Source: Bacteroidales bacterium
GTDB lineage: Bacteria > Bacteroidota > Bacteroidia > Bacteroidales > PUMT01
Assembly: GCA_007134675.1 (NCBI GenBank)
Contig: SLKJ01000001.1
Span: forward strand, 1-60,931
Reading direction: 5' to 3'
Length of the DNA stretch: 60,931 nt
The notes beneath the pieces were generated by a model. It was not told where the DNA came from. It ran no database searches and saw only the letters and a list, made by a program, of their open reading frames with translations. Positions 1-60,931 of the stretch are shown here, piece by piece (within the stretch, counting starts at the first letter, position 1; every line of letters starts with the position of its first letter). A program made the translations under genes and the position numbers.

Positions 1-521
1 GGTGAATATTGCCGATATTGCATGGCAACCGGATTACCTTCATTCCATGCATATACACGAAGATGATTGAATTTATCTATTGTTCTGTCATATACAGTTA
101 TATTTCCATCCCAGTAATCAGGAAAATCTATTTCAACTCCTTCAGCGGGGAAACGCATTTGTGCCGGTAACCCCGAAGTGCCGGTTGCCTGCCTCTTGTT
201 TACCGTCAGTACCGGGCCGTCTTCATCAGCAGTAGTCACATAAAGACCATGAGGTTTGTCGCCAACATTAATGTTCAGTTGACTTCTCTTAAGCCAATCA
301 ACCACAGCAGGATGATTCTCATCTGCATATATTGCCCCTGTGCCTATGGGCCGGTGATGAGCACTATACTGATTAAATGGATTGTAAAACCAATCTTTTT
401 GATAATCCTGTGCATAATTTGTCCGGGAAACAAAAAGAAGACTGATCAATAAGGAAGACAAGATTAAATTATTAAATGATTTGGTACTGAACAAACCTGT
501 TAAATGGTATTCTGGTTTCAT
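1..521 (-). CDS. Secreted hypothetical protein, N-terminal part only (runs off the left edge; absent from the ORF track)
   Basis: Manual translation from ATG 521 is open to position 3: MKPEYHLTGLFSTKSFNNLILSSLLISLLFVSRTNYAQDYQKDWFYNPFNQYSAHHRPIG... Signal-peptide-like N-terminus ending NYA-Q. Confidence 0.75.
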   Translation of the reverse strand, partial: MKPEYHLTGLFSTKSFNNLILSSLLISLLFVSRTNYAQDYQKDWFYNPFNQYSAHHRPIGTGAIYADENHPAVVDWLKRSQLNINVGDKPHGLYVTTADEDGPVLTVNKRQATGTSGLPAQMRFPAEGVEIDFPDYWDGNITVYDRTIDKFNHLRVYAWNEGNPVAMQYRQYS

Positions 522-668
522 TGTATATTGGTTTTTTATGATATTTTCAAATTTACAATCTGTTACTTAAATATCCGAATTGAAATAAACGCCGGTTTTA
601 ATTCCACTTTACATGGTAGCGGTCTGACATCAATCCGGTTCCATGGATGACCGGACACCGAAGGCTGC

Positions 669-2291
669 CTATAACTTCGAAATATACAACACAATTGGTA
701 TATTTCGCCAGAACCACCAGTCTGAGGGTGGTATAGCCATACCAGTATCAAGACCTTCAGCTGCCCTTTTCTCTCCCGTATATGGCTGAATCCATACAGC
801 TTCATAACCGGGTGTGATTTCAAGGATTGAAATATCAAAAGGTTCGGAGGAATCGAATCTGTAAAAAATAAACTCCCGATTATCGTCACTGACCATACAA
901 TAACCTTCGGAATCATTTACCAAAGAAGAAAACTCGGGCAGAAGGACCGCCGGTATGAAACGGGAAAAACCAACATGATTGAAGAAATCGCTCATCACCT
1001 TAAGATAACTGTATCCCTGCGGAGTATGATCGTACCTTATCACATCCCAGGCAGTATAAGTATAATAATAGGTACTGTAGGCCCCTGCCATCGCTATTTG
1101 CCAGGCCCTGCGGTAGTTTTCCTCCGGACTGACTACCGGGCCGCGAAATAATTTGTCATCCATCCCTCCTGGTCCGTGCTCATAGGCGTATTCAATATTC
1201 ATTACAGGCCACTCCCTGTATTCTCTCATTTCCAGCGCTCTTTGATGCCTTGTCTCCAGATGATACTGGTCGGGATGAAAATCAATCAGGTCATCATAAT
1301 GTGATTCGAAAATTTTATCATCGTCATGAAGTGTAACCAGCCGGCCATAAGGATCAGTATCTCTTATTAGCTTTAACCTGTTTTTCTTGTATTCAATATC
1401 GGTTGTGTAATATGACTCCTTGGCATAATCCCACACAATATTGGGATAAGCTGAATAACGACTGATTACATATTTAAAATACCTGTCATCATCTTCACTG
1501 GCGGGCTCGGGCCAGTTAACTATTTTATTTGTAACCGTAAGCATTAAATGAGCAATAATACCCCTTTGATGCATCGCATAGATTACTCTGTCGAAATGCT
1601 CCCAGAAGGGAATATACAGTACAGAATGGTCAGGGGAAAAATTATTTCCTTCCCAGGGTATCATCAGTGGTGGTCCGAAATCATAATCCGAGGTGATACC
1701 GGGAGACCATCTGGTATCATAAGCATAAACATTCATAACTATATAGTTGAATCCAAATAGGGAGATTTTATCGAGGAACTGTTCTGTAATGCTAATGTCT
1801 TCATTCCCCTGGTCAATACTCCAGAGCCAGTCACATTCATATCCGCTTATAAAAGGAACCGTGCCGTCTTCAAATATGAAATGCCGGGGATTATCACTAT
1901 CAACAAGTAATTGCCCCCGTACGGCAGAGTTTTCATTCCCGATACAAACAAACCGTTCTTTATGACCGTTTAGTTCTTCAATATCCGAATGGGTAACAAA
2001 AAACCAGGTTCCTTCCATATTGGCCGAAATCCTTATTACCATATTATTGTTCCCATTATAAAATCCCAATGCCGTAAACTCAGTGCCATCAGGCCGGGTA
2101 ACCTGCGCTGTAAGCTTCACATCAAAAGGATTTTGGACTTTTCCTGCATCAAATTCATAGACAAAATCATGAGGCTCCCACTTTCTTATTTCGGGAACTT
2201 CATAACCACACCCGGGAAAACAAATTGCAAATAACAAGAAGATCAGGGTAGTATTAACAATCTCTGATGCCAGAAAATTTGTCTTTTTCAT
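669..2291 (-). CDS. DUF5060/DUF4038 (apiosidase-like TIM barrel) putative glycoside hydrolase, probable lipoprotein
   Basis: NPFDVKLTAQVTRPDG...GFYNG N-domain, HFIFEDGTVPF, RYSAYPNIVWDYAKE and PVMNIEYAYE motifs; hydrophobic stretch ending FPGC. Confidence 0.7.
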   Translation of the reverse strand: MKKTNFLASEIVNTTLIFLLFAICFPGCGYEVPEIRKWEPHDFVYEFDAGKVQNPFDVKLTAQVTRPDGTEFTALGFYNGNNNMVIRISANMEGTWFFVTHSDIEELNGHKERFVCIGNENSAVRGQLLVDSDNPRHFIFEDGTVPFISGYECDWLWSIDQGNEDISITEQFLDKISLFGFNYIVMNVYAYDTRWSPGITSDYDFGPPLMIPWEGNNFSPDHSVLYIPFWEHFDRVIYAMHQRGIIAHLMLTVTNKIVNWPEPASEDDDRYFKYVISRYSAYPNIVWDYAKESYYTTDIEYKKNRLKLIRDTDPYGRLVTLHDDDKIFESHYDDLIDFHPDQYHLETRHQRALEMREYREWPVMNIEYAYEHGPGGMDDKLFRGPVVSPEENYRRAWQIAMAGAYSTYYYTYTAWDVIRYDHTPQGYSYLKVMSDFFNHVGFSRFIPAVLLPEFSSLVNDSEGYCMVSDDNREFIFYRFDSSEPFDISILEITPGYEAVWIQPYTGEKRAAEGLDTGMAIPPSDWWFWRNIPIVLYISKL

Positions 2292-2464
2292 CTCTTTTTT
2301 TTTAATGATGGTAAATGTAATTATTTTTAGGTCAACGATATTTATTTTGGATAAAAGAATTCATTTGATAAAACAATGGATCTTCCGTCTCCCCAAAGGT
2401 TTCCCTGGTATACATCATGATCGTCGGGTGTGACAATTATGGGTATACAAATAAGAGCAACACA

Positions 2465-5400
2465 CTAGTCGTTGCGCAACGAAGCGGTAAGATTGCCGCC
2501 CCTTATCATCAGCAGGGAGGTGACCGTTATCCAGAGGAGGCCATGGAGGAATATGGCCACGACCATGACTGCCAGAAAACCCGGGTTGATCTGTTGTGAG
2601 CCGGGCATAAGAGATGGAACTATGGCTATTATGGCAGGCGGTATCCCCGCCGCCAGTCCCCCGACCAGCAGAAGAAGGTATTCACGCACAATGATCATGT
2701 TGATCTGCGATCTCCTGAAGCCAAGCGATACATAGAGTGCCAGCTCCATCCTCCTTTCTGCAATGGACCGGGCCATGACCACTGCCAGACCGGCTACCCC
2801 CAGAAGTATTCCGAGGGCGCCAAGCATCATGAAGATTGCAAGATAGGTGTTTTCTACCGAGTTGAACTCATTAAGCCGCTCGGCCGCGGTTGCCATTTCC
2901 CATCCCTGATCGTTGAATATGAAGCCAAGCTCTTCGCGCAGTTCCTCCTCCCTGTCGTGTTCAGCATCGATCAGGAAGAAGCTGCTGCCGCTTGTTGAGG
3001 GGAAATGTTTAAGAAAAATATCCTCAGAAATGATGACATTGCCCTGAAAGATCGAGTTTGCCAGTCCACCGACCAGCAGCAGCCCTATCTCCCGTCCCCG
3101 TTCATCGGTATAGAAAAGTGTGTCGCCAACCCTCTTGTTCAGTCCCCATTGTATCACAGCCTGGTCGGCAATGGCCGGTATCAAAGGCGTTGAGGCCCGT
3201 GAGGGTTGTACCTCACGTTCGGCGGTTACAGTTGACTGGTCCTCTGCCGGACCATGCGCTGCCGTGCCGGCCCCACCATTGTTGGTTCTTATGGTGGCCG
3301 GGCCGGCATCACTCCCGGGCAGCTCTTTGTTAAGGCTCTGCCAGGGGTTGTCGTTGTCAAGCCAGTCTGTGTCTCTTGCAAAGCTGAACCTGCCTTCAAG
3401 GTATGAAGGATCGGTTGCTATAATACGAGGATTTTCTACCTCGTTAAGGTTCAGACAGCTTGCATCGTCGGCATAACTTGCCATGAACTGTACAAAACCC
3501 ACATCAGGGGGTATGTTCAGATCAAGACGGGTCTCCCTGCTGTTAAGATTATGGAGGACCGGCACCGTAGATTCGGCTACGAAGAGGAACCCACCGGTAC
3601 CTCCTTCAGGGTGCAACTCTGCAGTTGCGGCATCTTTCCTGAAAGAGCCGGTTGCGATGATCACGAATATGCCCAGCGCAAGCAGTATGATCACCATAAG
3701 GCTCCTGGTGCTGTTGCGTGCCAGGTTCCTGATGCTTAGCCGTGTCATGTCTATTCTGTCATATGCCCTGTTTGCTACCAGCATCAGCAGCACACGAACC
3801 AGCAGCAGTACAGCCACAAGTAGCAGTCCCCCGCTAACGAAAAAGCCCACAGGGCCTGCATCAAGGCCGGTAAAAAGCTGCAGCAGAAGAGCTGTCACTC
3901 CGGCAAATGTAAAAAGCAGTGCAACCGACAGAGTGAAGTTGTGACTGGAATCTGCCTGTCTGCGGGGTTGTATATAAGCCAGTAACTTTTTAAGCATGTT
4001 ACCGTCCGTTAATTTCGTGCCGGTTGAAGAAGTTGTTATCAGCCATTTTTTCCTGGCAGTTCTCTCGTATATGGCAGAGCCATCATTGCCTTCGTCAGTG
4101 GAGTCGGAAGGGTTAGTTGCCGGTTTTCTGAGAATGTACCTGTTAATACCGAAGAAGGTAACCAGCAGGGCGATGGCGAGCGAAATTGTGAGTCCACCGA
4201 TTAATGAAAAGGGATTTATAACCAGTACCAGCAGGTCAGTGCGCACGATATCCTGCCACACCTCCATCAGGGCGTACCTTACCAGCTCGCCGTATCCAGC
4301 TGCCAGCAGAAGTCCCGCGAACCCCCCGGCCACAGCGACAAGCATCCCTTCGCCCATGTATATCTTTCTTATAAGTGCCGGTGTATAGCCCAGGGAAGAG
4401 AAGAGTCTGACCTGAGAGGATCTTCTTTCGAGGTTGAAAAGCATCAGCAGGAAATAGAGCATCACACCCGCCAGCATCACGAAAAAGCCGAGTCCCCCGA
4501 AAAGCATCCCGAAGTCTATTCCACCCGCAGCAGCCTCCAGTCCCTGCTCCCTCAGACCGTTTACCTGGAAGCCCATCTGCAGGGGGTCAGCAACCCGGGT
4601 GATGGTATTGCGGACCTGCCGGAGGTCGCTCTCTTCTCCGGAAAGCCAGACAGAGGTGAGGTTGCCGAACCTGTTTGTCCACAACCGCTGTCCCTCTTCG
4701 AGCGATATGTATGCCTTGGGTGTGCCCCGGTAGCCGGTCCAGTAATCTTCATCGGCATCTCTTATTCTGTCGAGCGATATGGGTACCCCCGCGTCCCAGT
4801 CCCTGCAGCTCCCGGCATCCGACAAACCCGGCAGGAATGGCATCAGTGTGCTGTCGGCTGCCGACCGGTCCATGCCGATAATACCGGTAACAACCAGTCT
4901 GACATCCCTCTCTTCCAGCTCGCGGCGGGGACCGGTTTCAAAATAGCTGACCATCAGAGTGTCGCTGATGCCAGCTCCAAGATCATCGGCCAGCCAGCTG
5001 TTTATAACAGTTTCCCCCGGCCCGAGTCCGAATTGTTCAGTGGCTGCAATAAAGGAATAGGGGGTGTTGTTATCGCCCTTTTCGATAGAGTTTACAAAGT
5101 AGGTAAGCACACGGTTGGCTGTGGGGAATGCTTCGCTGAGCCTGGCGGACAGGTGCTCTTCGATGAACACCCTCTCAGAGCTTATCTCTGTCATCTCCAC
5201 GTCGTTCCTGTATTTTACAACCATGTTCCCATCTTCCGGCTCAAAGGAGTCCTTCAGGTGCGCCTTCAGATCCCTGCGATCTGCATCTTCATCAGAAAGA
5301 AAAAGGGCGTTGGCCATGCCGTCGAGCCCCATCACGGTATTGAGCCAGCAGATATTAACAAACACGTTGAAAGGGGCCGTTTGTGATACACGGAGGTTGA

Positions 5401-5977
5401 ACCGGCCGTAATCGTCATCCTCTGCAATGGCTACCACCCTTACCCTTCTGGTAACCGTCTGGTTGGCATCCGACACCAGCGGGGTATTCATCGGTATTAC
5501 CCCTGCGCTCTTCATGCGCAGCATGAAGTGATCATCAGGTTCAAGCTGCAGCCGGCTGGCCATGTTGGCGCTTATCACCACCTCACCCGGTCCGGCAGCA
5601 CCATAATCAAGGCCGCTGCCAAGCATTGAGCTGAAACGGTCGTCAACACCAATCACCTGGACACGGTTCAGGCGGTCAGCACCCCCTCCGGCAATGGCCA
5701 TCCCTTCGGCCACCAGCGCCCGTGAAATCTTAATTCCGCTCTTCTCTTCGAACCTGTCGCCCATCTCAATTGTAAAGAGTCTGTCGCCAGCAGTTACAGA
5801 ATGGGTGATACCACCCAACCGCATCATGACCGCCTTCTCGAGAGAATGGCTCAGAGAATCGCCAATGATAAATGCTCCGGTTATTACTGCAGTGGCAACG
5901 GCAAGTCCCCCTGCAGCAAGCATGTTGCCCCTGAGATAGTGAATGAATGATCTGGTTATTAGTTTACGTAAGCGCAT
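2465..5977 (-). CDS. Large FtsX/MacB-like ABC transporter permease (duplicated architecture, 1170 aa)
   Basis: Two repeats of TM, large periplasmic domain, then 3 TMs; FtsX signatures NLERRSSQVRLFSSLGY and IAERRMELALYVSLGF; adjacent ATPase gene. Confidence 0.88.
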   Translation of the reverse strand: MRLRKLITRSFIHYLRGNMLAAGGLAVATAVITGAFIIGDSLSHSLEKAVMMRLGGITHSVTAGDRLFTIEMGDRFEEKSGIKISRALVAEGMAIAGGGADRLNRVQVIGVDDRFSSMLGSGLDYGAAGPGEVVISANMASRLQLEPDDHFMLRMKSAGVIPMNTPLVSDANQTVTRRVRVVAIAEDDDYGRFNLRVSQTAPFNVFVNICWLNTVMGLDGMANALFLSDEDADRRDLKAHLKDSFEPEDGNMVVKYRNDVEMTEISSERVFIEEHLSARLSEAFPTANRVLTYFVNSIEKGDNNTPYSFIAATEQFGLGPGETVINSWLADDLGAGISDTLMVSYFETGPRRELEERDVRLVVTGIIGMDRSAADSTLMPFLPGLSDAGSCRDWDAGVPISLDRIRDADEDYWTGYRGTPKAYISLEEGQRLWTNRFGNLTSVWLSGEESDLRQVRNTITRVADPLQMGFQVNGLREQGLEAAAGGIDFGMLFGGLGFFVMLAGVMLYFLLMLFNLERRSSQVRLFSSLGYTPALIRKIYMGEGMLVAVAGGFAGLLLAAGYGELVRYALMEVWQDIVRTDLLVLVINPFSLIGGLTISLAIALLVTFFGINRYILRKPATNPSDSTDEGNDGSAIYERTARKKWLITTSSTGTKLTDGNMLKKLLAYIQPRRQADSSHNFTLSVALLFTFAGVTALLLQLFTGLDAGPVGFFVSGGLLLVAVLLLVRVLLMLVANRAYDRIDMTRLSIRNLARNSTRSLMVIILLALGIFVIIATGSFRKDAATAELHPEGGTGGFLFVAESTVPVLHNLNSRETRLDLNIPPDVGFVQFMASYADDASCLNLNEVENPRIIATDPSYLEGRFSFARDTDWLDNDNPWQSLNKELPGSDAGPATIRTNNGGAGTAAHGPAEDQSTVTAEREVQPSRASTPLIPAIADQAVIQWGLNKRVGDTLFYTDERGREIGLLLVGGLANSIFQGNVIISEDIFLKHFPSTSGSSFFLIDAEHDREEELREELGFIFNDQGWEMATAAERLNEFNSVENTYLAIFMMLGALGILLGVAGLAVVMARSIAERRMELALYVSLGFRRSQINMIIVREYLLLLVGGLAAGIPPAIIAIVPSLMPGSQQINPGFLAVMVVAIFLHGLLWITVTSLLMIRGGNLTASLRND

Positions 5978-6072
5978 CTTTTTACTTTTATGCCCGGGTT
6001 GGTGAACCCTTTCTTTGCCCGGTCAGGTCACCGGCCGAAAACCATCGGACCAGCAGCCGGCCTGCAGGCGGC

Positions 6073-6759
6073 TCAGCTATCTGAATTTTCGGTCAGTCTG
6101 CCTTCCTTCAGCTTGTATATTTTATCCATTCCCGAAGCCACGCCTGGGGCATGAGTTACAACAACCATTGCTATATTCTCCCTGGCACTGAGGCTTGTAA
6201 GTAGCTCAGTCAGTATCGAGGCATTCCGGTTGTCGAGCGATCCGGTTGGCTCGTCGGCCAGCAGCAGCGAAGGTTTGTTGATTAGAGCCCTTACCACTGC
6301 GGTCCGCTGGCATTCTCCACCTGAAAGCTCGCCGGGCTTCTGGTGGCGTATGTCCCAAAGTCCGGTTTCACGCAGCAGCTCCTCAGCCCTTTTGTACACC
6401 TCCTTCATATTGCCGTTTAGCGGGAGTGCCGGTATCAGCACGTTTTCCCACAATGTGAGCTGCGGCAGCAGGTGGTGGGACTGAAATACGAAGCCTATCT
6501 CCCGGTTCCTGAATGCTGCAAGTTCTGCCGTGTTCATCCCCGAAAGGGAATAACCCCTGAAAAGGATTTCACCCTTATCGGGGAAGTCAAGGGTGCCTGC
6601 CAGGTTCAGGAGCGTTGTCTTGCCCGACCCGGAGGGGCCGGTTATTGCGATTCTCTTACCTTCGCCGACAGCGAGGGAGAGGCCGTTCAGAACCTCGCGG
6701 ATTGTCCTGCCGTAGCGGCTTTTGTATGATTTTGAAATATTGCGTGCTTCAAGCAACAT
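6073..6759 (-). CDS. ABC transporter ATP-binding protein, LolD/MacB-type
   Basis: Walker A GPSGSGKT, GFVFQSHHLL, signature LSGGECQR, Walker B LLLADEPTGSLD, H-loop VVTH. Confidence 0.93.
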   Translation of the reverse strand: MLLEARNISKSYKSRYGRTIREVLNGLSLAVGEGKRIAITGPSGSGKTTLLNLAGTLDFPDKGEILFRGYSLSGMNTAELAAFRNREIGFVFQSHHLLPQLTLWENVLIPALPLNGNMKEVYKRAEELLRETGLWDIRHQKPGELSGGECQRTAVVRALINKPSLLLADEPTGSLDNRNASILTELLTSLSARENIAMVVVTHAPGVASGMDKIYKLKEGRLTENSDS

Positions 6760-6820
6760 GAAATATGGTGTTGTTTAGTTTTGTGATCTGACTAAGCGTT
6801 TTATGAGAATTCTTCCGACA

Positions 6821-6829
6821 GTAAAAATA
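6821..6829 (-). promoter_or_regulatory. Putative Bacteroidota -7 promoter box (TATTTTTAC variant) for the ABC genes
   Basis: Lies between the upstream terminator and the ATPase start; resembles the TAnnTTTG consensus. Confidence 0.35.
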
Positions 6830-6851
6830 CCCATTTAATGACAAATAAAAT

Positions 6852-6878
6852 AAAAGCCGGAAGGTATTCCGGCTTTTT
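6852..6878 (-). terminator. Rho-independent terminator after the collagen-like lipoprotein gene
   Basis: AAAAGCCGGAA-GGTA-TTCCGGCTTTT perfect inverted repeat with A/T tails, about 20 nt after the stop at 6900. Confidence 0.85.
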
Positions 6879-6899
6879 GATAGAACATAAAAGGGATTA

Positions 6900-7568
6900 T
6901 TAATTTATTCCAAAATAATCTATTACTTCATAGTAATTGTCAACATTAACACCGGCCTTTTCCATTTCAGAGAGGATGTCTTTCTTTCCTGATGATTTTG
7001 TGAATACATTGTTATCGGTAATCAACAAAAAGCGGTATGCATCGGCTGCCGGGACCAAAACACCTGTTGTCTGGAAGGCGTACAACCTTATCGTGTTCAA
7101 GTTATAGTTGTGGAGAATATACTGCCTGTTGGAGCCATCCGAGGTTTCCCATATAAAGGGGAGGGAATACCATGCATTTCCGAAAAGGCTGAAATATCCC
7201 AGAACTAAGCCGTGTTGAATGATGTCCTCATTTACCTTTTCTGTGGTAAGAGTGAAGACATTGGATGTCCGGCCAAGGTAGGCTCCTGATGTCCATTCGA
7301 CTTCACTGTTAAGTAAAGTTATGATCGTAACATTGGCATTTCCATCAGCACCGTCAGCACCGTCAGCACCGTCAGCACCATCAGCACCATCAGCACCATC
7401 AGCACCATCAGCACCGTCAGCACCATCCTGACCCGGGGGCCCTTGCTCACCTTGCGGGCCCATTGGTCCCATCGGTCCCATCGGCCCTTCGTCTCCCTCA
7501 CAGGAAACAAGAGCTGCTGAAGTTAAAATGAGCAGCACATAGATTAATTTTGAAAAGGTTGTTTTCAT
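6900..7568 (-). CDS. Collagen-like surface lipoprotein
   Basis: Lipobox LVS-C followed by acidic EGDE; 18 consecutive Gly-X-Y triplets; C-terminal globular domain. Confidence 0.85.
   Translation of the reverse strand: MKTTFSKLIYVLLILTSAALVSCEGDEGPMGPMGPMGPQGEQGPPGQDGADGADGADGADGADGADGADGADGADGNANVTIITLLNSEVEWTSGAYLGRTSNVFTLTTEKVNEDIIQHGLVLGYFSLFGNAWYSLPFIWETSDGSNRQYILHNYNLNTIRLYAFQTTGVLVPAADAYRFLLITDNNVFTKSSGKKDILSEMEKAGVNVDNYYEVIDYFGIN
7344..7424. repeat. 9 x 9-bp coding tandem repeat encoding (Gly-Ala-Asp)9
   Basis: Units atcagcacc/gtcagcacc counted directly. Confidence 0.95.
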
Positions 7569-7793
7569 AATCTCAAGATTAGGTTAATTTAGATTAAATA
7601 AAAGCAAGTTAGAGATTAATTTAATTAATTACAAAATTTTCAAAAATTATTTTGTTGCATGATCTTTAGTTTAGCTGAAAACTTGCATATCCTTACTTGC
7701 CGGATCAGCAGGTTATAGCTTGCATTTTTTTCTCATATTTCATAATTTCCCAGCCCGTTAAAAAAATAAAATGGCCCATTTAATTATTCCCAC

Positions 7794-9248
7794 ATGGCTG
7801 AAGATATTTATGATAAACTGAGCGATCCTCTGGCGCTTACCATCTTTATATTGACATTGTTAATACCTGTTGCAGTGGGGCTTCTGGCTATGCTTCGCAC
7901 CCGGAGCCAGTCCGATTTTTTTGTAGGGGGGAGGGCCATGAACGCTTTTGTCGTCGGACTTTCGGCTGTTTCGTCGGGACGCTCGTCGTGGCTGGTTCTC
8001 GGGGTGAGCGGTATGGCCTATGTTTCCGGTGTTGGCGCTATCTGGGCCATTGCAGGATATACCATGGTAGAGGCCTGGCAGTTCATATACCTGGGCAGGA
8101 GACTCAGGAAAGAGACACAGAGATTTGATTCCATAACCCTGTTGGACTATTTTGAATCGAGGTTTAATGACAAAACCGGACTGCTTCGAATTACCGGGGT
8201 CATTATCATGATCATCTTCATAACGGCATATGTTGCCGCACAGTTCAATGCCGGGGCGAAGTCGCTTTCCACTGCAATGAATATGCCGCTGGCTGTGTCG
8301 CTGGGTATCTCGGGACTGCTGGTGATGGTCTATATGGTTCTTGGGGGTTATGTAGCCGTGGCATACAATGATGTGGTGAGAGCTCTTATTATGCTGATTG
8401 GCCTTGTAGTGCTGCCGGTAGTGGGTCTCGTAAATATTGGAGGTGTAGGGGTGTTGAGGGATGTGCTCATGGGTCTCAGCCCTGAGCACCTTGACTTTTT
8501 TTCACTCGGAGCGGGTGTTATATTCGGTTTTGTGGGTATCGGACTGGGCTCTCCGGGACAGCCCCATATGGTAATCAGGTACATGTCGATCAGGGATCCC
8601 GTGCAGCTTAAATATTCGGCCATATTCGGCACCTGCTGGAATATAATACTTGGTATCGGTGCAGTGAGCATCGGGCTTGTCGGACGACTGCTGGTGCCGG
8701 AGATCAGCCGCCTGCCCGACGAGGACCCTGAGATGATATACCTGGTGCTCTCTTCGGGATATTTCGGACCGGTGCTGTACGGACTGCTGGTGGGAGGGGT
8801 GTTTGCCGCGATATTATCCACTGCCGACTCTCAGCTCCTGGTCGTTGCATCAACATTTGCAAGGGATCTTTATGAAAAGGTAATTGCCAGGAAGAGGCAT
8901 ATTGAAGAAAAACGGAAAATGTATCTGAGCAGGGCGGTGGTCATCCTCTCCGGCATTCTTGCTCTTATGCTTGCCTGGATTGCGGAGGACCTGGTTTTCT
9001 GGCTTGTGCTTTTCGCCTGGGGGGGACTGGGTGCTGCGTTCGGTCCTGCGCTTATCATGTCGCTTTTCTGGAAAAGGGCCACCAGGGAGGGAATTGCAGC
9101 CGGAATGACAGGAGGTGCTGTAATATGTATCGGCTGGTACCTGTGGTTCAAGGAGTCCACTGGTATTTATGAGCTGATACCTTCATTCGCCGGCGCTGTT
9201 ATACTTATCGTGGTTGTCAGCCTGGCTACTGGCAGGGGAAACCGTTGA
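7794..9248 (+). CDS. putP: Sodium:solute symporter, sodium/proline (PutP-like)
   Basis: DFFVGGR, SAVSSGRSSWLVLG, GSPGQPH, AAILSTADSQLL, FAWGGLGAAFGP; about 13 TM helices. Confidence 0.82.
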   Translation: MAEDIYDKLSDPLALTIFILTLLIPVAVGLLAMLRTRSQSDFFVGGRAMNAFVVGLSAVSSGRSSWLVLGVSGMAYVSGVGAIWAIAGYTMVEAWQFIYLGRRLRKETQRFDSITLLDYFESRFNDKTGLLRITGVIIMIIFITAYVAAQFNAGAKSLSTAMNMPLAVSLGISGLLVMVYMVLGGYVAVAYNDVVRALIMLIGLVVLPVVGLVNIGGVGVLRDVLMGLSPEHLDFFSLGAGVIFGFVGIGLGSPGQPHMVIRYMSIRDPVQLKYSAIFGTCWNIILGIGAVSIGLVGRLLVPEISRLPDEDPEMIYLVLSSGYFGPVLYGLLVGGVFAAILSTADSQLLVVASTFARDLYEKVIARKRHIEEKRKMYLSRAVVILSGILALMLAWIAEDLVFWLVLFAWGGLGAAFGPALIMSLFWKRATREGIAAGMTGGAVICIGWYLWFKESTGIYELIPSFAGAVILIVVVSLATGRGNR

Positions 9249-9340
9249 CAACTCCTCCTATTGTCATGAGAAAGTGGCATTGAAAATGTTAAATTATATT
9301 AAGGTAACTTGCAGTTTGATTATTTTTACATTAATTTAGT

Positions 9341-10360
9341 ATGAATAAAAATTGCAGTATGGAGAATAAATATTCAAGACGTGATTTTATCCAGACTTTG
9401 ATGGCCGGAGTTCTGATGTTCCCGGTTGAAAATCAGACGACCAGCAATGGTCTTATACCATTGCGGCCGTTGGGGAAGACCGGCGAGAAGGTATCTATGA
9501 TCGGTTTTGGAGGATGGGACCTTGGGTTTATTGATGAAAAGCTTGCCATACGGATGATCCATCAGGGGGTTGACGCTGGAATTACCTTTATCGACAATGC
9601 CTGGGAATATCACAATGGACGTTCGGAAGAGGTAGTTGGAAAGGCTGTGGCAATGGGCAGGATGCGTGATAAGGTATTTTTGATGAGCAAGGTTTGTGCC
9701 CGTGATTACCAGGGTGCAAAACGTCACCTGGAAGATGGTTTACGACGATTAAAAACTGATCGTATTGATCTTGTTATGTTGCACTCTATCCAATATGATG
9801 GCGACGGTGAACGTGTATCTGATCCGGAAAACGGGGCCGTAAAAGCCCTGGTGGAAGCCAGAAAAGAAGGTAAACTCAAGTATATAGGTTTTTCAGGTCA
9901 CCGTGATCCGGAGATCCATCTTGAAATGTTAAATATGCCTGTTGAATGGGACTCCATGCTGCTGCCCTTAAATATTATGGATGCACATTATAACAGTTTT
10001 CAAAAAAAAGTGTTGCCAATCCTGCTTGATCGCCAGATAGCTCCATTGGGTATGAAATCACTGGTTGGTCGGTTCAACCGAATAACTGAAAGGATCAATG
10101 TTTCGGCAGAGCTTTGTCGCTGGTATGTCATGTCACTTCCGGTGAGTACCCTGGTTTGCGGATGGCAGAATATAAATCAAATGCAGCTTTGCATAGATAT
10201 TGCGCGTGATTTTAAACCTCTCACCAGTAGCAAAATTGAAGAGCTGCTTGATTTATCAGAAACTCCCGGATCTGACGGGGCATCCGAGTATTATAAAGAC
10301 GGTAACCGTGGTTATGGTTGTTCCTACCATGCAGGAATTTTGAGGGAGCAACAGGGTTAG
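9341..10360 (+). CDS. Aldo/keto reductase with twin-arginine-like N-terminus
   Basis: SRRDFI motif; RPLGKTGEKVSMIGFG, IDNAWEY, MSK, LRRLKTDRIDLVMLH (D-Y-K-H tetrad). Alternative start at 9359. Confidence 0.88.
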   Translation: MNKNCSMENKYSRRDFIQTLMAGVLMFPVENQTTSNGLIPLRPLGKTGEKVSMIGFGGWDLGFIDEKLAIRMIHQGVDAGITFIDNAWEYHNGRSEEVVGKAVAMGRMRDKVFLMSKVCARDYQGAKRHLEDGLRRLKTDRIDLVMLHSIQYDGDGERVSDPENGAVKALVEARKEGKLKYIGFSGHRDPEIHLEMLNMPVEWDSMLLPLNIMDAHYNSFQKKVLPILLDRQIAPLGMKSLVGRFNRITERINVSAELCRWYVMSLPVSTLVCGWQNINQMQLCIDIARDFKPLTSSKIEELLDLSETPGSDGASEYYKDGNRGYGCSYHAGILREQQG

Positions 10361-10445
10361 GCGATCAGGGTTACATAATGAACCTGACCCCGGTTGTAGT
10401 GATAATAAGAGGTATTCCGGATAATTATTATTAATATCCAGGTTG

Positions 10446-11732
10446 TTATTCTCTTACTTCCCTGTAGATACCAACCAGTTTCGCGGACTGGGTGTTGATA
10501 TTGAACTTTTCCTCGACTCCCTCTCGTGCTTTCCGGCTCATCTCCTCAAGCACCTTTTTATTGCCGAGTACTTTTTCCAGTGCTGCAGCCAGCTTCAGCG
10601 GGGTATTTTCTCCACATAATAATCCTCCTCCGCCTGGTTCAATTATTTCAGGGAAAGCTCCCAGTGAGGGTTGTACAGCCGGTATACCGCTGGCCATGGC
10701 TTCTGTCAGGTAAATACCGAAGGCCTCACCGTTACGTACCGGTACCGACAGAACTGATACGCGTTCGAAGAAAATATGCCTGTGCTCATTATCAAAGTTC
10801 TCCAGAAATATAACGTCCTTATCAACTCCGGCATCTGCGATCTTCTGTTTCTGCTGCCTGATAAAAGTGTTATCGTCGCCGGTACTTCCACCACTGACGT
10901 ATAGCTTCAGGTCGTGGTTTTTGGCATCGGACTTAAGTAAGATAAAGGCATCTACCAGTATGTCAAGTCCGTTAGCCTCACACATTCGTGACAGGAACCC
11001 TATTGAGCGTGCTTTCCCGCCGGAATTTATATATTTATAATCGTCAGGATCGACTCCAAGATGAAGTGTATGAACCTTTTTGTCTTCAAGATTCATCTTC
11101 TCTTTCATAAACCGCGTAAAGTAATGGCTGACTGATACAAATGCAGCAATATCCCTGGCTTTTTCACTCATCAGTTTCCATACTGCTTCGCGGCTTGTCT
11201 CAGACATTATATCAACCCATACATCCTCATCCTGAAGCGAGCATACCACCGGTACGCCGAGTCGGCTGTTAAGCCTTCCTGCAAGTCCCAGAAGCAGAGC
11301 ATTTGAAAGGTGAATAACATCGGGCTTGTAGTTCTTTTCAAGCCAGTGCACCATTTTTTCAAGTTCATCAGCCTGCTTGCCGTGCTCACCCAGCAGCATC
11401 GATATGGTCATATCCTCCAGACCCTTTGCCCGGGTTGATCCTGCCATTTTAGCTGCCTGTTTCAGCACAGGCGTGGTATTCAGCATATTGTCAAACCACT
11501 TTGGTGCTTTCTTAAAAAGAGGGTAGGTTTGCTTAAGGTAGAGGTTTACTGCTCCGTAAAATACCGGCACGTGGTCGTTGTCTTTATCATGGCTGAACAG
11601 GGGCAGGTACATTGGGATCTTCAGAACATCATGCCCAAGTGTTTTTATTGAGCTGTAATATTTACTGTCGCGCAGGCAGTTGCCACAGTAAAAGCTTCCT
11701 CCCGAACCAGGTATGATATGGACTATCTTCAT
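10446..11732 (-). CDS. Glycosyltransferase family 4 (GT-B) with N-terminal CxxC
   Basis: PDVIHLSN, EAFGIYLTEAMASGIP (EX7E), GAFPEII; N-terminal GSGGSFYCGNCLRD. Confidence 0.88.
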   Translation of the reverse strand: MKIVHIIPGSGGSFYCGNCLRDSKYYSSIKTLGHDVLKIPMYLPLFSHDKDNDHVPVFYGAVNLYLKQTYPLFKKAPKWFDNMLNTTPVLKQAAKMAGSTRAKGLEDMTISMLLGEHGKQADELEKMVHWLEKNYKPDVIHLSNALLLGLAGRLNSRLGVPVVCSLQDEDVWVDIMSETSREAVWKLMSEKARDIAAFVSVSHYFTRFMKEKMNLEDKKVHTLHLGVDPDDYKYINSGGKARSIGFLSRMCEANGLDILVDAFILLKSDAKNHDLKLYVSGGSTGDDNTFIRQQKQKIADAGVDKDVIFLENFDNEHRHIFFERVSVLSVPVRNGEAFGIYLTEAMASGIPAVQPSLGAFPEIIEPGGGGLLCGENTPLKLAAALEKVLGNKKVLEEMSRKAREGVEEKFNINTQSAKLVGIYREVRE

Positions 11733-11834
11733 AACTTCTTGCTTTTATTATTTTTATCTTACGTTTTGCCGTTTCTTAATGCTCAGAATAAATTGTTGGT
11801 TGTGCGGATCACTGCCCGGTTTTATTACAAGGGT

Positions 11835-12986
11835 TCAGTTCCCAAGGCACCAAACTGTTCCGTCGTTGGTGCCCAATACGATTCTGTTGCCCGATATTGC
11901 AGGACTCCCCGATACCGCGCTACCCGTCTCGAACATCCACAGCCTCCTGCCTGTATTGATATCGAGCAGCAAAATGTCGCCCCTCATATTGGCTACAAGC
12001 ACCTGCCTGCCGTCTGTAACCGCCGACGATTCGACCCTGCTGCCCGTGTTTGTTTTCCATTGAACCTCTCCCGTCTTTTTATCAAGGCTGTAGACAAACC
12101 TGTCCCTGTTCCCGATGATGATTCTGTTGCCATAGATTGCAGGGGATGCGACGAATGGAAGCTGCCTCTCCTCATCAGTCCACCGCCAGAGGATATTACC
12201 CCCGAGATAATTGACTGCGGTCAAGGTCCCGTCATAGTCGCCTATATAGGCAATCTCTTCATCCAAAGCCGGTGATCCGGCCACGTAGCTGGCTATCTCA
12301 ATTTCGGGAAGTGCGTCACCCCTTTGCAGGTCAACCCTGTGCAGGTAGCCGTCGCAACCGCCAAACACCGCCAGGTCACTCTCAATTGCCACGGCTGAGT
12401 GGAGGTAGTTGTACAGCTCATATTTCCATAAACCTTCGCCGGAATCGGCATCTATGGCGTGAAGGTAATAGTCATAGCTGCCCACCAGCAGGATATCTCT
12501 TTTGCCGTCTGACCAGATGTTGGGGGCAGCCGATACCTGGTTATCGCAATCGTATTGCCATATCAGCCTTCCGCTGCTCAGGTCAAGGCAGAAGATGGTG
12601 CCCTGAAGATTGCCGATGTACACCCTGTTATTATGGATCAGGGCAGGTGCCTCGATGGTGTTGCCGGTTTCGTACTGCCAGATCAGTTTGCCATCCATGC
12701 TGAGGCAATAGACAATACCGTCTCCCGATCCTATGACAATCCTCGAGTTGTAAATAACCGGAGAGGACTTAAGGTCGAATCCGGCTTCGAAAGTCCACAA
12801 TACTTCCGGATTTGCCGGGATCTGGTTCACTGTCTTGCCCGTAAGTTGTGCATTGCCCCTGTAATTTTTCCAGTCGCCTCCGTCAGGCCGGGCCTGCAGC
12901 GGGGTAACAGCCGTGATTATGACTAAAACAATAGCAGTCATTACCGGATCATATCGTTGGCGGAACTTGCTTAAATGGTTATTCAT
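11835..12986 (-). CDS. Exported PQQ-binding-like beta-propeller protein
   Basis: Signal peptide, WKNYRGN, repeated SSPVI...G.DG.VYCL...G.LIWQY tryptophan-docking blades. Confidence 0.88.
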   Translation of the reverse strand: MNNHLSKFRQRYDPVMTAIVLVIITAVTPLQARPDGGDWKNYRGNAQLTGKTVNQIPANPEVLWTFEAGFDLKSSPVIYNSRIVIGSGDGIVYCLSMDGKLIWQYETGNTIEAPALIHNNRVYIGNLQGTIFCLDLSSGRLIWQYDCDNQVSAAPNIWSDGKRDILLVGSYDYYLHAIDADSGEGLWKYELYNYLHSAVAIESDLAVFGGCDGYLHRVDLQRGDALPEIEIASYVAGSPALDEEIAYIGDYDGTLTAVNYLGGNILWRWTDEERQLPFVASPAIYGNRIIIGNRDRFVYSLDKKTGEVQWKTNTGSRVESSAVTDGRQVLVANMRGDILLLDINTGRRLWMFETGSAVSGSPAISGNRIVLGTNDGTVWCLGN

Positions 12987-13017
12987 AATACCTCGGTTTA
13001 ATATTTTGTCAGGGGCT

Positions 13018-14625
13018 TTAATCTTTTGTTCGCTGAGTTAACTCATAATGATCATCATCAGTCCGGCTGATCCCGTTTTCGCCCTCCCTGAGTGCGATTG
13101 CCCCGGTTGGACAGGCTCCCGCCAGTATGGAGCCGGTTTTTTTAATGGCATCTTTGATGTTTTCATCAAAGGGCACTGCAATCTCTACATCGTATCCTCT
13201 TCCCATGTATGTTAATCCTGGCCTTTCGTGATATTTTGCGGCAAGCCTCACGCAGATTCCGCACCTGATACATTTACCCGGTTCAATGACAACAATGTCA
13301 TGATCAATTGTCTTTTTGACTGCTTTTCTCTCCTCGAGGCTGAACCTTCTCTGTGATGCCGCGTACCTCTGTGCCAATTTTCTCAGTATGCATCCTGACG
13401 GCTTCAGACATTCGCAGTGCATGCAGCGCAACGCTTCGCGTGCCGCTTTGCCTGCATCAAAACTCCCTCCGGATTTTACGTTGGGTTCAATCCTCTGTTC
13501 AGAGGAGACACCGTTCATATAGGCCGGGAACTCACCTTCACGAAGACGGCCGATTCGCGAATTGAACTGTTTGGTCTCACCTGAGGGACTTGAACCGCCA
13601 AGCAGCTTCTCAATGCTGAAAGCCACCTCCTTGCCCTGGGCAGCCGACCTGATGGCAAGTCTGGTGCTGCGGTTGACATTGCCCACGGCAAAAACATCAG
13701 GTATACTGGTCAGGTAGCTATCCTTATCGACAGTCACCTGTTTGCCATTGTTTGCAAGTCCCCACTTACCAACCTCCTCTGTAAAATTACCTGTGGCAAC
13801 CACCACCGCATCGTAATCCTTCACTATCTTTTCAAACCGGGCCCTGTTTACTTTGGTGCCCGGATGGTATTCAACGCCTGAATCCAGTATAAAACCGGTC
13901 TCCCGATCAAGCACCTCCCTGTCGAGGGTCTTTTCGTCGATTTCATACCTCAGGGCGCCACCCGGCAGAGGGTTGCTGTCGAACAGGGTACAGGAAAATC
14001 CTTTTACCTGAAGGTACCATACTGCCGAAAGCCCTGCGATTCCCGCCCCGATGACGGCAACCCTGCCCTCTTTTGGAGGTGCCTGCTTTACCTCTAAATT
14101 TCCTTCATCACCCGCGAAACGTTTGAGGAGGCATATTGATACCGGCTGGTCAACACCCTTGCGGTGACATGCTCCTTCGCAGGGGGTGGGGCATATCCTG
14201 CCGAGCACCGATGGCATTGCAATATCTTTCATTACCGTTTCAAGGGCTTTGTCTGCATTACCCTCTGCAATAAAACGGTTCATAAGGGGGATATCCATGT
14301 TCGCAGGGCAGGCAATCCGGCACGGTGCTTCGCAGTCGCCGACATGCTCTGACAGAAGAAGCTCGATTGCGGTCTTTCTTGCCAGCTCTATCTCTTCGCT
14401 GTCTGTTGTTATATCCATGCCCTCAGCAGCAAAAACAGAGCAGGAAGGGATGAGCGAAGAGGAGCTTTTATCTTTTACCACGCATACCATACATGAGGCA
14501 AAATGTCCTGCATCGCTGTTGTAGCACATCGCTGGTATTTCAATGCCCTCACGAGCTGCCGCTTCATACACCGTCATCCCTTTAGTTGCCGTAACTTCGC
14601 GGTTGTTTATCCTGAGTCTGACCAT
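13018..14625 (-). CDS. Fe-S flavoprotein, BfuA/NuoG-GltD hybrid (2Fe-2S, His-ligated cluster, GltD-type clusters, FAD domain, C-terminal 4Fe-4S), no catalytic domain
   Basis: IPAMC...ASCMVCVV...SC [2Fe-2S]; SEHVGDCEAPCRIACP; GRICPTPCEGAC; VAVIGAGIAG; RCMHCECLKPSGCIL; KCIRCGIC...ACPTGA. Confidence 0.82.
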   Translation of the reverse strand: MVRLRINNREVTATKGMTVYEAAAREGIEIPAMCYNSDAGHFASCMVCVVKDKSSSSLIPSCSVFAAEGMDITTDSEEIELARKTAIELLLSEHVGDCEAPCRIACPANMDIPLMNRFIAEGNADKALETVMKDIAMPSVLGRICPTPCEGACHRKGVDQPVSICLLKRFAGDEGNLEVKQAPPKEGRVAVIGAGIAGLSAVWYLQVKGFSCTLFDSNPLPGGALRYEIDEKTLDREVLDRETGFILDSGVEYHPGTKVNRARFEKIVKDYDAVVVATGNFTEEVGKWGLANNGKQVTVDKDSYLTSIPDVFAVGNVNRSTRLAIRSAAQGKEVAFSIEKLLGGSSPSGETKQFNSRIGRLREGEFPAYMNGVSSEQRIEPNVKSGGSFDAGKAAREALRCMHCECLKPSGCILRKLAQRYAASQRRFSLEERKAVKKTIDHDIVVIEPGKCIRCGICVRLAAKYHERPGLTYMGRGYDVEIAVPFDENIKDAIKKTGSILAGACPTGAIALREGENGISRTDDDHYELTQRTKD

Positions 14626-14649
14626 TTAGTGCTTTGCTTAAACTGATTC

Positions 14650-17013
14650 TTATCCTATTTTAACTGCACCTGTGGGGCAGGCTTCCCTGCAGATATTGCA
14701 CCTGGTACATTCCTTGTCGTCTATTTCATGTTTTTCATGCGGACTGAAGGCTATGGCATCGACCGGGCATTTCTGCGCGCAGATGGTGCAGCCGATACAT
14801 TCTTCGTCAACATAGTAGGTAATGAGTTCCTTGCATTTGCCGGTTGGGCACTTCCCTTCAAGGTGCGCCTCGTACTCGTCGCGAAAATACCTTATTGTTG
14901 ACAGCACCGGGTTGGGTGATGTCCTGCCGAGGCCGCAGAGGCTGCCTGCCTTTACCTGCAGGGCAAGTGTTTCGAGCTCTTCAAGTTCGCCGGCTTTTGC
15001 CTTCCCGCTGCACATCCTGTCGAGTATGTTCAGCATCCTGCGGGTTCCTACCCTGCAGAAGGTGCATTTGCCGCAGGACTCCGACTGGGTGAATGAGAGA
15101 AAATACCTTGCCATGTCAACCATGCAGTCGCTGCTGTCCAGCACCACCAGTCCCCCGCTGCCCATCATTGCCCCTGCGTCAAGCAGCGATTCGAAATCGA
15201 CCGGTGTATCGGCCAGGTAGTGAGGGAGACAGCCACCCGACGGGCCTCCTATCTGTACCGCCTTGAACTGTTTGTCGCCGGCAATGCCACCCCCGATTTC
15301 CTCAACTATCTCCCTGATGGTTATTCCCATGGGCACCTCAATCAGTCCCCCACGCCTTATCTTCCCGGCAAGTGCGAATACCTTGGTGCCCATACTTTCG
15401 GCAGTGCCTGTCGATGCAAACTTTTTTGCCCCCTGATCCATTATATAAGGCACCATTGCAAAAGTTTCGGTGTTGTTGATAAGCGTGGGCCTGCCCCATA
15501 AACCGTTTTCTGCCGGGTAGGGGGGGCGAATCCTGGGAAAACCCCTCTTGCCCTCTATCGATTCAATGAGCGCCGTCTCCTCTCCGCATACGAAAGCTCC
15601 GGCACCCTCTTTGATTCTTATATTGAAGCTGAAGCTGCTGTCAAGTATATTGTCCCCCAGCAATCCTTTGGCCACACACATCTCGATTGCCCGCCTGATT
15701 CTTTTTACGGCCAACGGGTATTCGGCCCTGATGTAAAATATGCCTTCAGGTGTGCCTACTGCCATTGCCGCAATGGTCATGCCCTCGATAATCCTGAAGG
15801 GATAGGATTCGAGAAGCATCCTGTCCATGAACGCGCCGGGGTCACCCTCGTCGCCGTTGCATATAAGTATCTTCCCTTCACCGGGTTGTGAGGCAGCCAC
15901 CTCCCATTTTTTTCCTGTCGGGAATCCGGCGCCGCCCCTTCCGCGCAGTCCGCTCTCAATAATCTCTTTTATAACTTCACCAGGCTCCATTTCAAGCGCC
16001 CGTTTGAGTCCCCCAAACCCGCCGCGGTCAATATAATCATTCAGATCAAGAGGATCAAGTACGCCCCTGTGCTCGGTGGCAATGGGTATCTGGTTTCCTA
16101 AAAAGGAGGCAACATGCTTTTCCCTCACATCTATCGAGTAGCGTTCGATGCCTTCCCAGTCGTCGTCGGTCTGTATTGTTTCTGCAATCTTTGTGATCCC
16201 GTTCCTGAGGCGTGTGAGGAGTCCGGGAGGCGCAAAATGCGACCTGACGATCGATCTCACATCGGAGGGCGAAACCTTCGCGTAGAGCTTCGATTGTCCG
16301 TTACTGCCGTCTCCGGTAACCACTTCAAGAAGAGGCACCTGGTGGCACATGCCCACGCAGCCAACCTGTTTGATATTCACATTAATCCTGTCGCGAGTTA
16401 CCGATTTCTCGACAGCATCCTTTATATCGCTGCTCCCGCTTGCAATGCAGCAGGAGCCCAGGCCAACCCTTATCTCTCCCTGGAGCTCTCCCCCCGGCAG
16501 GATGACACCCTTCTTTTTCTTATCCTTGCCTTCACGGCTGAGGAAATCCTTAAGCACATCTGCTGAATTGTTTGCTGTAACATGGCCATAGGTTGTATCA
16601 TCGATCTGGACAACCGGAGCCAGCGTGCAGCATCCCAGACATGCCACCTTTTCGATAGTGAACAGCCTCTTGTCGTCAGTCGACCGGCCAGGTGCCAGTT
16701 TCATCTCCCTGGCCATCGCGTCATGCACAAGCATGGCGCCTTTTACGTGGCAGGCTGTACCGGTGCAGACCTTTACAATATGTTTGCCGGCAGGCTCAAA
16801 CCTGAACTGGGTGTAAAAACTTGCTACGCCTGTAATTTCGGCCGGAGTGATGCTGGTGGTGTCGCATACTCTTTTAAGTGCTACCTTCGGAAGGTAATTA
16901 TACCTTTCCTGTATTGCCTGCAAAACAGGTATTACGGCACTCTTATCTTTCCCCGAAAGGGAGATTATCTCGTCAACATCTGTTTGTATCCTGCTTAGCT
17001 CGGCTTCCATCAT
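14650..17013 (-). CDS. Fused NuoE-NuoF / HydC-HydB (BfuC-BfuB) NAD(H)-FMN Fe-S subunit
   Basis: NuoE-type CTGTAC...CLGCC; second 2Fe-2S domain GSCCIASG...GCVGMC; GLRGRGGAGFPTG; NGDEGDPGAFMDR; GAGAFVCGEET; SLBB GGPSGG; ESCGKCTFCR; two C-terminal CxxCxxCxxxCP motifs. ATG 17013 preferred over TTG 17025. Confidence 0.92.
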   Translation of the reverse strand: MMEAELSRIQTDVDEIISLSGKDKSAVIPVLQAIQERYNYLPKVALKRVCDTTSITPAEITGVASFYTQFRFEPAGKHIVKVCTGTACHVKGAMLVHDAMAREMKLAPGRSTDDKRLFTIEKVACLGCCTLAPVVQIDDTTYGHVTANNSADVLKDFLSREGKDKKKKGVILPGGELQGEIRVGLGSCCIASGSSDIKDAVEKSVTRDRINVNIKQVGCVGMCHQVPLLEVVTGDGSNGQSKLYAKVSPSDVRSIVRSHFAPPGLLTRLRNGITKIAETIQTDDDWEGIERYSIDVREKHVASFLGNQIPIATEHRGVLDPLDLNDYIDRGGFGGLKRALEMEPGEVIKEIIESGLRGRGGAGFPTGKKWEVAASQPGEGKILICNGDEGDPGAFMDRMLLESYPFRIIEGMTIAAMAVGTPEGIFYIRAEYPLAVKRIRRAIEMCVAKGLLGDNILDSSFSFNIRIKEGAGAFVCGEETALIESIEGKRGFPRIRPPYPAENGLWGRPTLINNTETFAMVPYIMDQGAKKFASTGTAESMGTKVFALAGKIRRGGLIEVPMGITIREIVEEIGGGIAGDKQFKAVQIGGPSGGCLPHYLADTPVDFESLLDAGAMMGSGGLVVLDSSDCMVDMARYFLSFTQSESCGKCTFCRVGTRRMLNILDRMCSGKAKAGELEELETLALQVKAGSLCGLGRTSPNPVLSTIRYFRDEYEAHLEGKCPTGKCKELITYYVDEECIGCTICAQKCPVDAIAFSPHEKHEIDDKECTRCNICREACPTGAVKIG

Positions 17014-17021
17014 TTTAACTT

Positions 17022-18878
17022 TCAATTACCTATGCAGTAAAGATAGTCCTCCCCCCTGATGTAAATTCTGCCATCGGCAAAGGCCGGGGTTGTATAAACC
17101 TCCTCGCCGAGAGAGTTCTTTACCAGAAGGTTCGGTTCTCCTCCTGTTTCAAATATGTATGTGTTACCACTGATATCGGTAACATAGAGCCTGTTGCCTG
17201 CAACCACGGGTGACGAATAGAAAATGTCATCGGCATCGTACTCCCAGAGCTGCTCGCCTGTCTTTGCATCCATGCAGGCAAGCACCGCATAGGTTGTTGC
17301 GATGAAAACATATCCGTTACCATAAACGGGACTTGCCACCTCAGGCAGGTAGAAGTTATCTTCCCACACTACAGTTCCCGTTTCCGGGTTGATGGCGGCC
17401 ATGGTGGCATATTCGTTGGCCGCGAAAACAAATCCCCCGCCAAATGCCGGAGAAGGCCCGACCTCGCCTGCCATGGCGCTTACCGACCACAGCTCCCTTC
17501 CTGTTTCAATGTCGTACCCTGCCACTATGGGGTTTCCTTTGGCCACGAGCTGATAACTGCCGTTCACGTTGGCCAGTATAGGGGAGGCCCATGAGACATT
17601 TGATTCCCTTTTTATGTCCCAGATGGTCTCGCCTGTCAGGACGTTGAGGGATAGTATCCTGCCCTGGTCAAGATCGTCATACTGCACAAACAGTTTTTCA
17701 CCGTAAGAGATAAGTGATGAAGAGTGGCCGTAATGGTTATCGGGTACACCCAGATTCCTTGCCCACAGACGGTTTCCCTCCATGTCGAGCGCTATGATAT
17801 CGCCCGTACCGAATATCGCATATACGCCAATCCCGTCGGTGGTGGCAGACGGCGCACCCAGTCCGGTATCAGGCGTGGTTCTCGGTGGTGTTGCCGGCGA
17901 CCCGGGGATGTTATCGGCCGAAGCTTCCCAAAGGAGTTCGCCGGAATGTCTGTTGAAACAGAATACCTTTCTCTCACGGTCGTCGGCCCCGGTAAGGAAC
18001 AGCCTGTCGCCCCAGATTACAGGCGAACTGAAGGCGTGCAGGGGGACGGGCACTTTCCACAGAATGTTGGTGCCCGATTCTCCGTCCCATTCCATGGGCA
18101 GGTTTTCATGGAATACTACCCCGTTGCTCCAGGGTCCTCGTATTGCATTATGATTCTGCCTGATTGTGGTTGCACCGGGGAAGGAGGGTGCGGTGGGTGT
18201 GGCCGGAGCCAAGTCAGTCACGGGAGGGTCGGCAGGGGCCTCCTCCGGGTCTTCTTCTTTGGTTCCGGGTTCTTCGGTTTCAGGATCTTCGGGCGATGGG
18301 GCAGGGGTGGGCCTGGTATCAGTTGGCCTGGTATCGGGATCGGTTATTGTAATGCGTTCAACGTGGTCTCCAGACTCTGTGGGAGGGGGAAGATCGGACA
18401 GGTATCTTTCAAGAGGATCTGAAACGGTAAATGTTGCCAGCAGTGCAATTGCTATAAGTATACCGGTTCCTGCAAGTATCCATCGGCGTGAAAGTGCCCG
18501 ACTGGTAATGTCGTTGGTTTCTTCTTCCTTATCGGGTTTTTCAATTTTGTCAATAAGTGAATAGTAGATTCTGAGAGCGCCCACAAGGATAATGGCGGCA
18601 AAGAGCAGAAGCATGCCGCCTGTCCTGACCTGCCAGAGACTGGTAAAATAGGCCTTCCTTGCCAGCAGGTCAAACTGCCTGATCTCCTTTTTAAGCTGTT
18701 CGTTGCCGGGCTCCAACGCCAGCCTTTGCACAAGGGTTTCCATTACCTCACTATCCAGCGGGTCAGCTGATTGCATTTGCAGAAAGTTGAGAAGCAACAG
18801 CAGGCTTATCACAATGCAAAATGCACCTGCTACCGTAGCTGACTGTTTTGCAATTTTTATTTTGTCGCCGATGTTCAT
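17022..18878 (-). CDS. Membrane-anchored PQQ-binding-like beta-propeller with Pro/Glu-rich linker
   Basis: Three N-terminal hydrophobic helices, linker DPDTRPTDTRPTPAPSPEDPETEEP, then FSSPVIWGDRLF and YTTPAFADGRIYIR blades. Confidence 0.87.
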   Translation of the reverse strand: MNIGDKIKIAKQSATVAGAFCIVISLLLLLNFLQMQSADPLDSEVMETLVQRLALEPGNEQLKKEIRQFDLLARKAYFTSLWQVRTGGMLLLFAAIILVGALRIYYSLIDKIEKPDKEEETNDITSRALSRRWILAGTGILIAIALLATFTVSDPLERYLSDLPPPTESGDHVERITITDPDTRPTDTRPTPAPSPEDPETEEPGTKEEDPEEAPADPPVTDLAPATPTAPSFPGATTIRQNHNAIRGPWSNGVVFHENLPMEWDGESGTNILWKVPVPLHAFSSPVIWGDRLFLTGADDRERKVFCFNRHSGELLWEASADNIPGSPATPPRTTPDTGLGAPSATTDGIGVYAIFGTGDIIALDMEGNRLWARNLGVPDNHYGHSSSLISYGEKLFVQYDDLDQGRILSLNVLTGETIWDIKRESNVSWASPILANVNGSYQLVAKGNPIVAGYDIETGRELWSVSAMAGEVGPSPAFGGGFVFAANEYATMAAINPETGTVVWEDNFYLPEVASPVYGNGYVFIATTYAVLACMDAKTGEQLWEYDADDIFYSSPVVAGNRLYVTDISGNTYIFETGGEPNLLVKNSLGEEVYTTPAFADGRIYIRGEDYLYCIGN

Positions 18879-18946
18879 TTTATATCCTGTTCTTTCTGTT
18901 TTATTTTATTGTATTGCCTGAGACTGCCAATCTGTTTTCTGCCTGA

Positions 18947-20215
18947 TCATTTCTGCACGGGGCAATACTTCATGCAGCGGCCGCAACTATAGCAGTCGCC
19001 TCTGTTCGGTTCATAATCGGTTCTCCTCCTCACTATATACTGGGAGATGAGGAACAACCCGGCCACCAGACCGATGAAAACCCCTGTAAACCATGCTCCT
19101 GTATAGAATGATGCCTGTATTTCACCTGCTGATTCAACCAGTTCGTCGATGGTCCGGTCTGATCCAAGAAAGGTCTGTACGTCCAGATTGTTGAGGTCAT
19201 CCATAACTTCCGGGTTATCGATAAGAAGGTGGGCAAGGTATACATCAGGATGGGCCTTTGCCAGGAATACATGTGAGGAGGAAAGTGCGAGTCCACCTAT
19301 CAGCATCAGCAGTGGTATAATTGCTGCATAGAGCATGAACCTGCCTGTACGGCCCTTTATATCATGTACGAGCTTGTCGGGTGTCGGTTTGTCAATGGCT
19401 CCGAAGGGACATGAATCAGTACAGAGTTTACACTGTATACACTGGTTCGGGGTAATCGAAAGGTGGCGCTTTGAGAATATGGACGTGACCTTCAGAAGCG
19501 CGCCGTAGGGACACACAAACCTGCAGTAGGGCCTTGCCACGAACATACCGGTCAGCAGGAAAGATATACCAAGGACTATAAGGTGGAATTCTGCACCCAT
19601 CCTGAAAATCCCTACGAAAGGATCATAGCGGCATATAATAAAGTCTGTGCCGGTGGCCGCGTAGAGCACTGCAAGTGCCAGGTAGACAAAAGGGAACATT
19701 CCAAGGGATTTCTGAATCCATACCGGAACACTGACAGGCCTGACTATCACAAGGTCCTGTATGGCACCAAGGGGACATGCAGAGCCACAAAAGACTCTGC
19801 CGAATGAAAGACTGAAGATAAGGGGAAGGATGAAGAATGCAATTACCGTATAGGAGACTGCATATGAGGGATCGGACAGTGACAGAACCATGTTTTGCGG
19901 TGAGCCGACCGGACAGATACAACCATTCCGCCAGAAGCCGAAATAGAGCAGTGCGCCGACTGACATCCAGAGGATCCATTGCCTGGAGCGTTTTTTTATC
20001 ACGACCCAGGAAGTTACCAGCAAAAAGAGGAGCAGCACGATCACATCACCATATTCAAGGGCAAGTGCCCTGGGCTCAGGAGTTATGACGTCGGGCAACT
20101 CATAGCCGGATTCAAATTCCGGGGCTGGGAAACGTTGCTGGGAAAAGGTTTCTTCAGGTATTGCTGTTGCCAGCAAAAACAGCAGGAGGGGTAATATGAT
20201 GGATGTAAGCTTCAA
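18947..20215 (-). CDS. Membrane 4Fe-4S protein, NapH/MauN-like
   Basis: Multiple TM helices; CICPVG, FCGSACPLG, YCRFVCPYG; ferredoxin motifs CIQCKLCTDSCP and CYSCGRCMKYCP. Confidence 0.85.
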   Translation of the reverse strand: MKLTSIILPLLLFLLATAIPEETFSQQRFPAPEFESGYELPDVITPEPRALALEYGDVIVLLLFLLVTSWVVIKKRSRQWILWMSVGALLYFGFWRNGCICPVGSPQNMVLSLSDPSYAVSYTVIAFFILPLIFSLSFGRVFCGSACPLGAIQDLVIVRPVSVPVWIQKSLGMFPFVYLALAVLYAATGTDFIICRYDPFVGIFRMGAEFHLIVLGISFLLTGMFVARPYCRFVCPYGALLKVTSIFSKRHLSITPNQCIQCKLCTDSCPFGAIDKPTPDKLVHDIKGRTGRFMLYAAIIPLLMLIGGLALSSSHVFLAKAHPDVYLAHLLIDNPEVMDDLNNLDVQTFLGSDRTIDELVESAGEIQASFYTGAWFTGVFIGLVAGLFLISQYIVRRRTDYEPNRGDCYSCGRCMKYCPVQK

Positions 20216-29179: not shown

Positions 29180-29671
29180 TTATTCCCGGTTCTGGCCGGG
29201 CGGGCCACCGGGACCCCTTCCGGGTCCGCCTCCCCTGACTCTCCTGAGAAGCTGCATTCTGAAGATGTTTTCGGCTTCGTAGAGTCGCATTACTTTTACG
29301 GGGGGGATCACCGACTTGAATTTATGATGATACTCTTCAGCAAGTTCAGCCTCCTGGACCTGGAGAGCAATATACCTGTCCGCCATCTCCCCGGCTTCCT
29401 TATCCCCAAGGTTTATGTAGTTTTGCCGGAAGGATCTTGAAATTTCCTGGCGCTCCCGTGAGAGAAGTTCCCTGCTGTTCCGGAAAGCATCATATACCGG
29501 CCAGAACCTTTTTGCTTCATCACTGGTAAGCTCAAGGTAACGGGTGATAAATGCTATCCTTTCTGCTTCAACCTGTTCAAAACCACCACGCCCCCTCTGG
29601 TACTGAGGTTGTGCTGCAATATTGATGAAGATGAGCAGAAGTGTTGCTGTTATAAATATATATTTTGACAT
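29180..29671 (-). CDS. Periplasmic helical protein associated with ECF sigma/anti-sigma
   Basis: Signal peptide from ATG 29671; ERIAFITRYLELTSDEAKRFWPVY motif typical of the third gene of Bacteroidota ECF trios. Confidence 0.7.
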   Translation of the reverse strand: MSKYIFITATLLLIFINIAAQPQYQRGRGGFEQVEAERIAFITRYLELTSDEAKRFWPVYDAFRNSRELLSRERQEISRSFRQNYINLGDKEAGEMADRYIALQVQEAELAEEYHHKFKSVIPPVKVMRLYEAENIFRMQLLRRVRGGGPGRGPGGPPGQNRE

Positions 29672-29705
29672 AATTGTCAGCTTAAAGTTACAATTCACAA
29701 TTCAG

Positions 29706-30176
29706 TTAAAATTCAGTTAAAATGAGATCGAGATCAATATCTTCATTGTAAAGATAGTCTATATAAATATCGGGATCTTCAGACCAGGTATATGAGTAAG
29801 GATACGTTGCATCTTCAAAATAGAAATCTTCCTCTTCAAGCAGGCTCATGAAGTAAGGTTCAATGAAATCATACTGGTAATAATCTATATATTCAGCCAC
29901 TGCTTCATTGCTGGGCCATTCATCGTTTGTTCCAATAAAACTCCTGAAACCAAAGTATCCTAACATGGCAAAAGCTGTAATAACTGCTGCAAGTGCAAGT
30001 TGCGGGCGGATGGTTTCCCATATCCGCTTTGTTATCAATATATTTGCTGGCACCTCACTTTGAAGCTTTTCGGTAAGTTTTACCGGAAAACTGTCAAAAT
30101 AACCATCAGGTAACGAGAAGGGGTTCCTTTTATCTGCACCTTCAGGTATTTTTCCTGTATTTCGTTTTTCTCCCAT
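29706..30176 (-). CDS. Putative anti-sigma factor-like membrane protein
   Basis: NPFSLPDGYFDSF motif and a single TM; follows the ECF sigma. ATG 30176 chosen because a TATTTTTG box sits at 30192-30199. Confidence 0.68.
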   Translation of the reverse strand: MGEKRNTGKIPEGADKRNPFSLPDGYFDSFPVKLTEKLQSEVPANILITKRIWETIRPQLALAAVITAFAMLGYFGFRSFIGTNDEWPSNEAVAEYIDYYQYDFIEPYFMSLLEEEDFYFEDATYPYSYTWSEDPDIYIDYLYNEDIDLDLILTEF

Positions 30177-30211
30177 GATGTTAGATTTTGACAAAAATAA
30201 AAGCTGTTGGT

Positions 30212-30760
30212 TTAATTGTTTTTCAGCAAAGTTTCTATTTTTTTTGCCGCATGATGATATGAGGCTTTAAGAGCACCGACTGAAGTGTCTAGAATCTTTG
30301 CCATATCTTCATACTTTATCTCATCAAAATATCGCATATTGAATACCAGACGTTGCTTCTCAGGAAGTTTCAGGATAGCTTTTTGCAGTCTTTTCTGCAG
30401 CTCATCTCCATCGAAATAGCTGTCATCTTCAAGATTTGAACTGAGTTCTTTTTCAACATCCACAATGGGTAGGAGATATTTTTTCCGTTTGTTTTTAAGG
30501 AATGACAACGCTTCATTGGTGGCGATCCGGTAAAGCCATGTGTAAAGTTGCGACTCCTCCCTGAAATCTGCCAGACCCTTCCAGGCTTTTATAAAGGTTT
30601 CCTGCAGCAGGTCATCAGTGTCATCGTGCACTATAACCATTTTCCTCAGGTGCCAGTACAACCTTTCCTGGTATTTTCTGACTATAAGATTAAATGCATA
30701 ATTTCTCTGATGCGTGTTACGAAACAGTGATAGCAACTCCTTGTCGCTGTAATTCTGCAT
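30212..30760 (-). CDS. ECF-type sigma-70 factor
   Basis: Region 2 DDLLQETFIKAW...TWLYRIATNEAL; region 4 LPEKQRLVF...YEDMAKILDTSVGALKASYHHA. Confidence 0.94.
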   Translation of the reverse strand: MQNYSDKELLSLFRNTHQRNYAFNLIVRKYQERLYWHLRKMVIVHDDTDDLLQETFIKAWKGLADFREESQLYTWLYRIATNEALSFLKNKRKKYLLPIVDVEKELSSNLEDDSYFDGDELQKRLQKAILKLPEKQRLVFNMRYFDEIKYEDMAKILDTSVGALKASYHHAAKKIETLLKNN

Positions 30761-30875
30761 TGATTTTTAATTGGAAAAACTTACAGGTAAACATCATTGG
30801 ACCTGTGCAGCATAAAAAGGTTTAATATTCTTAAAAAAAAAGAACAGATCCAATCATCATAGATTCTGAATCCTG

Positions 30876-32924
30876 CTATTTATTATACTCAGACAGATAG
30901 GCATATACCTGCCTGAATACATTTTCCGGTGTAAATCCGAATTTTTCATCAAGAACCCCAGCAGGAGCTGAATAACCGAAATGATCCAGCCCAAATACTC
31001 TTCCCCTGTTTCCGACCACCTGACGCAGTGCCGAAGGTAATCCCGCAGTCAGTCCGAAAACAGGAGTGTTTTCAGGGATCAGTGCGGATTGGTATGCGGG
31101 GGATTGCTGACGGAACAGTCCTTCTGAAAGGAGTGAAATAACCCTTATCTTCAGGTTTCTTTTTTCCCTGAGCAACGCAGCACCTTCAACCAGTGTTGAT
31201 ACTTCAGAACCGCTTCCAACCAGTATCACGTCATTGTTTGCGCCGTCATCCTGCACGATATATGCTCCTTTTTCTGCATCAAGTGCTGCAGTATAACGGT
31301 CCTTACCTTCCGGTGGGGGAATATCCCTGATGTTCTGTCTTGAAAGGATAAGTGCTGTAGGTGTTTTTGTGTTTTCCATTGCCATTTTCCAGGCAATTGT
31401 TGTTTCCACTGCGTCGGCAGGCCTTAATACAAGCATCGAGGGGTGGCCGGAATGATTTTTCAACTCCTCCATCAGCCGGATCTGGGCCTCATGCTCAACC
31501 GGCTGGTGTGTTGGCCCGTCTTCGCCAACCCTGAAAGCATCATGTGTCCATATATACTTAACCGGAAGCTCCATAATTGCTGCGAGCCGCACAGCAGGCT
31601 TCATAAAGTCTGAAAAGACAAAAAAGGTTCCCACTGCAGGTATCACTCCACCGTGAAGTGCCATTCCGTTGGCAATAGCTGCCATGGTAAGCTCAGATAC
31701 TCCTGCATGAAGAAACGCACCTGTAAAATCGCCCTTTGTGAAAGCCTTTGACTCTTTCAGAAAACCATCAGTCTTATCACTGTTGGAGAGATCGGCCGAT
31801 GCAACAATCATATTTTCAATGGTTCGTGCGAAATGGCCAAGTACAATTCCCGAGGCTGCCCTGGTCGCTATGCCGGGTTTCTGTACTATTGCTGAGTAGT
31901 CTGTTTCTTTTGAGCTTCCCAGTAGAAACCGGCCAAGCTTTTCTGCCAGTTCCGGATTCTCCTTTTCCCATCTCTTCTGCTCGTTTTTTCTGGCTTCAGC
32001 TGCGGCTTTCTTTTGCTCCATCAGGTTGCTGAAGTGCATCCCGACATCTTCAAAAATTTTAAACGGATCGGAAGGATCGCCCCCAAGATTTAAAATAGTC
32101 TTTTTAAAGTCCGCCCCGGCAGCCGATAAAGGCATTCCATGGGTGGACGGCTGACCTTCAAACGACTTTTCATGTTCTGTTAAAGATCCTTTGCCCATTA
32201 TTGTCCTGCCAATTATAAGCACTGGTTTTTCTTTCTCATCATTGGCTTTCTTAAGGGCTGTTCTTATTTCATGCTGATTGTTCCCGTCAATTGAAAGGAC
32301 TCTCCATCCCCATGCTTCATATTTCTTTGCGGTGTCCTCCTTCGTGACTTCATGGGTTGTGGTAGAGAGCTGAATTTCATTTGCATCATAGAACATTATC
32401 AGGTTGCTGAGTCCGAGAAATCCTGCTATCCGCCCGGCTCCCTGGGATATCTCTTCCTGCACCCCTCCGTCTGAGATAAAGGTATATGTCTTATGAGAGA
32501 TCCATTCGCCAAAACGGGCAGCAAGAAAGCGTTCTGCGATTGCCGCCCCGATAGCCATTGCATGTCCCTGACCAAGTGGTCCGGAAGTGTTTTCTATCCC
32601 TCTTGAAAGGTCTTTTTCGGGGTGTCCGGGAGTGGGACTGCCCCACTGGCGGAAGTTTTTCAGATCGTCCATACTGTAATGACCGGTAAGACACAGTATG
32701 GAATAGATCATAGGTGACATATGCCCGGGATCCAGAAAGAACCTGTCACGCAGGAACCATTCCATATCATCGGGATCAAAATTCAGAAATTCGGAATAGA
32801 GAATATTAATAAAATCGGCTCCGCCCATGGCTCCTCCCGGATGCCCTGATTTTGCCTTTTCAACCATAGCTGCTGAGAGTATACGGATATTGTCGGATGC
32901 CTTGTCGGTAAGTTCTTTGTTCAT
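30876..32924 (-). CDS. tkt: Transketolase
   Basis: SGHPGGAMG, RDRFFLDPGH, TPGHPE, SGPLGQG, GEDGPTHQPVE. Confidence 0.96.
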   Translation of the reverse strand: MNKELTDKASDNIRILSAAMVEKAKSGHPGGAMGGADFINILYSEFLNFDPDDMEWFLRDRFFLDPGHMSPMIYSILCLTGHYSMDDLKNFRQWGSPTPGHPEKDLSRGIENTSGPLGQGHAMAIGAAIAERFLAARFGEWISHKTYTFISDGGVQEEISQGAGRIAGFLGLSNLIMFYDANEIQLSTTTHEVTKEDTAKKYEAWGWRVLSIDGNNQHEIRTALKKANDEKEKPVLIIGRTIMGKGSLTEHEKSFEGQPSTHGMPLSAAGADFKKTILNLGGDPSDPFKIFEDVGMHFSNLMEQKKAAAEARKNEQKRWEKENPELAEKLGRFLLGSSKETDYSAIVQKPGIATRAASGIVLGHFARTIENMIVASADLSNSDKTDGFLKESKAFTKGDFTGAFLHAGVSELTMAAIANGMALHGGVIPAVGTFFVFSDFMKPAVRLAAIMELPVKYIWTHDAFRVGEDGPTHQPVEHEAQIRLMEELKNHSGHPSMLVLRPADAVETTIAWKMAMENTKTPTALILSRQNIRDIPPPEGKDRYTAALDAEKGAYIVQDDGANNDVILVGSGSEVSTLVEGAALLREKRNLKIRVISLLSEGLFRQQSPAYQSALIPENTPVFGLTAGLPSALRQVVGNRGRVFGLDHFGYSAPAGVLDEKFGFTPENVFRQVYAYLSEYNK

Positions 32925-33016
32925 CAGTTTAATGATTTTGCAGGTTAATTATTTCATCTTGTTCTTAAAATGTGATCAAAGATGAAAAAAATTAATACTC
33001 ATTATTTATACGATTG

Positions 33017-33024
33017 CAAAAATA
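33017..33024 (-). promoter_or_regulatory. -7 promoter box TATTTTTG for tkt
   Basis: Matches TAnnTTTG in the divergent tkt/ychF intergenic region. Confidence 0.5.
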
Positions 33025-33094
33025 ACTTTTTAAGCCATTAATCCGGCATAAAAAAGTAATTTTACAAATCAGAAAATAAAAACCGGTAGACCAG

Positions 33095-34192
33095 ATGGCT
33101 TTACAGTGCGGAATAGTCGGCCTCACTAATTCAGGAAAAACCACCATTTTCAATTGCATATCAAATACAAGGGCAAAATCTTCAGCTGCTGCCTTTAGTG
33201 TCTCAAAATCCAATGTCGGGATGGTCCGGGTTCCCGACAATCGTTTGTATGAGCTGGCCAGGCTTCAGCCTGCTCAAAGGATAGTGCACACAACGATTGA
33301 TTTCGTTGATATTCCCGGACTTGCAAGGGGGGCTGGAGCCGGTACGGGTGTCGGCAACAGGTTTCTTGCCGACATAAGGAATACCGACGCATTGATTCAT
33401 GTGCTGCGATGCTTTGATAATGAATCCCTTCCTCATTTAGAGGGTTCTGTAAATCCTGTAAGGGATATGGAGACTGTTGATCTTGAATTACAGGCAAAGG
33501 ATCTTGAATCGGTTGAAAAAAAGATTGCAAAAACAGAAAAACTGTTAAAAATTGGGGATAAAGCAGCCGTAAATACTATGGAGGTTCTTCAGATGTACAG
33601 GGAGCATCTTGAATCTTTCCAATCTGTCCGAACACTTGAAATTGATGAAAGGGATAAAAATATTGTCGCTGACCTGTTTCTGCTCTCTGCCAAACCTGTA
33701 ATATATATCTGCAATGTTGACGAAGCTTCTGCAGTAACCGGAAATAATTATTCAGATCAGGTAAAAAAAGCACTCGAGGCACAGGATTCTGAAGTGCTTA
33801 TTATTGCTGCTGAACTGGAAGCAGGAATTGCAGAGCTTGAAAATGAGAAAGACAGACTTGATTTTCTTAATGATGCCGGTTTGAATGAACCCGGAGTCAA
33901 TAAGCTGATACGGGCGGCTTACAGGCTACTGCAGTTAAAGACATTTTTTACAGTTGGCCCCAGGGAGATAAGGGCATGGACAATTTCCGGTGAAATGAAT
34001 GCTCCCCGTGCTGCAGGTGTTATTCACAGTGACATGGAAAGGGGATTTATCAGGGCGGAGGTTATTAAATACGACGACTTTGTTTCTCTTGGTTCGGAAT
34101 CAGCATGCCGGGAAAAGGGGAAAATCTCAATTGAGGGCAGGAATTATATTGTACAGGACGGAGATATCTTAAATATACGGTTCAATGTTTAA
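33095..34192 (+). CDS. ychF: YchF/Obg-family ATPase (divergent)
   Basis: CGIVGLTNSGKTT, FVDIPGL, GNRFLADIR, NVDE, TFFTVGPREIRAW, AAGVIHSDMERGFIRAEV, YIVQDGDILNIRFNV. Confidence 0.9.
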   Translation: MALQCGIVGLTNSGKTTIFNCISNTRAKSSAAAFSVSKSNVGMVRVPDNRLYELARLQPAQRIVHTTIDFVDIPGLARGAGAGTGVGNRFLADIRNTDALIHVLRCFDNESLPHLEGSVNPVRDMETVDLELQAKDLESVEKKIAKTEKLLKIGDKAAVNTMEVLQMYREHLESFQSVRTLEIDERDKNIVADLFLLSAKPVIYICNVDEASAVTGNNYSDQVKKALEAQDSEVLIIAAELEAGIAELENEKDRLDFLNDAGLNEPGVNKLIRAAYRLLQLKTFFTVGPREIRAWTISGEMNAPRAAGVIHSDMERGFIRAEVIKYDDFVSLGSESACREKGKISIEGRNYIVQDGDILNIRFNV

Positions 34193-35915
34193 GCATTTCT
34201 TCATAAAATCAATCCTGTCTCTTTTTTTATTGCTGTTTACGGGAGTCTTCTCAGTTTCTCAGGAACATTTTGTTAATGATACTGCCATGGCCCGGAAATA
34301 TCTCAGGGAGAGGGGGGAGGTATATTTCAGCTTTTCCGTCCCGACTCTGGAGCTCCGCCGCCTCAGTAATATTGTTTCTGTAGATAGTTACTCAGATGGC
34401 AGGGCATTTGCAAATGCCAACTCAGAAGAATTTGAACTGTTTCTCAGGGAGGCTCTCGAATTCACTGTTTACACCCCTCCCGGTGAGTGGTACCGGGAGA
34501 AAAGGAGGGTTGAGGGGCTGTGGAATTACTACCCAACCTACCCGGAATATGTTGATATGATGCAGTCCTGGGCTGATGATTATCCCGAAATTTGCGAATA
34601 TGTTGATGCTGGTGCCACCGTTGAGGGCAGACGGATTCTGTTTTTAAGGATTACGGGAAAAAAATCCAATAATGAACCAAAACCTGCATTCATGTACTCA
34701 TCAACCATGCATGGTGACGAGACAGTGGGTTATGTTTTGTTATTGAGGCTTATTGAATACCTGCTTGCTAACTATTCTGAAAACGGGCAGGTGGAAAGGT
34801 TACTGGATGATATTGAAATATGGATCAACCCTCTTGCCAATCCTGACGGAACCTATTTCGGAGGTGATGGAAACACGATTGTTTCTCCTAAAAGACGAAA
34901 TGCAAACAATATTGATCTTAACCGTAATTTTCCTGTACCTGGAAGCCCGGATTATACAAAAACGGATCGCGAACCGGAGACTGCCATCATGATGGAGCTC
35001 ATCGAATCAGGGCAATTCGTTTTATCGGCCAATCTCCACGGAGGAACAGAGGTAATGAATTACCCCTGGGATCTGTGGGGAAGGAGGCATGCTGATGATG
35101 CCTGGTTCAGATATATATGCAGGGAATATGCCGATACAGCCATGCATTACAGTCCCCCCGGTTATATGACCTTTCTCGGGGGAGTGACAAATGGCTATGA
35201 CTGGTACTCTGTTACCGGGAGCAGGCAGGACTATGTGACCTATTTTACTGGTGGCAGGGAAGTTACCATTGAAATAAGCATGGATAAGCATCCTCCTCCT
35301 GATTCACTTCCCGGATACTGGGACTATAACGTACGGTCCCTTCTAAATTACATGGAGCAGGCCATGTTTGGCATAAGGGGCTATATAACTGATGCGATCA
35401 CAGGGGCGCCTGTTGTTGATGCCAGAATTGAAATAAAGTATCATGATAATGACTCATCACAGGTTTTTTCAGATCAATCAACCGGTTGGTATTTCAGGCT
35501 GATTAATGAGGGCACCTATAATATGAGGTTTTCTGCCGAAGGCTATAATCCTCTTATAGTGGAAGATGTGGAGGTCAGAAACCGAAAGGTCACAAGGCTT
35601 GATGCACAGATGGAGCCGGTTTTTGTAAAATCTGATATTACTTTGAAAGAACTGGAGAAAGGTCTGAGTATCTACCCTCTGCCTGCCCGTGATATTGTAA
35701 ATATCAGAATTGATTTGCCTCGGAAAGCTCCTCTTCATATTGATATCTATGATCAGTCGGGCAGGAAATTAACCCGGATTTACAGGGGTTGGGCAGTGGG
35801 AGAACCAAAACATATTTCATTCAGTACTTTTGATATTCCCGGAGGTACATATATAATAAGAATGAAATATGGAAGTTCTTATATCAGCCGGAGATTTATC
35901 ATTACCGGTTGGTGA
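34185..35915 (+). CDS. M14 zinc carboxypeptidase with T9SS C-terminal sorting domain
   Basis: MHGDE, NPDG, RRNANNIDLNRNF, NLHGG, TIEIS; carboxypeptidase regulatory-like domain; CTD IYPLPARD...GTYIIRM...SRRFII. Confidence 0.9.
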   Translation: MFKHFFIKSILSLFLLLFTGVFSVSQEHFVNDTAMARKYLRERGEVYFSFSVPTLELRRLSNIVSVDSYSDGRAFANANSEEFELFLREALEFTVYTPPGEWYREKRRVEGLWNYYPTYPEYVDMMQSWADDYPEICEYVDAGATVEGRRILFLRITGKKSNNEPKPAFMYSSTMHGDETVGYVLLLRLIEYLLANYSENGQVERLLDDIEIWINPLANPDGTYFGGDGNTIVSPKRRNANNIDLNRNFPVPGSPDYTKTDREPETAIMMELIESGQFVLSANLHGGTEVMNYPWDLWGRRHADDAWFRYICREYADTAMHYSPPGYMTFLGGVTNGYDWYSVTGSRQDYVTYFTGGREVTIEISMDKHPPPDSLPGYWDYNVRSLLNYMEQAMFGIRGYITDAITGAPVVDARIEIKYHDNDSSQVFSDQSTGWYFRLINEGTYNMRFSAEGYNPLIVEDVEVRNRKVTRLDAQMEPVFVKSDITLKELEKGLSIYPLPARDIVNIRIDLPRKAPLHIDIYDQSGRKLTRIYRGWAVGEPKHISFSTFDIPGGTYIIRMKYGSSYISRRFIITGW

Positions 35916-35954
35916 GGAGTTAATTTTTATATCGTTCGATACTTTTCTGTCAAA

Positions 35955-36038
35955 ATGTTCTCAACTATACTCTCAACTATGCTCTCAACTATGTTCTCAA
36001 CTATGTTCTCAACTATGTTCTCAACTATGTTCTCAAGT
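35955..36038 (+). repeat. 7 x 12-bp tandem repeat (ATGTTCTCAACT consensus)
   Basis: Units: atgttctcaact, atactctcaact, atgctctcaact, 3x atgttctcaact, atgttctcaagt. Confidence 0.95.
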
Positions 36039-37658
36039 AATTCTTCAGATTATTTACTGCGATTTTTTGTGGTCTTTTTTATGGTTTTCCGGCCCGGAGA
36101 AGAGGCACGGAGTGAATCAAAAAGTGTAGCTGAGGGCCCCGATCTGATCGTTGGGATAGTTGTGGACAAGATGCGTTATGACTATCTGACCAGGATGTGG
36201 GACAGGTTCGGTGATGGTGGTTTCAGGAGGCTGGTTTCAGAAGGGAGTTCATTCAGTAATGCGAGGTATGATTACCTGATCAACCAGTCCGCTCCCGGTT
36301 ATGCCACTATCTTTACCGGGGCAAACCCATCAGCCCACGGCATTATATCCGATAAGTGGTATGACAGGCTGAGAGATGAAATGGTGTCGGCTGTGTACAG
36401 TGATAATGCTGTTGCAGTGGGTGGCTCGTTCGTAAATGGGAAGAGGGCGCCTTCCGGACTGCTGGCCGGCACGTTCGGTGATGGACTCCGAATGGCAAAC
36501 GATTTCAGGTCAAGGATATTCTCCGTTTCTCTTAATGATGCCGCATCAATAATATCAGGCGGGTTTTCTGCAAACACAGCATGGTGGTTTGATAATGCCA
36601 GCGGTACATGGATGAGCAGCAGTTATTACATTGATTCGCTTCCGGATTGGGTTGAAGAATTCAATACCAGGATGCTGCCCGACACCTACCTGAAAAGGAA
36701 GTGGGAGCCTGTAGCTGAAAGATATTCTTATTTCAGGGTTGGCAAAGAGCCGAAACCGGATGCTTTTCAATATGATTTGAAACGTATGAGACGAAGGGGC
36801 GATGATTATGAACTTTTACGTTCCATACCATATGGTAACACCTTTACCAAGGATTTTGCACTGAACCTGATTCTTAATGAACAACTTGGGAAAAGGAACA
36901 GTGCAGATATGCTGATAATCGGATTTTCTGCTACCGCTGAAATTGACCGCAAGTATGGTACTTTTTCGATGGAAGTCCAGGATACCTATCTCCGGCTTGA
37001 CCGGGATATAGCCCATTTACTTGATTTTCTGGATGAGCATTTCGGCAGGTCACGGATACTGGTTTTTCTCACTTCTGACAGAGCTGTTTCATATCCTGCT
37101 TCCTATAATAACTATGCCCGGATACCAGGTGGGACTTTCAGTCCGGGTATGGCCATGTCGCTGTTGCGAAGTTACCTGAATGTTACCTATGGGCAGGGCG
37201 ACTGGGTAAGTACCTATAATGCGGGTATGGTCTACCTGAATCACAATTTTGTTGAGGACAATAATATACAGCTGGATGAAATACAGAAAAGGGCTGCCAG
37301 ATTTCTTAACCAATTTTCAGGGGTAGCAGGTACCCTAGCGGAGGATGTTCTCAGAAGTAATTATTTTTCATCCGGTGTTCAGGCACAGATTCAGGCAGGA
37401 TTTCACCCGAAGCGCTCGGGAGATATAATGATCTATCTCCAGCAGGGATGGTTTGAAAGAAGCCTGTCGGGCGATCAATTAAGCCTTATCTCCTATGACC
37501 GGCATGTACCTCTTATCTTTTATGGATGGAATATTGATAGCAACAGTTTCAGAAGTGAGGTCGGGGTGGTTGATATTGCTCCTACCATCTCACTTTTACT
37601 TGACATTCCTATTGCTCCGTTTACCAGTGGTAAGCCAATAATGGAACTTATCCGGTAA
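35955..37658 (+). CDS. Alkaline phosphatase superfamily protein, PafA-like (active site degenerate)
   Basis: PDLIVGIVVDKMRYDYL...GGFRRLV, TGANPSAHGII, DTYLRLDRDIAHLLDFLD, YDRHVPLIFYG, DIAPTIS. Start ambiguous (six in-frame ATGs in the repeat). Confidence 0.85.
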   Translation: MFSTILSTMLSTMFSTMFSTMFSTMFSSNSSDYLLRFFVVFFMVFRPGEEARSESKSVAEGPDLIVGIVVDKMRYDYLTRMWDRFGDGGFRRLVSEGSSFSNARYDYLINQSAPGYATIFTGANPSAHGIISDKWYDRLRDEMVSAVYSDNAVAVGGSFVNGKRAPSGLLAGTFGDGLRMANDFRSRIFSVSLNDAASIISGGFSANTAWWFDNASGTWMSSSYYIDSLPDWVEEFNTRMLPDTYLKRKWEPVAERYSYFRVGKEPKPDAFQYDLKRMRRRGDDYELLRSIPYGNTFTKDFALNLILNEQLGKRNSADMLIIGFSATAEIDRKYGTFSMEVQDTYLRLDRDIAHLLDFLDEHFGRSRILVFLTSDRAVSYPASYNNYARIPGGTFSPGMAMSLLRSYLNVTYGQGDWVSTYNAGMVYLNHNFVEDNNIQLDEIQKRAARFLNQFSGVAGTLAEDVLRSNYFSSGVQAQIQAGFHPKRSGDIMIYLQQGWFERSLSGDQLSLISYDRHVPLIFYGWNIDSNSFRSEVGVVDIAPTISLLLDIPIAPFTSGKPIMELIR

Positions 37659-37700
37659 GCATTTGCAGATTTTAAATCCGGGTTATCGGCAACAAAAATT

Positions 37701-40700
37701 CTACCAGCCCGGAATGAAGTTGAGTCCCAGAACTCCTGTATGTATTCCATCCCTGTGAAAAGGGAAGGCGTAATAGGGCTCCAGAATCAAGGCTCCGAAA
37801 AGATTGACCCGAAGCGATACACCGGTACTGAAAAAAGGGAAGCGCCGGTCATCTGCAAAATTATTTATATCCAGGGTGGGCCTGGTATCCTGGGTCCATG
37901 TTACCCCTGCATCGAAGAACAGCGCAAGTTCAGTAAACAGAAATCCTGAACCAATAACTGCAAGTTGCTCGGGACCGGTGAATGGCAACCTGATCTCAAA
38001 GTTTGCTACGGCCATCCTGCTACCTATCAGGTCATTTATTGAAAAGTCCCCGGTTCTGCTCATAGTCTCATGTATCTGACTTGATCCGTAGCCCCTGACA
38101 AAGCTGAACCTGGGATCACCCAGGTAAAGAGGATAAAAGATACCTCTTTCCTCTGCAGTGGATCCGTAACGCCCGCTATGATAAAGCCTGACTGCAAAGC
38201 TCAGTGGATTCTGGAAATAATAATGCCTGTAATCAGTAAGCAATTCAAAAAAATCAACCCTGCCGAAATACTTACTTCCCTGTAACCTGTATCTTGACCC
38301 CCTCATCGGCGAAGCCATGCCAAAATAAGAATTGTCGCCTACATAAGCCAGTTGGGCTCTTCCCAGGTTGAATCCTGGAGGAGCGTCCAGGTTCCTGTCT
38401 GGTGGAGGTGAACCGACATATCTGCCAAAATGGTCATAATAATTATTAAATACATCTATGCGATAATAGTAACGGGCAAATGAAGCTCCTCCCTCAATCC
38501 GGCGTGACATAGAAAACGGATAATAGGCAAACCCTGCAATCTGGTCCTCAAAAATCCTTTGGTTAACAAGTGCGTAATTTATTAAACCCGGTTCATCTTC
38601 AACCGGAAGCAGCGTCATATAGGCGTAACGATATGGAATATGTGAAAGAGATCCCCCCCATTTGATCCTTCTTTTCTGGTTCAGGTAGGTTCCCATAGCG
38701 CCAAAATCGTATATCTCACCGTTTACCATAGCAGCAGCAAATAGCGTTTGATTACCAAGTATATCTGAAAAAAGCATATTTACTCCACCTGCCATTCCCG
38801 TACCGTAGAAGGTGCTTACACCAACGCCAACACCGGTATTTCCGATATGGGCAAGCTGGAATCTTGGTCTGAACTTTTGCACACGGAAGGAGTCTGCAGG
38901 AAAATTGATGTATTGTTCATTATCTGCGAGCAGCCTGTCAACAATATTTACTGCTACACGCTGGAAGGGAGGAAGAGTAGCTGCAAGCATATCCACAGTC
39001 CCGGGTTCAACCGGCTCTTCATTGAAATCTTCAGGCATTGCCGAATAGATGGTGTAATTGCTTTTATTGTAGTAGGAGTAGGTAATCATACCGGTTTCCC
39101 TTGCGATACTTATTGCGGGTGAGTGTGCTGTAATGCCGCTTATACCTGTAGGATACCTGGTTGCCCGGTAAACTGTATTGCTCTCAAGTTCGTAACGGTA
39201 GAGGTTCCTGAAACCGTCACTGTTTGAAAGAAAGTAGATGGATTTACCATCGGCTGAAAAGACCGGGTTAACGTTATCTGCTCCCCTGAAGATGGGCAAT
39301 ATCTTAATTTCATTATTGCTGCCGGTATCTATAATGCCCAGGTTGAATTCAAATGTAACCATGGTTGATGTGTCTCCCGGTTGTTTCCTGTCAGTGGCAA
39401 ATGCAATATAACGGCCGTCTGGCGACCATGAAGCATGTGCATAGGAGTACCTGTCATTGGTAAGCTTAGTTACCTCCTTCGATTCCATGTCGTAGAGATA
39501 CAAATTGTTCCTTCCTCCAGCAAGTCCGGTCATGACAAGGTGCCTGCCGTCTGGCGACCATGAAGGATTGTTGATAAAAGGTACTCCCGGAATAGTAATT
39601 TCCCTCGTCCGGCGCGGACGGTTTATATCGGCAATAAGAAGATGGCTTTTACCCCTTTTAACAGCAACGTAGGCAAAATGTCTGCTGTCCGGCGACCATG
39701 TTCCCATCGATTCAAGAAAATTGTACCCGTCTATGTCAGTGTTACGTGCGGAACTTGTAAGGGTTCTTTTTATCCTCCCATCTTCGGTGCTTGCAATAAA
39801 CAGATCAAGTGTAAAAACATTTTTTTCAGAGAAAAATGCCACATATTCTCCGTCAGGACTTACTGCCGGAGAAACATTCATATTTCCTCCTGTTTCATCA
39901 AAAATCAGTTTCCTCCCTGACATTTCAGAGCTTGTATTTTGAAGAAGATCCTCATAATGCATTCTGAATGAGGATTTCCAGATTTCGGAAAATGAACTTG
40001 CTGTCATTTCAAGCACATTTTCTATTGCTCTTTCGTATCCAAATCTTGCGGTTTCTTTAAACAGCGGGCTGATGATGGAGTCGCCCCATGTTCTTGCAAC
40101 AAAAGCAAAGAAAGCATGTCCGTACCGGTATGGGAAGTATTTGTAACTGGTAGTCATATCCCTGAGTGTCGGAAAATCATCGTTCAATATGGCATCGCGC
40201 ATCCACATGGCAGTGTTGGCATCAACGCTGCCTATTGAAAGGTACTCTGCCATACCCTCAATGAACCACAGCGGCAGGTTCCTGAAAGAATAAAGCTGCA
40301 TTGTGTCATTTGTTAACAGCTCATTGAACTGGAATGAGTGAACCAGCTCGTGTCCAAGAACATGATCGGTCTGGGCGTTAGTTTCAAGAACAGGCATTAT
40401 GACCCTGCTCTTAAGGGATTCAGTAACCCCGCCCGTACCTATTCCAATCATGGAGCTTACAGCTGTTGTTTGCTGAAAGTCCGGATGGTTCTCATACATA
40501 ATCAGGGGTATGGGACTTTTGATCGTATCACCAAGAGCACGAGCATGGCGGTAATACCATTTTTCACTCTGTCTGGCTATTGCATGTATGACCGAATCAT
40601 CTTCAAAATAGTGGTATATTTCAAAATTGGGAGTTCTGTATACATTGAAATCAAAAGTCTTGTAACTGGGTTTCGTTCTTCCGAATCCCTGCGCAAGCAG

Positions 40701-40793
40701 ATCGCCTCCGGTAAATAATAAAACTAAAACCAAAAGTAATCCAGGGTAAAATTTCATGCCCGTTTCCTTGATAAAATGCCTGATTTTCCTCAT
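37701..40793 (-). CDS. Omp85-superfamily-like outer membrane protein: metallopeptidase domain, TolB/PD40 propeller, beta-barrel
   Basis: HELVH...LWFIEGMAEY (HExxH...E); repeats SPDGEY, WSPDSR, WSPDGR, FSADGK; barrel with FSDILGN and VRGY; aromatic C-terminus. Alternative start 40757. Confidence 0.78.
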   Translation of the reverse strand: MRKIRHFIKETGMKFYPGLLLVLVLLFTGGDLLAQGFGRTKPSYKTFDFNVYRTPNFEIYHYFEDDSVIHAIARQSEKWYYRHARALGDTIKSPIPLIMYENHPDFQQTTAVSSMIGIGTGGVTESLKSRVIMPVLETNAQTDHVLGHELVHSFQFNELLTNDTMQLYSFRNLPLWFIEGMAEYLSIGSVDANTAMWMRDAILNDDFPTLRDMTTSYKYFPYRYGHAFFAFVARTWGDSIISPLFKETARFGYERAIENVLEMTASSFSEIWKSSFRMHYEDLLQNTSSEMSGRKLIFDETGGNMNVSPAVSPDGEYVAFFSEKNVFTLDLFIASTEDGRIKRTLTSSARNTDIDGYNFLESMGTWSPDSRHFAYVAVKRGKSHLLIADINRPRRTREITIPGVPFINNPSWSPDGRHLVMTGLAGGRNNLYLYDMESKEVTKLTNDRYSYAHASWSPDGRYIAFATDRKQPGDTSTMVTFEFNLGIIDTGSNNEIKILPIFRGADNVNPVFSADGKSIYFLSNSDGFRNLYRYELESNTVYRATRYPTGISGITAHSPAISIARETGMITYSYYNKSNYTIYSAMPEDFNEEPVEPGTVDMLAATLPPFQRVAVNIVDRLLADNEQYINFPADSFRVQKFRPRFQLAHIGNTGVGVGVSTFYGTGMAGGVNMLFSDILGNQTLFAAAMVNGEIYDFGAMGTYLNQKRRIKWGGSLSHIPYRYAYMTLLPVEDEPGLINYALVNQRIFEDQIAGFAYYPFSMSRRIEGGASFARYYYRIDVFNNYYDHFGRYVGSPPPDRNLDAPPGFNLGRAQLAYVGDNSYFGMASPMRGSRYRLQGSKYFGRVDFFELLTDYRHYYFQNPLSFAVRLYHSGRYGSTAEERGIFYPLYLGDPRFSFVRGYGSSQIHETMSRTGDFSINDLIGSRMAVANFEIRLPFTGPEQLAVIGSGFLFTELALFFDAGVTWTQDTRPTLDINNFADDRRFPFFSTGVSLRVNLFGALILEPYYAFPFHRDGIHTGVLGLNFIPGW

Positions 40794-40981
40794 GACCTGG
40801 AATTATTAGATTATAAAGAGGTTTGATGTAATAAATGATTACCTGAAAATTGAGGACAACTATTTTTATACCTCAAATTACATGCCAACTAAACAATGAT
40901 TGATAACACTTTGTTGAGTTATTAACTGATGAGGAGCAGAAATGTTTAATAATAAATGTTAAAAGTTAAACAAAAAGTGTT

Positions 40982-42016
40982 TTATTTGACCTCAAATGTT
41001 TCTCCACTTTTAAGAAGGTCATCCATGCACTTTATTTCAGATTGTTCTCTGGCTGATTCTATCTGTATTTCGACCATATCATCATAGGTTTCAAACTCTG
41101 CTGATCTTATTACCCCAAGTGCTACCGGTAAATCGGGTGGTCCCATTTTTCCAAGCATTCGATGTAAACCGGGGTTCTTCTCATACTGGTCGTGGATAAG
41201 GATATCCTCCATTTCAACTCCGTTGAGGCCAACTGTCACACCCTGGAGCTTGGTTCCTTTAAGCTGTATCCCTTTTTCCATGTTTTTCCCGTAGAGCATA
41301 CGCTCCCCGTGCCTGAGATGAAGCTGAAAATCATCCCTTACCTCTTTTTCTGTAACCTTTGCATGGGTCTTGTCGGCAAAGATTATGCAGTTCTGCAATA
41401 TTTCAATCACTGAAGTTCCGTCGTGCCGGGCAGCTTCAAACATCACCTCATTCATCATCTTGATATTGGTGTCCAGTACACGGGCAAAAAATGTACCCTG
41501 TGAACCCATTACCAGTCCCGCAGTAACAAAAGGGTGCTCTACCGTACCGTGGGGAGATGTTCTGGTTATGCCGCCAATAGGTGTGGTAGGAGAATATTGT
41601 CCTTTGGTAAGACCATAGATCTGATTATTGAAAAGAATAATGTTGACATCCAGGTTTCTTCTGATGATATGTATGAAGTGGTTGCCTCCTATGGCCATTG
41701 AATCTCCGTCTCCTGTAGCTATCCACACACTCAGTCCGGGATTTGAAAGTTTAACTCCCGTTGCAATTGCAGCTGCCCTTCCATGGATCCCGTGAAACCC
41801 GTATGTGTTAACATAATATGGAAATCGTGATGAGCAACCGATACCTGAAACAAACATGAAGTTTTCCTTTTTATAGCCAATTTCAGGGAATACGTTTTCG
41901 ACCGATTTAAGTATGGCATGCGCCCCGCATCCGGGACACCATTTAACCATCTGATCGCTTTCAAAGTCCTCTTTTGTAAGTGATTTTTCTGATGTTACGA
42001 TACGATTGGTAATCAT
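40982..42016 (-). CDS. korB: 2-oxoacid:ferredoxin oxidoreductase beta subunit
   Basis: WCPGCG, SGIGCSSR, HGRA, TPP motif GDGD...NNQIYGLTKGQYSPT. Confidence 0.93.
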   Translation of the reverse strand: MITNRIVTSEKSLTKEDFESDQMVKWCPGCGAHAILKSVENVFPEIGYKKENFMFVSGIGCSSRFPYYVNTYGFHGIHGRAAAIATGVKLSNPGLSVWIATGDGDSMAIGGNHFIHIIRRNLDVNIILFNNQIYGLTKGQYSPTTPIGGITRTSPHGTVEHPFVTAGLVMGSQGTFFARVLDTNIKMMNEVMFEAARHDGTSVIEILQNCIIFADKTHAKVTEKEVRDDFQLHLRHGERMLYGKNMEKGIQLKGTKLQGVTVGLNGVEMEDILIHDQYEKNPGLHRMLGKMGPPDLPVALGVIRSAEFETYDDMVEIQIESAREQSEIKCMDDLLKSGETFEVK

Positions 42017-43869
42017 GATTGCTTTTCTTCAATTAATTGATTAAACTTATCAACAAGCTCTCCTGTGAAAAATGGCAAACCCTGGATTTTGTTGTATTGA
42101 AGGTACTTAATTTCAGGAAACTCTGTGCGCAGGTATTTCAAAAACTGCCCGTTGTTGAGTTCGCATACAATAATCTTTTTATAGCTGTTAAGGATCTCAC
42201 CTGTATTTCTTGGCAAAGGCATTATATGGTTGAAATGGGCATGACCTATCTTTTTGCCGTCTTTCTGCATTTCTCTGATGGCAGTCCTTATGGAACCCTC
42301 AGTACCTCCCCAGCTGACCACAAGCAGGTCACCCGATTTTTCACCCTCAATCTTCTGTAGGGGAATTATGTCTGCAACCTTTTTCACCTTTGCCTCCCTT
42401 ATCTGAACCATAATCTGATGGTTCAGCGGATCGGTAGATACGGTACCGGATATGTCGGTTTTTTCCAGTCCCCCAATCCTGTGTCTCAGTCCCTCGGTTC
42501 CCGGTAAAGCCCACTGTCTGACAAGCGTTTCGGGATGTCGCTTATAGGGTTTATAACTCTTGTCATTGGCACTTGCGATAGGCGGCTTAATTTCAGGAAG
42601 ATCTGATACCCTGGGAATTCTGAACAGTTCGGAGCCATTACCCAGGTAACCATCTGTCAGTAATATTACCGGGGTCATGTGCTCCATACTTAATTTTGCG
42701 GCTTCGTAAGCGTAGTAAAAACAATTAGCAGGTGTTGATGCTGCCATCACTATGGCAGGACATTCGCCATTACGACCCCAGAGAGCCTGCAGCAGGTCAG
42801 ACTGTTCTGATTTTGTCGGCATTCCGGTTGAGGGACCGGCTCTTTGAACATTTACTATCACCAATGGAAGTTCAGTCATTACAGCCAGTCCTATGGCCTC
42901 AGATTTTAATGACAACCCGGGTCCGCTTGTGGTAGTAACAGCAAGGGAGCCTGTATAGCTTGCTCCAATTGCTGAGCAAATGCCCGCAATCTCATCTTCA
43001 GCCTGAAAAACTTTTGCTCCCAGGGCTTTATGCTTTGTTATTTCTATCAGGATTTCAGTAGCAGGAGTTATAGGGTAGGAACCAAGGAAAAGCGGTCGCC
43101 CGGAACGCTCTGCTGCAGCCATAAGACCCCATGCAGTGGCTACATTGCCCGATATGTTACGGTATATGCCTCTCTTCAGAGTTGCTTTGGGGACTTTGTA
43201 GGTGGACTCTACAGCTTCAATGGTATCAGCAAAATTGTACCCTGCAGCAAGCAGGGTTTTGTTTATTTCAAGAACCAGGGGTTTAGAGCTGAACTTTCCT
43301 TCAAGAAACTTAAACGTGGCTTCAATGTTCTGGTTGAACAGAAATGTGATAATCCCAAGGGCAAACATATTCCTGCTGCGATCGGCTGCTCTGGCGGTTA
43401 CATTGTTCATATGAGAGAGACTCTCCCGGGTCATTGTAGTTATGGGTGCCCTGATTAGTTTGTAAACATCAAGACTGCCATCTGACAGAGGATTTGAGTG
43501 ATAACCGGATTTTTCAAATGCCTTCTCGGTGAAAGCATCAGAATCGACAATTATTGTGCCACCTGGCTTCACCCATTTCAGGTTGGTTTTCAGTGAGGCA
43601 GGATTCATTGCTACAAGTACGTCGCAAAGATCTCCCGAGGAGAATATCTTCTCGCTTCCTATCTGAACCTGAAATCCAGATACACCTGCAAGCGTATTGT
43701 GGGGGGCCCTTATTTCAGCGGGATAATCGGGAAAAGTAAACAGATCGTTACCAAGCACTGCTGCAGTATCTGAAAACAGGGTGCCGGCAAGCTGCATTCC
43801 GTCACCGGAATCACCTGCAAATTTTATGACAACAGATTCTTTTTCTTTTAAAGAGGATTTTTTATCCAT
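42013..43869 (-). CDS. korA: 2-oxoacid:ferredoxin oxidoreductase alpha subunit (gamma-alpha fusion)
   Basis: AGDSGDGMQL, YPAEIRAP, YPITPATE, QAEDEI, TSGPG, QRAGPSTGMPTK. Confidence 0.93.
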   Translation of the reverse strand: MDKKSSLKEKESVVIKFAGDSGDGMQLAGTLFSDTAAVLGNDLFTFPDYPAEIRAPHNTLAGVSGFQVQIGSEKIFSSGDLCDVLVAMNPASLKTNLKWVKPGGTIIVDSDAFTEKAFEKSGYHSNPLSDGSLDVYKLIRAPITTMTRESLSHMNNVTARAADRSRNMFALGIITFLFNQNIEATFKFLEGKFSSKPLVLEINKTLLAAGYNFADTIEAVESTYKVPKATLKRGIYRNISGNVATAWGLMAAAERSGRPLFLGSYPITPATEILIEITKHKALGAKVFQAEDEIAGICSAIGASYTGSLAVTTTSGPGLSLKSEAIGLAVMTELPLVIVNVQRAGPSTGMPTKSEQSDLLQALWGRNGECPAIVMAASTPANCFYYAYEAAKLSMEHMTPVILLTDGYLGNGSELFRIPRVSDLPEIKPPIASANDKSYKPYKRHPETLVRQWALPGTEGLRHRIGGLEKTDISGTVSTDPLNHQIMVQIREAKVKKVADIIPLQKIEGEKSGDLLVVSWGGTEGSIRTAIREMQKDGKKIGHAHFNHIMPLPRNTGEILNSYKKIIVCELNNGQFLKYLRTEFPEIKYLQYNKIQGLPFFTGELVDKFNQLIEEKQS

Positions 43870-43993
43870 TATCCGGAATTATTTTAAAAATGAATTCAAA
43901 ATAGATATTAATTTAACAGTGAAATTCAGACTTTAACCCGTTTATTGCTGATCGAAGTTAAATATTTGATAATTAAGCGATAAATATACTATA

Positions 43994-44001
43994 CAAAAAT
44001 A
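43994..44001 (-). promoter_or_regulatory. -7 promoter box TATTTTTG upstream of korA
   Basis: Matches TAnnTTTG in the AT-rich intergenic region. Confidence 0.4.
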
Positions 44002-44044
44002 CAGTTTTATTAAATAACTGACCTTGATATATCTGTTTTTTTGG

Positions 44045-44857
44045 TTATTTCCAGAGGTCAATTTTTTCAAGGCTGATTTTTTTATCAAAGAATATTCCTG
44101 CAATTTTTCCGAAATATTCAGTGTGGTCAGAAATAAAAAACCTGTCGTTCTTGTCAGATCCACTGCTGAGTAGCTCCCTTGATTCAAGAATGCTTCGCAG
44201 ATATTCGGCTGCGATCATAGCCGAATCGACCACTTCCACTTTAAAGTCATAGTATTTTATGATCTGGTTCCTGATTACCGGATAATGAGTACAACCAAGG
44301 ATCAATTTATCAATTCCCTTCAGGGTACTGGCGGACAGGTAGGCTCTTATGATGGCATTGCTTATATCGTCGTATATGAAACCCTCTTCAATCATGGGTG
44401 CCAGAAGTGGCGTTGCCAGACAGGAAACCTCGGCATCAGGCAGGATCTTCTTAATATTTCTTGAATACGCACCTGAATTGATGGTGTTTTTTGTTCCTAT
44501 TACCCCTATATGTTTTACCTGAATTCCATGGACTAAGGATTCAATAACCGGATCCAGAACATTTAATGCTATTGTGCGGCCTGAGGAATAACCATAAAGT
44601 TCATCCCATACTGTTGAAGATACTGTATTACAAGCTGCAAGAACAACTTTGCATTTATGGTCAATAAGGAAATCGGTTATTTTTTTACTGTAGTGGAGGA
44701 TTGCTCCGGGTGATTTATCTCCGTAAGGCAGATGGGCCGTATCGCCAAAATAGATAATGGTCTCATCGGGCAGAAGATGTCTTACGGCTGATGCCACTGT
44801 AAGCCCGCCTACCCCTGAATCGAATATGCCTACCGGCATGGATGATCTATCTGTCAT
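44045..44857 (-). CDS. murI: Glutamate racemase
   Basis: GIFDSGVGGLTV, DTAHLPYG, ACNT, LGCTHYP. ATG 44857 preferred because 44890 lies inside the terminator hairpin. Confidence 0.95.
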   Translation of the reverse strand: MTDRSSMPVGIFDSGVGGLTVASAVRHLLPDETIIYFGDTAHLPYGDKSPGAILHYSKKITDFLIDHKCKVVLAACNTVSSTVWDELYGYSSGRTIALNVLDPVIESLVHGIQVKHIGVIGTKNTINSGAYSRNIKKILPDAEVSCLATPLLAPMIEEGFIYDDISNAIIRAYLSASTLKGIDKLILGCTHYPVIRNQIIKYYDFKVEVVDSAMIAAEYLRSILESRELLSSGSDKNDRFFISDHTEYFGKIAGIFFDKKISLEKIDLWK

Positions 44858-44870
44858 TGCTGTATAAAAT

Positions 44871-44912
44871 AATAAAAAACCACCATGCATCGGTGCCGGT
44901 GGTTTTTTTATT
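44871..44912 (-). terminator. Rho-independent terminator after skp
   Basis: AATAAAAAACCACC...GGTGGTTTTTTTATT inverted repeat 20 nt after the stop at 44933. Confidence 0.78.
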
Positions 44913-44932
44913 AATTCTGTTGATCTTTCAAC

Positions 44933-45445
44933 TTAAAGTCCGAGTTTTTCTCTTACAAAAGGCAGCACATCCTCGCTATCATCACTGAAATATAGAATCG
45001 AATTGGCATCAATGTCAAATACATAGATATAGCCTCTTTCTCTTGCCACTTCTGAGATAGCTTTTTCAATTTTTTCAAATATGGGTTGAATAAGTTCCAT
45101 TTCCCTCATCTGAAGGTCTTCCTGTGCTCCTGCCTGGAACTCCTGTATTCTGGTCTGCAGTTCCCTTAGCTCACGTTCACGGAGCTGCCTTACAACATTT
45201 GATAACGTGTCCTGTGCCTCAATATAATTCTGAAGCTTATTATTATACTCAACCTGTAATTTTTCAAGTTCTTCTCCAAGACTTCTTGCCTCCCGCTGCA
45301 ATTGTCTCTGGGCAGCCTCCCTTTCCGGCATAATGCTTAGAAGCTCTGAGGAATTTATATGTCCGAATTTAAGTGTCTGAGCATTTAGAACCGGACCTGC
45401 AATCAACAGGGCCGAGAAAAGGATTAAATTTAGTGCATTCTTCAT
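44933..45445 (-). CDS. skp: OmpH/Skp chaperone
   Basis: KFGHINSSELLSIMPE, coiled coil, AISEVARERGYIYVFD. Confidence 0.9.
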   Translation of the reverse strand: MKNALNLILFSALLIAGPVLNAQTLKFGHINSSELLSIMPEREAAQRQLQREARSLGEELEKLQVEYNNKLQNYIEAQDTLSNVVRQLRERELRELQTRIQEFQAGAQEDLQMREMELIQPIFEKIEKAISEVARERGYIYVFDIDANSILYFSDDSEDVLPFVREKLGL

Positions 45446-45469
45446 TTCATTTGTATTTGATTATTAATG

Positions 45470-46108
45470 TTAGTTTAAGTATCCCAATTTTTTCAATACG
45501 TCATCACTCAGATCGTTGCGGGGATCTGTATAAAGCATAGTCGGTGAATCTGCGGTATCAAAAATAACCGCATAGTTTCCAGCGGTTGCTATTTCAGCAA
45601 TAACTTTATATACCCGGTCCTGTATCGGCCTGATCAGTTCTTCCTGGCTTTGGAAAAACTCACCCTCCGGTCCAAAATATTTTCTCTGAAGCTCGGCTGC
45701 TTCAGCCTCCCTGGTCACAATTTCGTTTTCCCTTTTTTTCCGCATATCCTCACTCATCAATATCCTGTCATTCTGATAGCTTCTGTAAAGGGCCTCAACT
45801 TCTTCATAACGCGCTTCAATTTCGTTCTGCCATTCCTCGGAAAGCCTGTCAAGCTGCTCCTGTGCTGCCTGATAGTCAGGTATACTGCTAAGTATATAGT
45901 CGCTGTCTACATATGCAAACCGTTGTGAATAGCCCATTTGCAAAGATGTCAAAAGAAGTATGGCAATCAGGATGGTAAAGCGGACTGCCGCATCTTTAAT
46001 AAGGCTCCGGTGGCCTTTTTCATGGATGCCTTTACCAGATACCATCCCCTCTTTGCAAGATATATCTGAATAATCTGAATTCTTCATTTTCGTCGTTTTA
46101 GTTATCAT
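45470..46108 (-). CDS. skp: OmpH/Skp chaperone (second copy)
   Basis: QRFAYVDSDYILSSIPDY, YFGPEGE, LIRPIQDRV, DLSDDVLKKLG; start uncertain. Confidence 0.9.
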   Translation of the reverse strand: MITKTTKMKNSDYSDISCKEGMVSGKGIHEKGHRSLIKDAAVRFTILIAILLLTSLQMGYSQRFAYVDSDYILSSIPDYQAAQEQLDRLSEEWQNEIEARYEEVEALYRSYQNDRILMSEDMRKKRENEIVTREAEAAELQRKYFGPEGEFFQSQEELIRPIQDRVYKVIAEIATAGNYAVIFDTADSPTMLYTDPRNDLSDDVLKKLGYLN

Positions 46109-48603
46109 TAAAACTGTTGTCCCAGCACAAAATGAAACTGTCCCCTGTTTGCATCGGGTCTGCCGGGTATTTCATCGAAACCATATGCCCAGTCAATACC
46201 AAGGAGTCCGAACATCGGGAGAAAGGCCCTGAGACCTATTCCTGCCGAACGTTTTATGGCAAATGGGTTGAATTCATTGAAATCATACCAGGCATTACCC
46301 GCCTCAACGAATATAAGGGGATAAATAAATGCATTGGGGTTAGTTGAGATCGGATATCTGAGTTCCATATTGAACTTGTTGTAAATATTCCCTGCCTTGT
46401 TTCCTCCCCTTATCGGTGTCAAAGAACCATTTTCGTACCCCCTGAGCCCTATGGTTTCCCTTCCATAAAGGTTGTAGCCTGACATGCCATCGCCGCCCAG
46501 GTCAAAACTCTCAAACGGAGAGGGACCAATGTCGCTGTTAAAATATCCGAGGACCCCAAGTTGTGCTGATGTACTCAACACCAAATTTCCTGCCAAACTA
46601 GTATACCAGTTACCTTTAAATGTCCATTTATGGTATTCTATCCATCTGTATTTCTCTCTTGCAGTCATTTCTGAGTAATCATTTTCGCTTAAAAGAGAGT
46701 ATGGCGGTGTGATCTGAAGTGTCAGATTGAAAGAATTTCCCCTTCGGGGATATATCGGCTGGTCCACTGAATTTCTTCCGAAACTTAGCCTTAAACTGAG
46801 ATTATTCGAACTTCCATCCTGAAAGAGAAACTGTCCGAACCAGTCATCAAGACTATAGTTCTGAAAACTCAACTCAGTATACAGGTTAAAAAAGTCATCA
46901 GGCCAGTTCAGCCTTCTTCCCATTCCGATTGATGCACCTGAAATCTTGATCGAGGAATAGTCCTCAATTCTCCTGTTATACCTGTTGGTCTGAATGGTGT
47001 GGAACAGGGAGAATGATAATGAATTTGGCTTTGTGCCACCCAGATAAGGTTCAATAAAAGTCATATTATAGGCCTGGTAGTAGGTGCCGTTGGATTGTAT
47101 TCGCATGCTCAGGGTCTGACCGTCACCTGAGGGTAGGGGTCTCCATGCGTCTTTATTTAAAATATTTCTGGTAGAAAAGTTGGAAAAGCGCACTCCCAGG
47201 GTACCTATCAGCATACCTGCTCCCCAGCCACCGGATATTTCCAGCTGGTCATTAGCCCTTTCCTCTACAACATATTCGATATCAACCGTGCCGTCATTCG
47301 GGTTTGGTATGGGATGTACTCCCAGTCTCTCGGGGTCAAAATGCCCGAGGTTGGCAAGCTCTCTGTGTGAGCGAATGAGGTTTGTCTTACTGAAAAGCTG
47401 CCCGGGCTTGGTCCTCAGTTCCCTTCTGATAACATGTTCATTGGTCTTGGTATTGCCGGATATAAGGATACGGTTTATAGTTGCCTGATCCCCTTCCCGG
47501 ATTCTCATTTCAAGATCTATATAATCATCATCAATACTCAGTTCCACCGGATTGACACTGAAGAAAAGGTAACCGTCATCCAGGTATAGTGAACTGACGG
47601 CATCATCATCTTGTTGTAACCTCTTTTCAAGCTTGGTCTGGTCATATACCTCCCCTCTTTCTATTCCCAATCTATAGCTAAGGTATTCTGAGGGGTACTT
47701 GGTATTGCCGACCCAGGTAATATCTCCGAAATAGTAGCGGTTACCTTCATCAATTTCAATTGCCAGATTGATCCGGTTATCGTCTGTAAAGTAAATTGAG
47801 TCAGAAATAATTGTAGCATCCCGAAAACCATGTTCATTGTAGAATGTCAGGAGGCTTTCCTTATCCTCACGAAAATCCCCGTTTACAAATTTTGAAGACT
47901 TAAATATGTTACGAAGGTTTCTCGCTTTCGTATTTCTCATTACTCTTTGCAGTCTCCGATCGGTGAAGGTTTCATTTCCTGTAAAGTAAATGTCTGATAT
48001 ACGTACCCGCTCATTTTTATTAACTTCAATTAAAAGGCTGACCCGGTTTGGCATGGAGGGATCGTCCTCCTTATGTATTTCAACTGATGTGCTGAGAAAT
48101 CCCTTTTCAACAAAAAATCTCATTATTATGTCTTTTGTGTTGTTAAGGGTGTTTTCTGTAATAAGGGTTCCGCTTCTGAGTTTTATTTTCTCTTCTATAT
48201 CCCTTGATTCAGATCTCCTGAGCCCTTCTATATTCAACTGAGACAATCTTGGCGGCTCCTGAAGCATGATATCAAGATCTATTTCTGTCCCTTCAACCCT
48301 GACGGCTGTGATCTTAACATCAGAAAACAGTCCCTGTCCCCAAAGCTTCTGAATAGCCTGGGTTATGTCATCACCGGGTATGGTTATTCTGTTACCCGTC
48401 TGAAGCCCGGAAATGCTCCTGATCACTATGGGATCAATATGCTGAATGCCGGAAACAGTCACTTCACGTATCGTGTAATCTCTTGGCCTGGAATAATCCA
48501 TTACTGGAAGCGTGGCATAGTCAATCTGAGCCAAAACATCAGGTACTGATATTAAAAATAACAGTACAATGCAAAAGGATGATAATTTTTTCTTAGCAAC
48601 CAT
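46108..48603 (-). CDS. bamA: Outer membrane protein assembly factor BamA
   Basis: POTRA repeats (GNTKTNEHVIRRELRT), barrel with LRGY, ends FHFVLGQQF; canonical synteny. Confidence 0.95.
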   Translation of the reverse strand: MVAKKKLSSFCIVLLFLISVPDVLAQIDYATLPVMDYSRPRDYTIREVTVSGIQHIDPIVIRSISGLQTGNRITIPGDDITQAIQKLWGQGLFSDVKITAVRVEGTEIDLDIMLQEPPRLSQLNIEGLRRSESRDIEEKIKLRSGTLITENTLNNTKDIIMRFFVEKGFLSTSVEIHKEDDPSMPNRVSLLIEVNKNERVRISDIYFTGNETFTDRRLQRVMRNTKARNLRNIFKSSKFVNGDFREDKESLLTFYNEHGFRDATIISDSIYFTDDNRINLAIEIDEGNRYYFGDITWVGNTKYPSEYLSYRLGIERGEVYDQTKLEKRLQQDDDAVSSLYLDDGYLFFSVNPVELSIDDDYIDLEMRIREGDQATINRILISGNTKTNEHVIRRELRTKPGQLFSKTNLIRSHRELANLGHFDPERLGVHPIPNPNDGTVDIEYVVEERANDQLEISGGWGAGMLIGTLGVRFSNFSTRNILNKDAWRPLPSGDGQTLSMRIQSNGTYYQAYNMTFIEPYLGGTKPNSLSFSLFHTIQTNRYNRRIEDYSSIKISGASIGMGRRLNWPDDFFNLYTELSFQNYSLDDWFGQFLFQDGSSNNLSLRLSFGRNSVDQPIYPRRGNSFNLTLQITPPYSLLSENDYSEMTAREKYRWIEYHKWTFKGNWYTSLAGNLVLSTSAQLGVLGYFNSDIGPSPFESFDLGGDGMSGYNLYGRETIGLRGYENGSLTPIRGGNKAGNIYNKFNMELRYPISTNPNAFIYPLIFVEAGNAWYDFNEFNPFAIKRSAGIGLRAFLPMFGLLGIDWAYGFDEIPGRPDANRGQFHFVLGQQF

Positions 48604-48609
48604 ATTTTC

Positions 48610-49359
48610 TTAATCACATTTTAGTTGTTCACTTGTTTTTCCAAATCTTCGTTCTCTCAACTGAAAATCGATTATTGCGTTATATAAATGTTCCTTCCTG
48701 AAATCGGGCCAATATGTTGGTGAAAAATACATTTCAGTATATGCAATCTGCCACAGCAGAAAATTACTTAACCTGTATTCACCACTGGTGCGGATAAGCA
48801 GTTCAGGATCAGGAATGCCATTTGTTAACAGGTAATCTGAAAATATTTCATGGTCTATTGAATCTTTATCTATCTTACCTGAAAGCACATCCTCTGCAAT
48901 TCGTCTCGCTGCATCAGCGATTTCCCACCTTGCGCTGTAACTCAGGGCAACTATTAAGGTCAATCCACTGTTATTCCGGGTGATTCCAATCACTTCATTC
49001 AGTTTTTCAACAACAGAAAGGGGTAAAGTTTGAACATCCCCGATAACCAATAAACGGACATTGTTTTTAATTAGTGTTTCTGTTTCCGAATTAATGGTTG
49101 AAACCATCAGCTCCATAAGTGCATCTATCTCCTCTTTGGGTCTGCACCAGTTCTCTTTTGAAAAGGCATAAAGAGTAAGGTATTTCACTCCCAGTTCCCC
49201 GGCCCCTTCGACTGTATCCTTTACAGCGGTTACCCCTTGCTGGTGTCCGAAGATCCTGTGAGATCCTCTCTCTTTTGCCCAGCGACCGTTTCCATCCATA
49301 ATGATGGCAATATGGCATGGTAATTTTGATCTGTCTATCCTGTCTTTTAGCTCAGTCAT
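48610..49359 (-). CDS. uppS: Undecaprenyl diphosphate synthase
   Basis: HIAIIMDGNGRWA, YAFSKENW, LLIRTSGEYRLSNFLLWQ, RERRFG. Confidence 0.96.
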   Translation of the reverse strand: MTELKDRIDRSKLPCHIAIIMDGNGRWAKERGSHRIFGHQQGVTAVKDTVEGAGELGVKYLTLYAFSKENWCRPKEEIDALMELMVSTINSETETLIKNNVRLLVIGDVQTLPLSVVEKLNEVIGITRNNSGLTLIVALSYSARWEIADAARRIAEDVLSGKIDKDSIDHEIFSDYLLTNGIPDPELLIRTSGEYRLSNFLLWQIAYTEMYFSPTYWPDFRKEHLYNAIIDFQLRERRFGKTSEQLKCD

Positions 49360-49371
49360 AAAAAATGGTCA

Positions 49372-50034
49372 TTAATCCCAGTAAACCGGGCAGTCTCCTC
49401 TGCGTTCAAATGGTTTAATGGTAATAAAAAATCCGGCCAAAGATACCCAATCATTATTATGTACCAAAGAGGGTGAATTGAATTGTCCAAAACTTTTTAT
49501 ACCGTCAATATCATCTGAAAAACTTTTCTTCAAAATCCATTCCATCCCGATAGTCACTCTCCTGCTCAGGCCATACTTTATCCCTCCACCGAATGGTATA
49601 TTCAGGTAATTTGAGGCAATGCTTTCTGATGTGGGAATAAATGTATATGCAAGCCCTGCTGTGATATAGGGGCTGAAGGGCCTGGCGAAAATAGTAACTT
49701 TGAAAGGCTGAAAACTGAATTCACCCTGAACTGAAAAGTCATAAAAATTGTTAATAAAGGTTGCTTGTCTTGTCTGATGGAGAATATTGCCGAAATCAAG
49801 ATCATTGCCCCTTACCTGTCCGTAATTCAGGTTAGCTCTGATAGAGTAGTGCTCATTTATATTGTATTTTAAAATGGCTCCAAAGGCTGGTGATAGTTTG
49901 TAAAAATGCCGGGATGTATTTATATCACCCCTGTAATAAGATGCCCCGCCGAATATCCCTATATCCAGATTGTTGGAGGTGAAAGCCTGTTGGGCAGTAA
50001 CAAAAACCAAAAGAAATACAGCCAGAGTTCTCAT
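49372..50034 (-). CDS. DUF6089 / PorG-like outer membrane beta-barrel
   Basis: GIFGGASYYRGDIN, IPFGGGIKY, FSDDIDG, NNDW; conserved position before uppS. ATG 50034 gives a signal peptide. Confidence 0.75.
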   Translation of the reverse strand: MRTLAVFLLVFVTAQQAFTSNNLDIGIFGGASYYRGDINTSRHFYKLSPAFGAILKYNINEHYSIRANLNYGQVRGNDLDFGNILHQTRQATFINNFYDFSVQGEFSFQPFKVTIFARPFSPYITAGLAYTFIPTSESIASNYLNIPFGGGIKYGLSRRVTIGMEWILKKSFSDDIDGIKSFGQFNSPSLVHNNDWVSLAGFFITIKPFERRGDCPVYWD

Positions 50035-50069
50035 TTTATTATTGTAAGTTACAGAAGCGAAACAATTTA

Positions 50070-50810
50070 TCAAATACCCCCCGGTACCAGTCCGGGCAGC
50101 CTGTATATTATCTGAACAGTGGTAAGGTAATAAATATCATTGGAGCTTGCGAATGCACTGGTAAAGCCATCAAGGTAATCATTCAGGGCATACCGTCCGC
50201 CAATCTCAAATCCTATATCAATCCTGTTGCTTATACCTAGCTTTGCTCCTGCACCTGCAGGAAGAACCATCGTTATCATGCCATGTTCTATATTATCTCT
50301 TTCCTGTCTTTCAAGCAGATTCCTGTTTGGCATAACGTGATAAATAACCGCACCGGCACCTGCAAAAAGATATAATGAAAATGTTCCGTAATTCCGTACC
50401 AGTCCCTGTCTGTTCACTCCTCTGAGTAACATTATATCCCTTACGGGGAAAAATTCTATCCTTGCCAGGGGTTCAAAAATAACTGTGTTGAAAACATATC
50501 CCCTTGCTTCATTTCTTCCACCTGTGTCGTCGCCACTTAGCCATCCAAGAGCCAGACTCCCGCTCACACCAAAGTGGTCGGATGTAAAATGTCTTAATCC
50601 TGCAATAATTCCGGGCCTTGACCTGAGCAGGTCAAGATCTTTTAATCCGTACCATGTATTTTCATCGGCTGACCCACCAATATCACCGAAATAGCTTGCG
50701 GTCCCTATTCCGGCATAGAACTCATAAGGCATAGATCTCCAGTCCGCTCCCCGTGTGGGGTAGGCAGAAAGAAGGATCAATAAGGAAAACTGCACAAATC
50801 TGGTCTTCAT
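50070..50810 (-). CDS. DUF6089-like outer membrane beta-barrel (paralog)
   Basis: GIGTASYFGDIGG, RNEARG, LPAGAGAK, DYLDG, NDIYY. ATG 50810 preferred because a TAAATTTG box covers 50829-50836. Confidence 0.68.
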   Translation of the reverse strand: MKTRFVQFSLLILLSAYPTRGADWRSMPYEFYAGIGTASYFGDIGGSADENTWYGLKDLDLLRSRPGIIAGLRHFTSDHFGVSGSLALGWLSGDDTGGRNEARGYVFNTVIFEPLARIEFFPVRDIMLLRGVNRQGLVRNYGTFSLYLFAGAGAVIYHVMPNRNLLERQERDNIEHGMITMVLPAGAGAKLGISNRIDIGFEIGGRYALNDYLDGFTSAFASSNDIYYLTTVQIIYRLPGLVPGGI

Positions 50811-50919
50811 AGCTGTTTTAAAGAACTGCAAATTTAGAAAAAAATTATGGTTTTTTTATAATCAGCTGATTTTAATATTATAAGGAGCTTGCTGATCTGC
50901 AGGGAAAAAGCAACAAACC

Positions 50920-51798
50920 TTAATTCCTTTTATCAGCTCCCCACATTAGCTTGCTTCGAAGAGTAGTATAGAAGTCTTGATGGTCAAGTCTTACAAGTGA
51001 GATGTTAAAATCTGATATTTTGAGTATTATTTCGGTTTCAGACGGGAGGATAGCTGACCTGTAATCCATTGAAAGCAGGAACTCACTGTTTCTGCTGTTT
51101 ACTTTCAGGCGTATGTTGTTGTTGTCAGGTATGACAATGGGCCTGACGGTCAGATTATGGGGAGCAATGGGTGAAATGATTATTCCCCGGATGTCGGATG
51201 TGAGCAGCGGGCCTCCAACGCTCAGCGAATATGCGGTCGACCCGGTGGGCGTTGATATAATCAATCCATCAGCCCAGTATGAATTAAGAAAATTATCGTT
51301 TAGCCATGCCTGAATTGTTATCATGGTTGAATCTTTTTTTTGCAGGGTAAATTCATTGAGGGCAAATGGAAAATCCCCGAAGGTGTTTCCAGCTGAAACA
51401 AGTTCCAGCAGACTCCTTTTTTCAATACTGTATTTTCCTGACAACAGTGCGTCAATCGCCATGTCTGTGTCGACACCTGAAATGCTGGCCAGAAAACCAA
51501 GCTTGCCGCTGTTGATACCCATAACAGGGATCCCTGAATTTCTTACAATATTAATTGTTTCCAGTATTGTCCCGTCTCCGCCGATGGAAAAAATAAAGTC
51601 GGGTTTCATTTCAAGGTCTTTATGGGAAGTGAACAGTTTTTCAGGTTCGGGATCCAGACCCGCTTCATCTTTCATGAACAGATAAAACGGCTTGTACATG
51701 CTGATAAAAATACTGTTGTTTCTTAGCCGGTCAAGGAGTTTATTTGCAAAAGGCCTGAACTGAATGCCGAATTGCCGTCCATAAAGAGCTATATGCAT
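50920..51798 (-). CDS. nadK: NAD kinase
   Basis: GGDGT, GINSGKLGFLA, ALNE, ADGLIISTPTGSTAYSLSVGGP. Confidence 0.96.
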   Translation of the reverse strand: MHIALYGRQFGIQFRPFANKLLDRLRNNSIFISMYKPFYLFMKDEAGLDPEPEKLFTSHKDLEMKPDFIFSIGGDGTILETINIVRNSGIPVMGINSGKLGFLASISGVDTDMAIDALLSGKYSIEKRSLLELVSAGNTFGDFPFALNEFTLQKKDSTMITIQAWLNDNFLNSYWADGLIISTPTGSTAYSLSVGGPLLTSDIRGIIISPIAPHNLTVRPIVIPDNNNIRLKVNSRNSEFLLSMDYRSAILPSETEIILKISDFNISLVRLDHQDFYTTLRSKLMWGADKRN

Positions 51799-51809
51799 TT
51801 CAAAGAGGT

Positions 51810-52475
51810 TTAGATATTCAGGTAACGCATAAACTGTTCATATCGGTTCTGATAAAAACTTTCGGTGTTTTCATCATCCATAAAGGAAGCCTTAATGTGA
51901 TAGTTGTAGCGGTCGAAAGTTTTAAGGATTGAAGTGAGATCGGTACTGTTAATTTTTATGGTTACTTCCATCAAAGTGCTCTCTTCAATGCTTGTAATAT
52001 ACATGCTCAGAATCCTTGCGTTGTTACTTTCAACTATCTGGGCTATCTGGCTGAGTGAATAGTCATGATGATTCATCTCCAGTATTATTAGGCCGCCGGG
52101 TGCTTTCACAGCAGTAAGAGACGCAAACTGTGAAAGGAGATCGTTCTGCCCGATCAGCCCGATATAGTTTTTCTTATTATCCAGAACTGGTATTACGGTA
52201 AGTTTGAGTCGTGAGGCAATTTCAATTACCTCATATATATGCTGCCCGGCAAGAACATAGGGACTGAAAAGGGAGAGTTTGTGGTTTCCGATAGGTTCGT
52301 CCATCATCCCCAGATCATATATGTCGTTGTCAGAAATAAGACCGAGAAATTCCTGGTTGTTAACTATGGGAAGATGGGATATCCGGAAAATTTCCATCCA
52401 GCTCAGGGCCCGGGCACCCGTGTCGGAGGTCCGCAGGGCCGGAATGACATCTGATACAAGATCTATAGCCAGCAT
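51810..52475 (-). CDS. CBS domain protein
   Basis: ISHLPIV...FLGLIS and VIPVLD...YIGLI CBS pair, then ACT-like C-domain. Confidence 0.85.
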   Translation of the reverse strand: MLAIDLVSDVIPALRTSDTGARALSWMEIFRISHLPIVNNQEFLGLISDNDIYDLGMMDEPIGNHKLSLFSPYVLAGQHIYEVIEIASRLKLTVIPVLDNKKNYIGLIGQNDLLSQFASLTAVKAPGGLIILEMNHHDYSLSQIAQIVESNNARILSMYITSIEESTLMEVTIKINSTDLTSILKTFDRYNYHIKASFMDDENTESFYQNRYEQFMRYLNI

Positions 52476-52503
52476 ACCAGTTTTAATTGTTGTAAATAAG
52501 CAT

Positions 52504-52511
52504 TATTTTTG
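52504..52511 (+). promoter_or_regulatory. -7 promoter box TATTTTTG for pdxJ
   Basis: Matches TAnnTTTG, 33 nt before the ATG. Confidence 0.5.
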
Positions 52512-52544
52512 CATTCTAACTGAACAGACAGCAAACAATATGCC

Positions 52545-53270
52545 ATGACCAGATTAAGTGTAAATATAAATAAAATTGCAACACTCAGAAATGCAAGAGG
52601 TGGAAATATTCCTGATGTGCTGAAAGCTGCCATCGATTGCCAGATGTTCGGTGCACATGGCATTACAGTACATCCACGGCCTGATGAGAGACATATCAGG
52701 TATCAGGATGTAAGGGATATAAAGACTTATATAACAACTGAGTTCAATATTGAGGGATACCCGTCAAAACCGTTTATAGATCTCGTTTTATCTGTTATGC
52801 CTGATCAGGTAACACTGGTGCCTGATCCACCTGATGCAATTACCTCCGATCAGGGTTGGGACACAATATCAGATAAACAGTTTTTATCTGAAGTGATCTC
52901 TGTTTTCCGTTCTCATGGAATAAGAACATCTCTGTTTATGGGGACTGATCCCGGGCATATTGAAGAGGCAGCGAATACCGGGACTGACAGAATTGAGCTC
53001 TATACCGAGCCTTACGCGGCTGGTTATACTTCCAACCGTGAAAAGGCAATCGAGCCTTTTGTAAAGGCTGCAATTCTGGCAGGTGAACTGCAGCTGGGAC
53101 TGAATGCCGGGCATGACCTTAATCTTGGCAATCTTAAGTATTTTGCCGACAATATTCCCGGCCTGCTTGAGGTTTCAATCGGTCATGCCCTGATTTCCGA
53201 TGCCCTCTATTTCGGCCTTGAAAATAGTATACAGATGTATTTAAGGCAGCTCGAGCAAACTGGCGGGTAA
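52545..53270 (+). CDS. pdxJ: Pyridoxine 5'-phosphate synthase
   Basis: [44 protein letters not shown]. Confidence 0.96.
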
Positions 53271-53314
53271 AAAAAACTTAACTGTCCTTTACTGATCGAT
53301 CAATATTAGAGGTT

Positions 53315-54121
53315 ATGAAATTATTTTACAGAAAGCTTGGGAATGGTGGTAAGCCAATTATAATATTGCACGGATTGTATGGATCATCTGATAACTGGCT
53401 AAGCATAGGAAAATCACTTTCAGAGTATCTTGAAGTGTATCTGGTAGATCTGAGAAATCATGGCCGTTCCCCTCATCATGATAGTCATAATTATGAACTT
53501 ATCCGTGACGACCTCAGCGCACTTATGGATGATCTGGGACTTGAGAAGGCTCTGCTGGCTGGCCATTCCATGGGTGGTAAGGCAGTTATGTGCTTTGCCC
53601 AGCATAACCCTGACCGCCTGGAGCGGCTTATCATTGTCGATATTGCCCCGAAATCCTATAAAGATCTTTACCGCAAAGAATCACTAAGCCATTATGATAT
53701 TCTAAAATCGATGCAGGATGTGGATTTTTCATCGGTTTCTTCACGCAGGGATGTTGAAAATAAGCTGGCAGATTCGATCAGCTCATCCAGGATAAGGAGT
53801 TTCCTGATGAAAAATCTTGGCCGGGATGAGGGGGGCAGGTATTACTGGACACTGAACCTGGATGTTATCATAAGGGAACTTGACAATATTATGGATGGTG
53901 TCAACAGGAACTGCTTTGATCCGGCTTTTCCTGTTACTGGAATTCCTGTATTGTTTATAAGAGGAGAGAAGTCTCCCTATATACTTGATGAAGACATGGA
54001 TTTTATCGAAAAAATATTCCCCTCCGCGAAACTGGTCACCATAGAAAATGCCGGGCACTGGCTGCATGCTGAGCAACCGGGTGCATTTACAGAAGCCGTC
54101 AGGGAATTTGTCCTTCAATAA
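53315..54121 (+). CDS. Alpha/beta hydrolase, YbfF-like esterase
   Basis: LHGLYGSSDNW, DLRNHGRS, GHSMGGK, AGHWLHAEQP. Confidence 0.9.
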   Translation: MKLFYRKLGNGGKPIIILHGLYGSSDNWLSIGKSLSEYLEVYLVDLRNHGRSPHHDSHNYELIRDDLSALMDDLGLEKALLAGHSMGGKAVMCFAQHNPDRLERLIIVDIAPKSYKDLYRKESLSHYDILKSMQDVDFSSVSSRRDVENKLADSISSSRIRSFLMKNLGRDEGGRYYWTLNLDVIIRELDNIMDGVNRNCFDPAFPVTGIPVLFIRGEKSPYILDEDMDFIEKIFPSAKLVTIENAGHWLHAEQPGAFTEAVREFVLQ

Positions 54122-54143
54122 TCAATCAATAAAATAATTTGTA

Positions 54144-55127
54144 ATGAGAGGTTTATATCCCTTAAAATTCAAACCTATTCCCCGTGAAATGATATGGGGT
54201 GGCAACAGTCTGCGAAAAATCTTCAACAAGCCCTTCCCGGCTGAATCAAGGATAGGGGAAAGCTGGGAGATATCGGCAGTTAGCGATAAGGTGTCAGTCG
54301 TCAGCAACGGGTTTCTGGAGGGCAACAACCTCCAGGAACTGATAGAGGTATATATGGGTGATCTGGTTGGGGACAAGATCTATGAGAGTTTCGGCAACGA
54401 GTTTCCCCTTCTGGTAAAACTTATCGATGCACAGGATGACCTATCAATACAGGTGCATCCCGGTGATGAACTTGCGGCCCTGCGCCATAACGGCCGTGGT
54501 AAGACGGAGATGTGGTATGTTCTCGAAGTTGAACCCGGAGCAAAACTGATATCCGGGTTTAACCGGGAAGTTAACCGGGAACTGTTCATGGAGAGATTGA
54601 AGAATGGCAAACTGCTTGATATTATGAATGTGGAAATGGTTAAACCGGGAGATGTATTTTTTATGCCGGCAGGAAGGGTTCATGCAATCTGTAAGGGCAT
54701 AGTGCTTGCAGAGATACAACAGACCTCCGATATTACCTACAGATTATATGACTGGGACAGGGTGGATGCATCAGGCAAACCGCGCCAGCTTCACCTCGAT
54801 CTTGCGATGGATGCCATTGATTTCAATGCTCACGGTGATTACAGGACAATTGTTGAAAAAAAACAGGGCAACCCTGCTCTGTTGGCTGATTGTCAATATT
54901 TTACTACACATCTGATTGAGTTTAAAGGGAAGATGGTCAGAGATTACAGCCTGCTTGATTCATTTGTTATCTATATTTGCACGGAAGGAGAATTCATCAT
55001 TAATGACGGCAGGGTGTCAGCGCGAGTCATGAAAGGTGAAACAATTCTTCTACCTGCAATTAGCGGAGAAGTGGTTCTTAATACCGCAACTGGTGCTGAA
55101 TTACTAGAGGTTTTTATAAGGACATAA
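54144..55127 (+). CDS. manA: Mannose-6-phosphate isomerase, type I
   Basis: IWGG, GESWE, FPLLVKLIDA, LSIQVHP, GKTEMWY, EIQQTSDITYRLYD. Confidence 0.92.
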   Translation: MRGLYPLKFKPIPREMIWGGNSLRKIFNKPFPAESRIGESWEISAVSDKVSVVSNGFLEGNNLQELIEVYMGDLVGDKIYESFGNEFPLLVKLIDAQDDLSIQVHPGDELAALRHNGRGKTEMWYVLEVEPGAKLISGFNREVNRELFMERLKNGKLLDIMNVEMVKPGDVFFMPAGRVHAICKGIVLAEIQQTSDITYRLYDWDRVDASGKPRQLHLDLAMDAIDFNAHGDYRTIVEKKQGNPALLADCQYFTTHLIEFKGKMVRDYSLLDSFVIYICTEGEFIINDGRVSARVMKGETILLPAISGEVVLNTATGAELLEVFIRT

Positions 55128-55153
55128 ACGGTTAATTGGCTGGAAATGAAATT

Positions 55154-55768
55154 ATGGTAATTAAAAGTGCCGAATTTATTAAGAGCTCAGCAAGGGCCGA
55201 TCAGTGCCCTCCTCCGGATTTCCCCGAGTATGCCTTCATTGGCAGGTCAAATGTTGGCAAGTCAACCCTGATCAATATGCTTGCGGGGAATAAAAGGCTT
55301 GCGAAAACATCATCAACACCTGGTAAAACCCGTCTTATAAATCATTTTCTGATCAATAGTAGGTGGTACCTTGTGGATCTTCCGGGATACGGTTATGCCA
55401 GGGCGTCCCGGGAACTCAGAAGGGGAATGGGCAAACTGGTTAACAGATATATTGAAAACAGAACCAACCTGTTATGCCTCTTTCTTTTGATCGATTCCCG
55501 ACATTCTCCTTTACCTGCCGACCTTTCAGTAATCCAGTCTCTCGGAGAAAAACAGGTGCCGTTTGTTCTTGTTTTCACCAAATGCGATAAGTTGTCTGCC
55601 GGTCAGCTTGACAGCAATCTGAATAACTACTTAAGACATCTGGGAAGAAACTGGGAAAAGCTGCCCCGGTATTTTTGCACATCAGCCCTGCAAAAGAGTG
55701 GCAAAGATGAGATTCTGGAATTTATAAACAATACAAATAATGCAGTACTAACAAGGTTTGACGGATAA
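55154..55768 (+). CDS. engB: Ribosome biogenesis GTPase YihA/YsxC
   Basis: GRSNVGKS, TSSTPGKT, DLPGYGYA, TKCDK; ATG 55154 preferred over TTG 55136. Confidence 0.95.
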   Translation: MVIKSAEFIKSSARADQCPPPDFPEYAFIGRSNVGKSTLINMLAGNKRLAKTSSTPGKTRLINHFLINSRWYLVDLPGYGYARASRELRRGMGKLVNRYIENRTNLLCLFLLIDSRHSPLPADLSVIQSLGEKQVPFVLVFTKCDKLSAGQLDSNLNNYLRHLGRNWEKLPRYFCTSALQKSGKDEILEFINNTNNAVLTRFDG

Positions 55769-55864
55769 ACATATTATATTAGTCCTGATATGATATGTAA
55801 ATCGTAAGATTATAAAGATTTTTATTTTGTGTTATATGAAATTTCCATTTTATGATGATATTGC

Positions 55865-55872
55865 TAATTTTG
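55865..55872 (+). promoter_or_regulatory. -7 promoter box TAATTTTG for prs
   Basis: Matches TAnnTTTG, 45 nt upstream of the ATG. Confidence 0.5.
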
Positions 55873-55917
55873 CGTACTTGCTAAAAAATAAATGGCTGAT
55901 AACCGAAATTCAATGAT

Positions 55918-56856
55918 ATGTCCCACAAAGCTCCCATAAAATTCTTTTCTGGCAAGGCTTCATTGTATCTTGCCGACAAAATTGCCCGTAATTACGGTCA
56001 GGAACTTGGTAAGTCATCTGTAATTCAATTCAGTGACGGAGAGTTTCAACCCTGTTTTGATGAATCTGTAAGGGGTTGTGTTGTGTTTGTCATACAGTCA
56101 ACTTTCCCCCCCTCAGACAACCTTTTTGAGCTTCTCCTCATGATTGATGCTGCCAAGCGTGCTTCAGCCTACAAGGTTGTTGCAGTGGTGCCTTACCTTG
56201 GGTTTACCCGTCAGGACAGAAAGGATAAGCCGAGAGTTTCCATCGGGGCCAAGCTTGTGGCAGACCTGCTCTCCACAGCAGGTATTTCGCGAATTGTGAC
56301 TATGGACCTGCATGCAGACCAGATACAGGGTTTCTTTGATGTTCCTGTAGACCATCTTTACGCCTCTTCTATTTTTGTACCATATATTTCGAAAATGAAC
56401 CTTGAGAACCTTGTGGTCGCTGCACCCGATATGGGCGGGACCAAACGGGCTAATGCCTATTCTAGATTCCTGAATTCTGAGATGGTAATTTGTTACAAGT
56501 TAAGGAAAAAGGCAAATTATGTAGATGAAATTACAATTATCGGCGATGTAAAGGATAAGAATGTTGTAATTGTTGATGATATGATAGATACTGCGGGAAC
56601 AGTGCTTCTTGCTGCTGACCTTATGATGCAGACGGGTGCAAACTCGGTCCGCGTCGTTGCCACCCACCCTGTTCTATCCGGCCAGGCAGTAGAAAAAATT
56701 GAGAAGTCGGCAATCAGCGAGGTTGTTGTTACAGATACGATTCCTCTTAAAAAACAATCTGAAAAGATCACAGTGCTTACTGTAGCCGATCTCTTTGCAA
56801 AGGTGATAGATAAAGTTTACAATTATCAGTCAATCAGTTCCACATTTATTGTATGA
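55918..56856 (+). CDS. prs: Ribose-phosphate pyrophosphokinase
   Basis: FSDGE, RQDRK, MDLHADQIQGFF, PDMGG, VDDMIDTAGT. Confidence 0.97.
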   Translation: MSHKAPIKFFSGKASLYLADKIARNYGQELGKSSVIQFSDGEFQPCFDESVRGCVVFVIQSTFPPSDNLFELLLMIDAAKRASAYKVVAVVPYLGFTRQDRKDKPRVSIGAKLVADLLSTAGISRIVTMDLHADQIQGFFDVPVDHLYASSIFVPYISKMNLENLVVAAPDMGGTKRANAYSRFLNSEMVICYKLRKKANYVDEITIIGDVKDKNVVIVDDMIDTAGTVLLAADLMMQTGANSVRVVATHPVLSGQAVEKIEKSAISEVVVTDTIPLKKQSEKITVLTVADLFAKVIDKVYNYQSISSTFIV

Positions 56857-56863
56857 AGTTTGC

Positions 56864-56871
56864 TATATTTG
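56864..56871 (+). promoter_or_regulatory. -7 promoter box TATATTTG for rplY
   Basis: Exact TAnnTTTG match just after the prs stop. Confidence 0.6.
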
Positions 56872-56891
56872 CACCTCAAAATTTTACAGTC

Positions 56892-56944
56892 AATGGTGTG
56901 ATGGAGTTCCGGAAAATTATTTCCGACACTGAGTAGCACCCATT
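56892..56944 (+). ncRNA. Candidate bL25 ribosomal leader (5S rRNA loop E mimic) in the rplY 5' UTR
   Basis: Hairpin AATGGTGT-GATGG-AGT-TC-CGGAAA-ATTA-TTTCCG-AC-ACT-GAGTA-GCACCCATT; the internal loop GAUGG/GAGUA matches the loop E submotif bound by L25. Confidence 0.6.
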
Positions 56945-56966
56945 ATTAATTGTTAAATTTATTTCA

Positions 56967-57644
56967 ATGAAATTGTTGGAAATTAAGTGCAGCCTGCGCG
57001 AGAAGACAGGCAAGAAGGATTCTAAGAAAATGAGGAAACAGGGTAATGTGCCTTGTGTATTGTATGGCGGAGACGAAAATGTTCATTTTACGGCTCCTGA
57101 AAATGATTTCAGGCACCTGGTATATACTCCCCATGTATATCTTATGAAGCTTGATATTGACGGAAAGGTCTATGACGCGGTTCTGCAGGACATTCAATTT
57201 CACCCGGTTACCGATAAAATACTGCACATTGATTTTTACCAGGTATATGAAGACAGGCCCGTTTCAGTCAGTATTCCCGTTCAGCTCAATGGTGTTCCTG
57301 AAGGTGTAAAACAGGGTGGTAAACTGGCACTTGAAGCAAGAAATTTGAGAGCCAGGGCATTACCGGCAGACCTGCCTGAGCTGTTGGAGGTAGATGTAAC
57401 CGGCATCGGTCTTGGTAAATCGGTCAAGGTCGGCGAACTGGACTTTAAGGGTATTGAATTGCTTGATTCTGAAAATCTTGTAATTGCCTCTGTAAAACTT
57501 ACAAGGGCAGCACGTGGAATAACTGATGAAGATGAGGATGAATCAGAAGATCAAGTAGCTGAAGCAGAAGGGGAAGGTGAAAGCGATAAAGCACAGGAGG
57601 GCCAGCAGGAAGGATCTGATGGTGATGCACAAAAAGATAGCTGA
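56967..57644 (+). CDS. rplY: 50S ribosomal protein bL25 / Ctc
   Basis: REKTGKKDSKKMRKQGNVPCVLYGG, QFHPVTDKILHIDF; long Ctc form with acidic tail. Confidence 0.96.
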   Translation: MKLLEIKCSLREKTGKKDSKKMRKQGNVPCVLYGGDENVHFTAPENDFRHLVYTPHVYLMKLDIDGKVYDAVLQDIQFHPVTDKILHIDFYQVYEDRPVSVSIPVQLNGVPEGVKQGGKLALEARNLRARALPADLPELLEVDVTGIGLGKSVKVGELDFKGIELLDSENLVIASVKLTRAARGITDEDEDESEDQVAEAEGEGESDKAQEGQQEGSDGDAQKDS

Positions 57645-57764
57645 TTTCTGCTGAGATAACGCATTGGTGTTTTACACGAATACTCGTTAATGTTCATTAT
57701 TTGTTGAAGTTCATTGATTTAAAGCACAAGATAACCGGATAATGATCCAAACATATTAGTAAAT

Positions 57765-58328
57765 ATGAAGTATCTGATTGCCGGACTTGGGAATTTTGGT
57801 GAACAATATGCAAGTACACGGCATAACATCGGCTTTATGGTATTGGATACCCTGGCTGGAGTATCCAATATTTCTTTCAGCGACAAACGTTATGGTTTTG
57901 TGTCTGTTTACCGGTACAAAGCCCGCACCTGCCTCCTTCTTAAACCGACAACCTATATGAACCTCAGTGGTCGTGCCGTAAATTACTGGCTACAAAAGGA
58001 AAAGGTCTCACATGAAAATCTTTTTGTGATAGTCGACGACCTCGCCCTTCCTTTTGGTACCATTCGCATCAGGGCAAAAGGTGGTGACGGCGGGCACAAT
58101 GGTTTATATAGCATCAATCAGGTGCTTGGAAGGCAGGATTATCCAAGGCTCAGGTTCGGCATAGGCGGTGATTATAACAGGGGCGCTCAGGTAAATTATG
58201 TTCTGGGTGAGTTGAGTGGTGAGGAAAAGCTTATCCTTCCGGGAAGAATTGAAAAGGTAATAGAATCTATCCACAGTTTTGTAACCGTTGGTATAGAGCG
58301 AACCATGAACCTGTACAATAATAAGTAG
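57765..58328 (+). CDS. pth: Peptidyl-tRNA hydrolase
   Basis: GLGN, TRHNIGF, KPTTYMNLSG, DDL, GGHNGL, RLRFGIG. Confidence 0.97.
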   Translation: MKYLIAGLGNFGEQYASTRHNIGFMVLDTLAGVSNISFSDKRYGFVSVYRYKARTCLLLKPTTYMNLSGRAVNYWLQKEKVSHENLFVIVDDLALPFGTIRIRAKGGDGGHNGLYSINQVLGRQDYPRLRFGIGGDYNRGAQVNYVLGELSGEEKLILPGRIEKVIESIHSFVTVGIERTMNLYNNK

Positions 58329-58379
58329 GTTAAATTACGCTTTTGTTTATTTCTCAGACTGCATATTAATATCAAGTCG

Positions 58380-58781
58380 ATGGAGAAGGTATCAGACAGG
58401 ATTTACGAAGTCAGGGTCGATAAATGGATGTGGGCTGTGAGACTTTTCAAAACCCGCAGCCAGTCCGCCGAAGCATGCCGTAAAGGGAGAGTTCTCATTA
58501 ATGAGGTGGCAGTTAAACCATCCAGATTGCTTAAAGAGGGTGATATAATTCATTTGCGAAGACCACCGTCGGTTTTTTGCTACCGGGTGATCGCACTTGT
58601 GGAGAAACGTCAGCCGGCAAAGCTGGTGGCAAAGTACTTTGAAGATCTTACCCCGGATGAAGAGAGGGATAAGGCAATTCATAAGAATCTTGTTGTTTTT
58701 GCCCGGCGGGACAGGGGGACTGGCCGTCCGACAAAGAGAGAAAGACGGGTAATTGACAGGCTCAGTAATTCTGACCTGTGA
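58380..58781 (+). CDS. hslR: S4-domain ribosome-associated heat shock protein Hsp15
   Basis: RVDKWMWAVRLFKTRS, GRPTKRERR. Confidence 0.92.
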   Translation: MEKVSDRIYEVRVDKWMWAVRLFKTRSQSAEACRKGRVLINEVAVKPSRLLKEGDIIHLRRPPSVFCYRVIALVEKRQPAKLVAKYFEDLTPDEERDKAIHKNLVVFARRDRGTGRPTKRERRVIDRLSNSDL

Positions 58782-58851
58782 TAACCTGAAAGTTCCTGCC
58801 TTACCATGCCTGTTTGTTAAGTCAGGTATTTACGCCAGTAAGCTGTGAGTG

Positions 58852-59736
58852 TCAGAAAAACAAAAGGTGCAGTCTGAAACCGTCTACCCTGTTATATTCA
58901 AGCGCGGGCGAAGGTATTTTGAGAAAGTTTAGTGTCTGTAGCACCCCATTAAAGAATCCGGACCCTGTATCTATCGCTGAGAGGTCTATATCAGGGGCAA
59001 TGAATACCTGTCTGTATTCTTCTGTTATTCCAAATATGCTGTGGCCAAATGCAATATTAAGCCACCCGGGGAATATCTCCATTCTGCCCCCCAGGGAGTT
59101 TATGTTCAGCGACAGCCAGTGAGTTTGCCCTTTGTAATTGAAAATCATTCTTCCTGCAACGGTTTTTTCCAGGTTGCCGGAACGATATTCTTCCGGTCCG
59201 CTCTCATTATAGGAGTATTTAATCCTTACAACCTGTTTTTGCAGTAAAAGGTCCTGTGATACAGCAAGGGCCGATCCGGCAATGTTGCCTGCCATATCGG
59301 GCAGGGAGAATCCCCAACCTTCCCTGAAACCATCAAGTATCTCCTTGGTTGTCAGGACTGCCAAACCATATGAGCCTCCTATCCAGGCTGCACGCTGTCT
59401 ATCCATTCCTGTCTGTTTCATAAGATGAATTCCTGCCATACTGAGAGTGTAGGATGAGAACAGATGGCCCGATTTGTCCATATCTCTGTTTTCACCCAGG
59501 TCGTTTGTGAATCTGAACGATGAGTGCAGATTATTCCTGTACAGTGTTTCGTAAAAATATGCAGTCATGCCTGCCCAGCCGGCTACTGAACCTGCTATGG
59601 TATAACCCAGCCTGCTTTGGTCTATTCCGGTATAGGTTGCAGAATCTGATGCATTTAGGGTTTTCAGTGAAAAGGCTGCAATCAGAACAAGTGTAAAAAT
59701 AAATCTCTTCCCTCCCGGGGCTGATATGAAATTCAT
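58852..59736 (-). CDS. DUF2279 (YfiM-like) protein, paralog 1
   Basis: Signal peptide; MDKSGH, EILDGF...WGFS..DM.GN..G, GQTHWLS, PGWLNIAFG, IAPDIDL. Confidence 0.78.
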   Translation of the reverse strand: MNFISAPGGKRFIFTLVLIAAFSLKTLNASDSATYTGIDQSRLGYTIAGSVAGWAGMTAYFYETLYRNNLHSSFRFTNDLGENRDMDKSGHLFSSYTLSMAGIHLMKQTGMDRQRAAWIGGSYGLAVLTTKEILDGFREGWGFSLPDMAGNIAGSALAVSQDLLLQKQVVRIKYSYNESGPEEYRSGNLEKTVAGRMIFNYKGQTHWLSLNINSLGGRMEIFPGWLNIAFGHSIFGITEEYRQVFIAPDIDLSAIDTGSGFFNGVLQTLNFLKIPSPALEYNRVDGFRLHLLFF

Positions 59737-59810
59737 TTATTGGAGCAATTACTATTCAACTTGTTATTAAGTGAGTTAAATATACGAAAATAATTTCAAT
59801 TTCAGTTTTC

Positions 59811-60812
59811 TCAGAAGTACAACAGATGCAGCCTGAAACCATCCACTCTGTTATATTCAAGTGCCGGGGAGGGTATTTTGATAAAATTAAGCCGGCGGAA
59901 CAGAGCATTAATTATATCTGACCCTGTTTCCAGAGCCGACAGATCAATGTCCGGCGCCAGGAAGAACTGCCTGTACCTGTCAAAATGGGGCAGTTTTGTT
60001 CCGTTTGAAAATGAAGGGTTGGAGTAACCGCCCAGCATTCCGTATGCACTGTACCCGAATGCAATGTTTAACCAGGGGGGGAGTATCTCCATTCTGCCGC
60101 CCAGTTTGCAGAGATTAACAGAAAGCCAGTGAGTTTGACCGTTATAGTCCTTGAGCATTTTCTCAGGCAGGTTGCTGCCCAGGGCATCAGGCCTGAATCC
60201 TGCCAGTCCGCTCTCATGATATGAGTATTTAACCCTTGCAACCTGCTGTCCCAGTATAAGCTCCTGCGATACTGCAATAGCTGAGCCTGCTATGTTTGAT
60301 GCCATATCAGGAAGGGAGAATCCCCATTCCTCTGAAAACCCGTCAAGTATCTCTATAGTTGATAAAAATACCGGGCCGTATAATCCTCCTGTCCACACTG
60401 CTTTATTCCTCTCCATTCCTGTGCGTCTCATAAGGTGGATTCCTGCCAGGCTCAGTGCATAGGATGAGAAGATATGGCCGGTTTTATCCATGTTAAACCA
60501 TTCTCCCCAGTCATTGTAGAGATGGAATGATGAGCGCGGATAGTTCCTGTACCATGCCTCATTAAGTAAAATGAGGATGCCTGCCCAACTGACGGCTGAT
60601 GCTGCAAGGGTTACGCGCAACCTGCATTTGTCTGTTCTGCTTGCCGGTATGGTATCAAAGAGGGTGGTTTTGCCCTGCATTGTGTAAACAGGAGAGTTCA
60701 CACGTACTTTGTCGAAATGGGTATTTTCCCATTTTTCGTCAATGGTTATATCTGATGGTGTGAAGTAAGCACCGGCATTTGAAGGAATAAAAAAAAAACT
60801 GCCAGTACGCAT
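59811..60812 (-). CDS. DUF2279 (YfiM-like) protein, paralog 2; true start probably 60859 across a poly-T frameshift
   Basis: NDWGEWFNMDKTGH, EILDGFSEEWGFS, KDYNGQTHWLS, RYRQFFLAPDIDL. Confidence 0.8.
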   Translation of the reverse strand: MRTGSFFFIPSNAGAYFTPSDITIDEKWENTHFDKVRVNSPVYTMQGKTTLFDTIPASRTDKCRLRVTLAASAVSWAGILILLNEAWYRNYPRSSFHLYNDWGEWFNMDKTGHIFSSYALSLAGIHLMRRTGMERNKAVWTGGLYGPVFLSTIEILDGFSEEWGFSLPDMASNIAGSAIAVSQELILGQQVARVKYSYHESGLAGFRPDALGSNLPEKMLKDYNGQTHWLSVNLCKLGGRMEILPPWLNIAFGYSAYGMLGGYSNPSFSNGTKLPHFDRYRQFFLAPDIDLSALETGSDIINALFRRLNFIKIPSPALEYNRVDGFRLHLLYF

Positions 60813-60931
60813 AACAGAAAATAAATATTTTTTCCTTTCGTGAATAATAAAGAATGCATTTATGATGAGATTTTTTTCCTGTTTTACGATAACTGATGAG
60901 ACCTCGTAAAATCTAAATTCTGTAAGAAAGA

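Follow-up and report, generated by a model that had tools for sequence, protein, structure and literature searches.

The gene at positions 13,018 to 14,625 raises the question of what an NfnA-type flavoprotein does once its NADP(H)-binding domain is gone, and whether such a gap is a lesion or an inherited design. The window, i.e., the whole stretch of 60,931 nucleotides analyzed here, comes from a Bacteroidales bacterium, and the gene lies on its reverse strand, as do all features described below. The ORF and its Pfam and NCBIfam matches describe the 535-aa product (P0001) as a short BfuA/NfnA-like iron-sulfur flavoprotein. The initial annotation had called it BfuA/GltD-like, a label that is right, and the best solved relatives, by comparison with the PDB, are the NfnA/StnC chains 9bov_A, 8oh5_C and 9n5u_A; judged from its sequence, P0001 is an NfnA/StnC-like subunit of the Bfu family. 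Named glutamate synthase families fit less well. The NCBIfam profile NF009454 (PRK12814, “putative NADPH-dependent glutamate synthase small subunit”; 657 positions) aligns its positions 4-288 to residues 2-280 with 357 bits against a cut-off of 916, so that P0001 falls outside this family, and the GltD models TIGR01317 and TIGR01318 also remain below their cut-offs (120 against 447.7 bits and 97 against 483 bits, respectively). No GltB-like gene was found among the operon neighbors scanned with Pfam. Relatives carry automatic names such as “glutamate synthase small subunit,” “ferredoxin” and “FAD-dependent oxidoreductase.” The same genome retains a second, canonical full-length nfnCBA operon with an NfnA of 1238 aa, and P0001 is thus a diverged paralog of this canonical NfnA.

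The modules of P0001 follow the order seen in NfnA/StnC of NfnABC (StnABC; PDB 9bov, 8oh5, 9n5u). The N-terminus is a NuoG/HydA-type [2Fe-2S] domain (residues 1-80, 14,386-14,625; Pfam Fer2_4 matches 1-76), and the ligands of its cluster A1 (C34, C45, C48, C62) are invariant in three alignments of relatives. A GltD/NfnL-type domain for two [4Fe-4S] clusters, A6 and A7, follows at residues 94-168 (14,122-14,346; Pfam Fer4_20 matches 98-174), with H94, C98, C102, C106, C145, C149, C153, C165 and K168 as candidate ligands. Among 137 short representatives, H94, C98 and C102 are each found in 134 (the remaining three are gapped), C106 in 133, and C145 and C149 in 135; C153 is present in every one. 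K168 aligns with K170 of StnC, the Lys ligand of the FAD-adjacent cluster (PMC10482914, partial text), and Lys occupies this column in only 72 of the 137. The first part of the FAD Rossmann domain (residues 187-279, 13,789-14,067; G193xG195xxG198, D216, G222-G223, D272...G279; Pfam DAO, Pyr_redox_2, NAD_binding_8) is completed beyond the junction by a return strand and helix (residues 306-345, 13,591-13,710), where VFAVGN316 aligns to ...VFAxGD of the three solved chains and of the NfnA from the same genome. Next comes the alignment-defined A2 site at residues 401-412 (C401xxC404xC406x5C412; 13,390-13,425), a four-Cys motif that is invariant in all 137 short and all 13 long representatives and is aligned also in 9bov_A, 8oh5_C and 9n5u_A. 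The last module is a single-cluster ferredoxin-like domain (residues 445-510, 13,096-13,293, the full extent of its Pfam Fer4_Nqo3 match) with the A3 ligands C452 and C458 (137/137 short forms) and C455 and C505 (136/137), all four of which are kept in 13/13 long forms. The A1, A6/A7 and A2 sites had escaped the initial annotation, as had the partner gene just upstream, a BfuC-BfuB fusion, and the paralogous canonical NfnABC encoded elsewhere in the genome. GltD, NfnL of NfnSL and the N-terminal module of dihydropyrimidine dehydrogenase share the Fer4_20 two-cluster and FAD domains with P0001, but all of them have a further Rossmann domain, where NAD(P)H is bound, and lack the NuoG-type [2Fe-2S], A2 and A3 sites.

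The NADPH domain is the sole internal gap of P0001 against solved NfnA/StnC. It had been claimed that only 26 residues lie where this kind of protein holds a whole NADP(H) Rossmann domain of well over 100 residues, and the translation bears this out exactly: YDAVVVATG spans residues 271-279 and TSIPDVFAVGN residues 306-316 (13,678-13,815), leaving a 26-residue loop (residues 280-305, 13,711-13,788) where alignments place a domain of ~170 residues in relatives. Residues 2-280 align with 6-292 of the NfnA from the same genome and residues 284-511 with 463-694, so that 170 residues of the paralog, including a second dinucleotide motif (KKVAVVGGG), are unmatched; an equivalent internal gap appears in the alignments to 9bov_A, 8oh5_C and 9n5u_A. 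The absence of a second GGGxxA/G motif was likewise read correctly, as the only G.G..[GA] motif is GAGIAG at residue 193, and the match to Pyr_redox_2 is confined to residues 188-279 and profile positions 2-108 of 291. The junction loop itself is variable, with a mean top-residue frequency of 0.21 among the 137 short representatives. The GN that replaces the usual GD is present at residues 315-316, and Asn is found there in 18/18 near relatives; the column is varied in the wider family, among short as well as long forms.

Nothing was found in favor of reading this gap as a pseudogene, an artifact of assembly or a lesion of this strain. By an alignment-based count over 270 collected relatives, the interval between the flanking FAD motifs is at most 55 residues in 257 and 156-209 residues in the remaining 13 (conservation counts throughout refer to 137 short and 13 long representatives of these). 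The short form (500-553 aa) is found at every one of the 52 syntenic loci whose ORFs are complete, and the reading frame of P0001 is intact. Furthermore, a contig from a metatranscriptome library is identical across 13,698-13,898, spanning the junction, although DNA carry-over is possible in that library; one such run yielded short contigs that match segments of the operon without a difference. Strand and level cannot be read from these contigs and the stretches they leave uncovered carry no information, so they serve solely as a copy of the junction that was obtained independently. Relatives, synteny and this independent copy refute the lesion or artifact account, to which we give virtually no credence. 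The initial annotation had proposed streamlining rather than decay and had asked whether syntenic orthologs share the deletion, and on both counts the relatives agree with it. The deletion extends far beyond a chance or strain-specific feature. The short form is a large and diverse family under purifying selection, and the A6/A7 Cys ligands and the FAD motifs persist in 133-137 of its 137 representatives, down to 35% identity. Draconibacterium sp. (L018) and Maribellus maritimus (P0091) are among the carriers of close homologs. A literature search found no description of the short family or its operon in print.

The long relatives of ~650 aa (P0258, P0192 and others; NF009454/PRK12814-like) share the architecture of P0001 and the loss of both A4 and the Mo-PGD-like domain, but they keep an NADPH domain of 156-209 residues with GGGxxA. 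A “mini-NfnA” of this size, with A4 and the Mo-PGD-like domain already gone, would be the ancestor of the short form, and the NADP(H) Rossmann domain would have been excised long ago, probably only once. In a rooted tree, 42 of 43 sampled short forms constitute one starred clade within a grade of long forms. A FastTree tree of all 142 eligible representatives contains four changes of long/short label, at least two of them forced by starred branches, and a single deletion event is thus not firmly supported. The long forms nearest the short clade are P0183, P0192, P0251 and P0253, and the best matches among the fetched loci are 38-43% identical. A NuoF-like gene lies upstream in 9 of 11 long-form loci.

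The C-terminal region carries a second, separate loss. The initial annotation observed that CIRCGIC and the final CPTGA remain, which are C452xxC455xxC458 and C505-P, and that the fourth Cys of the first motif and the CxxCxxC of the second are missing; the former is Ala462 in P0001, and no CxxCxxC is found within residues 490-504. It was also right that the erased cluster is the one leading to the catalytic domain, namely A4 (PMC9304861, PMC12018979, partial texts), but the erasure is not special to P0001. The fourth-Cys column holds A, T or S in 124/137 short and 12/13 long forms, and the 13th long form has E. Thermococcus NfnA, solved without A4 (cluster naming follows PMC9304861 and PMC12018979, both partial texts), resembles P0001 in this respect, unlike the Csac and Sov enzymes. 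Because the column is non-Cys in 13/13 long relatives and A4 is missing in Thermococcus NfnA, the loss of A4 came before the deletion of the NADPH domain. The protein ends without any further catalytic domain, as had been noted: it stops at residue 535, 30 residues past C505, and has no Pfam Molybdopterin or Molybdop_Fe4S4 match, such as the NfnA of the same genome has. The NuoG/Fdh-like (Mo-PGD-like) C-terminal domain of NfnA/StnC is hence absent together with A5. The electron path published for these enzymes runs FAD-A7-A6-A3-A2-A1-B1, with A4 and A5 off the path (PMC11829005, PMC12018979, PMC10482914), and judged by ligand conservation, every cluster on this path is among those retained in P0001.

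If the wire is complete, then its outer end, the flavin, becomes the focus. We infer that P0001 still binds FAD. Among the short representatives, G193 is present in 137/137, G195 and G198 in 136/137 and D/E216 in 131/137, and conservation of the FAD domain (score of 0.52) is on a par with that of the Fe-S domains (0.53-0.60). The AF2 model has pLDDT values of 84-97 over residues 181-320. Only three of the eight FAD hydrogen-bonding residues listed for Thermococcus NfnA are identical in P0001, by a by-eye reading of the alignment. Residues 346-395, which contain an FNSRxGxL motif, were considered as a new flavin lid and rejected, since long forms also carry part of this motif and the model has low confidence in that region.

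The use of NADPH is a different matter. In StnC, NADPH lies between two Rossmann folds (PMC10482914, partial text), and with both folds needed to build the pocket, P0001 would no longer be able to use NADPH. The Arg near the flavin that is required for activity (R239 of StnC, R234 of the Tsi enzyme) is T233 in P0001, and this column holds Arg in 12/13 long forms vs. 33/137 short forms; the R239A variant of StnC is nearly inactive (PMC10482914, partial text). NADPH use would accordingly have been lost along with the Arg needed for StnC turnover. The enzyme could still be an NADPH-dependent Nfn if NADPH were bound in another mode or by a domain supplied in trans, and a distant relative (P0144), in which a short BfuA is fused to a complete second GltD-like module with its own NADPH domain, points in that direction. 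Against it, the sole match to a long form's NADPH domain in the genome (91% complete) lies inside the canonical 1238-aa NfnA, no free-standing copy being found, the conserved operon contains no NADPH-domain gene, and the turnover Arg is lost. We regard continued NADPH dependence as very improbable.

What the flavin might serve instead is suggested by the neighbors. The gene belongs to an 11-gene operon that encodes a fused NuoE-NuoF, exported beta-propellers and two Fe-S proteins, one NapH-like and one NapG-like, and loci of this type span Bacteroidota, Planctomycetota, KSB1 and Aminicenantes. Directly upstream lies the 791-aa NuoE-NuoF (BfuC-BfuB) fusion (14,650-17,025), to which Pfam assigns an additional N-terminal [2Fe-2S] and a C-terminal 2x[4Fe-4S] domain. 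Its best solved relatives are the NfnB chains 9bov_B (711 bits), 9n5u_B (aligned over 185-790) and 8oh5_B, so that P0001 has an NfnB-like partner as NfnA/StnC does, although BfuC and BfuB are fused here, unlike in NfnABC/StnABC. By Pfam the fusion contains the FMN/NADH site of BfuB, both Fe-S domains and the [2Fe-2S] of BfuC, i.e., a complete Bfu core for which bifurcation is predicted. Of the 72 loci with sufficient flank, 66 have it directly upstream of the short BfuA, and in the other six it is not adjacent. Further upstream are a three-TM-anchored beta-propeller of 618 aa (ORF and Pfam; 17,022-18,878), whose stop overlaps the start of the NuoE-NuoF gene, the NapH-like integral-membrane Fe-S protein of 422 aa (18,947-20,215; Pfam Fer4_5, NCBIfam napH) with conserved CxxxCP and CxxCxxCxxxCP motifs, and the NapG-like ferredoxin of 192 aa (20,316-20,894; motif alignment) with a twin-arginine signal and 16 conserved Cys. 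The SRREF motif and four Cys motifs of the latter are conserved in 52 sequences, and the NapH-like and NapG-like genes are each found upstream in 52/57 loci. Exported propellers of the same operon, one NHL-like (321 aa) and three PQQ_2-like (478, 417 and 407 aa), occupy 21,128-26,223. Downstream of the short BfuA are a beta-propeller of 383 aa with an N-terminal membrane anchor (11,835-12,986; Pfam PQQ_2, Beta-prop_ACSF4), found in 58/68 loci with three more having overlapping starts, and a GT4 glycosyltransferase of 428 aa (Pfam; 10,446-11,732), a neighbor in 51/63 loci. Three separate protein clusters (P0023, P0025, P0177) are fusions of short BfuA with the anchored propeller, which fits a position on the cytoplasmic side of the membrane. 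No protein of the operon contains a CxxCH heme motif.

The NapH/NapG-like pair resembles NapGH quinol dehydrogenase and NosR-type systems in combining a membrane protein with CxxxCP and two ferredoxin motifs with a Tat-exported poly-ferredoxin. It differs in scoring far under the family cut-offs (napH 41 bits vs. 213), in lacking NapAB, NapC and NosZ nearby, and in being tied to a Bfu module in the cytoplasm. Type 2 and type 3 Bfu enzymes (Schut et al. 2022, PMC9304861, partial text) offer another parallel: their BfuA is a wire without a third-substrate site of its own, and extra redox subunits are encoded in the operon, both as in the P0001 system. P0001 differs from them in keeping an NfnL-like flavin, and the extra subunits here are NapH/NapG-like Fe-S proteins of the membrane and periplasm together with beta-propellers, a set not described in the passages cited.

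With anatomy, conservation, paralogy and synteny established, P0001 is probably the A subunit of a second Nfn/Stn-derived Bfu complex, with the fused BfuC-BfuB protein encoded directly upstream as its partner subunit. The remaining complete wire, FAD-A7-A6-A3-A2-A1, would run to BfuB and its core of flavin and Fe-S clusters, and this electron arm would connect the chemistry of NADH (probably also of ferredoxin) at the BfuBC core with a partner other than a pyridine nucleotide. The likeliest partner would be the co-operonic NapH-like membrane protein, through which the arm would reach the NapG-like ferredoxin, exported by the Tat route, and the exported beta-propellers. We infer the direction of electron flow, the docking site and the identity of the partner, the last from gene order only. 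Prediction of a complex of short BfuA (1-515), the NapH-like protein and FAD gave scores of 0.03 and 0.11, with the mark set at 0.32, and carries no weight either way. The strong conservation of the FAD domain counts against our main reading, given that an Fe-S partner would need no terminal flavin.

Where an Fe-S wire that carries single electrons meets a substrate that takes two, the converter is usually a flavin. The retained, uncovered FAD could accordingly have become a catalytic site in its own right, acting on a small two-electron substrate such as oxygen, a disulfide or polysulfide, or menaquinone at the surface of the membrane. The NapGH-like proteins and the propellers would in that case form a functionally separate or only loosely coupled module. 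The glycines of the FAD motif, kept in 136-137 of the 137 short representatives, would be expected of such a site; the unconserved junction loop offers no evident new lid made by the protein, and the fusions to a membrane anchor would put the flavin at the membrane. No recognizable substrate-binding element is present, however, the Arg near the flavin is not conserved, and the tight operon linkage with the NapH-like and NapG-like genes argues for one system. A new catalytic role of the FAD is considered unlikely.

One locus bears on where electrons would enter or leave. L099 encodes a long form with an intact NADPH domain inside a reduced version of the NapGH/propeller operon; it is the sole one with this context among 11 full-length long-form loci with at least 6 kb of upstream flank. 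The membrane link is thus independent of the deletion and need not use the flavin face vacated by it, which weakens the idea that the NapH-like protein docks there; the ancestral system may perhaps have used NADPH. Electrons might instead pass through A3/A2, at the face opened by the lost A4, A5 and Mo-PGD-like part, with FAD-A7-A6 as a side arm (a redox buffer or a structural remnant) rather than the port for the partner. L099 is in keeping with such a port, since its NapG/NapH/propeller neighbors are the same and the partner there cannot need the vacated face, and so are the type 2 and type 3 Bfu enzymes, in which the Fe-S clusters of BfuA take up electrons from additional subunits (PMC9304861, PMC12018979, partial texts). 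A useless side arm should decay, yet the Cys ligands and FAD motifs persist down to distant members of the short family, and L099, a single case, may be a secondary recombinant. Entry or exit through A3/A2 is considered quite doubtful. Returning to the preferred reading of an arm that ends at a non-pyridine-nucleotide partner, a more far-reaching version is offered tentatively: the short BfuA may be the cytoplasmic plug of a heme-free transmembrane conduit, in which a bifurcating NADH/ferredoxin module minus its NADPH site swaps electrons of about -400 mV with exported beta-propeller enzymes via the NapH/NapG-like proteins.

Bfu-type enzymes are classed by the “third substrate” site on BfuA. 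The short forms are a large, multi-phylum family in which this site, that for NADPH, is precisely deleted while the flavin and the entire Fe-S wire are kept, and they would provide a concrete case of a soluble bifurcating transhydrogenase rebuilt for something else. Genes automatically named as a glutamate synthase small subunit and the like can be flagged as unlikely NADPH users. For biochemical comparison, the canonical NfnABC of the same genome would serve as an internal control, and the long form of L099, in the same operon type, as a natural “before” state. If the conduit reading is true, then anaerobic Bacteroidota and Planctomycetota, along with other phyla, would possess a so far undescribed kind of periplasmic system for low-potential redox chemistry or energy conversion.

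The short BfuA (P0001) is encoded by an ORF at 13018..14625 of the window on the minus strand and has 535 residues. Pfam assigns to it a NuoG/HydA-type [2Fe-2S] domain (residues 1-76), a GltD/dihydropyrimidine dehydrogenase two-cluster domain (98-174), the first half of an FAD Rossmann fold (188-279; Pyr_redox_2, profile positions 2-108 of 291) and an Nqo3-type single-cluster ferredoxin-like domain (445-510). The top NCBIfam model, NF009454 (657 positions), is confined to residues 2-280, and its score of 357 bits falls below the cut-off of 916. The initial annotation had described a subunit with its NADP(H) domain deleted and one [4Fe-4S] site erased, and the protein bears the marks it named. 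Only 26 residues separate YDAVVVATG (271-279) from TSIPDVFAVGN (306-316; nt 13678-13815), the single G.G..[GA] motif (residue 193) leaves no second dinucleotide motif, and the GD of relatives is replaced by GN. CIRCGIC and CPTGA are retained, the first ferredoxin motif lacks its fourth Cys, and the second CxxCxxC is absent in its entirety. That annotation had missed the [2Fe-2S] site and an invariant four-Cys site, C401xxC404xC406x5C412. The AF2 model has a mean pLDDT of 71, with values above 90 in the FAD domain.

By sequence and by fold (Foldseek with the AF2 model), the nearest solved relatives are NfnA of Caldicellulosiruptor NfnABC (9bov), StnC of Sporomusa StnABC (8oh5) and NfnA of Thermococcus sibiricus (9n5u). 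Each aligns with the short BfuA in two blocks (query 1-282 and approximately 267-511), whereas the solved chains carry about 130-170 residues between the blocks whose counterpart is missing here. The same genome has a canonical operon of nfnC (176 aa), nfnB (592 aa) and nfnA (1238 aa) on contig C146, and this NfnA has a full Pyr_redox_2 match (198-504) and molybdopterin-type domains. By BLASTP, residues 2-280 and 284-511 of the short BfuA align with its residues 6-292 and 463-694, skipping 170 residues that include the second dinucleotide motif. The short BfuA gene is therefore a diverged paralogue of nfnA, not its replacement.

The domain loss had been attributed to streamlining rather than to decay, and the relatives bear this out. 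A word-index search gave 2890 matches; among the best 120, 117 are 505-562 aa long, the other three being one fragment and two fusions. Searched exhaustively, the 50%-identity representatives contain 1176 relatives at E ≤ 1e-30, and the majority of the best 150 are 480-560 aa long and match in a single stretch, at identities down to 34%. In a MAFFT alignment, the G279-V311 interval spans at most 55 residues in 257 of 270 relatives and 156-209 residues in 13. Syntenic orthologs share the deletion, as BfuA is 500-553 aa long in all 52 loci with complete BfuA and NapH-like ORFs. Conservation was counted over 150 representatives (137 short and 13 long, the long forms retaining the NADPH domain). 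The cysteines of cluster A2 (Bfu nomenclature), C153, C452, C458 and G193 are found in all 137 short representatives, the other Fe-S ligands counted (H94, C98, C102, C106, C145, C149, C455 and C505), G195 and G198 in 133-136, and an acidic residue (D/E) after strand 2 in 131. Mean top-residue frequency shows the FAD half-domain (0.52) to be conserved to the same degree as the Fe-S domains (0.53-0.60) and the junction loop to be unconserved (0.21). Furthermore, an RNA-library contig is identical to window positions 13698-13898, spanning the junction; it is an independent copy of the junction sequence, not proof of transcription.

Trees were built after the insert columns had been removed. A quick IQ-TREE run on 56 rows (the 13 long forms and every third eligible short representative) united all the long forms in a starred group that also contains one short form, P0193. 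In a second tree of 58 rows, with the long form of locus L099 added and the own-genome NfnA as root, the long forms make up a basal grade, 42 of the 43 sampled short forms fall in one starred clade (SH-aLRT 95), and one long/short label change is needed; these sampled trees use 43 of the 129 eligible short representatives, eligibility being limited to 480-760 aa, a range that excludes 8 representatives. The FastTree of all 142 eligible rows needs four label changes, at least two of them forced by starred branches, which counts against a single deletion event. We conclude that the deletion reflects one or a few old events.

A single electron path, FAD-A7-A6-A3-A2-A1-B1, is reported for NfnABC and Stn, with A4 and A5 off the path (PMC11829005, PMC12018979, PMC10482914). 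When mapped onto it, the short BfuA has every ligand set of A1, A6/A7, A2 and A3, and only off-path clusters are lost. In the alignment, the counterpart of StnC K170, which serves as Lys ligand to the FAD-adjacent cluster, is K168, and that of StnC R239, whose change to Ala almost abolishes activity (PMC10482914), is T233; the latter column is Arg in 12 of the 13 long versus 33 of the 137 short representatives. The erased cluster had been likened to the one beside the catalytic site of clostridial HydA. It is indeed the cluster leading to the catalytic domain, but its loss is not unique, because A4 is also missing from Thermococcus NfnA (PMC12018979, PMC9304861), which shows the same missing-Cys pattern in the alignment. 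The fourth-Cys column is non-Cys in all 13 long representatives as well, which places the loss of A4 before that of the NADPH domain.

The gene is part of an operon transcribed on the minus strand from 26223 to 10446, in the order two exported PQQ_2-type propellers, an anchored propeller, an NHL-like propeller (21128-22093), a NapG-like ferredoxin (twin-arginine signal, 16 conserved Cys), a NapH-like membrane protein (CxxxCP and ferredoxin motifs), a three-TM-anchored propeller (17022-18878), a NuoEF fusion (791 aa), the short BfuA, an anchored propeller and a GT4 glycosyltransferase (10446-11732). The NuoEF fusion carries the BfuB-typical N-terminal [2Fe-2S] and C-terminal 2x[4Fe-4S] domains (Pfam), and its closest solved relatives are NfnB of 9bov, 9n5u and 8oh5. 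A scan of one genome per species found 589 relatives, and the best 80 loci are mostly from Bacteroidota, with others from Planctomycetota, a PVC-group genome, Aminicenantes and KSB1. Among loci with enough flank, the NuoEF fusion lies directly upstream in 66/72, NapH-like and NapG-like genes upstream in 52/57 each, and an anchored propeller downstream in 58/68 (plus three with overlapping starts). Six lack an adjacent fusion, and in four of the five genomes searched an orthologue (61-70% identity) is on another contig. In three separate protein clusters (P0023, P0025, P0177) the short BfuA is fused to the downstream propeller through its hydrophobic anchor, a topology that fits only if BfuA lies on the cytoplasmic side of the membrane and the propeller on the outer side.

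In 51/63 loci, including a KSB1 genome, the glycosyltransferase is kept as the immediate downstream neighbour of the redox genes. Just past it, on the opposite strand and facing it, lies an aldo/keto reductase gene (9341-10360, plus strand) whose product bears a twin-arginine-like signal, SRRDFIQTLMAG. This gene is not part of the conserved neighbourhood; one of the 80 loci has a weak match (29%). In a Mariniphaga genome (L013:2740-9804), haem-biosynthesis genes (HemN-like, protoporphyrinogen-oxidase-like, ferrochelatase) precede those for the short BfuA, the propeller and the glycosyltransferase, and the NuoEF fusion is at the edge of another contig (G002:C358:188-2503), thus the operon can be split. 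In the NHL-like propeller, C245 and C246 (GFxGCCNP) recur in 95% or more of 45 sequences and may form a redox-active vicinal disulfide. Two anchored propellers (17022-18878 and 22096-23532, both minus strand) have a conserved His-rich motif in common, possibly a shared active or metal site: NHYGHSS (residues 381-388) in the protein of 618 aa and RNHGxSRT (162-169) in that of 478 aa.

Scanning metagenome contigs with the 13 long forms yielded L099 (2630-11073), in which a 690-aa long-form BfuA, intact at the GGGNTA motif, the Arg (LRYGIPAYRL) and GGD, lies behind unfused NuoE and NuoF genes, with NapH-like, NapG-like, NHL-like and PQQ_2 propeller genes upstream. Among 11 full-length long-form loci with at least 6 kb of upstream flank, L099 is the only one with a NapH-like gene, and nine have a NuoF-like gene only. 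L099 shows that a link to the membrane module can coexist with the NADPH site, thus the surface exposed by the deletion is not a necessary docking site for the partner. In the rooted tree the L099 long form joins P0263 and P0258 within the basal grade, not adjoining the short clade. The locus is a reduced version of the operon and may represent the state before the deletion. Other architectures come from the representative library, as sequences without genomic context: P0144 (1133 aa) joins a short BfuA to a second, complete GltD-like module that includes an NADPH domain of its own plus a ferredoxin motif at the C terminus, and P0146 (951 aa) joins one to a URO-D-like domain.

The NADPH pocket of StnC is built by both Rossmann folds (PMC10482914), and a one-fold protein cannot bind NADPH in this manner. 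From the intact wire and the NfnB-like partner it appears that electron transfer continues between the BfuBC core (NADH, probably ferredoxin) and the distal end of BfuA. Judging by gene order, the next carrier would be the NapH-like protein, which would connect to the Tat-exported NapG-like ferredoxin and the exported propellers; no CxxCH motif was found in any operon protein. Strong conservation of the flavin arm argues for its use, and the main rival explanation is that this flavin serves a two-electron small substrate, as would suit a flavin that terminates a wire. The port on BfuA may be either the flavin or cluster A3, and electrons may flow in either direction. Schut et al. 2022 list 17 BfuB clades as unassigned and Bacteroidetes among the Nfn-type members (PMC9304861). 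In the full texts searched, no description of an NfnA devoid of its NADPH domain or of this operon was found. The short BfuA family and its operon are of relevance to the field of electron bifurcation.

Follow-up and report, generated by a model that had tools for sequence, protein, structure and literature searches.

The 60,931-nucleotide stretch of a Bacteroidales genome analysed here (the window) carries a fused BfuC–BfuB (HydC–HydB) gene, which raises the question of where its product sends, or obtains, its electrons. To our knowledge, the Bfu enzymes are the least understood electron-bifurcating family, and their known third substrates are all soluble (H2, NADPH, formate, aldehydes). An initial interpretation from the DNA letters alone (the sequence-only reading) held that the module has no hydrogenase partner, couples NADH and ferredoxin to an unknown third redox partner supplied by its operon, and may be a new Bfu subtype. 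Two related systems lie on other contigs of the same genome: an [FeFe] hydrogenase of the HydABC type, and a canonical Stn/Nfn-Bfu whose A subunit is 1238 aa long. The results below are best explained if the fused protein (BfuCB) forms the core of a further Bfu-family complex, the third in this genome and distinct from those two.

Table 1. Positions of the genes of the BfuCB cluster and of the parts of the fused gene within the window
Feature	Position	Strand	Remarks
GT4 glycosyltransferase, 428 aa	10446..11732	-	conserved last gene of the cluster
Beta-propeller, 383 aa	11835..12986	-	N-terminal hydrophobic anchor
Short BfuA, 535 aa	13018..14625	-	directly downstream of BfuCB; Pfam Fer2_4, Fer4_20, Fer4_Nqo3
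Fused BfuC–BfuB (HydC–HydB)	14650..17025	-	791 aa from TTG at 17025
BfuB part, residues 184-791	14653..16476	-	B5, FMN/NADH, SLBB, B1, B2 and B3/B4 sites
BfuC/BfuB linker, about 20 residues (163-183)	16477..16539	-	charged, variable; unconserved in family alignment
BfuC/NuoE-type thioredoxin-like [2Fe-2S] domain, residues 18-160	16546..16974	-	Pfam PF01257 (2Fe-2S_thioredx), E 6e-50
618-aa protein	17022..18878	-	three predicted N-terminal TM helices, Pro-rich linker, PQQ_2-type beta-propeller
NapH-like polytopic membrane Fe-S protein, 422 aa	18947..20215	-	Pfam Fer4_5
NapG-like ferredoxin, 192 aa	20316..20894	-	predicted Tat-exported (SRREFI); four [4Fe-4S] motifs
NHL-repeat propeller, 321 aa	21128..22093	-	N-terminally anchored; conserved H217, C245, C246
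PQQ_2-type beta-propeller, 478 aa	22096..23532	-	N-terminally anchored
PQQ_2-type beta-propeller, 417 aa	23603..24856	-	secreted (signal peptide)
PQQ_2-type beta-propeller, 407 aa	25000..26223	-	secreted; first gene of the cluster

The BfuCB reading frame opens with a TTG; its first ATG, at 17013, is residue 5 and would give a product of 787 aa. This ATG is the likelier start because it fits the starts of the orthologues better. The order of Pfam domains within this single frame bears out the fusion of a NuoE-type [2Fe-2S] domain to a full-length HydB: the BfuC domain is followed by Complex1_51K (357-526), SLBB (550-598), NADH_4Fe-4S (637-721) and Fer4 dicluster (740-789) domains. The HydB part had also been credited with an N-terminal [2Fe-2S] domain of its own, and a second thioredoxin-like domain (B5; approximately residues 185-270) is indeed found there, with cysteines C192, C193, C223 and C227. 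Likewise, every motif named beforehand is present in the translation: GDPGAFMDR (393-401; FMN/NADH site), NNTETF (516-521), GGPSG (593-597), DCMVD (632-636) and the cysteine motifs EAHLEGKCPTGKC (718-730), CIGCTICAQKCP (743-754) and CTRCNICREACP (773-784). The C1 ligands (C87, C92, C129 and C133) are near-invariant in 18 aligned sequences; the B2 Cys3His site consists of C634, H721, C726 and C731; B1 is a [4Fe-4S] site and B3/B4 the C-terminal 2x[4Fe-4S]. The fusion itself is common in Bacteroidales. Since all of the homologues among the matches listed (at least 120) are fused, it does not define a subtype, and a search for longer homologues returned no protein in which a propeller is joined to BfuCB.

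The ligand sets of C1, B5, B2, B1 and B3/B4 are intact in 18 of 18 fused orthologues and in all eight of a further set, that is, in 26/26 proteins at 54-90% identity. E. coli NuoE/NuoF shares the FMN/NADH fold, the N3-type [4Fe-4S] cluster (B1) and the NuoE-type [2Fe-2S] cluster. In contrast, NuoF has N, G, S and I at the B2 positions, lacks B5, B3 and B4, and reads MEPGTY where BfuCB reads GDPGAF; the short, non-bifurcating HydB-like proteins encoded in related genomes also lack B2, B5 and B3/B4. The claim that these features set the protein apart from plain NuoF and from non-bifurcating diaphorases thus held. Judged by the BfuBC core definition in the text of Schut et al, 2022 (PMC9304861), BfuCB has the BfuB domain set of Nuo51 FMN-binding, SLBB, NADH_4Fe-4S and C-terminal 4Fe-4S dicluster (Pfam) together with the thioredoxin-like C1 domain of BfuC, and its operon supplies the BfuA homologue that the definition calls for, bearing at least one [2Fe-2S] and one 4Fe-4S domain (Table 1). 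According to the same text, the B2 histidine is missing in only 8 of 1558 BfuB proteins and is absent from non-bifurcating homologues.

Comparisons with solved structures gave a similar picture. BfuB scored highest against bifurcating chains (Csac NfnB 9bov_B, 711 bits; Tsib NfnB 9n5u_B, 698; StnB 8oh5_B, 677), and reached at most 415 bits against Fdh-beta and at most 357 against NuoF/Nqo1 among the non-bifurcating relatives. The scores against solved HydB of A. mobile (634 bits) and T. maritima (569 bits) stand in for the named HydB of these organisms, which the trees do not include. In the phylogeny that had been called for, the fused orthologues form a clade of their own (support 100/100), whose sister group is Stn-type BfuB from the same order (SH-aLRT 90 in one tree, 80/87 in a second), and all Bfu-type sequences are split from E. 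coli NuoF and NuoF-like sequences with support 100/99; BfuCB therefore lies within the Bfu-type clade, away from both NuoF and the short HydB-like proteins. Of four genes in the genome counted as NuoF-family, the 443-aa one on contig C122 is probably RnfC, with a branch length of 10 in the first tree; the set for the second tree left out both it and x599_L073. With high confidence, then, we regard BfuCB as the NAD(H)- and ferredoxin-handling core of the Bfu family, accompanied by a truncated BfuA. The reading as a new Bfu subtype is supported, at the level of sequence, by the separate clade and by an operon with no hydrogenase and no NADPH site; the fusion, as noted above, contributes nothing to it.

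These results also bear on the idea that BfuCB and BfuA are a non-bifurcating input module, which would oxidise NADH (or ferredoxin) and feed the NapGH-like chain described below in the way that NuoEFG serves complex I, with the additional clusters as wires or relics. The same operon and co-occurrence data would apply to such a module, an acceptor at quinone potential would need no confurcation, and BfuA has been eroded to a bare wire. However, relics would not be expected to keep B2, B5 and B3/B4 invariant in 26/26 proteins at this level of divergence, the short non-bifurcating HydB-like proteins lack exactly those parts, and BfuCB is placed inside the Bfu-type clade. We consider this explanation unlikely.

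The BfuA-type gene directly downstream of BfuCB went unmentioned in the sequence-only reading. Its product is an StnC/NfnA-type homologue that keeps the A1 [2Fe-2S] site, the GltD-type A6/A7 sites, an FAD Rossmann fold (GAGIAG, GN) and the A2 and A3 [4Fe-4S] sites, and thus the sites of the path FAD-A7-A6-A3-A2-A1 given for the Csac enzyme in the text of PMC11829005. Its AF2 model (pLDDT 86.4) matches StnC and NfnA with TMq 0.83-0.86. In a phmmer comparison with Csac NfnA, residues 1-282 align with 3-289 and residues 267-510 with 422-671, and when BfuA is aligned by MAFFT with the 1238-aa StnC-like protein of the same genome, a gap of approximately 130-150 residues falls over the second Rossmann fold. 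Pfam finds neither PF00070 nor Molybdopterin in the short BfuA; the long paralogue has both, including PF00384 and PF04879. The FdhF/molybdopterin-like C-terminal domain, which provides the core of the Stn tetramer according to the text of PMC10482914, is also absent, BfuA ending 25 residues past the A3 motif.

The NADPH Rossmann fold was absent from BfuA in every locus checked (18 aligned, four variants by Pfam, and the ultrashort forms, which were read). NADP(H) is therefore not the third substrate. This argues against a fused-subunit Stn/Nfn-type NADH-dependent ferredoxin:NADP transhydrogenase, as does the canonical Stn/Nfn-Bfu that the genome already possesses; so, even though among solved structures both subunits come closest to NfnABC and StnABC and the BfuB part is sister to Stn-type BfuB, we regard this identity as very improbable.

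The loss goes further in some lineages. At seven loci BfuA is only 203-366 aa long or, at L100, is fused to a propeller, and none of these proteins has a GxGxxG/FAD domain; all seven loci have retained this operon together with an intact BfuCB. BfuA thus forms a size series, from long (about 1240 aa) through short (about 520 aa, without the NADPH fold) to ultrashort (about 330-370 aa, without the flavin), and one 203-aa form retains just A1 and A3, with traces of the remaining sites. We regard these graded forms as a clean case of modular decay. Since the flavin domain has also been lost in some lineages, BfuA appears to be an Fe-S wire rather than a substrate-binding subunit. In the short class, however, G193, G195, G198, G222, G223 and G315-N316 are invariant or nearly so (56 sequences), and FAD may therefore keep a substrate role in the source organism. 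This conservation would suit a soluble Bfu enzyme that uses a small-molecule third substrate (quinone, disulfide or polysulfide) at the BfuA FAD, which would become exposed once the NADPH subdomain is lost, with the membrane and periplasmic genes as mere neighbours. Such an enzyme is difficult to reconcile with the seven loci that have lost the FAD domain while retaining operon and core, or with three natural BfuA-TM-propeller fusions (P0144, P0146 and the 720-aa protein of L100) that put BfuA at the membrane. The NapH-like gene, moreover, co-occurs almost perfectly with BfuA (see below). We therefore think a soluble enzyme rather improbable; on the evidence of the fusions, BfuA is probably tied to the membrane.

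What, then, does the operon supply? BfuCB belongs to a conserved cluster of 10-11 genes, the propellers of which are predicted to face the periplasm. The stop codon of the 618-aa propeller gene overlaps or abuts the BfuCB start, and the 383-aa propeller is, in three relatives, joined to the BfuA C-terminus via a TM segment. A scan of positions 9800-26800 for sigma-70 promoters and terminators, a model that does not extend to Bacteroidota promoters, gave nothing usable, and its minus-strand terminator-like sites fall inside genes. No H-cluster subunit (Fe_hyd_lg_C) was found among 13 neighbouring proteins scanned with Pfam, so that the proposed lack of a hydrogenase partner stands for the operon. 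It does not extend to the genome, in which contig C67 encodes an Fe_hyd_lg_C protein and the HydB and HydC that belong to it. The NapH-like protein contains two CX3CP and two CxxCxxCxxxCP motifs, all four invariant in 17 sequences, and scores 41 bits against TIGR02163 (NCBIfam NapH/MauN; cut-off 213); its predicted topology is drawn from hydrophobic segments and from analogy. In the NapG-like ferredoxin, R9, R10 and 16 cysteines are near-invariant (16 sequences). Few Cys or His residues are conserved in the propellers, and NCBIfam and the ESM Atlas return only generic BamB/PQQ/NHL labels for them. Their alignments reveal no recognisable cofactor site, and therefore no periplasmic catalyst is pinned down.

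The five core genes (those for the Tat-exported ferredoxin, the NapH-like protein, the 618-aa propeller protein, BfuCB and BfuA) form an unbroken run in 26 of 32 related loci, and four of the six interrupted loci are cut by contig ends. Of 301 genomes sampled from the order, 53 have an orthologue of the NapH-like gene, and about as many (~53/301) have the operon type. Of 43 genomes with a short BfuA, 42 have the NapH-like gene; the exception, G154 (97% complete), has no NapH-like match. Conversely, 11 NapH-positive genomes have no short BfuA, and in nine of the ten inspected the NapH-like gene has a fused BfuCB next to it. G026 has a split cluster with both halves retained, while G116, of the same family, has neither. 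The unknown partner expected from the operon can thus be narrowed by co-occurrence, there being no hydrogenase or NADPH site in it, and we lean slightly towards the NapGH-like module as the third partner. Conserved gene order nonetheless speaks for association, and does not establish in which direction or in what way electrons pass; a complex prediction for BfuA and the NapH-like protein, run without controls, scored 0.00 and gives no verdict either way.

These results suggest a working model for the BfuCB complex, in which both bifurcation and the direction of electron flow are what we infer. The core (FMN, C1, B1, B2, B3/B4 and B5) would react with NAD(H) and ferredoxin, and the BfuA wire, held at the membrane by the anchors of neighbouring propellers, would make a putative contact with the NapH-like protein and exchange electrons with its [4Fe-4S] clusters on the cytoplasmic side. 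The onward route may lead to menaquinone and/or to the Tat-exported NapG-like ferredoxin and a periplasmic reaction involving the beta-propellers. The complex would thereby couple NADH/NAD+ and ferredoxin, by confurcation or bifurcation, to a third partner in the membrane or the periplasm. Put in full, as a membrane-spanning Bfu in which BfuCB splits or merges the electrons of NAD(H) and ferredoxin and a flavin-optional BfuA wire leads through the NapH-like protein to the Tat-exported ferredoxin and to periplasmic machinery built from the propellers, the model is possible and we hold it tentatively. It might operate in a Fix-like manner, from NADH to reduced ferredoxin with the pull of a quinone or periplasmic acceptor, or might deliver low-potential cytoplasmic electrons to the periplasm. 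Menaquinone is too positive for a classical mid-potential Bfu substrate, which counts against this model, and the conserved GT4 gene poorly matches a purely respiratory reading. If true, the model would extend the Bfu family to transmembrane electron transfer, and would give the cytoplasmic Fe-S clusters of NapH-type proteins a physiological role and a tractable system in which to study them. What we see is an intact bifurcating-type core under strong constraint in a widespread Bacteroidales operon, with a BfuA that seems to have decayed to a wire beside a NapGH-like conduit.

Known systems share parts of this arrangement. NfnABC/StnABC (C. saccharolyticus 9BOV, T. sibiricus 9N5U, S. ovata 8OH5) resemble it over the full length of the BC core, in all cofactor sites and in the BfuA fold, but here C and B form one chain, the NADPH Rossmann fold and FdhF-like domain are missing from BfuA (as is FAD in some relatives), and the operon is linked to membrane and periplasm. 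HydABC of T. maritima, A. woodii and T. kivui has the same HydB/HydC-type core sites (569-625 bits to solved HydB chains), whereas this operon lacks an H-cluster subunit and the genome's own HydB falls in a different clade. NapGH/NosGH/MauMN are quinol-dehydrogenase-type modules. They too pair a polytopic protein bearing two CX3CP and two ferredoxin-type motifs with a Tat-exported four-cluster ferredoxin; unlike them, the pair described here has a NapH-like member that scores under the NapH cut-off, has no Nap, Nos or Mau catalytic subunit nearby, and is found with a cytoplasmic NAD(H)/ferredoxin module. The idea of a BfuBC core wired via BfuA to a membrane complex is shared with the membrane-bound Nuo-Bfu and Mbh-Bfu enzymes predicted by Schut et al, 2022 (PMC9304861), which have Nuo or Mbh modules in place of a NapH/NapG-like pair and beta-propellers; the terms 'NapH' and 'polyferredoxin' are absent from the main text of that paper.

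We found no description of a Bfu-NapGH-propeller operon in the CC-licensed PMC and bioRxiv literature. Two candidate precedents were set aside: the 'fused hydB' in the available text of bioRxiv 10.64898/2026.10.06.756941 concerns a different fusion, and 'NapH' in PMC13343851 occurs only in strain names. Among named sources, an uncultured Draconibacterium record contains a fused BfuCB, and cultured Maribellus species carry orthologues of both BfuCB and BfuA.

BfuCB carries, in a single open reading frame, the Pfam domains of the fusion proposed in the sequence-only reading, a NuoE-type 2Fe-2S domain joined to a full HydB, and all the motifs cited there were found in its translation. Starting from the ATG at 17013, the end coordinate given in that reading, yields a protein of 787 aa and agrees better with where the orthologues begin. 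Residues 163-183, which link the HydC part to the HydB part, are charged and vary across the family, and the C-B-A gene order of BfuCB-BfuA is the same as in the source genome's own Stn-type operon; the gene has the appearance of a simple read-through between neighbouring genes. By itself the C-B fusion is ordinary. PF01257 and PF01512 were both present in all 120 homologues listed (63-93% identity, 775-809 aa), the named sources among these matches being Bacteroidales, Prolixibacteraceae, Maribellus and Draconibacterium. Further fusions were seen: a 1903-aa metagenome protein (P0244; 43% identity to the window's BfuCB) is a C-B-A triple fusion whose BfuA part is of the Nfn type and contains PF00070. 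The related locus L069 (G254:C1, ORF 1411-4500 (+)) encodes another kind of Bfu fusion, a 1029-aa BfuB with a C-terminal GltD-like module that matches the long StnC-like protein over its residues 104-588; a separate 166-aa BfuC precedes it.

Genes of the operon in order of transcription, with the domains of BfuCB and BfuA
Feature	Position	Strand	Remark
Secreted PQQ_2-type propeller	25000-26223	(-)	first in transcription order
Secreted PQQ_2-type propeller	23603-24856	(-)	second in transcription order
Anchored propeller	22096-23532	(-)	
Anchored NHL propeller	21128-22093	(-)	
Ferredoxin, 192 aa	20316-20894	(-)	SRREFI twin-arginine motif, four [4Fe-4S] motifs
NapH-like polytopic protein, 422 aa	18947-20215	(-)	two CX3CP and two CxxCxxCxxxCP motifs
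prop618, 618 aa	17022-18878	(-)	three TM helices and propeller; directly before BfuCB
BfuCB ORF	14650-17025	(-)	791 aa from TTG start
NuoE/HydC-type thioredoxin-like [2Fe-2S] domain	BfuCB residues 18-160		Pfam
Second thioredoxin-like domain	BfuCB residues ~185-270		between HydC and HydB parts; matches N-terminus of solved NfnB, StnB and HydB chains
Complex1_51K	BfuCB residues 357-526		Pfam
SLBB	BfuCB, between Complex1_51K and NADH_4Fe-4S		Pfam
NADH_4Fe-4S	BfuCB residues 637-721		Pfam
4Fe-4S dicluster	BfuCB residues 740-789		Pfam
BfuA, 535 aa	13018-14625	(-)	24 nt downstream of BfuCB
Fer2_4	BfuA residues 1-76		Pfam
GltD-type Fer4_20	BfuA residues 98-174		Pfam
Single FAD-type Rossmann domain	BfuA residues 188-280		domain scan
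Fer4_Nqo3	BfuA residues 445-510		Pfam
Anchored propeller	11835-12986	(-)	after BfuA
GT4 glycosyltransferase	10446-11732	(-)	end of operon

The nine top PDB chains for BfuCB were all B subunits of Bfu-type complexes, the seven named being Csac NfnB (9bov_B, 711 bits; 9BOV identified from excerpts of PMC11829005), Tsib NfnB (9n5u_B, 698; 9N5U identified from its Foldseek title), S. ovata 8oh5_B (677), A. mobile NiFe-HydB (634), 8a6t_B and 7q4v_B (~624) and T. maritima 7p5h_B (569). Non-bifurcating relatives reached at most 415 bits (NAD-formate dehydrogenase beta chains) and 357 bits (NuoF/Nqo1 chains). An alignment was made of 18 fused proteins (the window's BfuCB plus 17 orthologues), BfuB of Stn type (12) and FeFe type (six) from related genomes, a BfuB-GltD fusion, six homologues of shorter length and E. 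coli NuoF. The bifurcation signatures earlier claimed for the fusion were borne out: C1 (4 Cys), B5 (4 Cys), GDPGAF, B2 (C-H-C-C), B1 (4 Cys) and B3/B4 (8 Cys) were complete in 18/18 fused proteins and in eight further fused orthologues, whereas E. coli NuoF has N-G-S-I at the B2 positions and lacks B5, B3 and B4. Three HydB-like proteins of 387-392 aa also lacked B5, B3 and B4 in this alignment. According to excerpts of Schut et al. 2022 (PMC9304861), only 8 of 1558 BfuB sequences lack the B2 His, a residue that non-bifurcating homologues do not have; in excerpts of PMC11829005, B2 is reassigned as a Zn site by later structures and the minimal bifurcating site is defined as B1-FMN-C1.

Two IQ-TREE phylogenies were rooted on E. 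coli NuoF: tree 1 (45 rows, quick search, LG+C20) and tree 2 (43 rows, 594 columns, careful search, LG+G4), the latter without the long-branch row x599_L073 and the RnfC-like row of tree 1. The fused BfuCB proteins formed one clade (support 100 in tree 1, 100/100 in tree 2), with Stn-type BfuB from the same order as its sister (SH-aLRT 90 in tree 1, 80/87 in tree 2). All Bfu-type rows, BfuCB among them, were set apart from NuoF-like rows (100/99 in tree 2) in these trees, which lacked the named T. maritima and A. mobile sequences. Judged by PDB scores, ligands and trees, BfuCB is thus a predicted bifurcating-type BfuB. Several non-bifurcating relatives exist within the same order, since related genomes encode 387-392-aa HydB-like proteins adjoining HydA-like genes (L076-L078) and 434-446-aa NuoF-like proteins adjoining HoxU-like genes (L074-L075), all without B2, B5 and B3/B4.

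The sequence-only reading had overlooked a partner gene, that of BfuA. The best solved relatives of its product are Csac NfnA, S. ovata StnC and Tsib NfnA, and the match is split, residues 1-282 pairing with chain residues 3-289 and residues 267-510 with 422-671. When BfuA was aligned with the 1238-aa StnC-like protein of the same genome, the absent block proved to be the second (NADPH) Rossmann fold; everything past the A3 cluster is also absent. An AF2 model (pLDDT 86.4, pTM 0.83) superposed on StnC and NfnA at TMq 0.83-0.86. The cysteines kept are C34/45/48/62, C98/102/106/145/149/153/165, C401/404/406/412 and C452/455/458/505, sets that correspond to A1, A6/A7, A2 and A3; they are near-invariant across 18 sequences and invariant across a set of 56. 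Ligands corresponding to the FAD-A7-A6-A3-A2-A1 electron path described for Csac NfnABC (excerpts of PMC11829005) are therefore retained. In Stn, the core of the tetramer is made by an FdhF-like domain, and no active complex was obtained once it had been deleted (excerpts of PMC10482914); the window's BfuA lacks that domain.

The fused system is the third Bfu complex of its genome, because a canonical Stn/Nfn-Bfu (contig C146; 176 + 592 + 1238 aa, with Pyr_redox and Molybdopterin domains) and a HydABC [FeFe] hydrogenase (contig C67; 154 + 650 + 574 aa) are encoded separately. Since BfuA lacks the NADPH fold and the genome has this separate Stn/Nfn-Bfu, NADP(H) is predicted not to be a substrate of the fused system, and an identity as Nfn/Stn transhydrogenase was rejected on the same two grounds. 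A hydrogenase identity was also rejected, the operon having no hydrogenase gene and HydABC being separate; the earlier claim that a hydrogenase partner is missing holds among the operon genes but not for the genome. By every sequence criterion tested, the fused system classifies as a member of the Bfu family. On contig C122 of the same genome (L001, G000:C122, ORF 997-2328 (-)), a 443-aa protein matched by PF01512, which sits on a branch of length 10 in the NuoF/BfuB tree, is probably RnfC, not NuoF; on that reading, therefore, the genome would have three Bfu-type cores, with no NuoF match found. At the related locus L072 (G065:C4), a HydB-like match with five in-frame stops (1 TGA, 1 TAG, 3 TAA) adjoins a HydA-like gene and is probably part of a hydrogenase operon in decay.

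All genes of the operon lie on the same strand, between 10446 and 26223. Conserved Cys or His residues are few in its propellers, whose family labels are generic only; the secreted propellers at its head (407/417-aa type) occur in one to four tandem copies across genomes (L046-L057, L090-L105), with three complete copies plus a partial fourth in L051 and three in L098. The N-terminal CxxC of the glycosyltransferase (C16, C19) is invariant in 13 sequences. G+C is ~0.46-0.54 over 2001-26000, the operon stretch, versus ~0.40-0.46 over 28001-60000, a contrast that gene content or foreign origin could explain.

When the operon proteins were compared by BLASTP with 32 related loci, some of which may come from the same genomes as those sampled below, the block Tat-ferredoxin, NapH-like, prop618, BfuCB, BfuA was contiguous in 26. 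Of the six exceptions, four (L012, L094, L104, L105) are truncated by contig ends; in L102 BfuA was not detected within the 1.4 kb left downstream, and L052 (G026) has a split cluster with the NapH-like gene on another contig. Short BfuA was found in 43 of 301 sampled genomes of the order (best E-value <=1e-100 in 39, the other four confirmed by context) and a NapH-like orthologue (E <=1e-60) in 53, including 42 of those 43 (exception G154); as the genomes are kin to each other, these counts describe a pattern and are no statistical test. Eleven NapH-positive genomes lack short BfuA. Fused BfuCB adjoins the NapH-like gene in nine of the ten inspected, and in the tenth the contig ends before the BfuCB position. 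G116, of the same family, has neither short BfuA nor a NapH-like orthologue.

In these nine loci BfuA is still shorter where readable. It measures 323-366 aa in L096-L099 and L101, keeping A1, A6/A7, A2 and A3 and having lost GxGxxG and the flavin domain; in L103 it is down to 203 aa and keeps A1 and A3, the remainder surviving as remnants only, and in L100 a hydrophobic segment joins it to the downstream propeller (720 aa). It was unreadable in L102 and in L105, whose contig ends inside BfuCB. The protein collection also holds BfuA-TM-propeller fusions of the FAD-containing form (P0144, 895 aa; P0146, 898 aa). All BfuCB ligands are kept in eight of the nine loci, namely those with the whole gene. 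Because BfuCB keeps every ligand where BfuA is reduced, the BC core is constrained, while BfuA stepwise loses each part to which a soluble substrate could bind. A membrane tether is likewise predicted for BfuA, and this tether together with the shedding of substrate-binding parts points to an Fe-S protein as its partner. The NapH-like protein is the only other operon protein with predicted cytoplasm-facing redox centres, its topology being deduced from its hydrophobic segments, from the positive-inside rule and by analogy with E. coli NapH.

These results suggest a model whereby the BfuCB FMN would react with NAD(H) and B3/B4 with ferredoxin, and the A-branch would be linked through the NapH-like clusters to menaquinone and/or the periplasmic ferredoxin. 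NADH and reduced ferredoxin might be confurcated towards a periplasmic acceptor; alternatively, in a Fix/EtfABCX-like manner, NADH might reduce ferredoxin, pulled by a higher-potential acceptor. The membrane-bound Nuo-Bfu and Mbh-Bfu types predicted by Schut 2022 resemble the fused system in concept only, and the main text of PMC9304861 contains neither 'NapH' nor 'polyferredoxin'. No description of a Bfu-NapGH-propeller operon was found in CC-licensed PMC or bioRxiv; the supplements of Schut 2022 may list these proteins, and those of the operon are possibly among the Bacteroidetes members of its clade 53.
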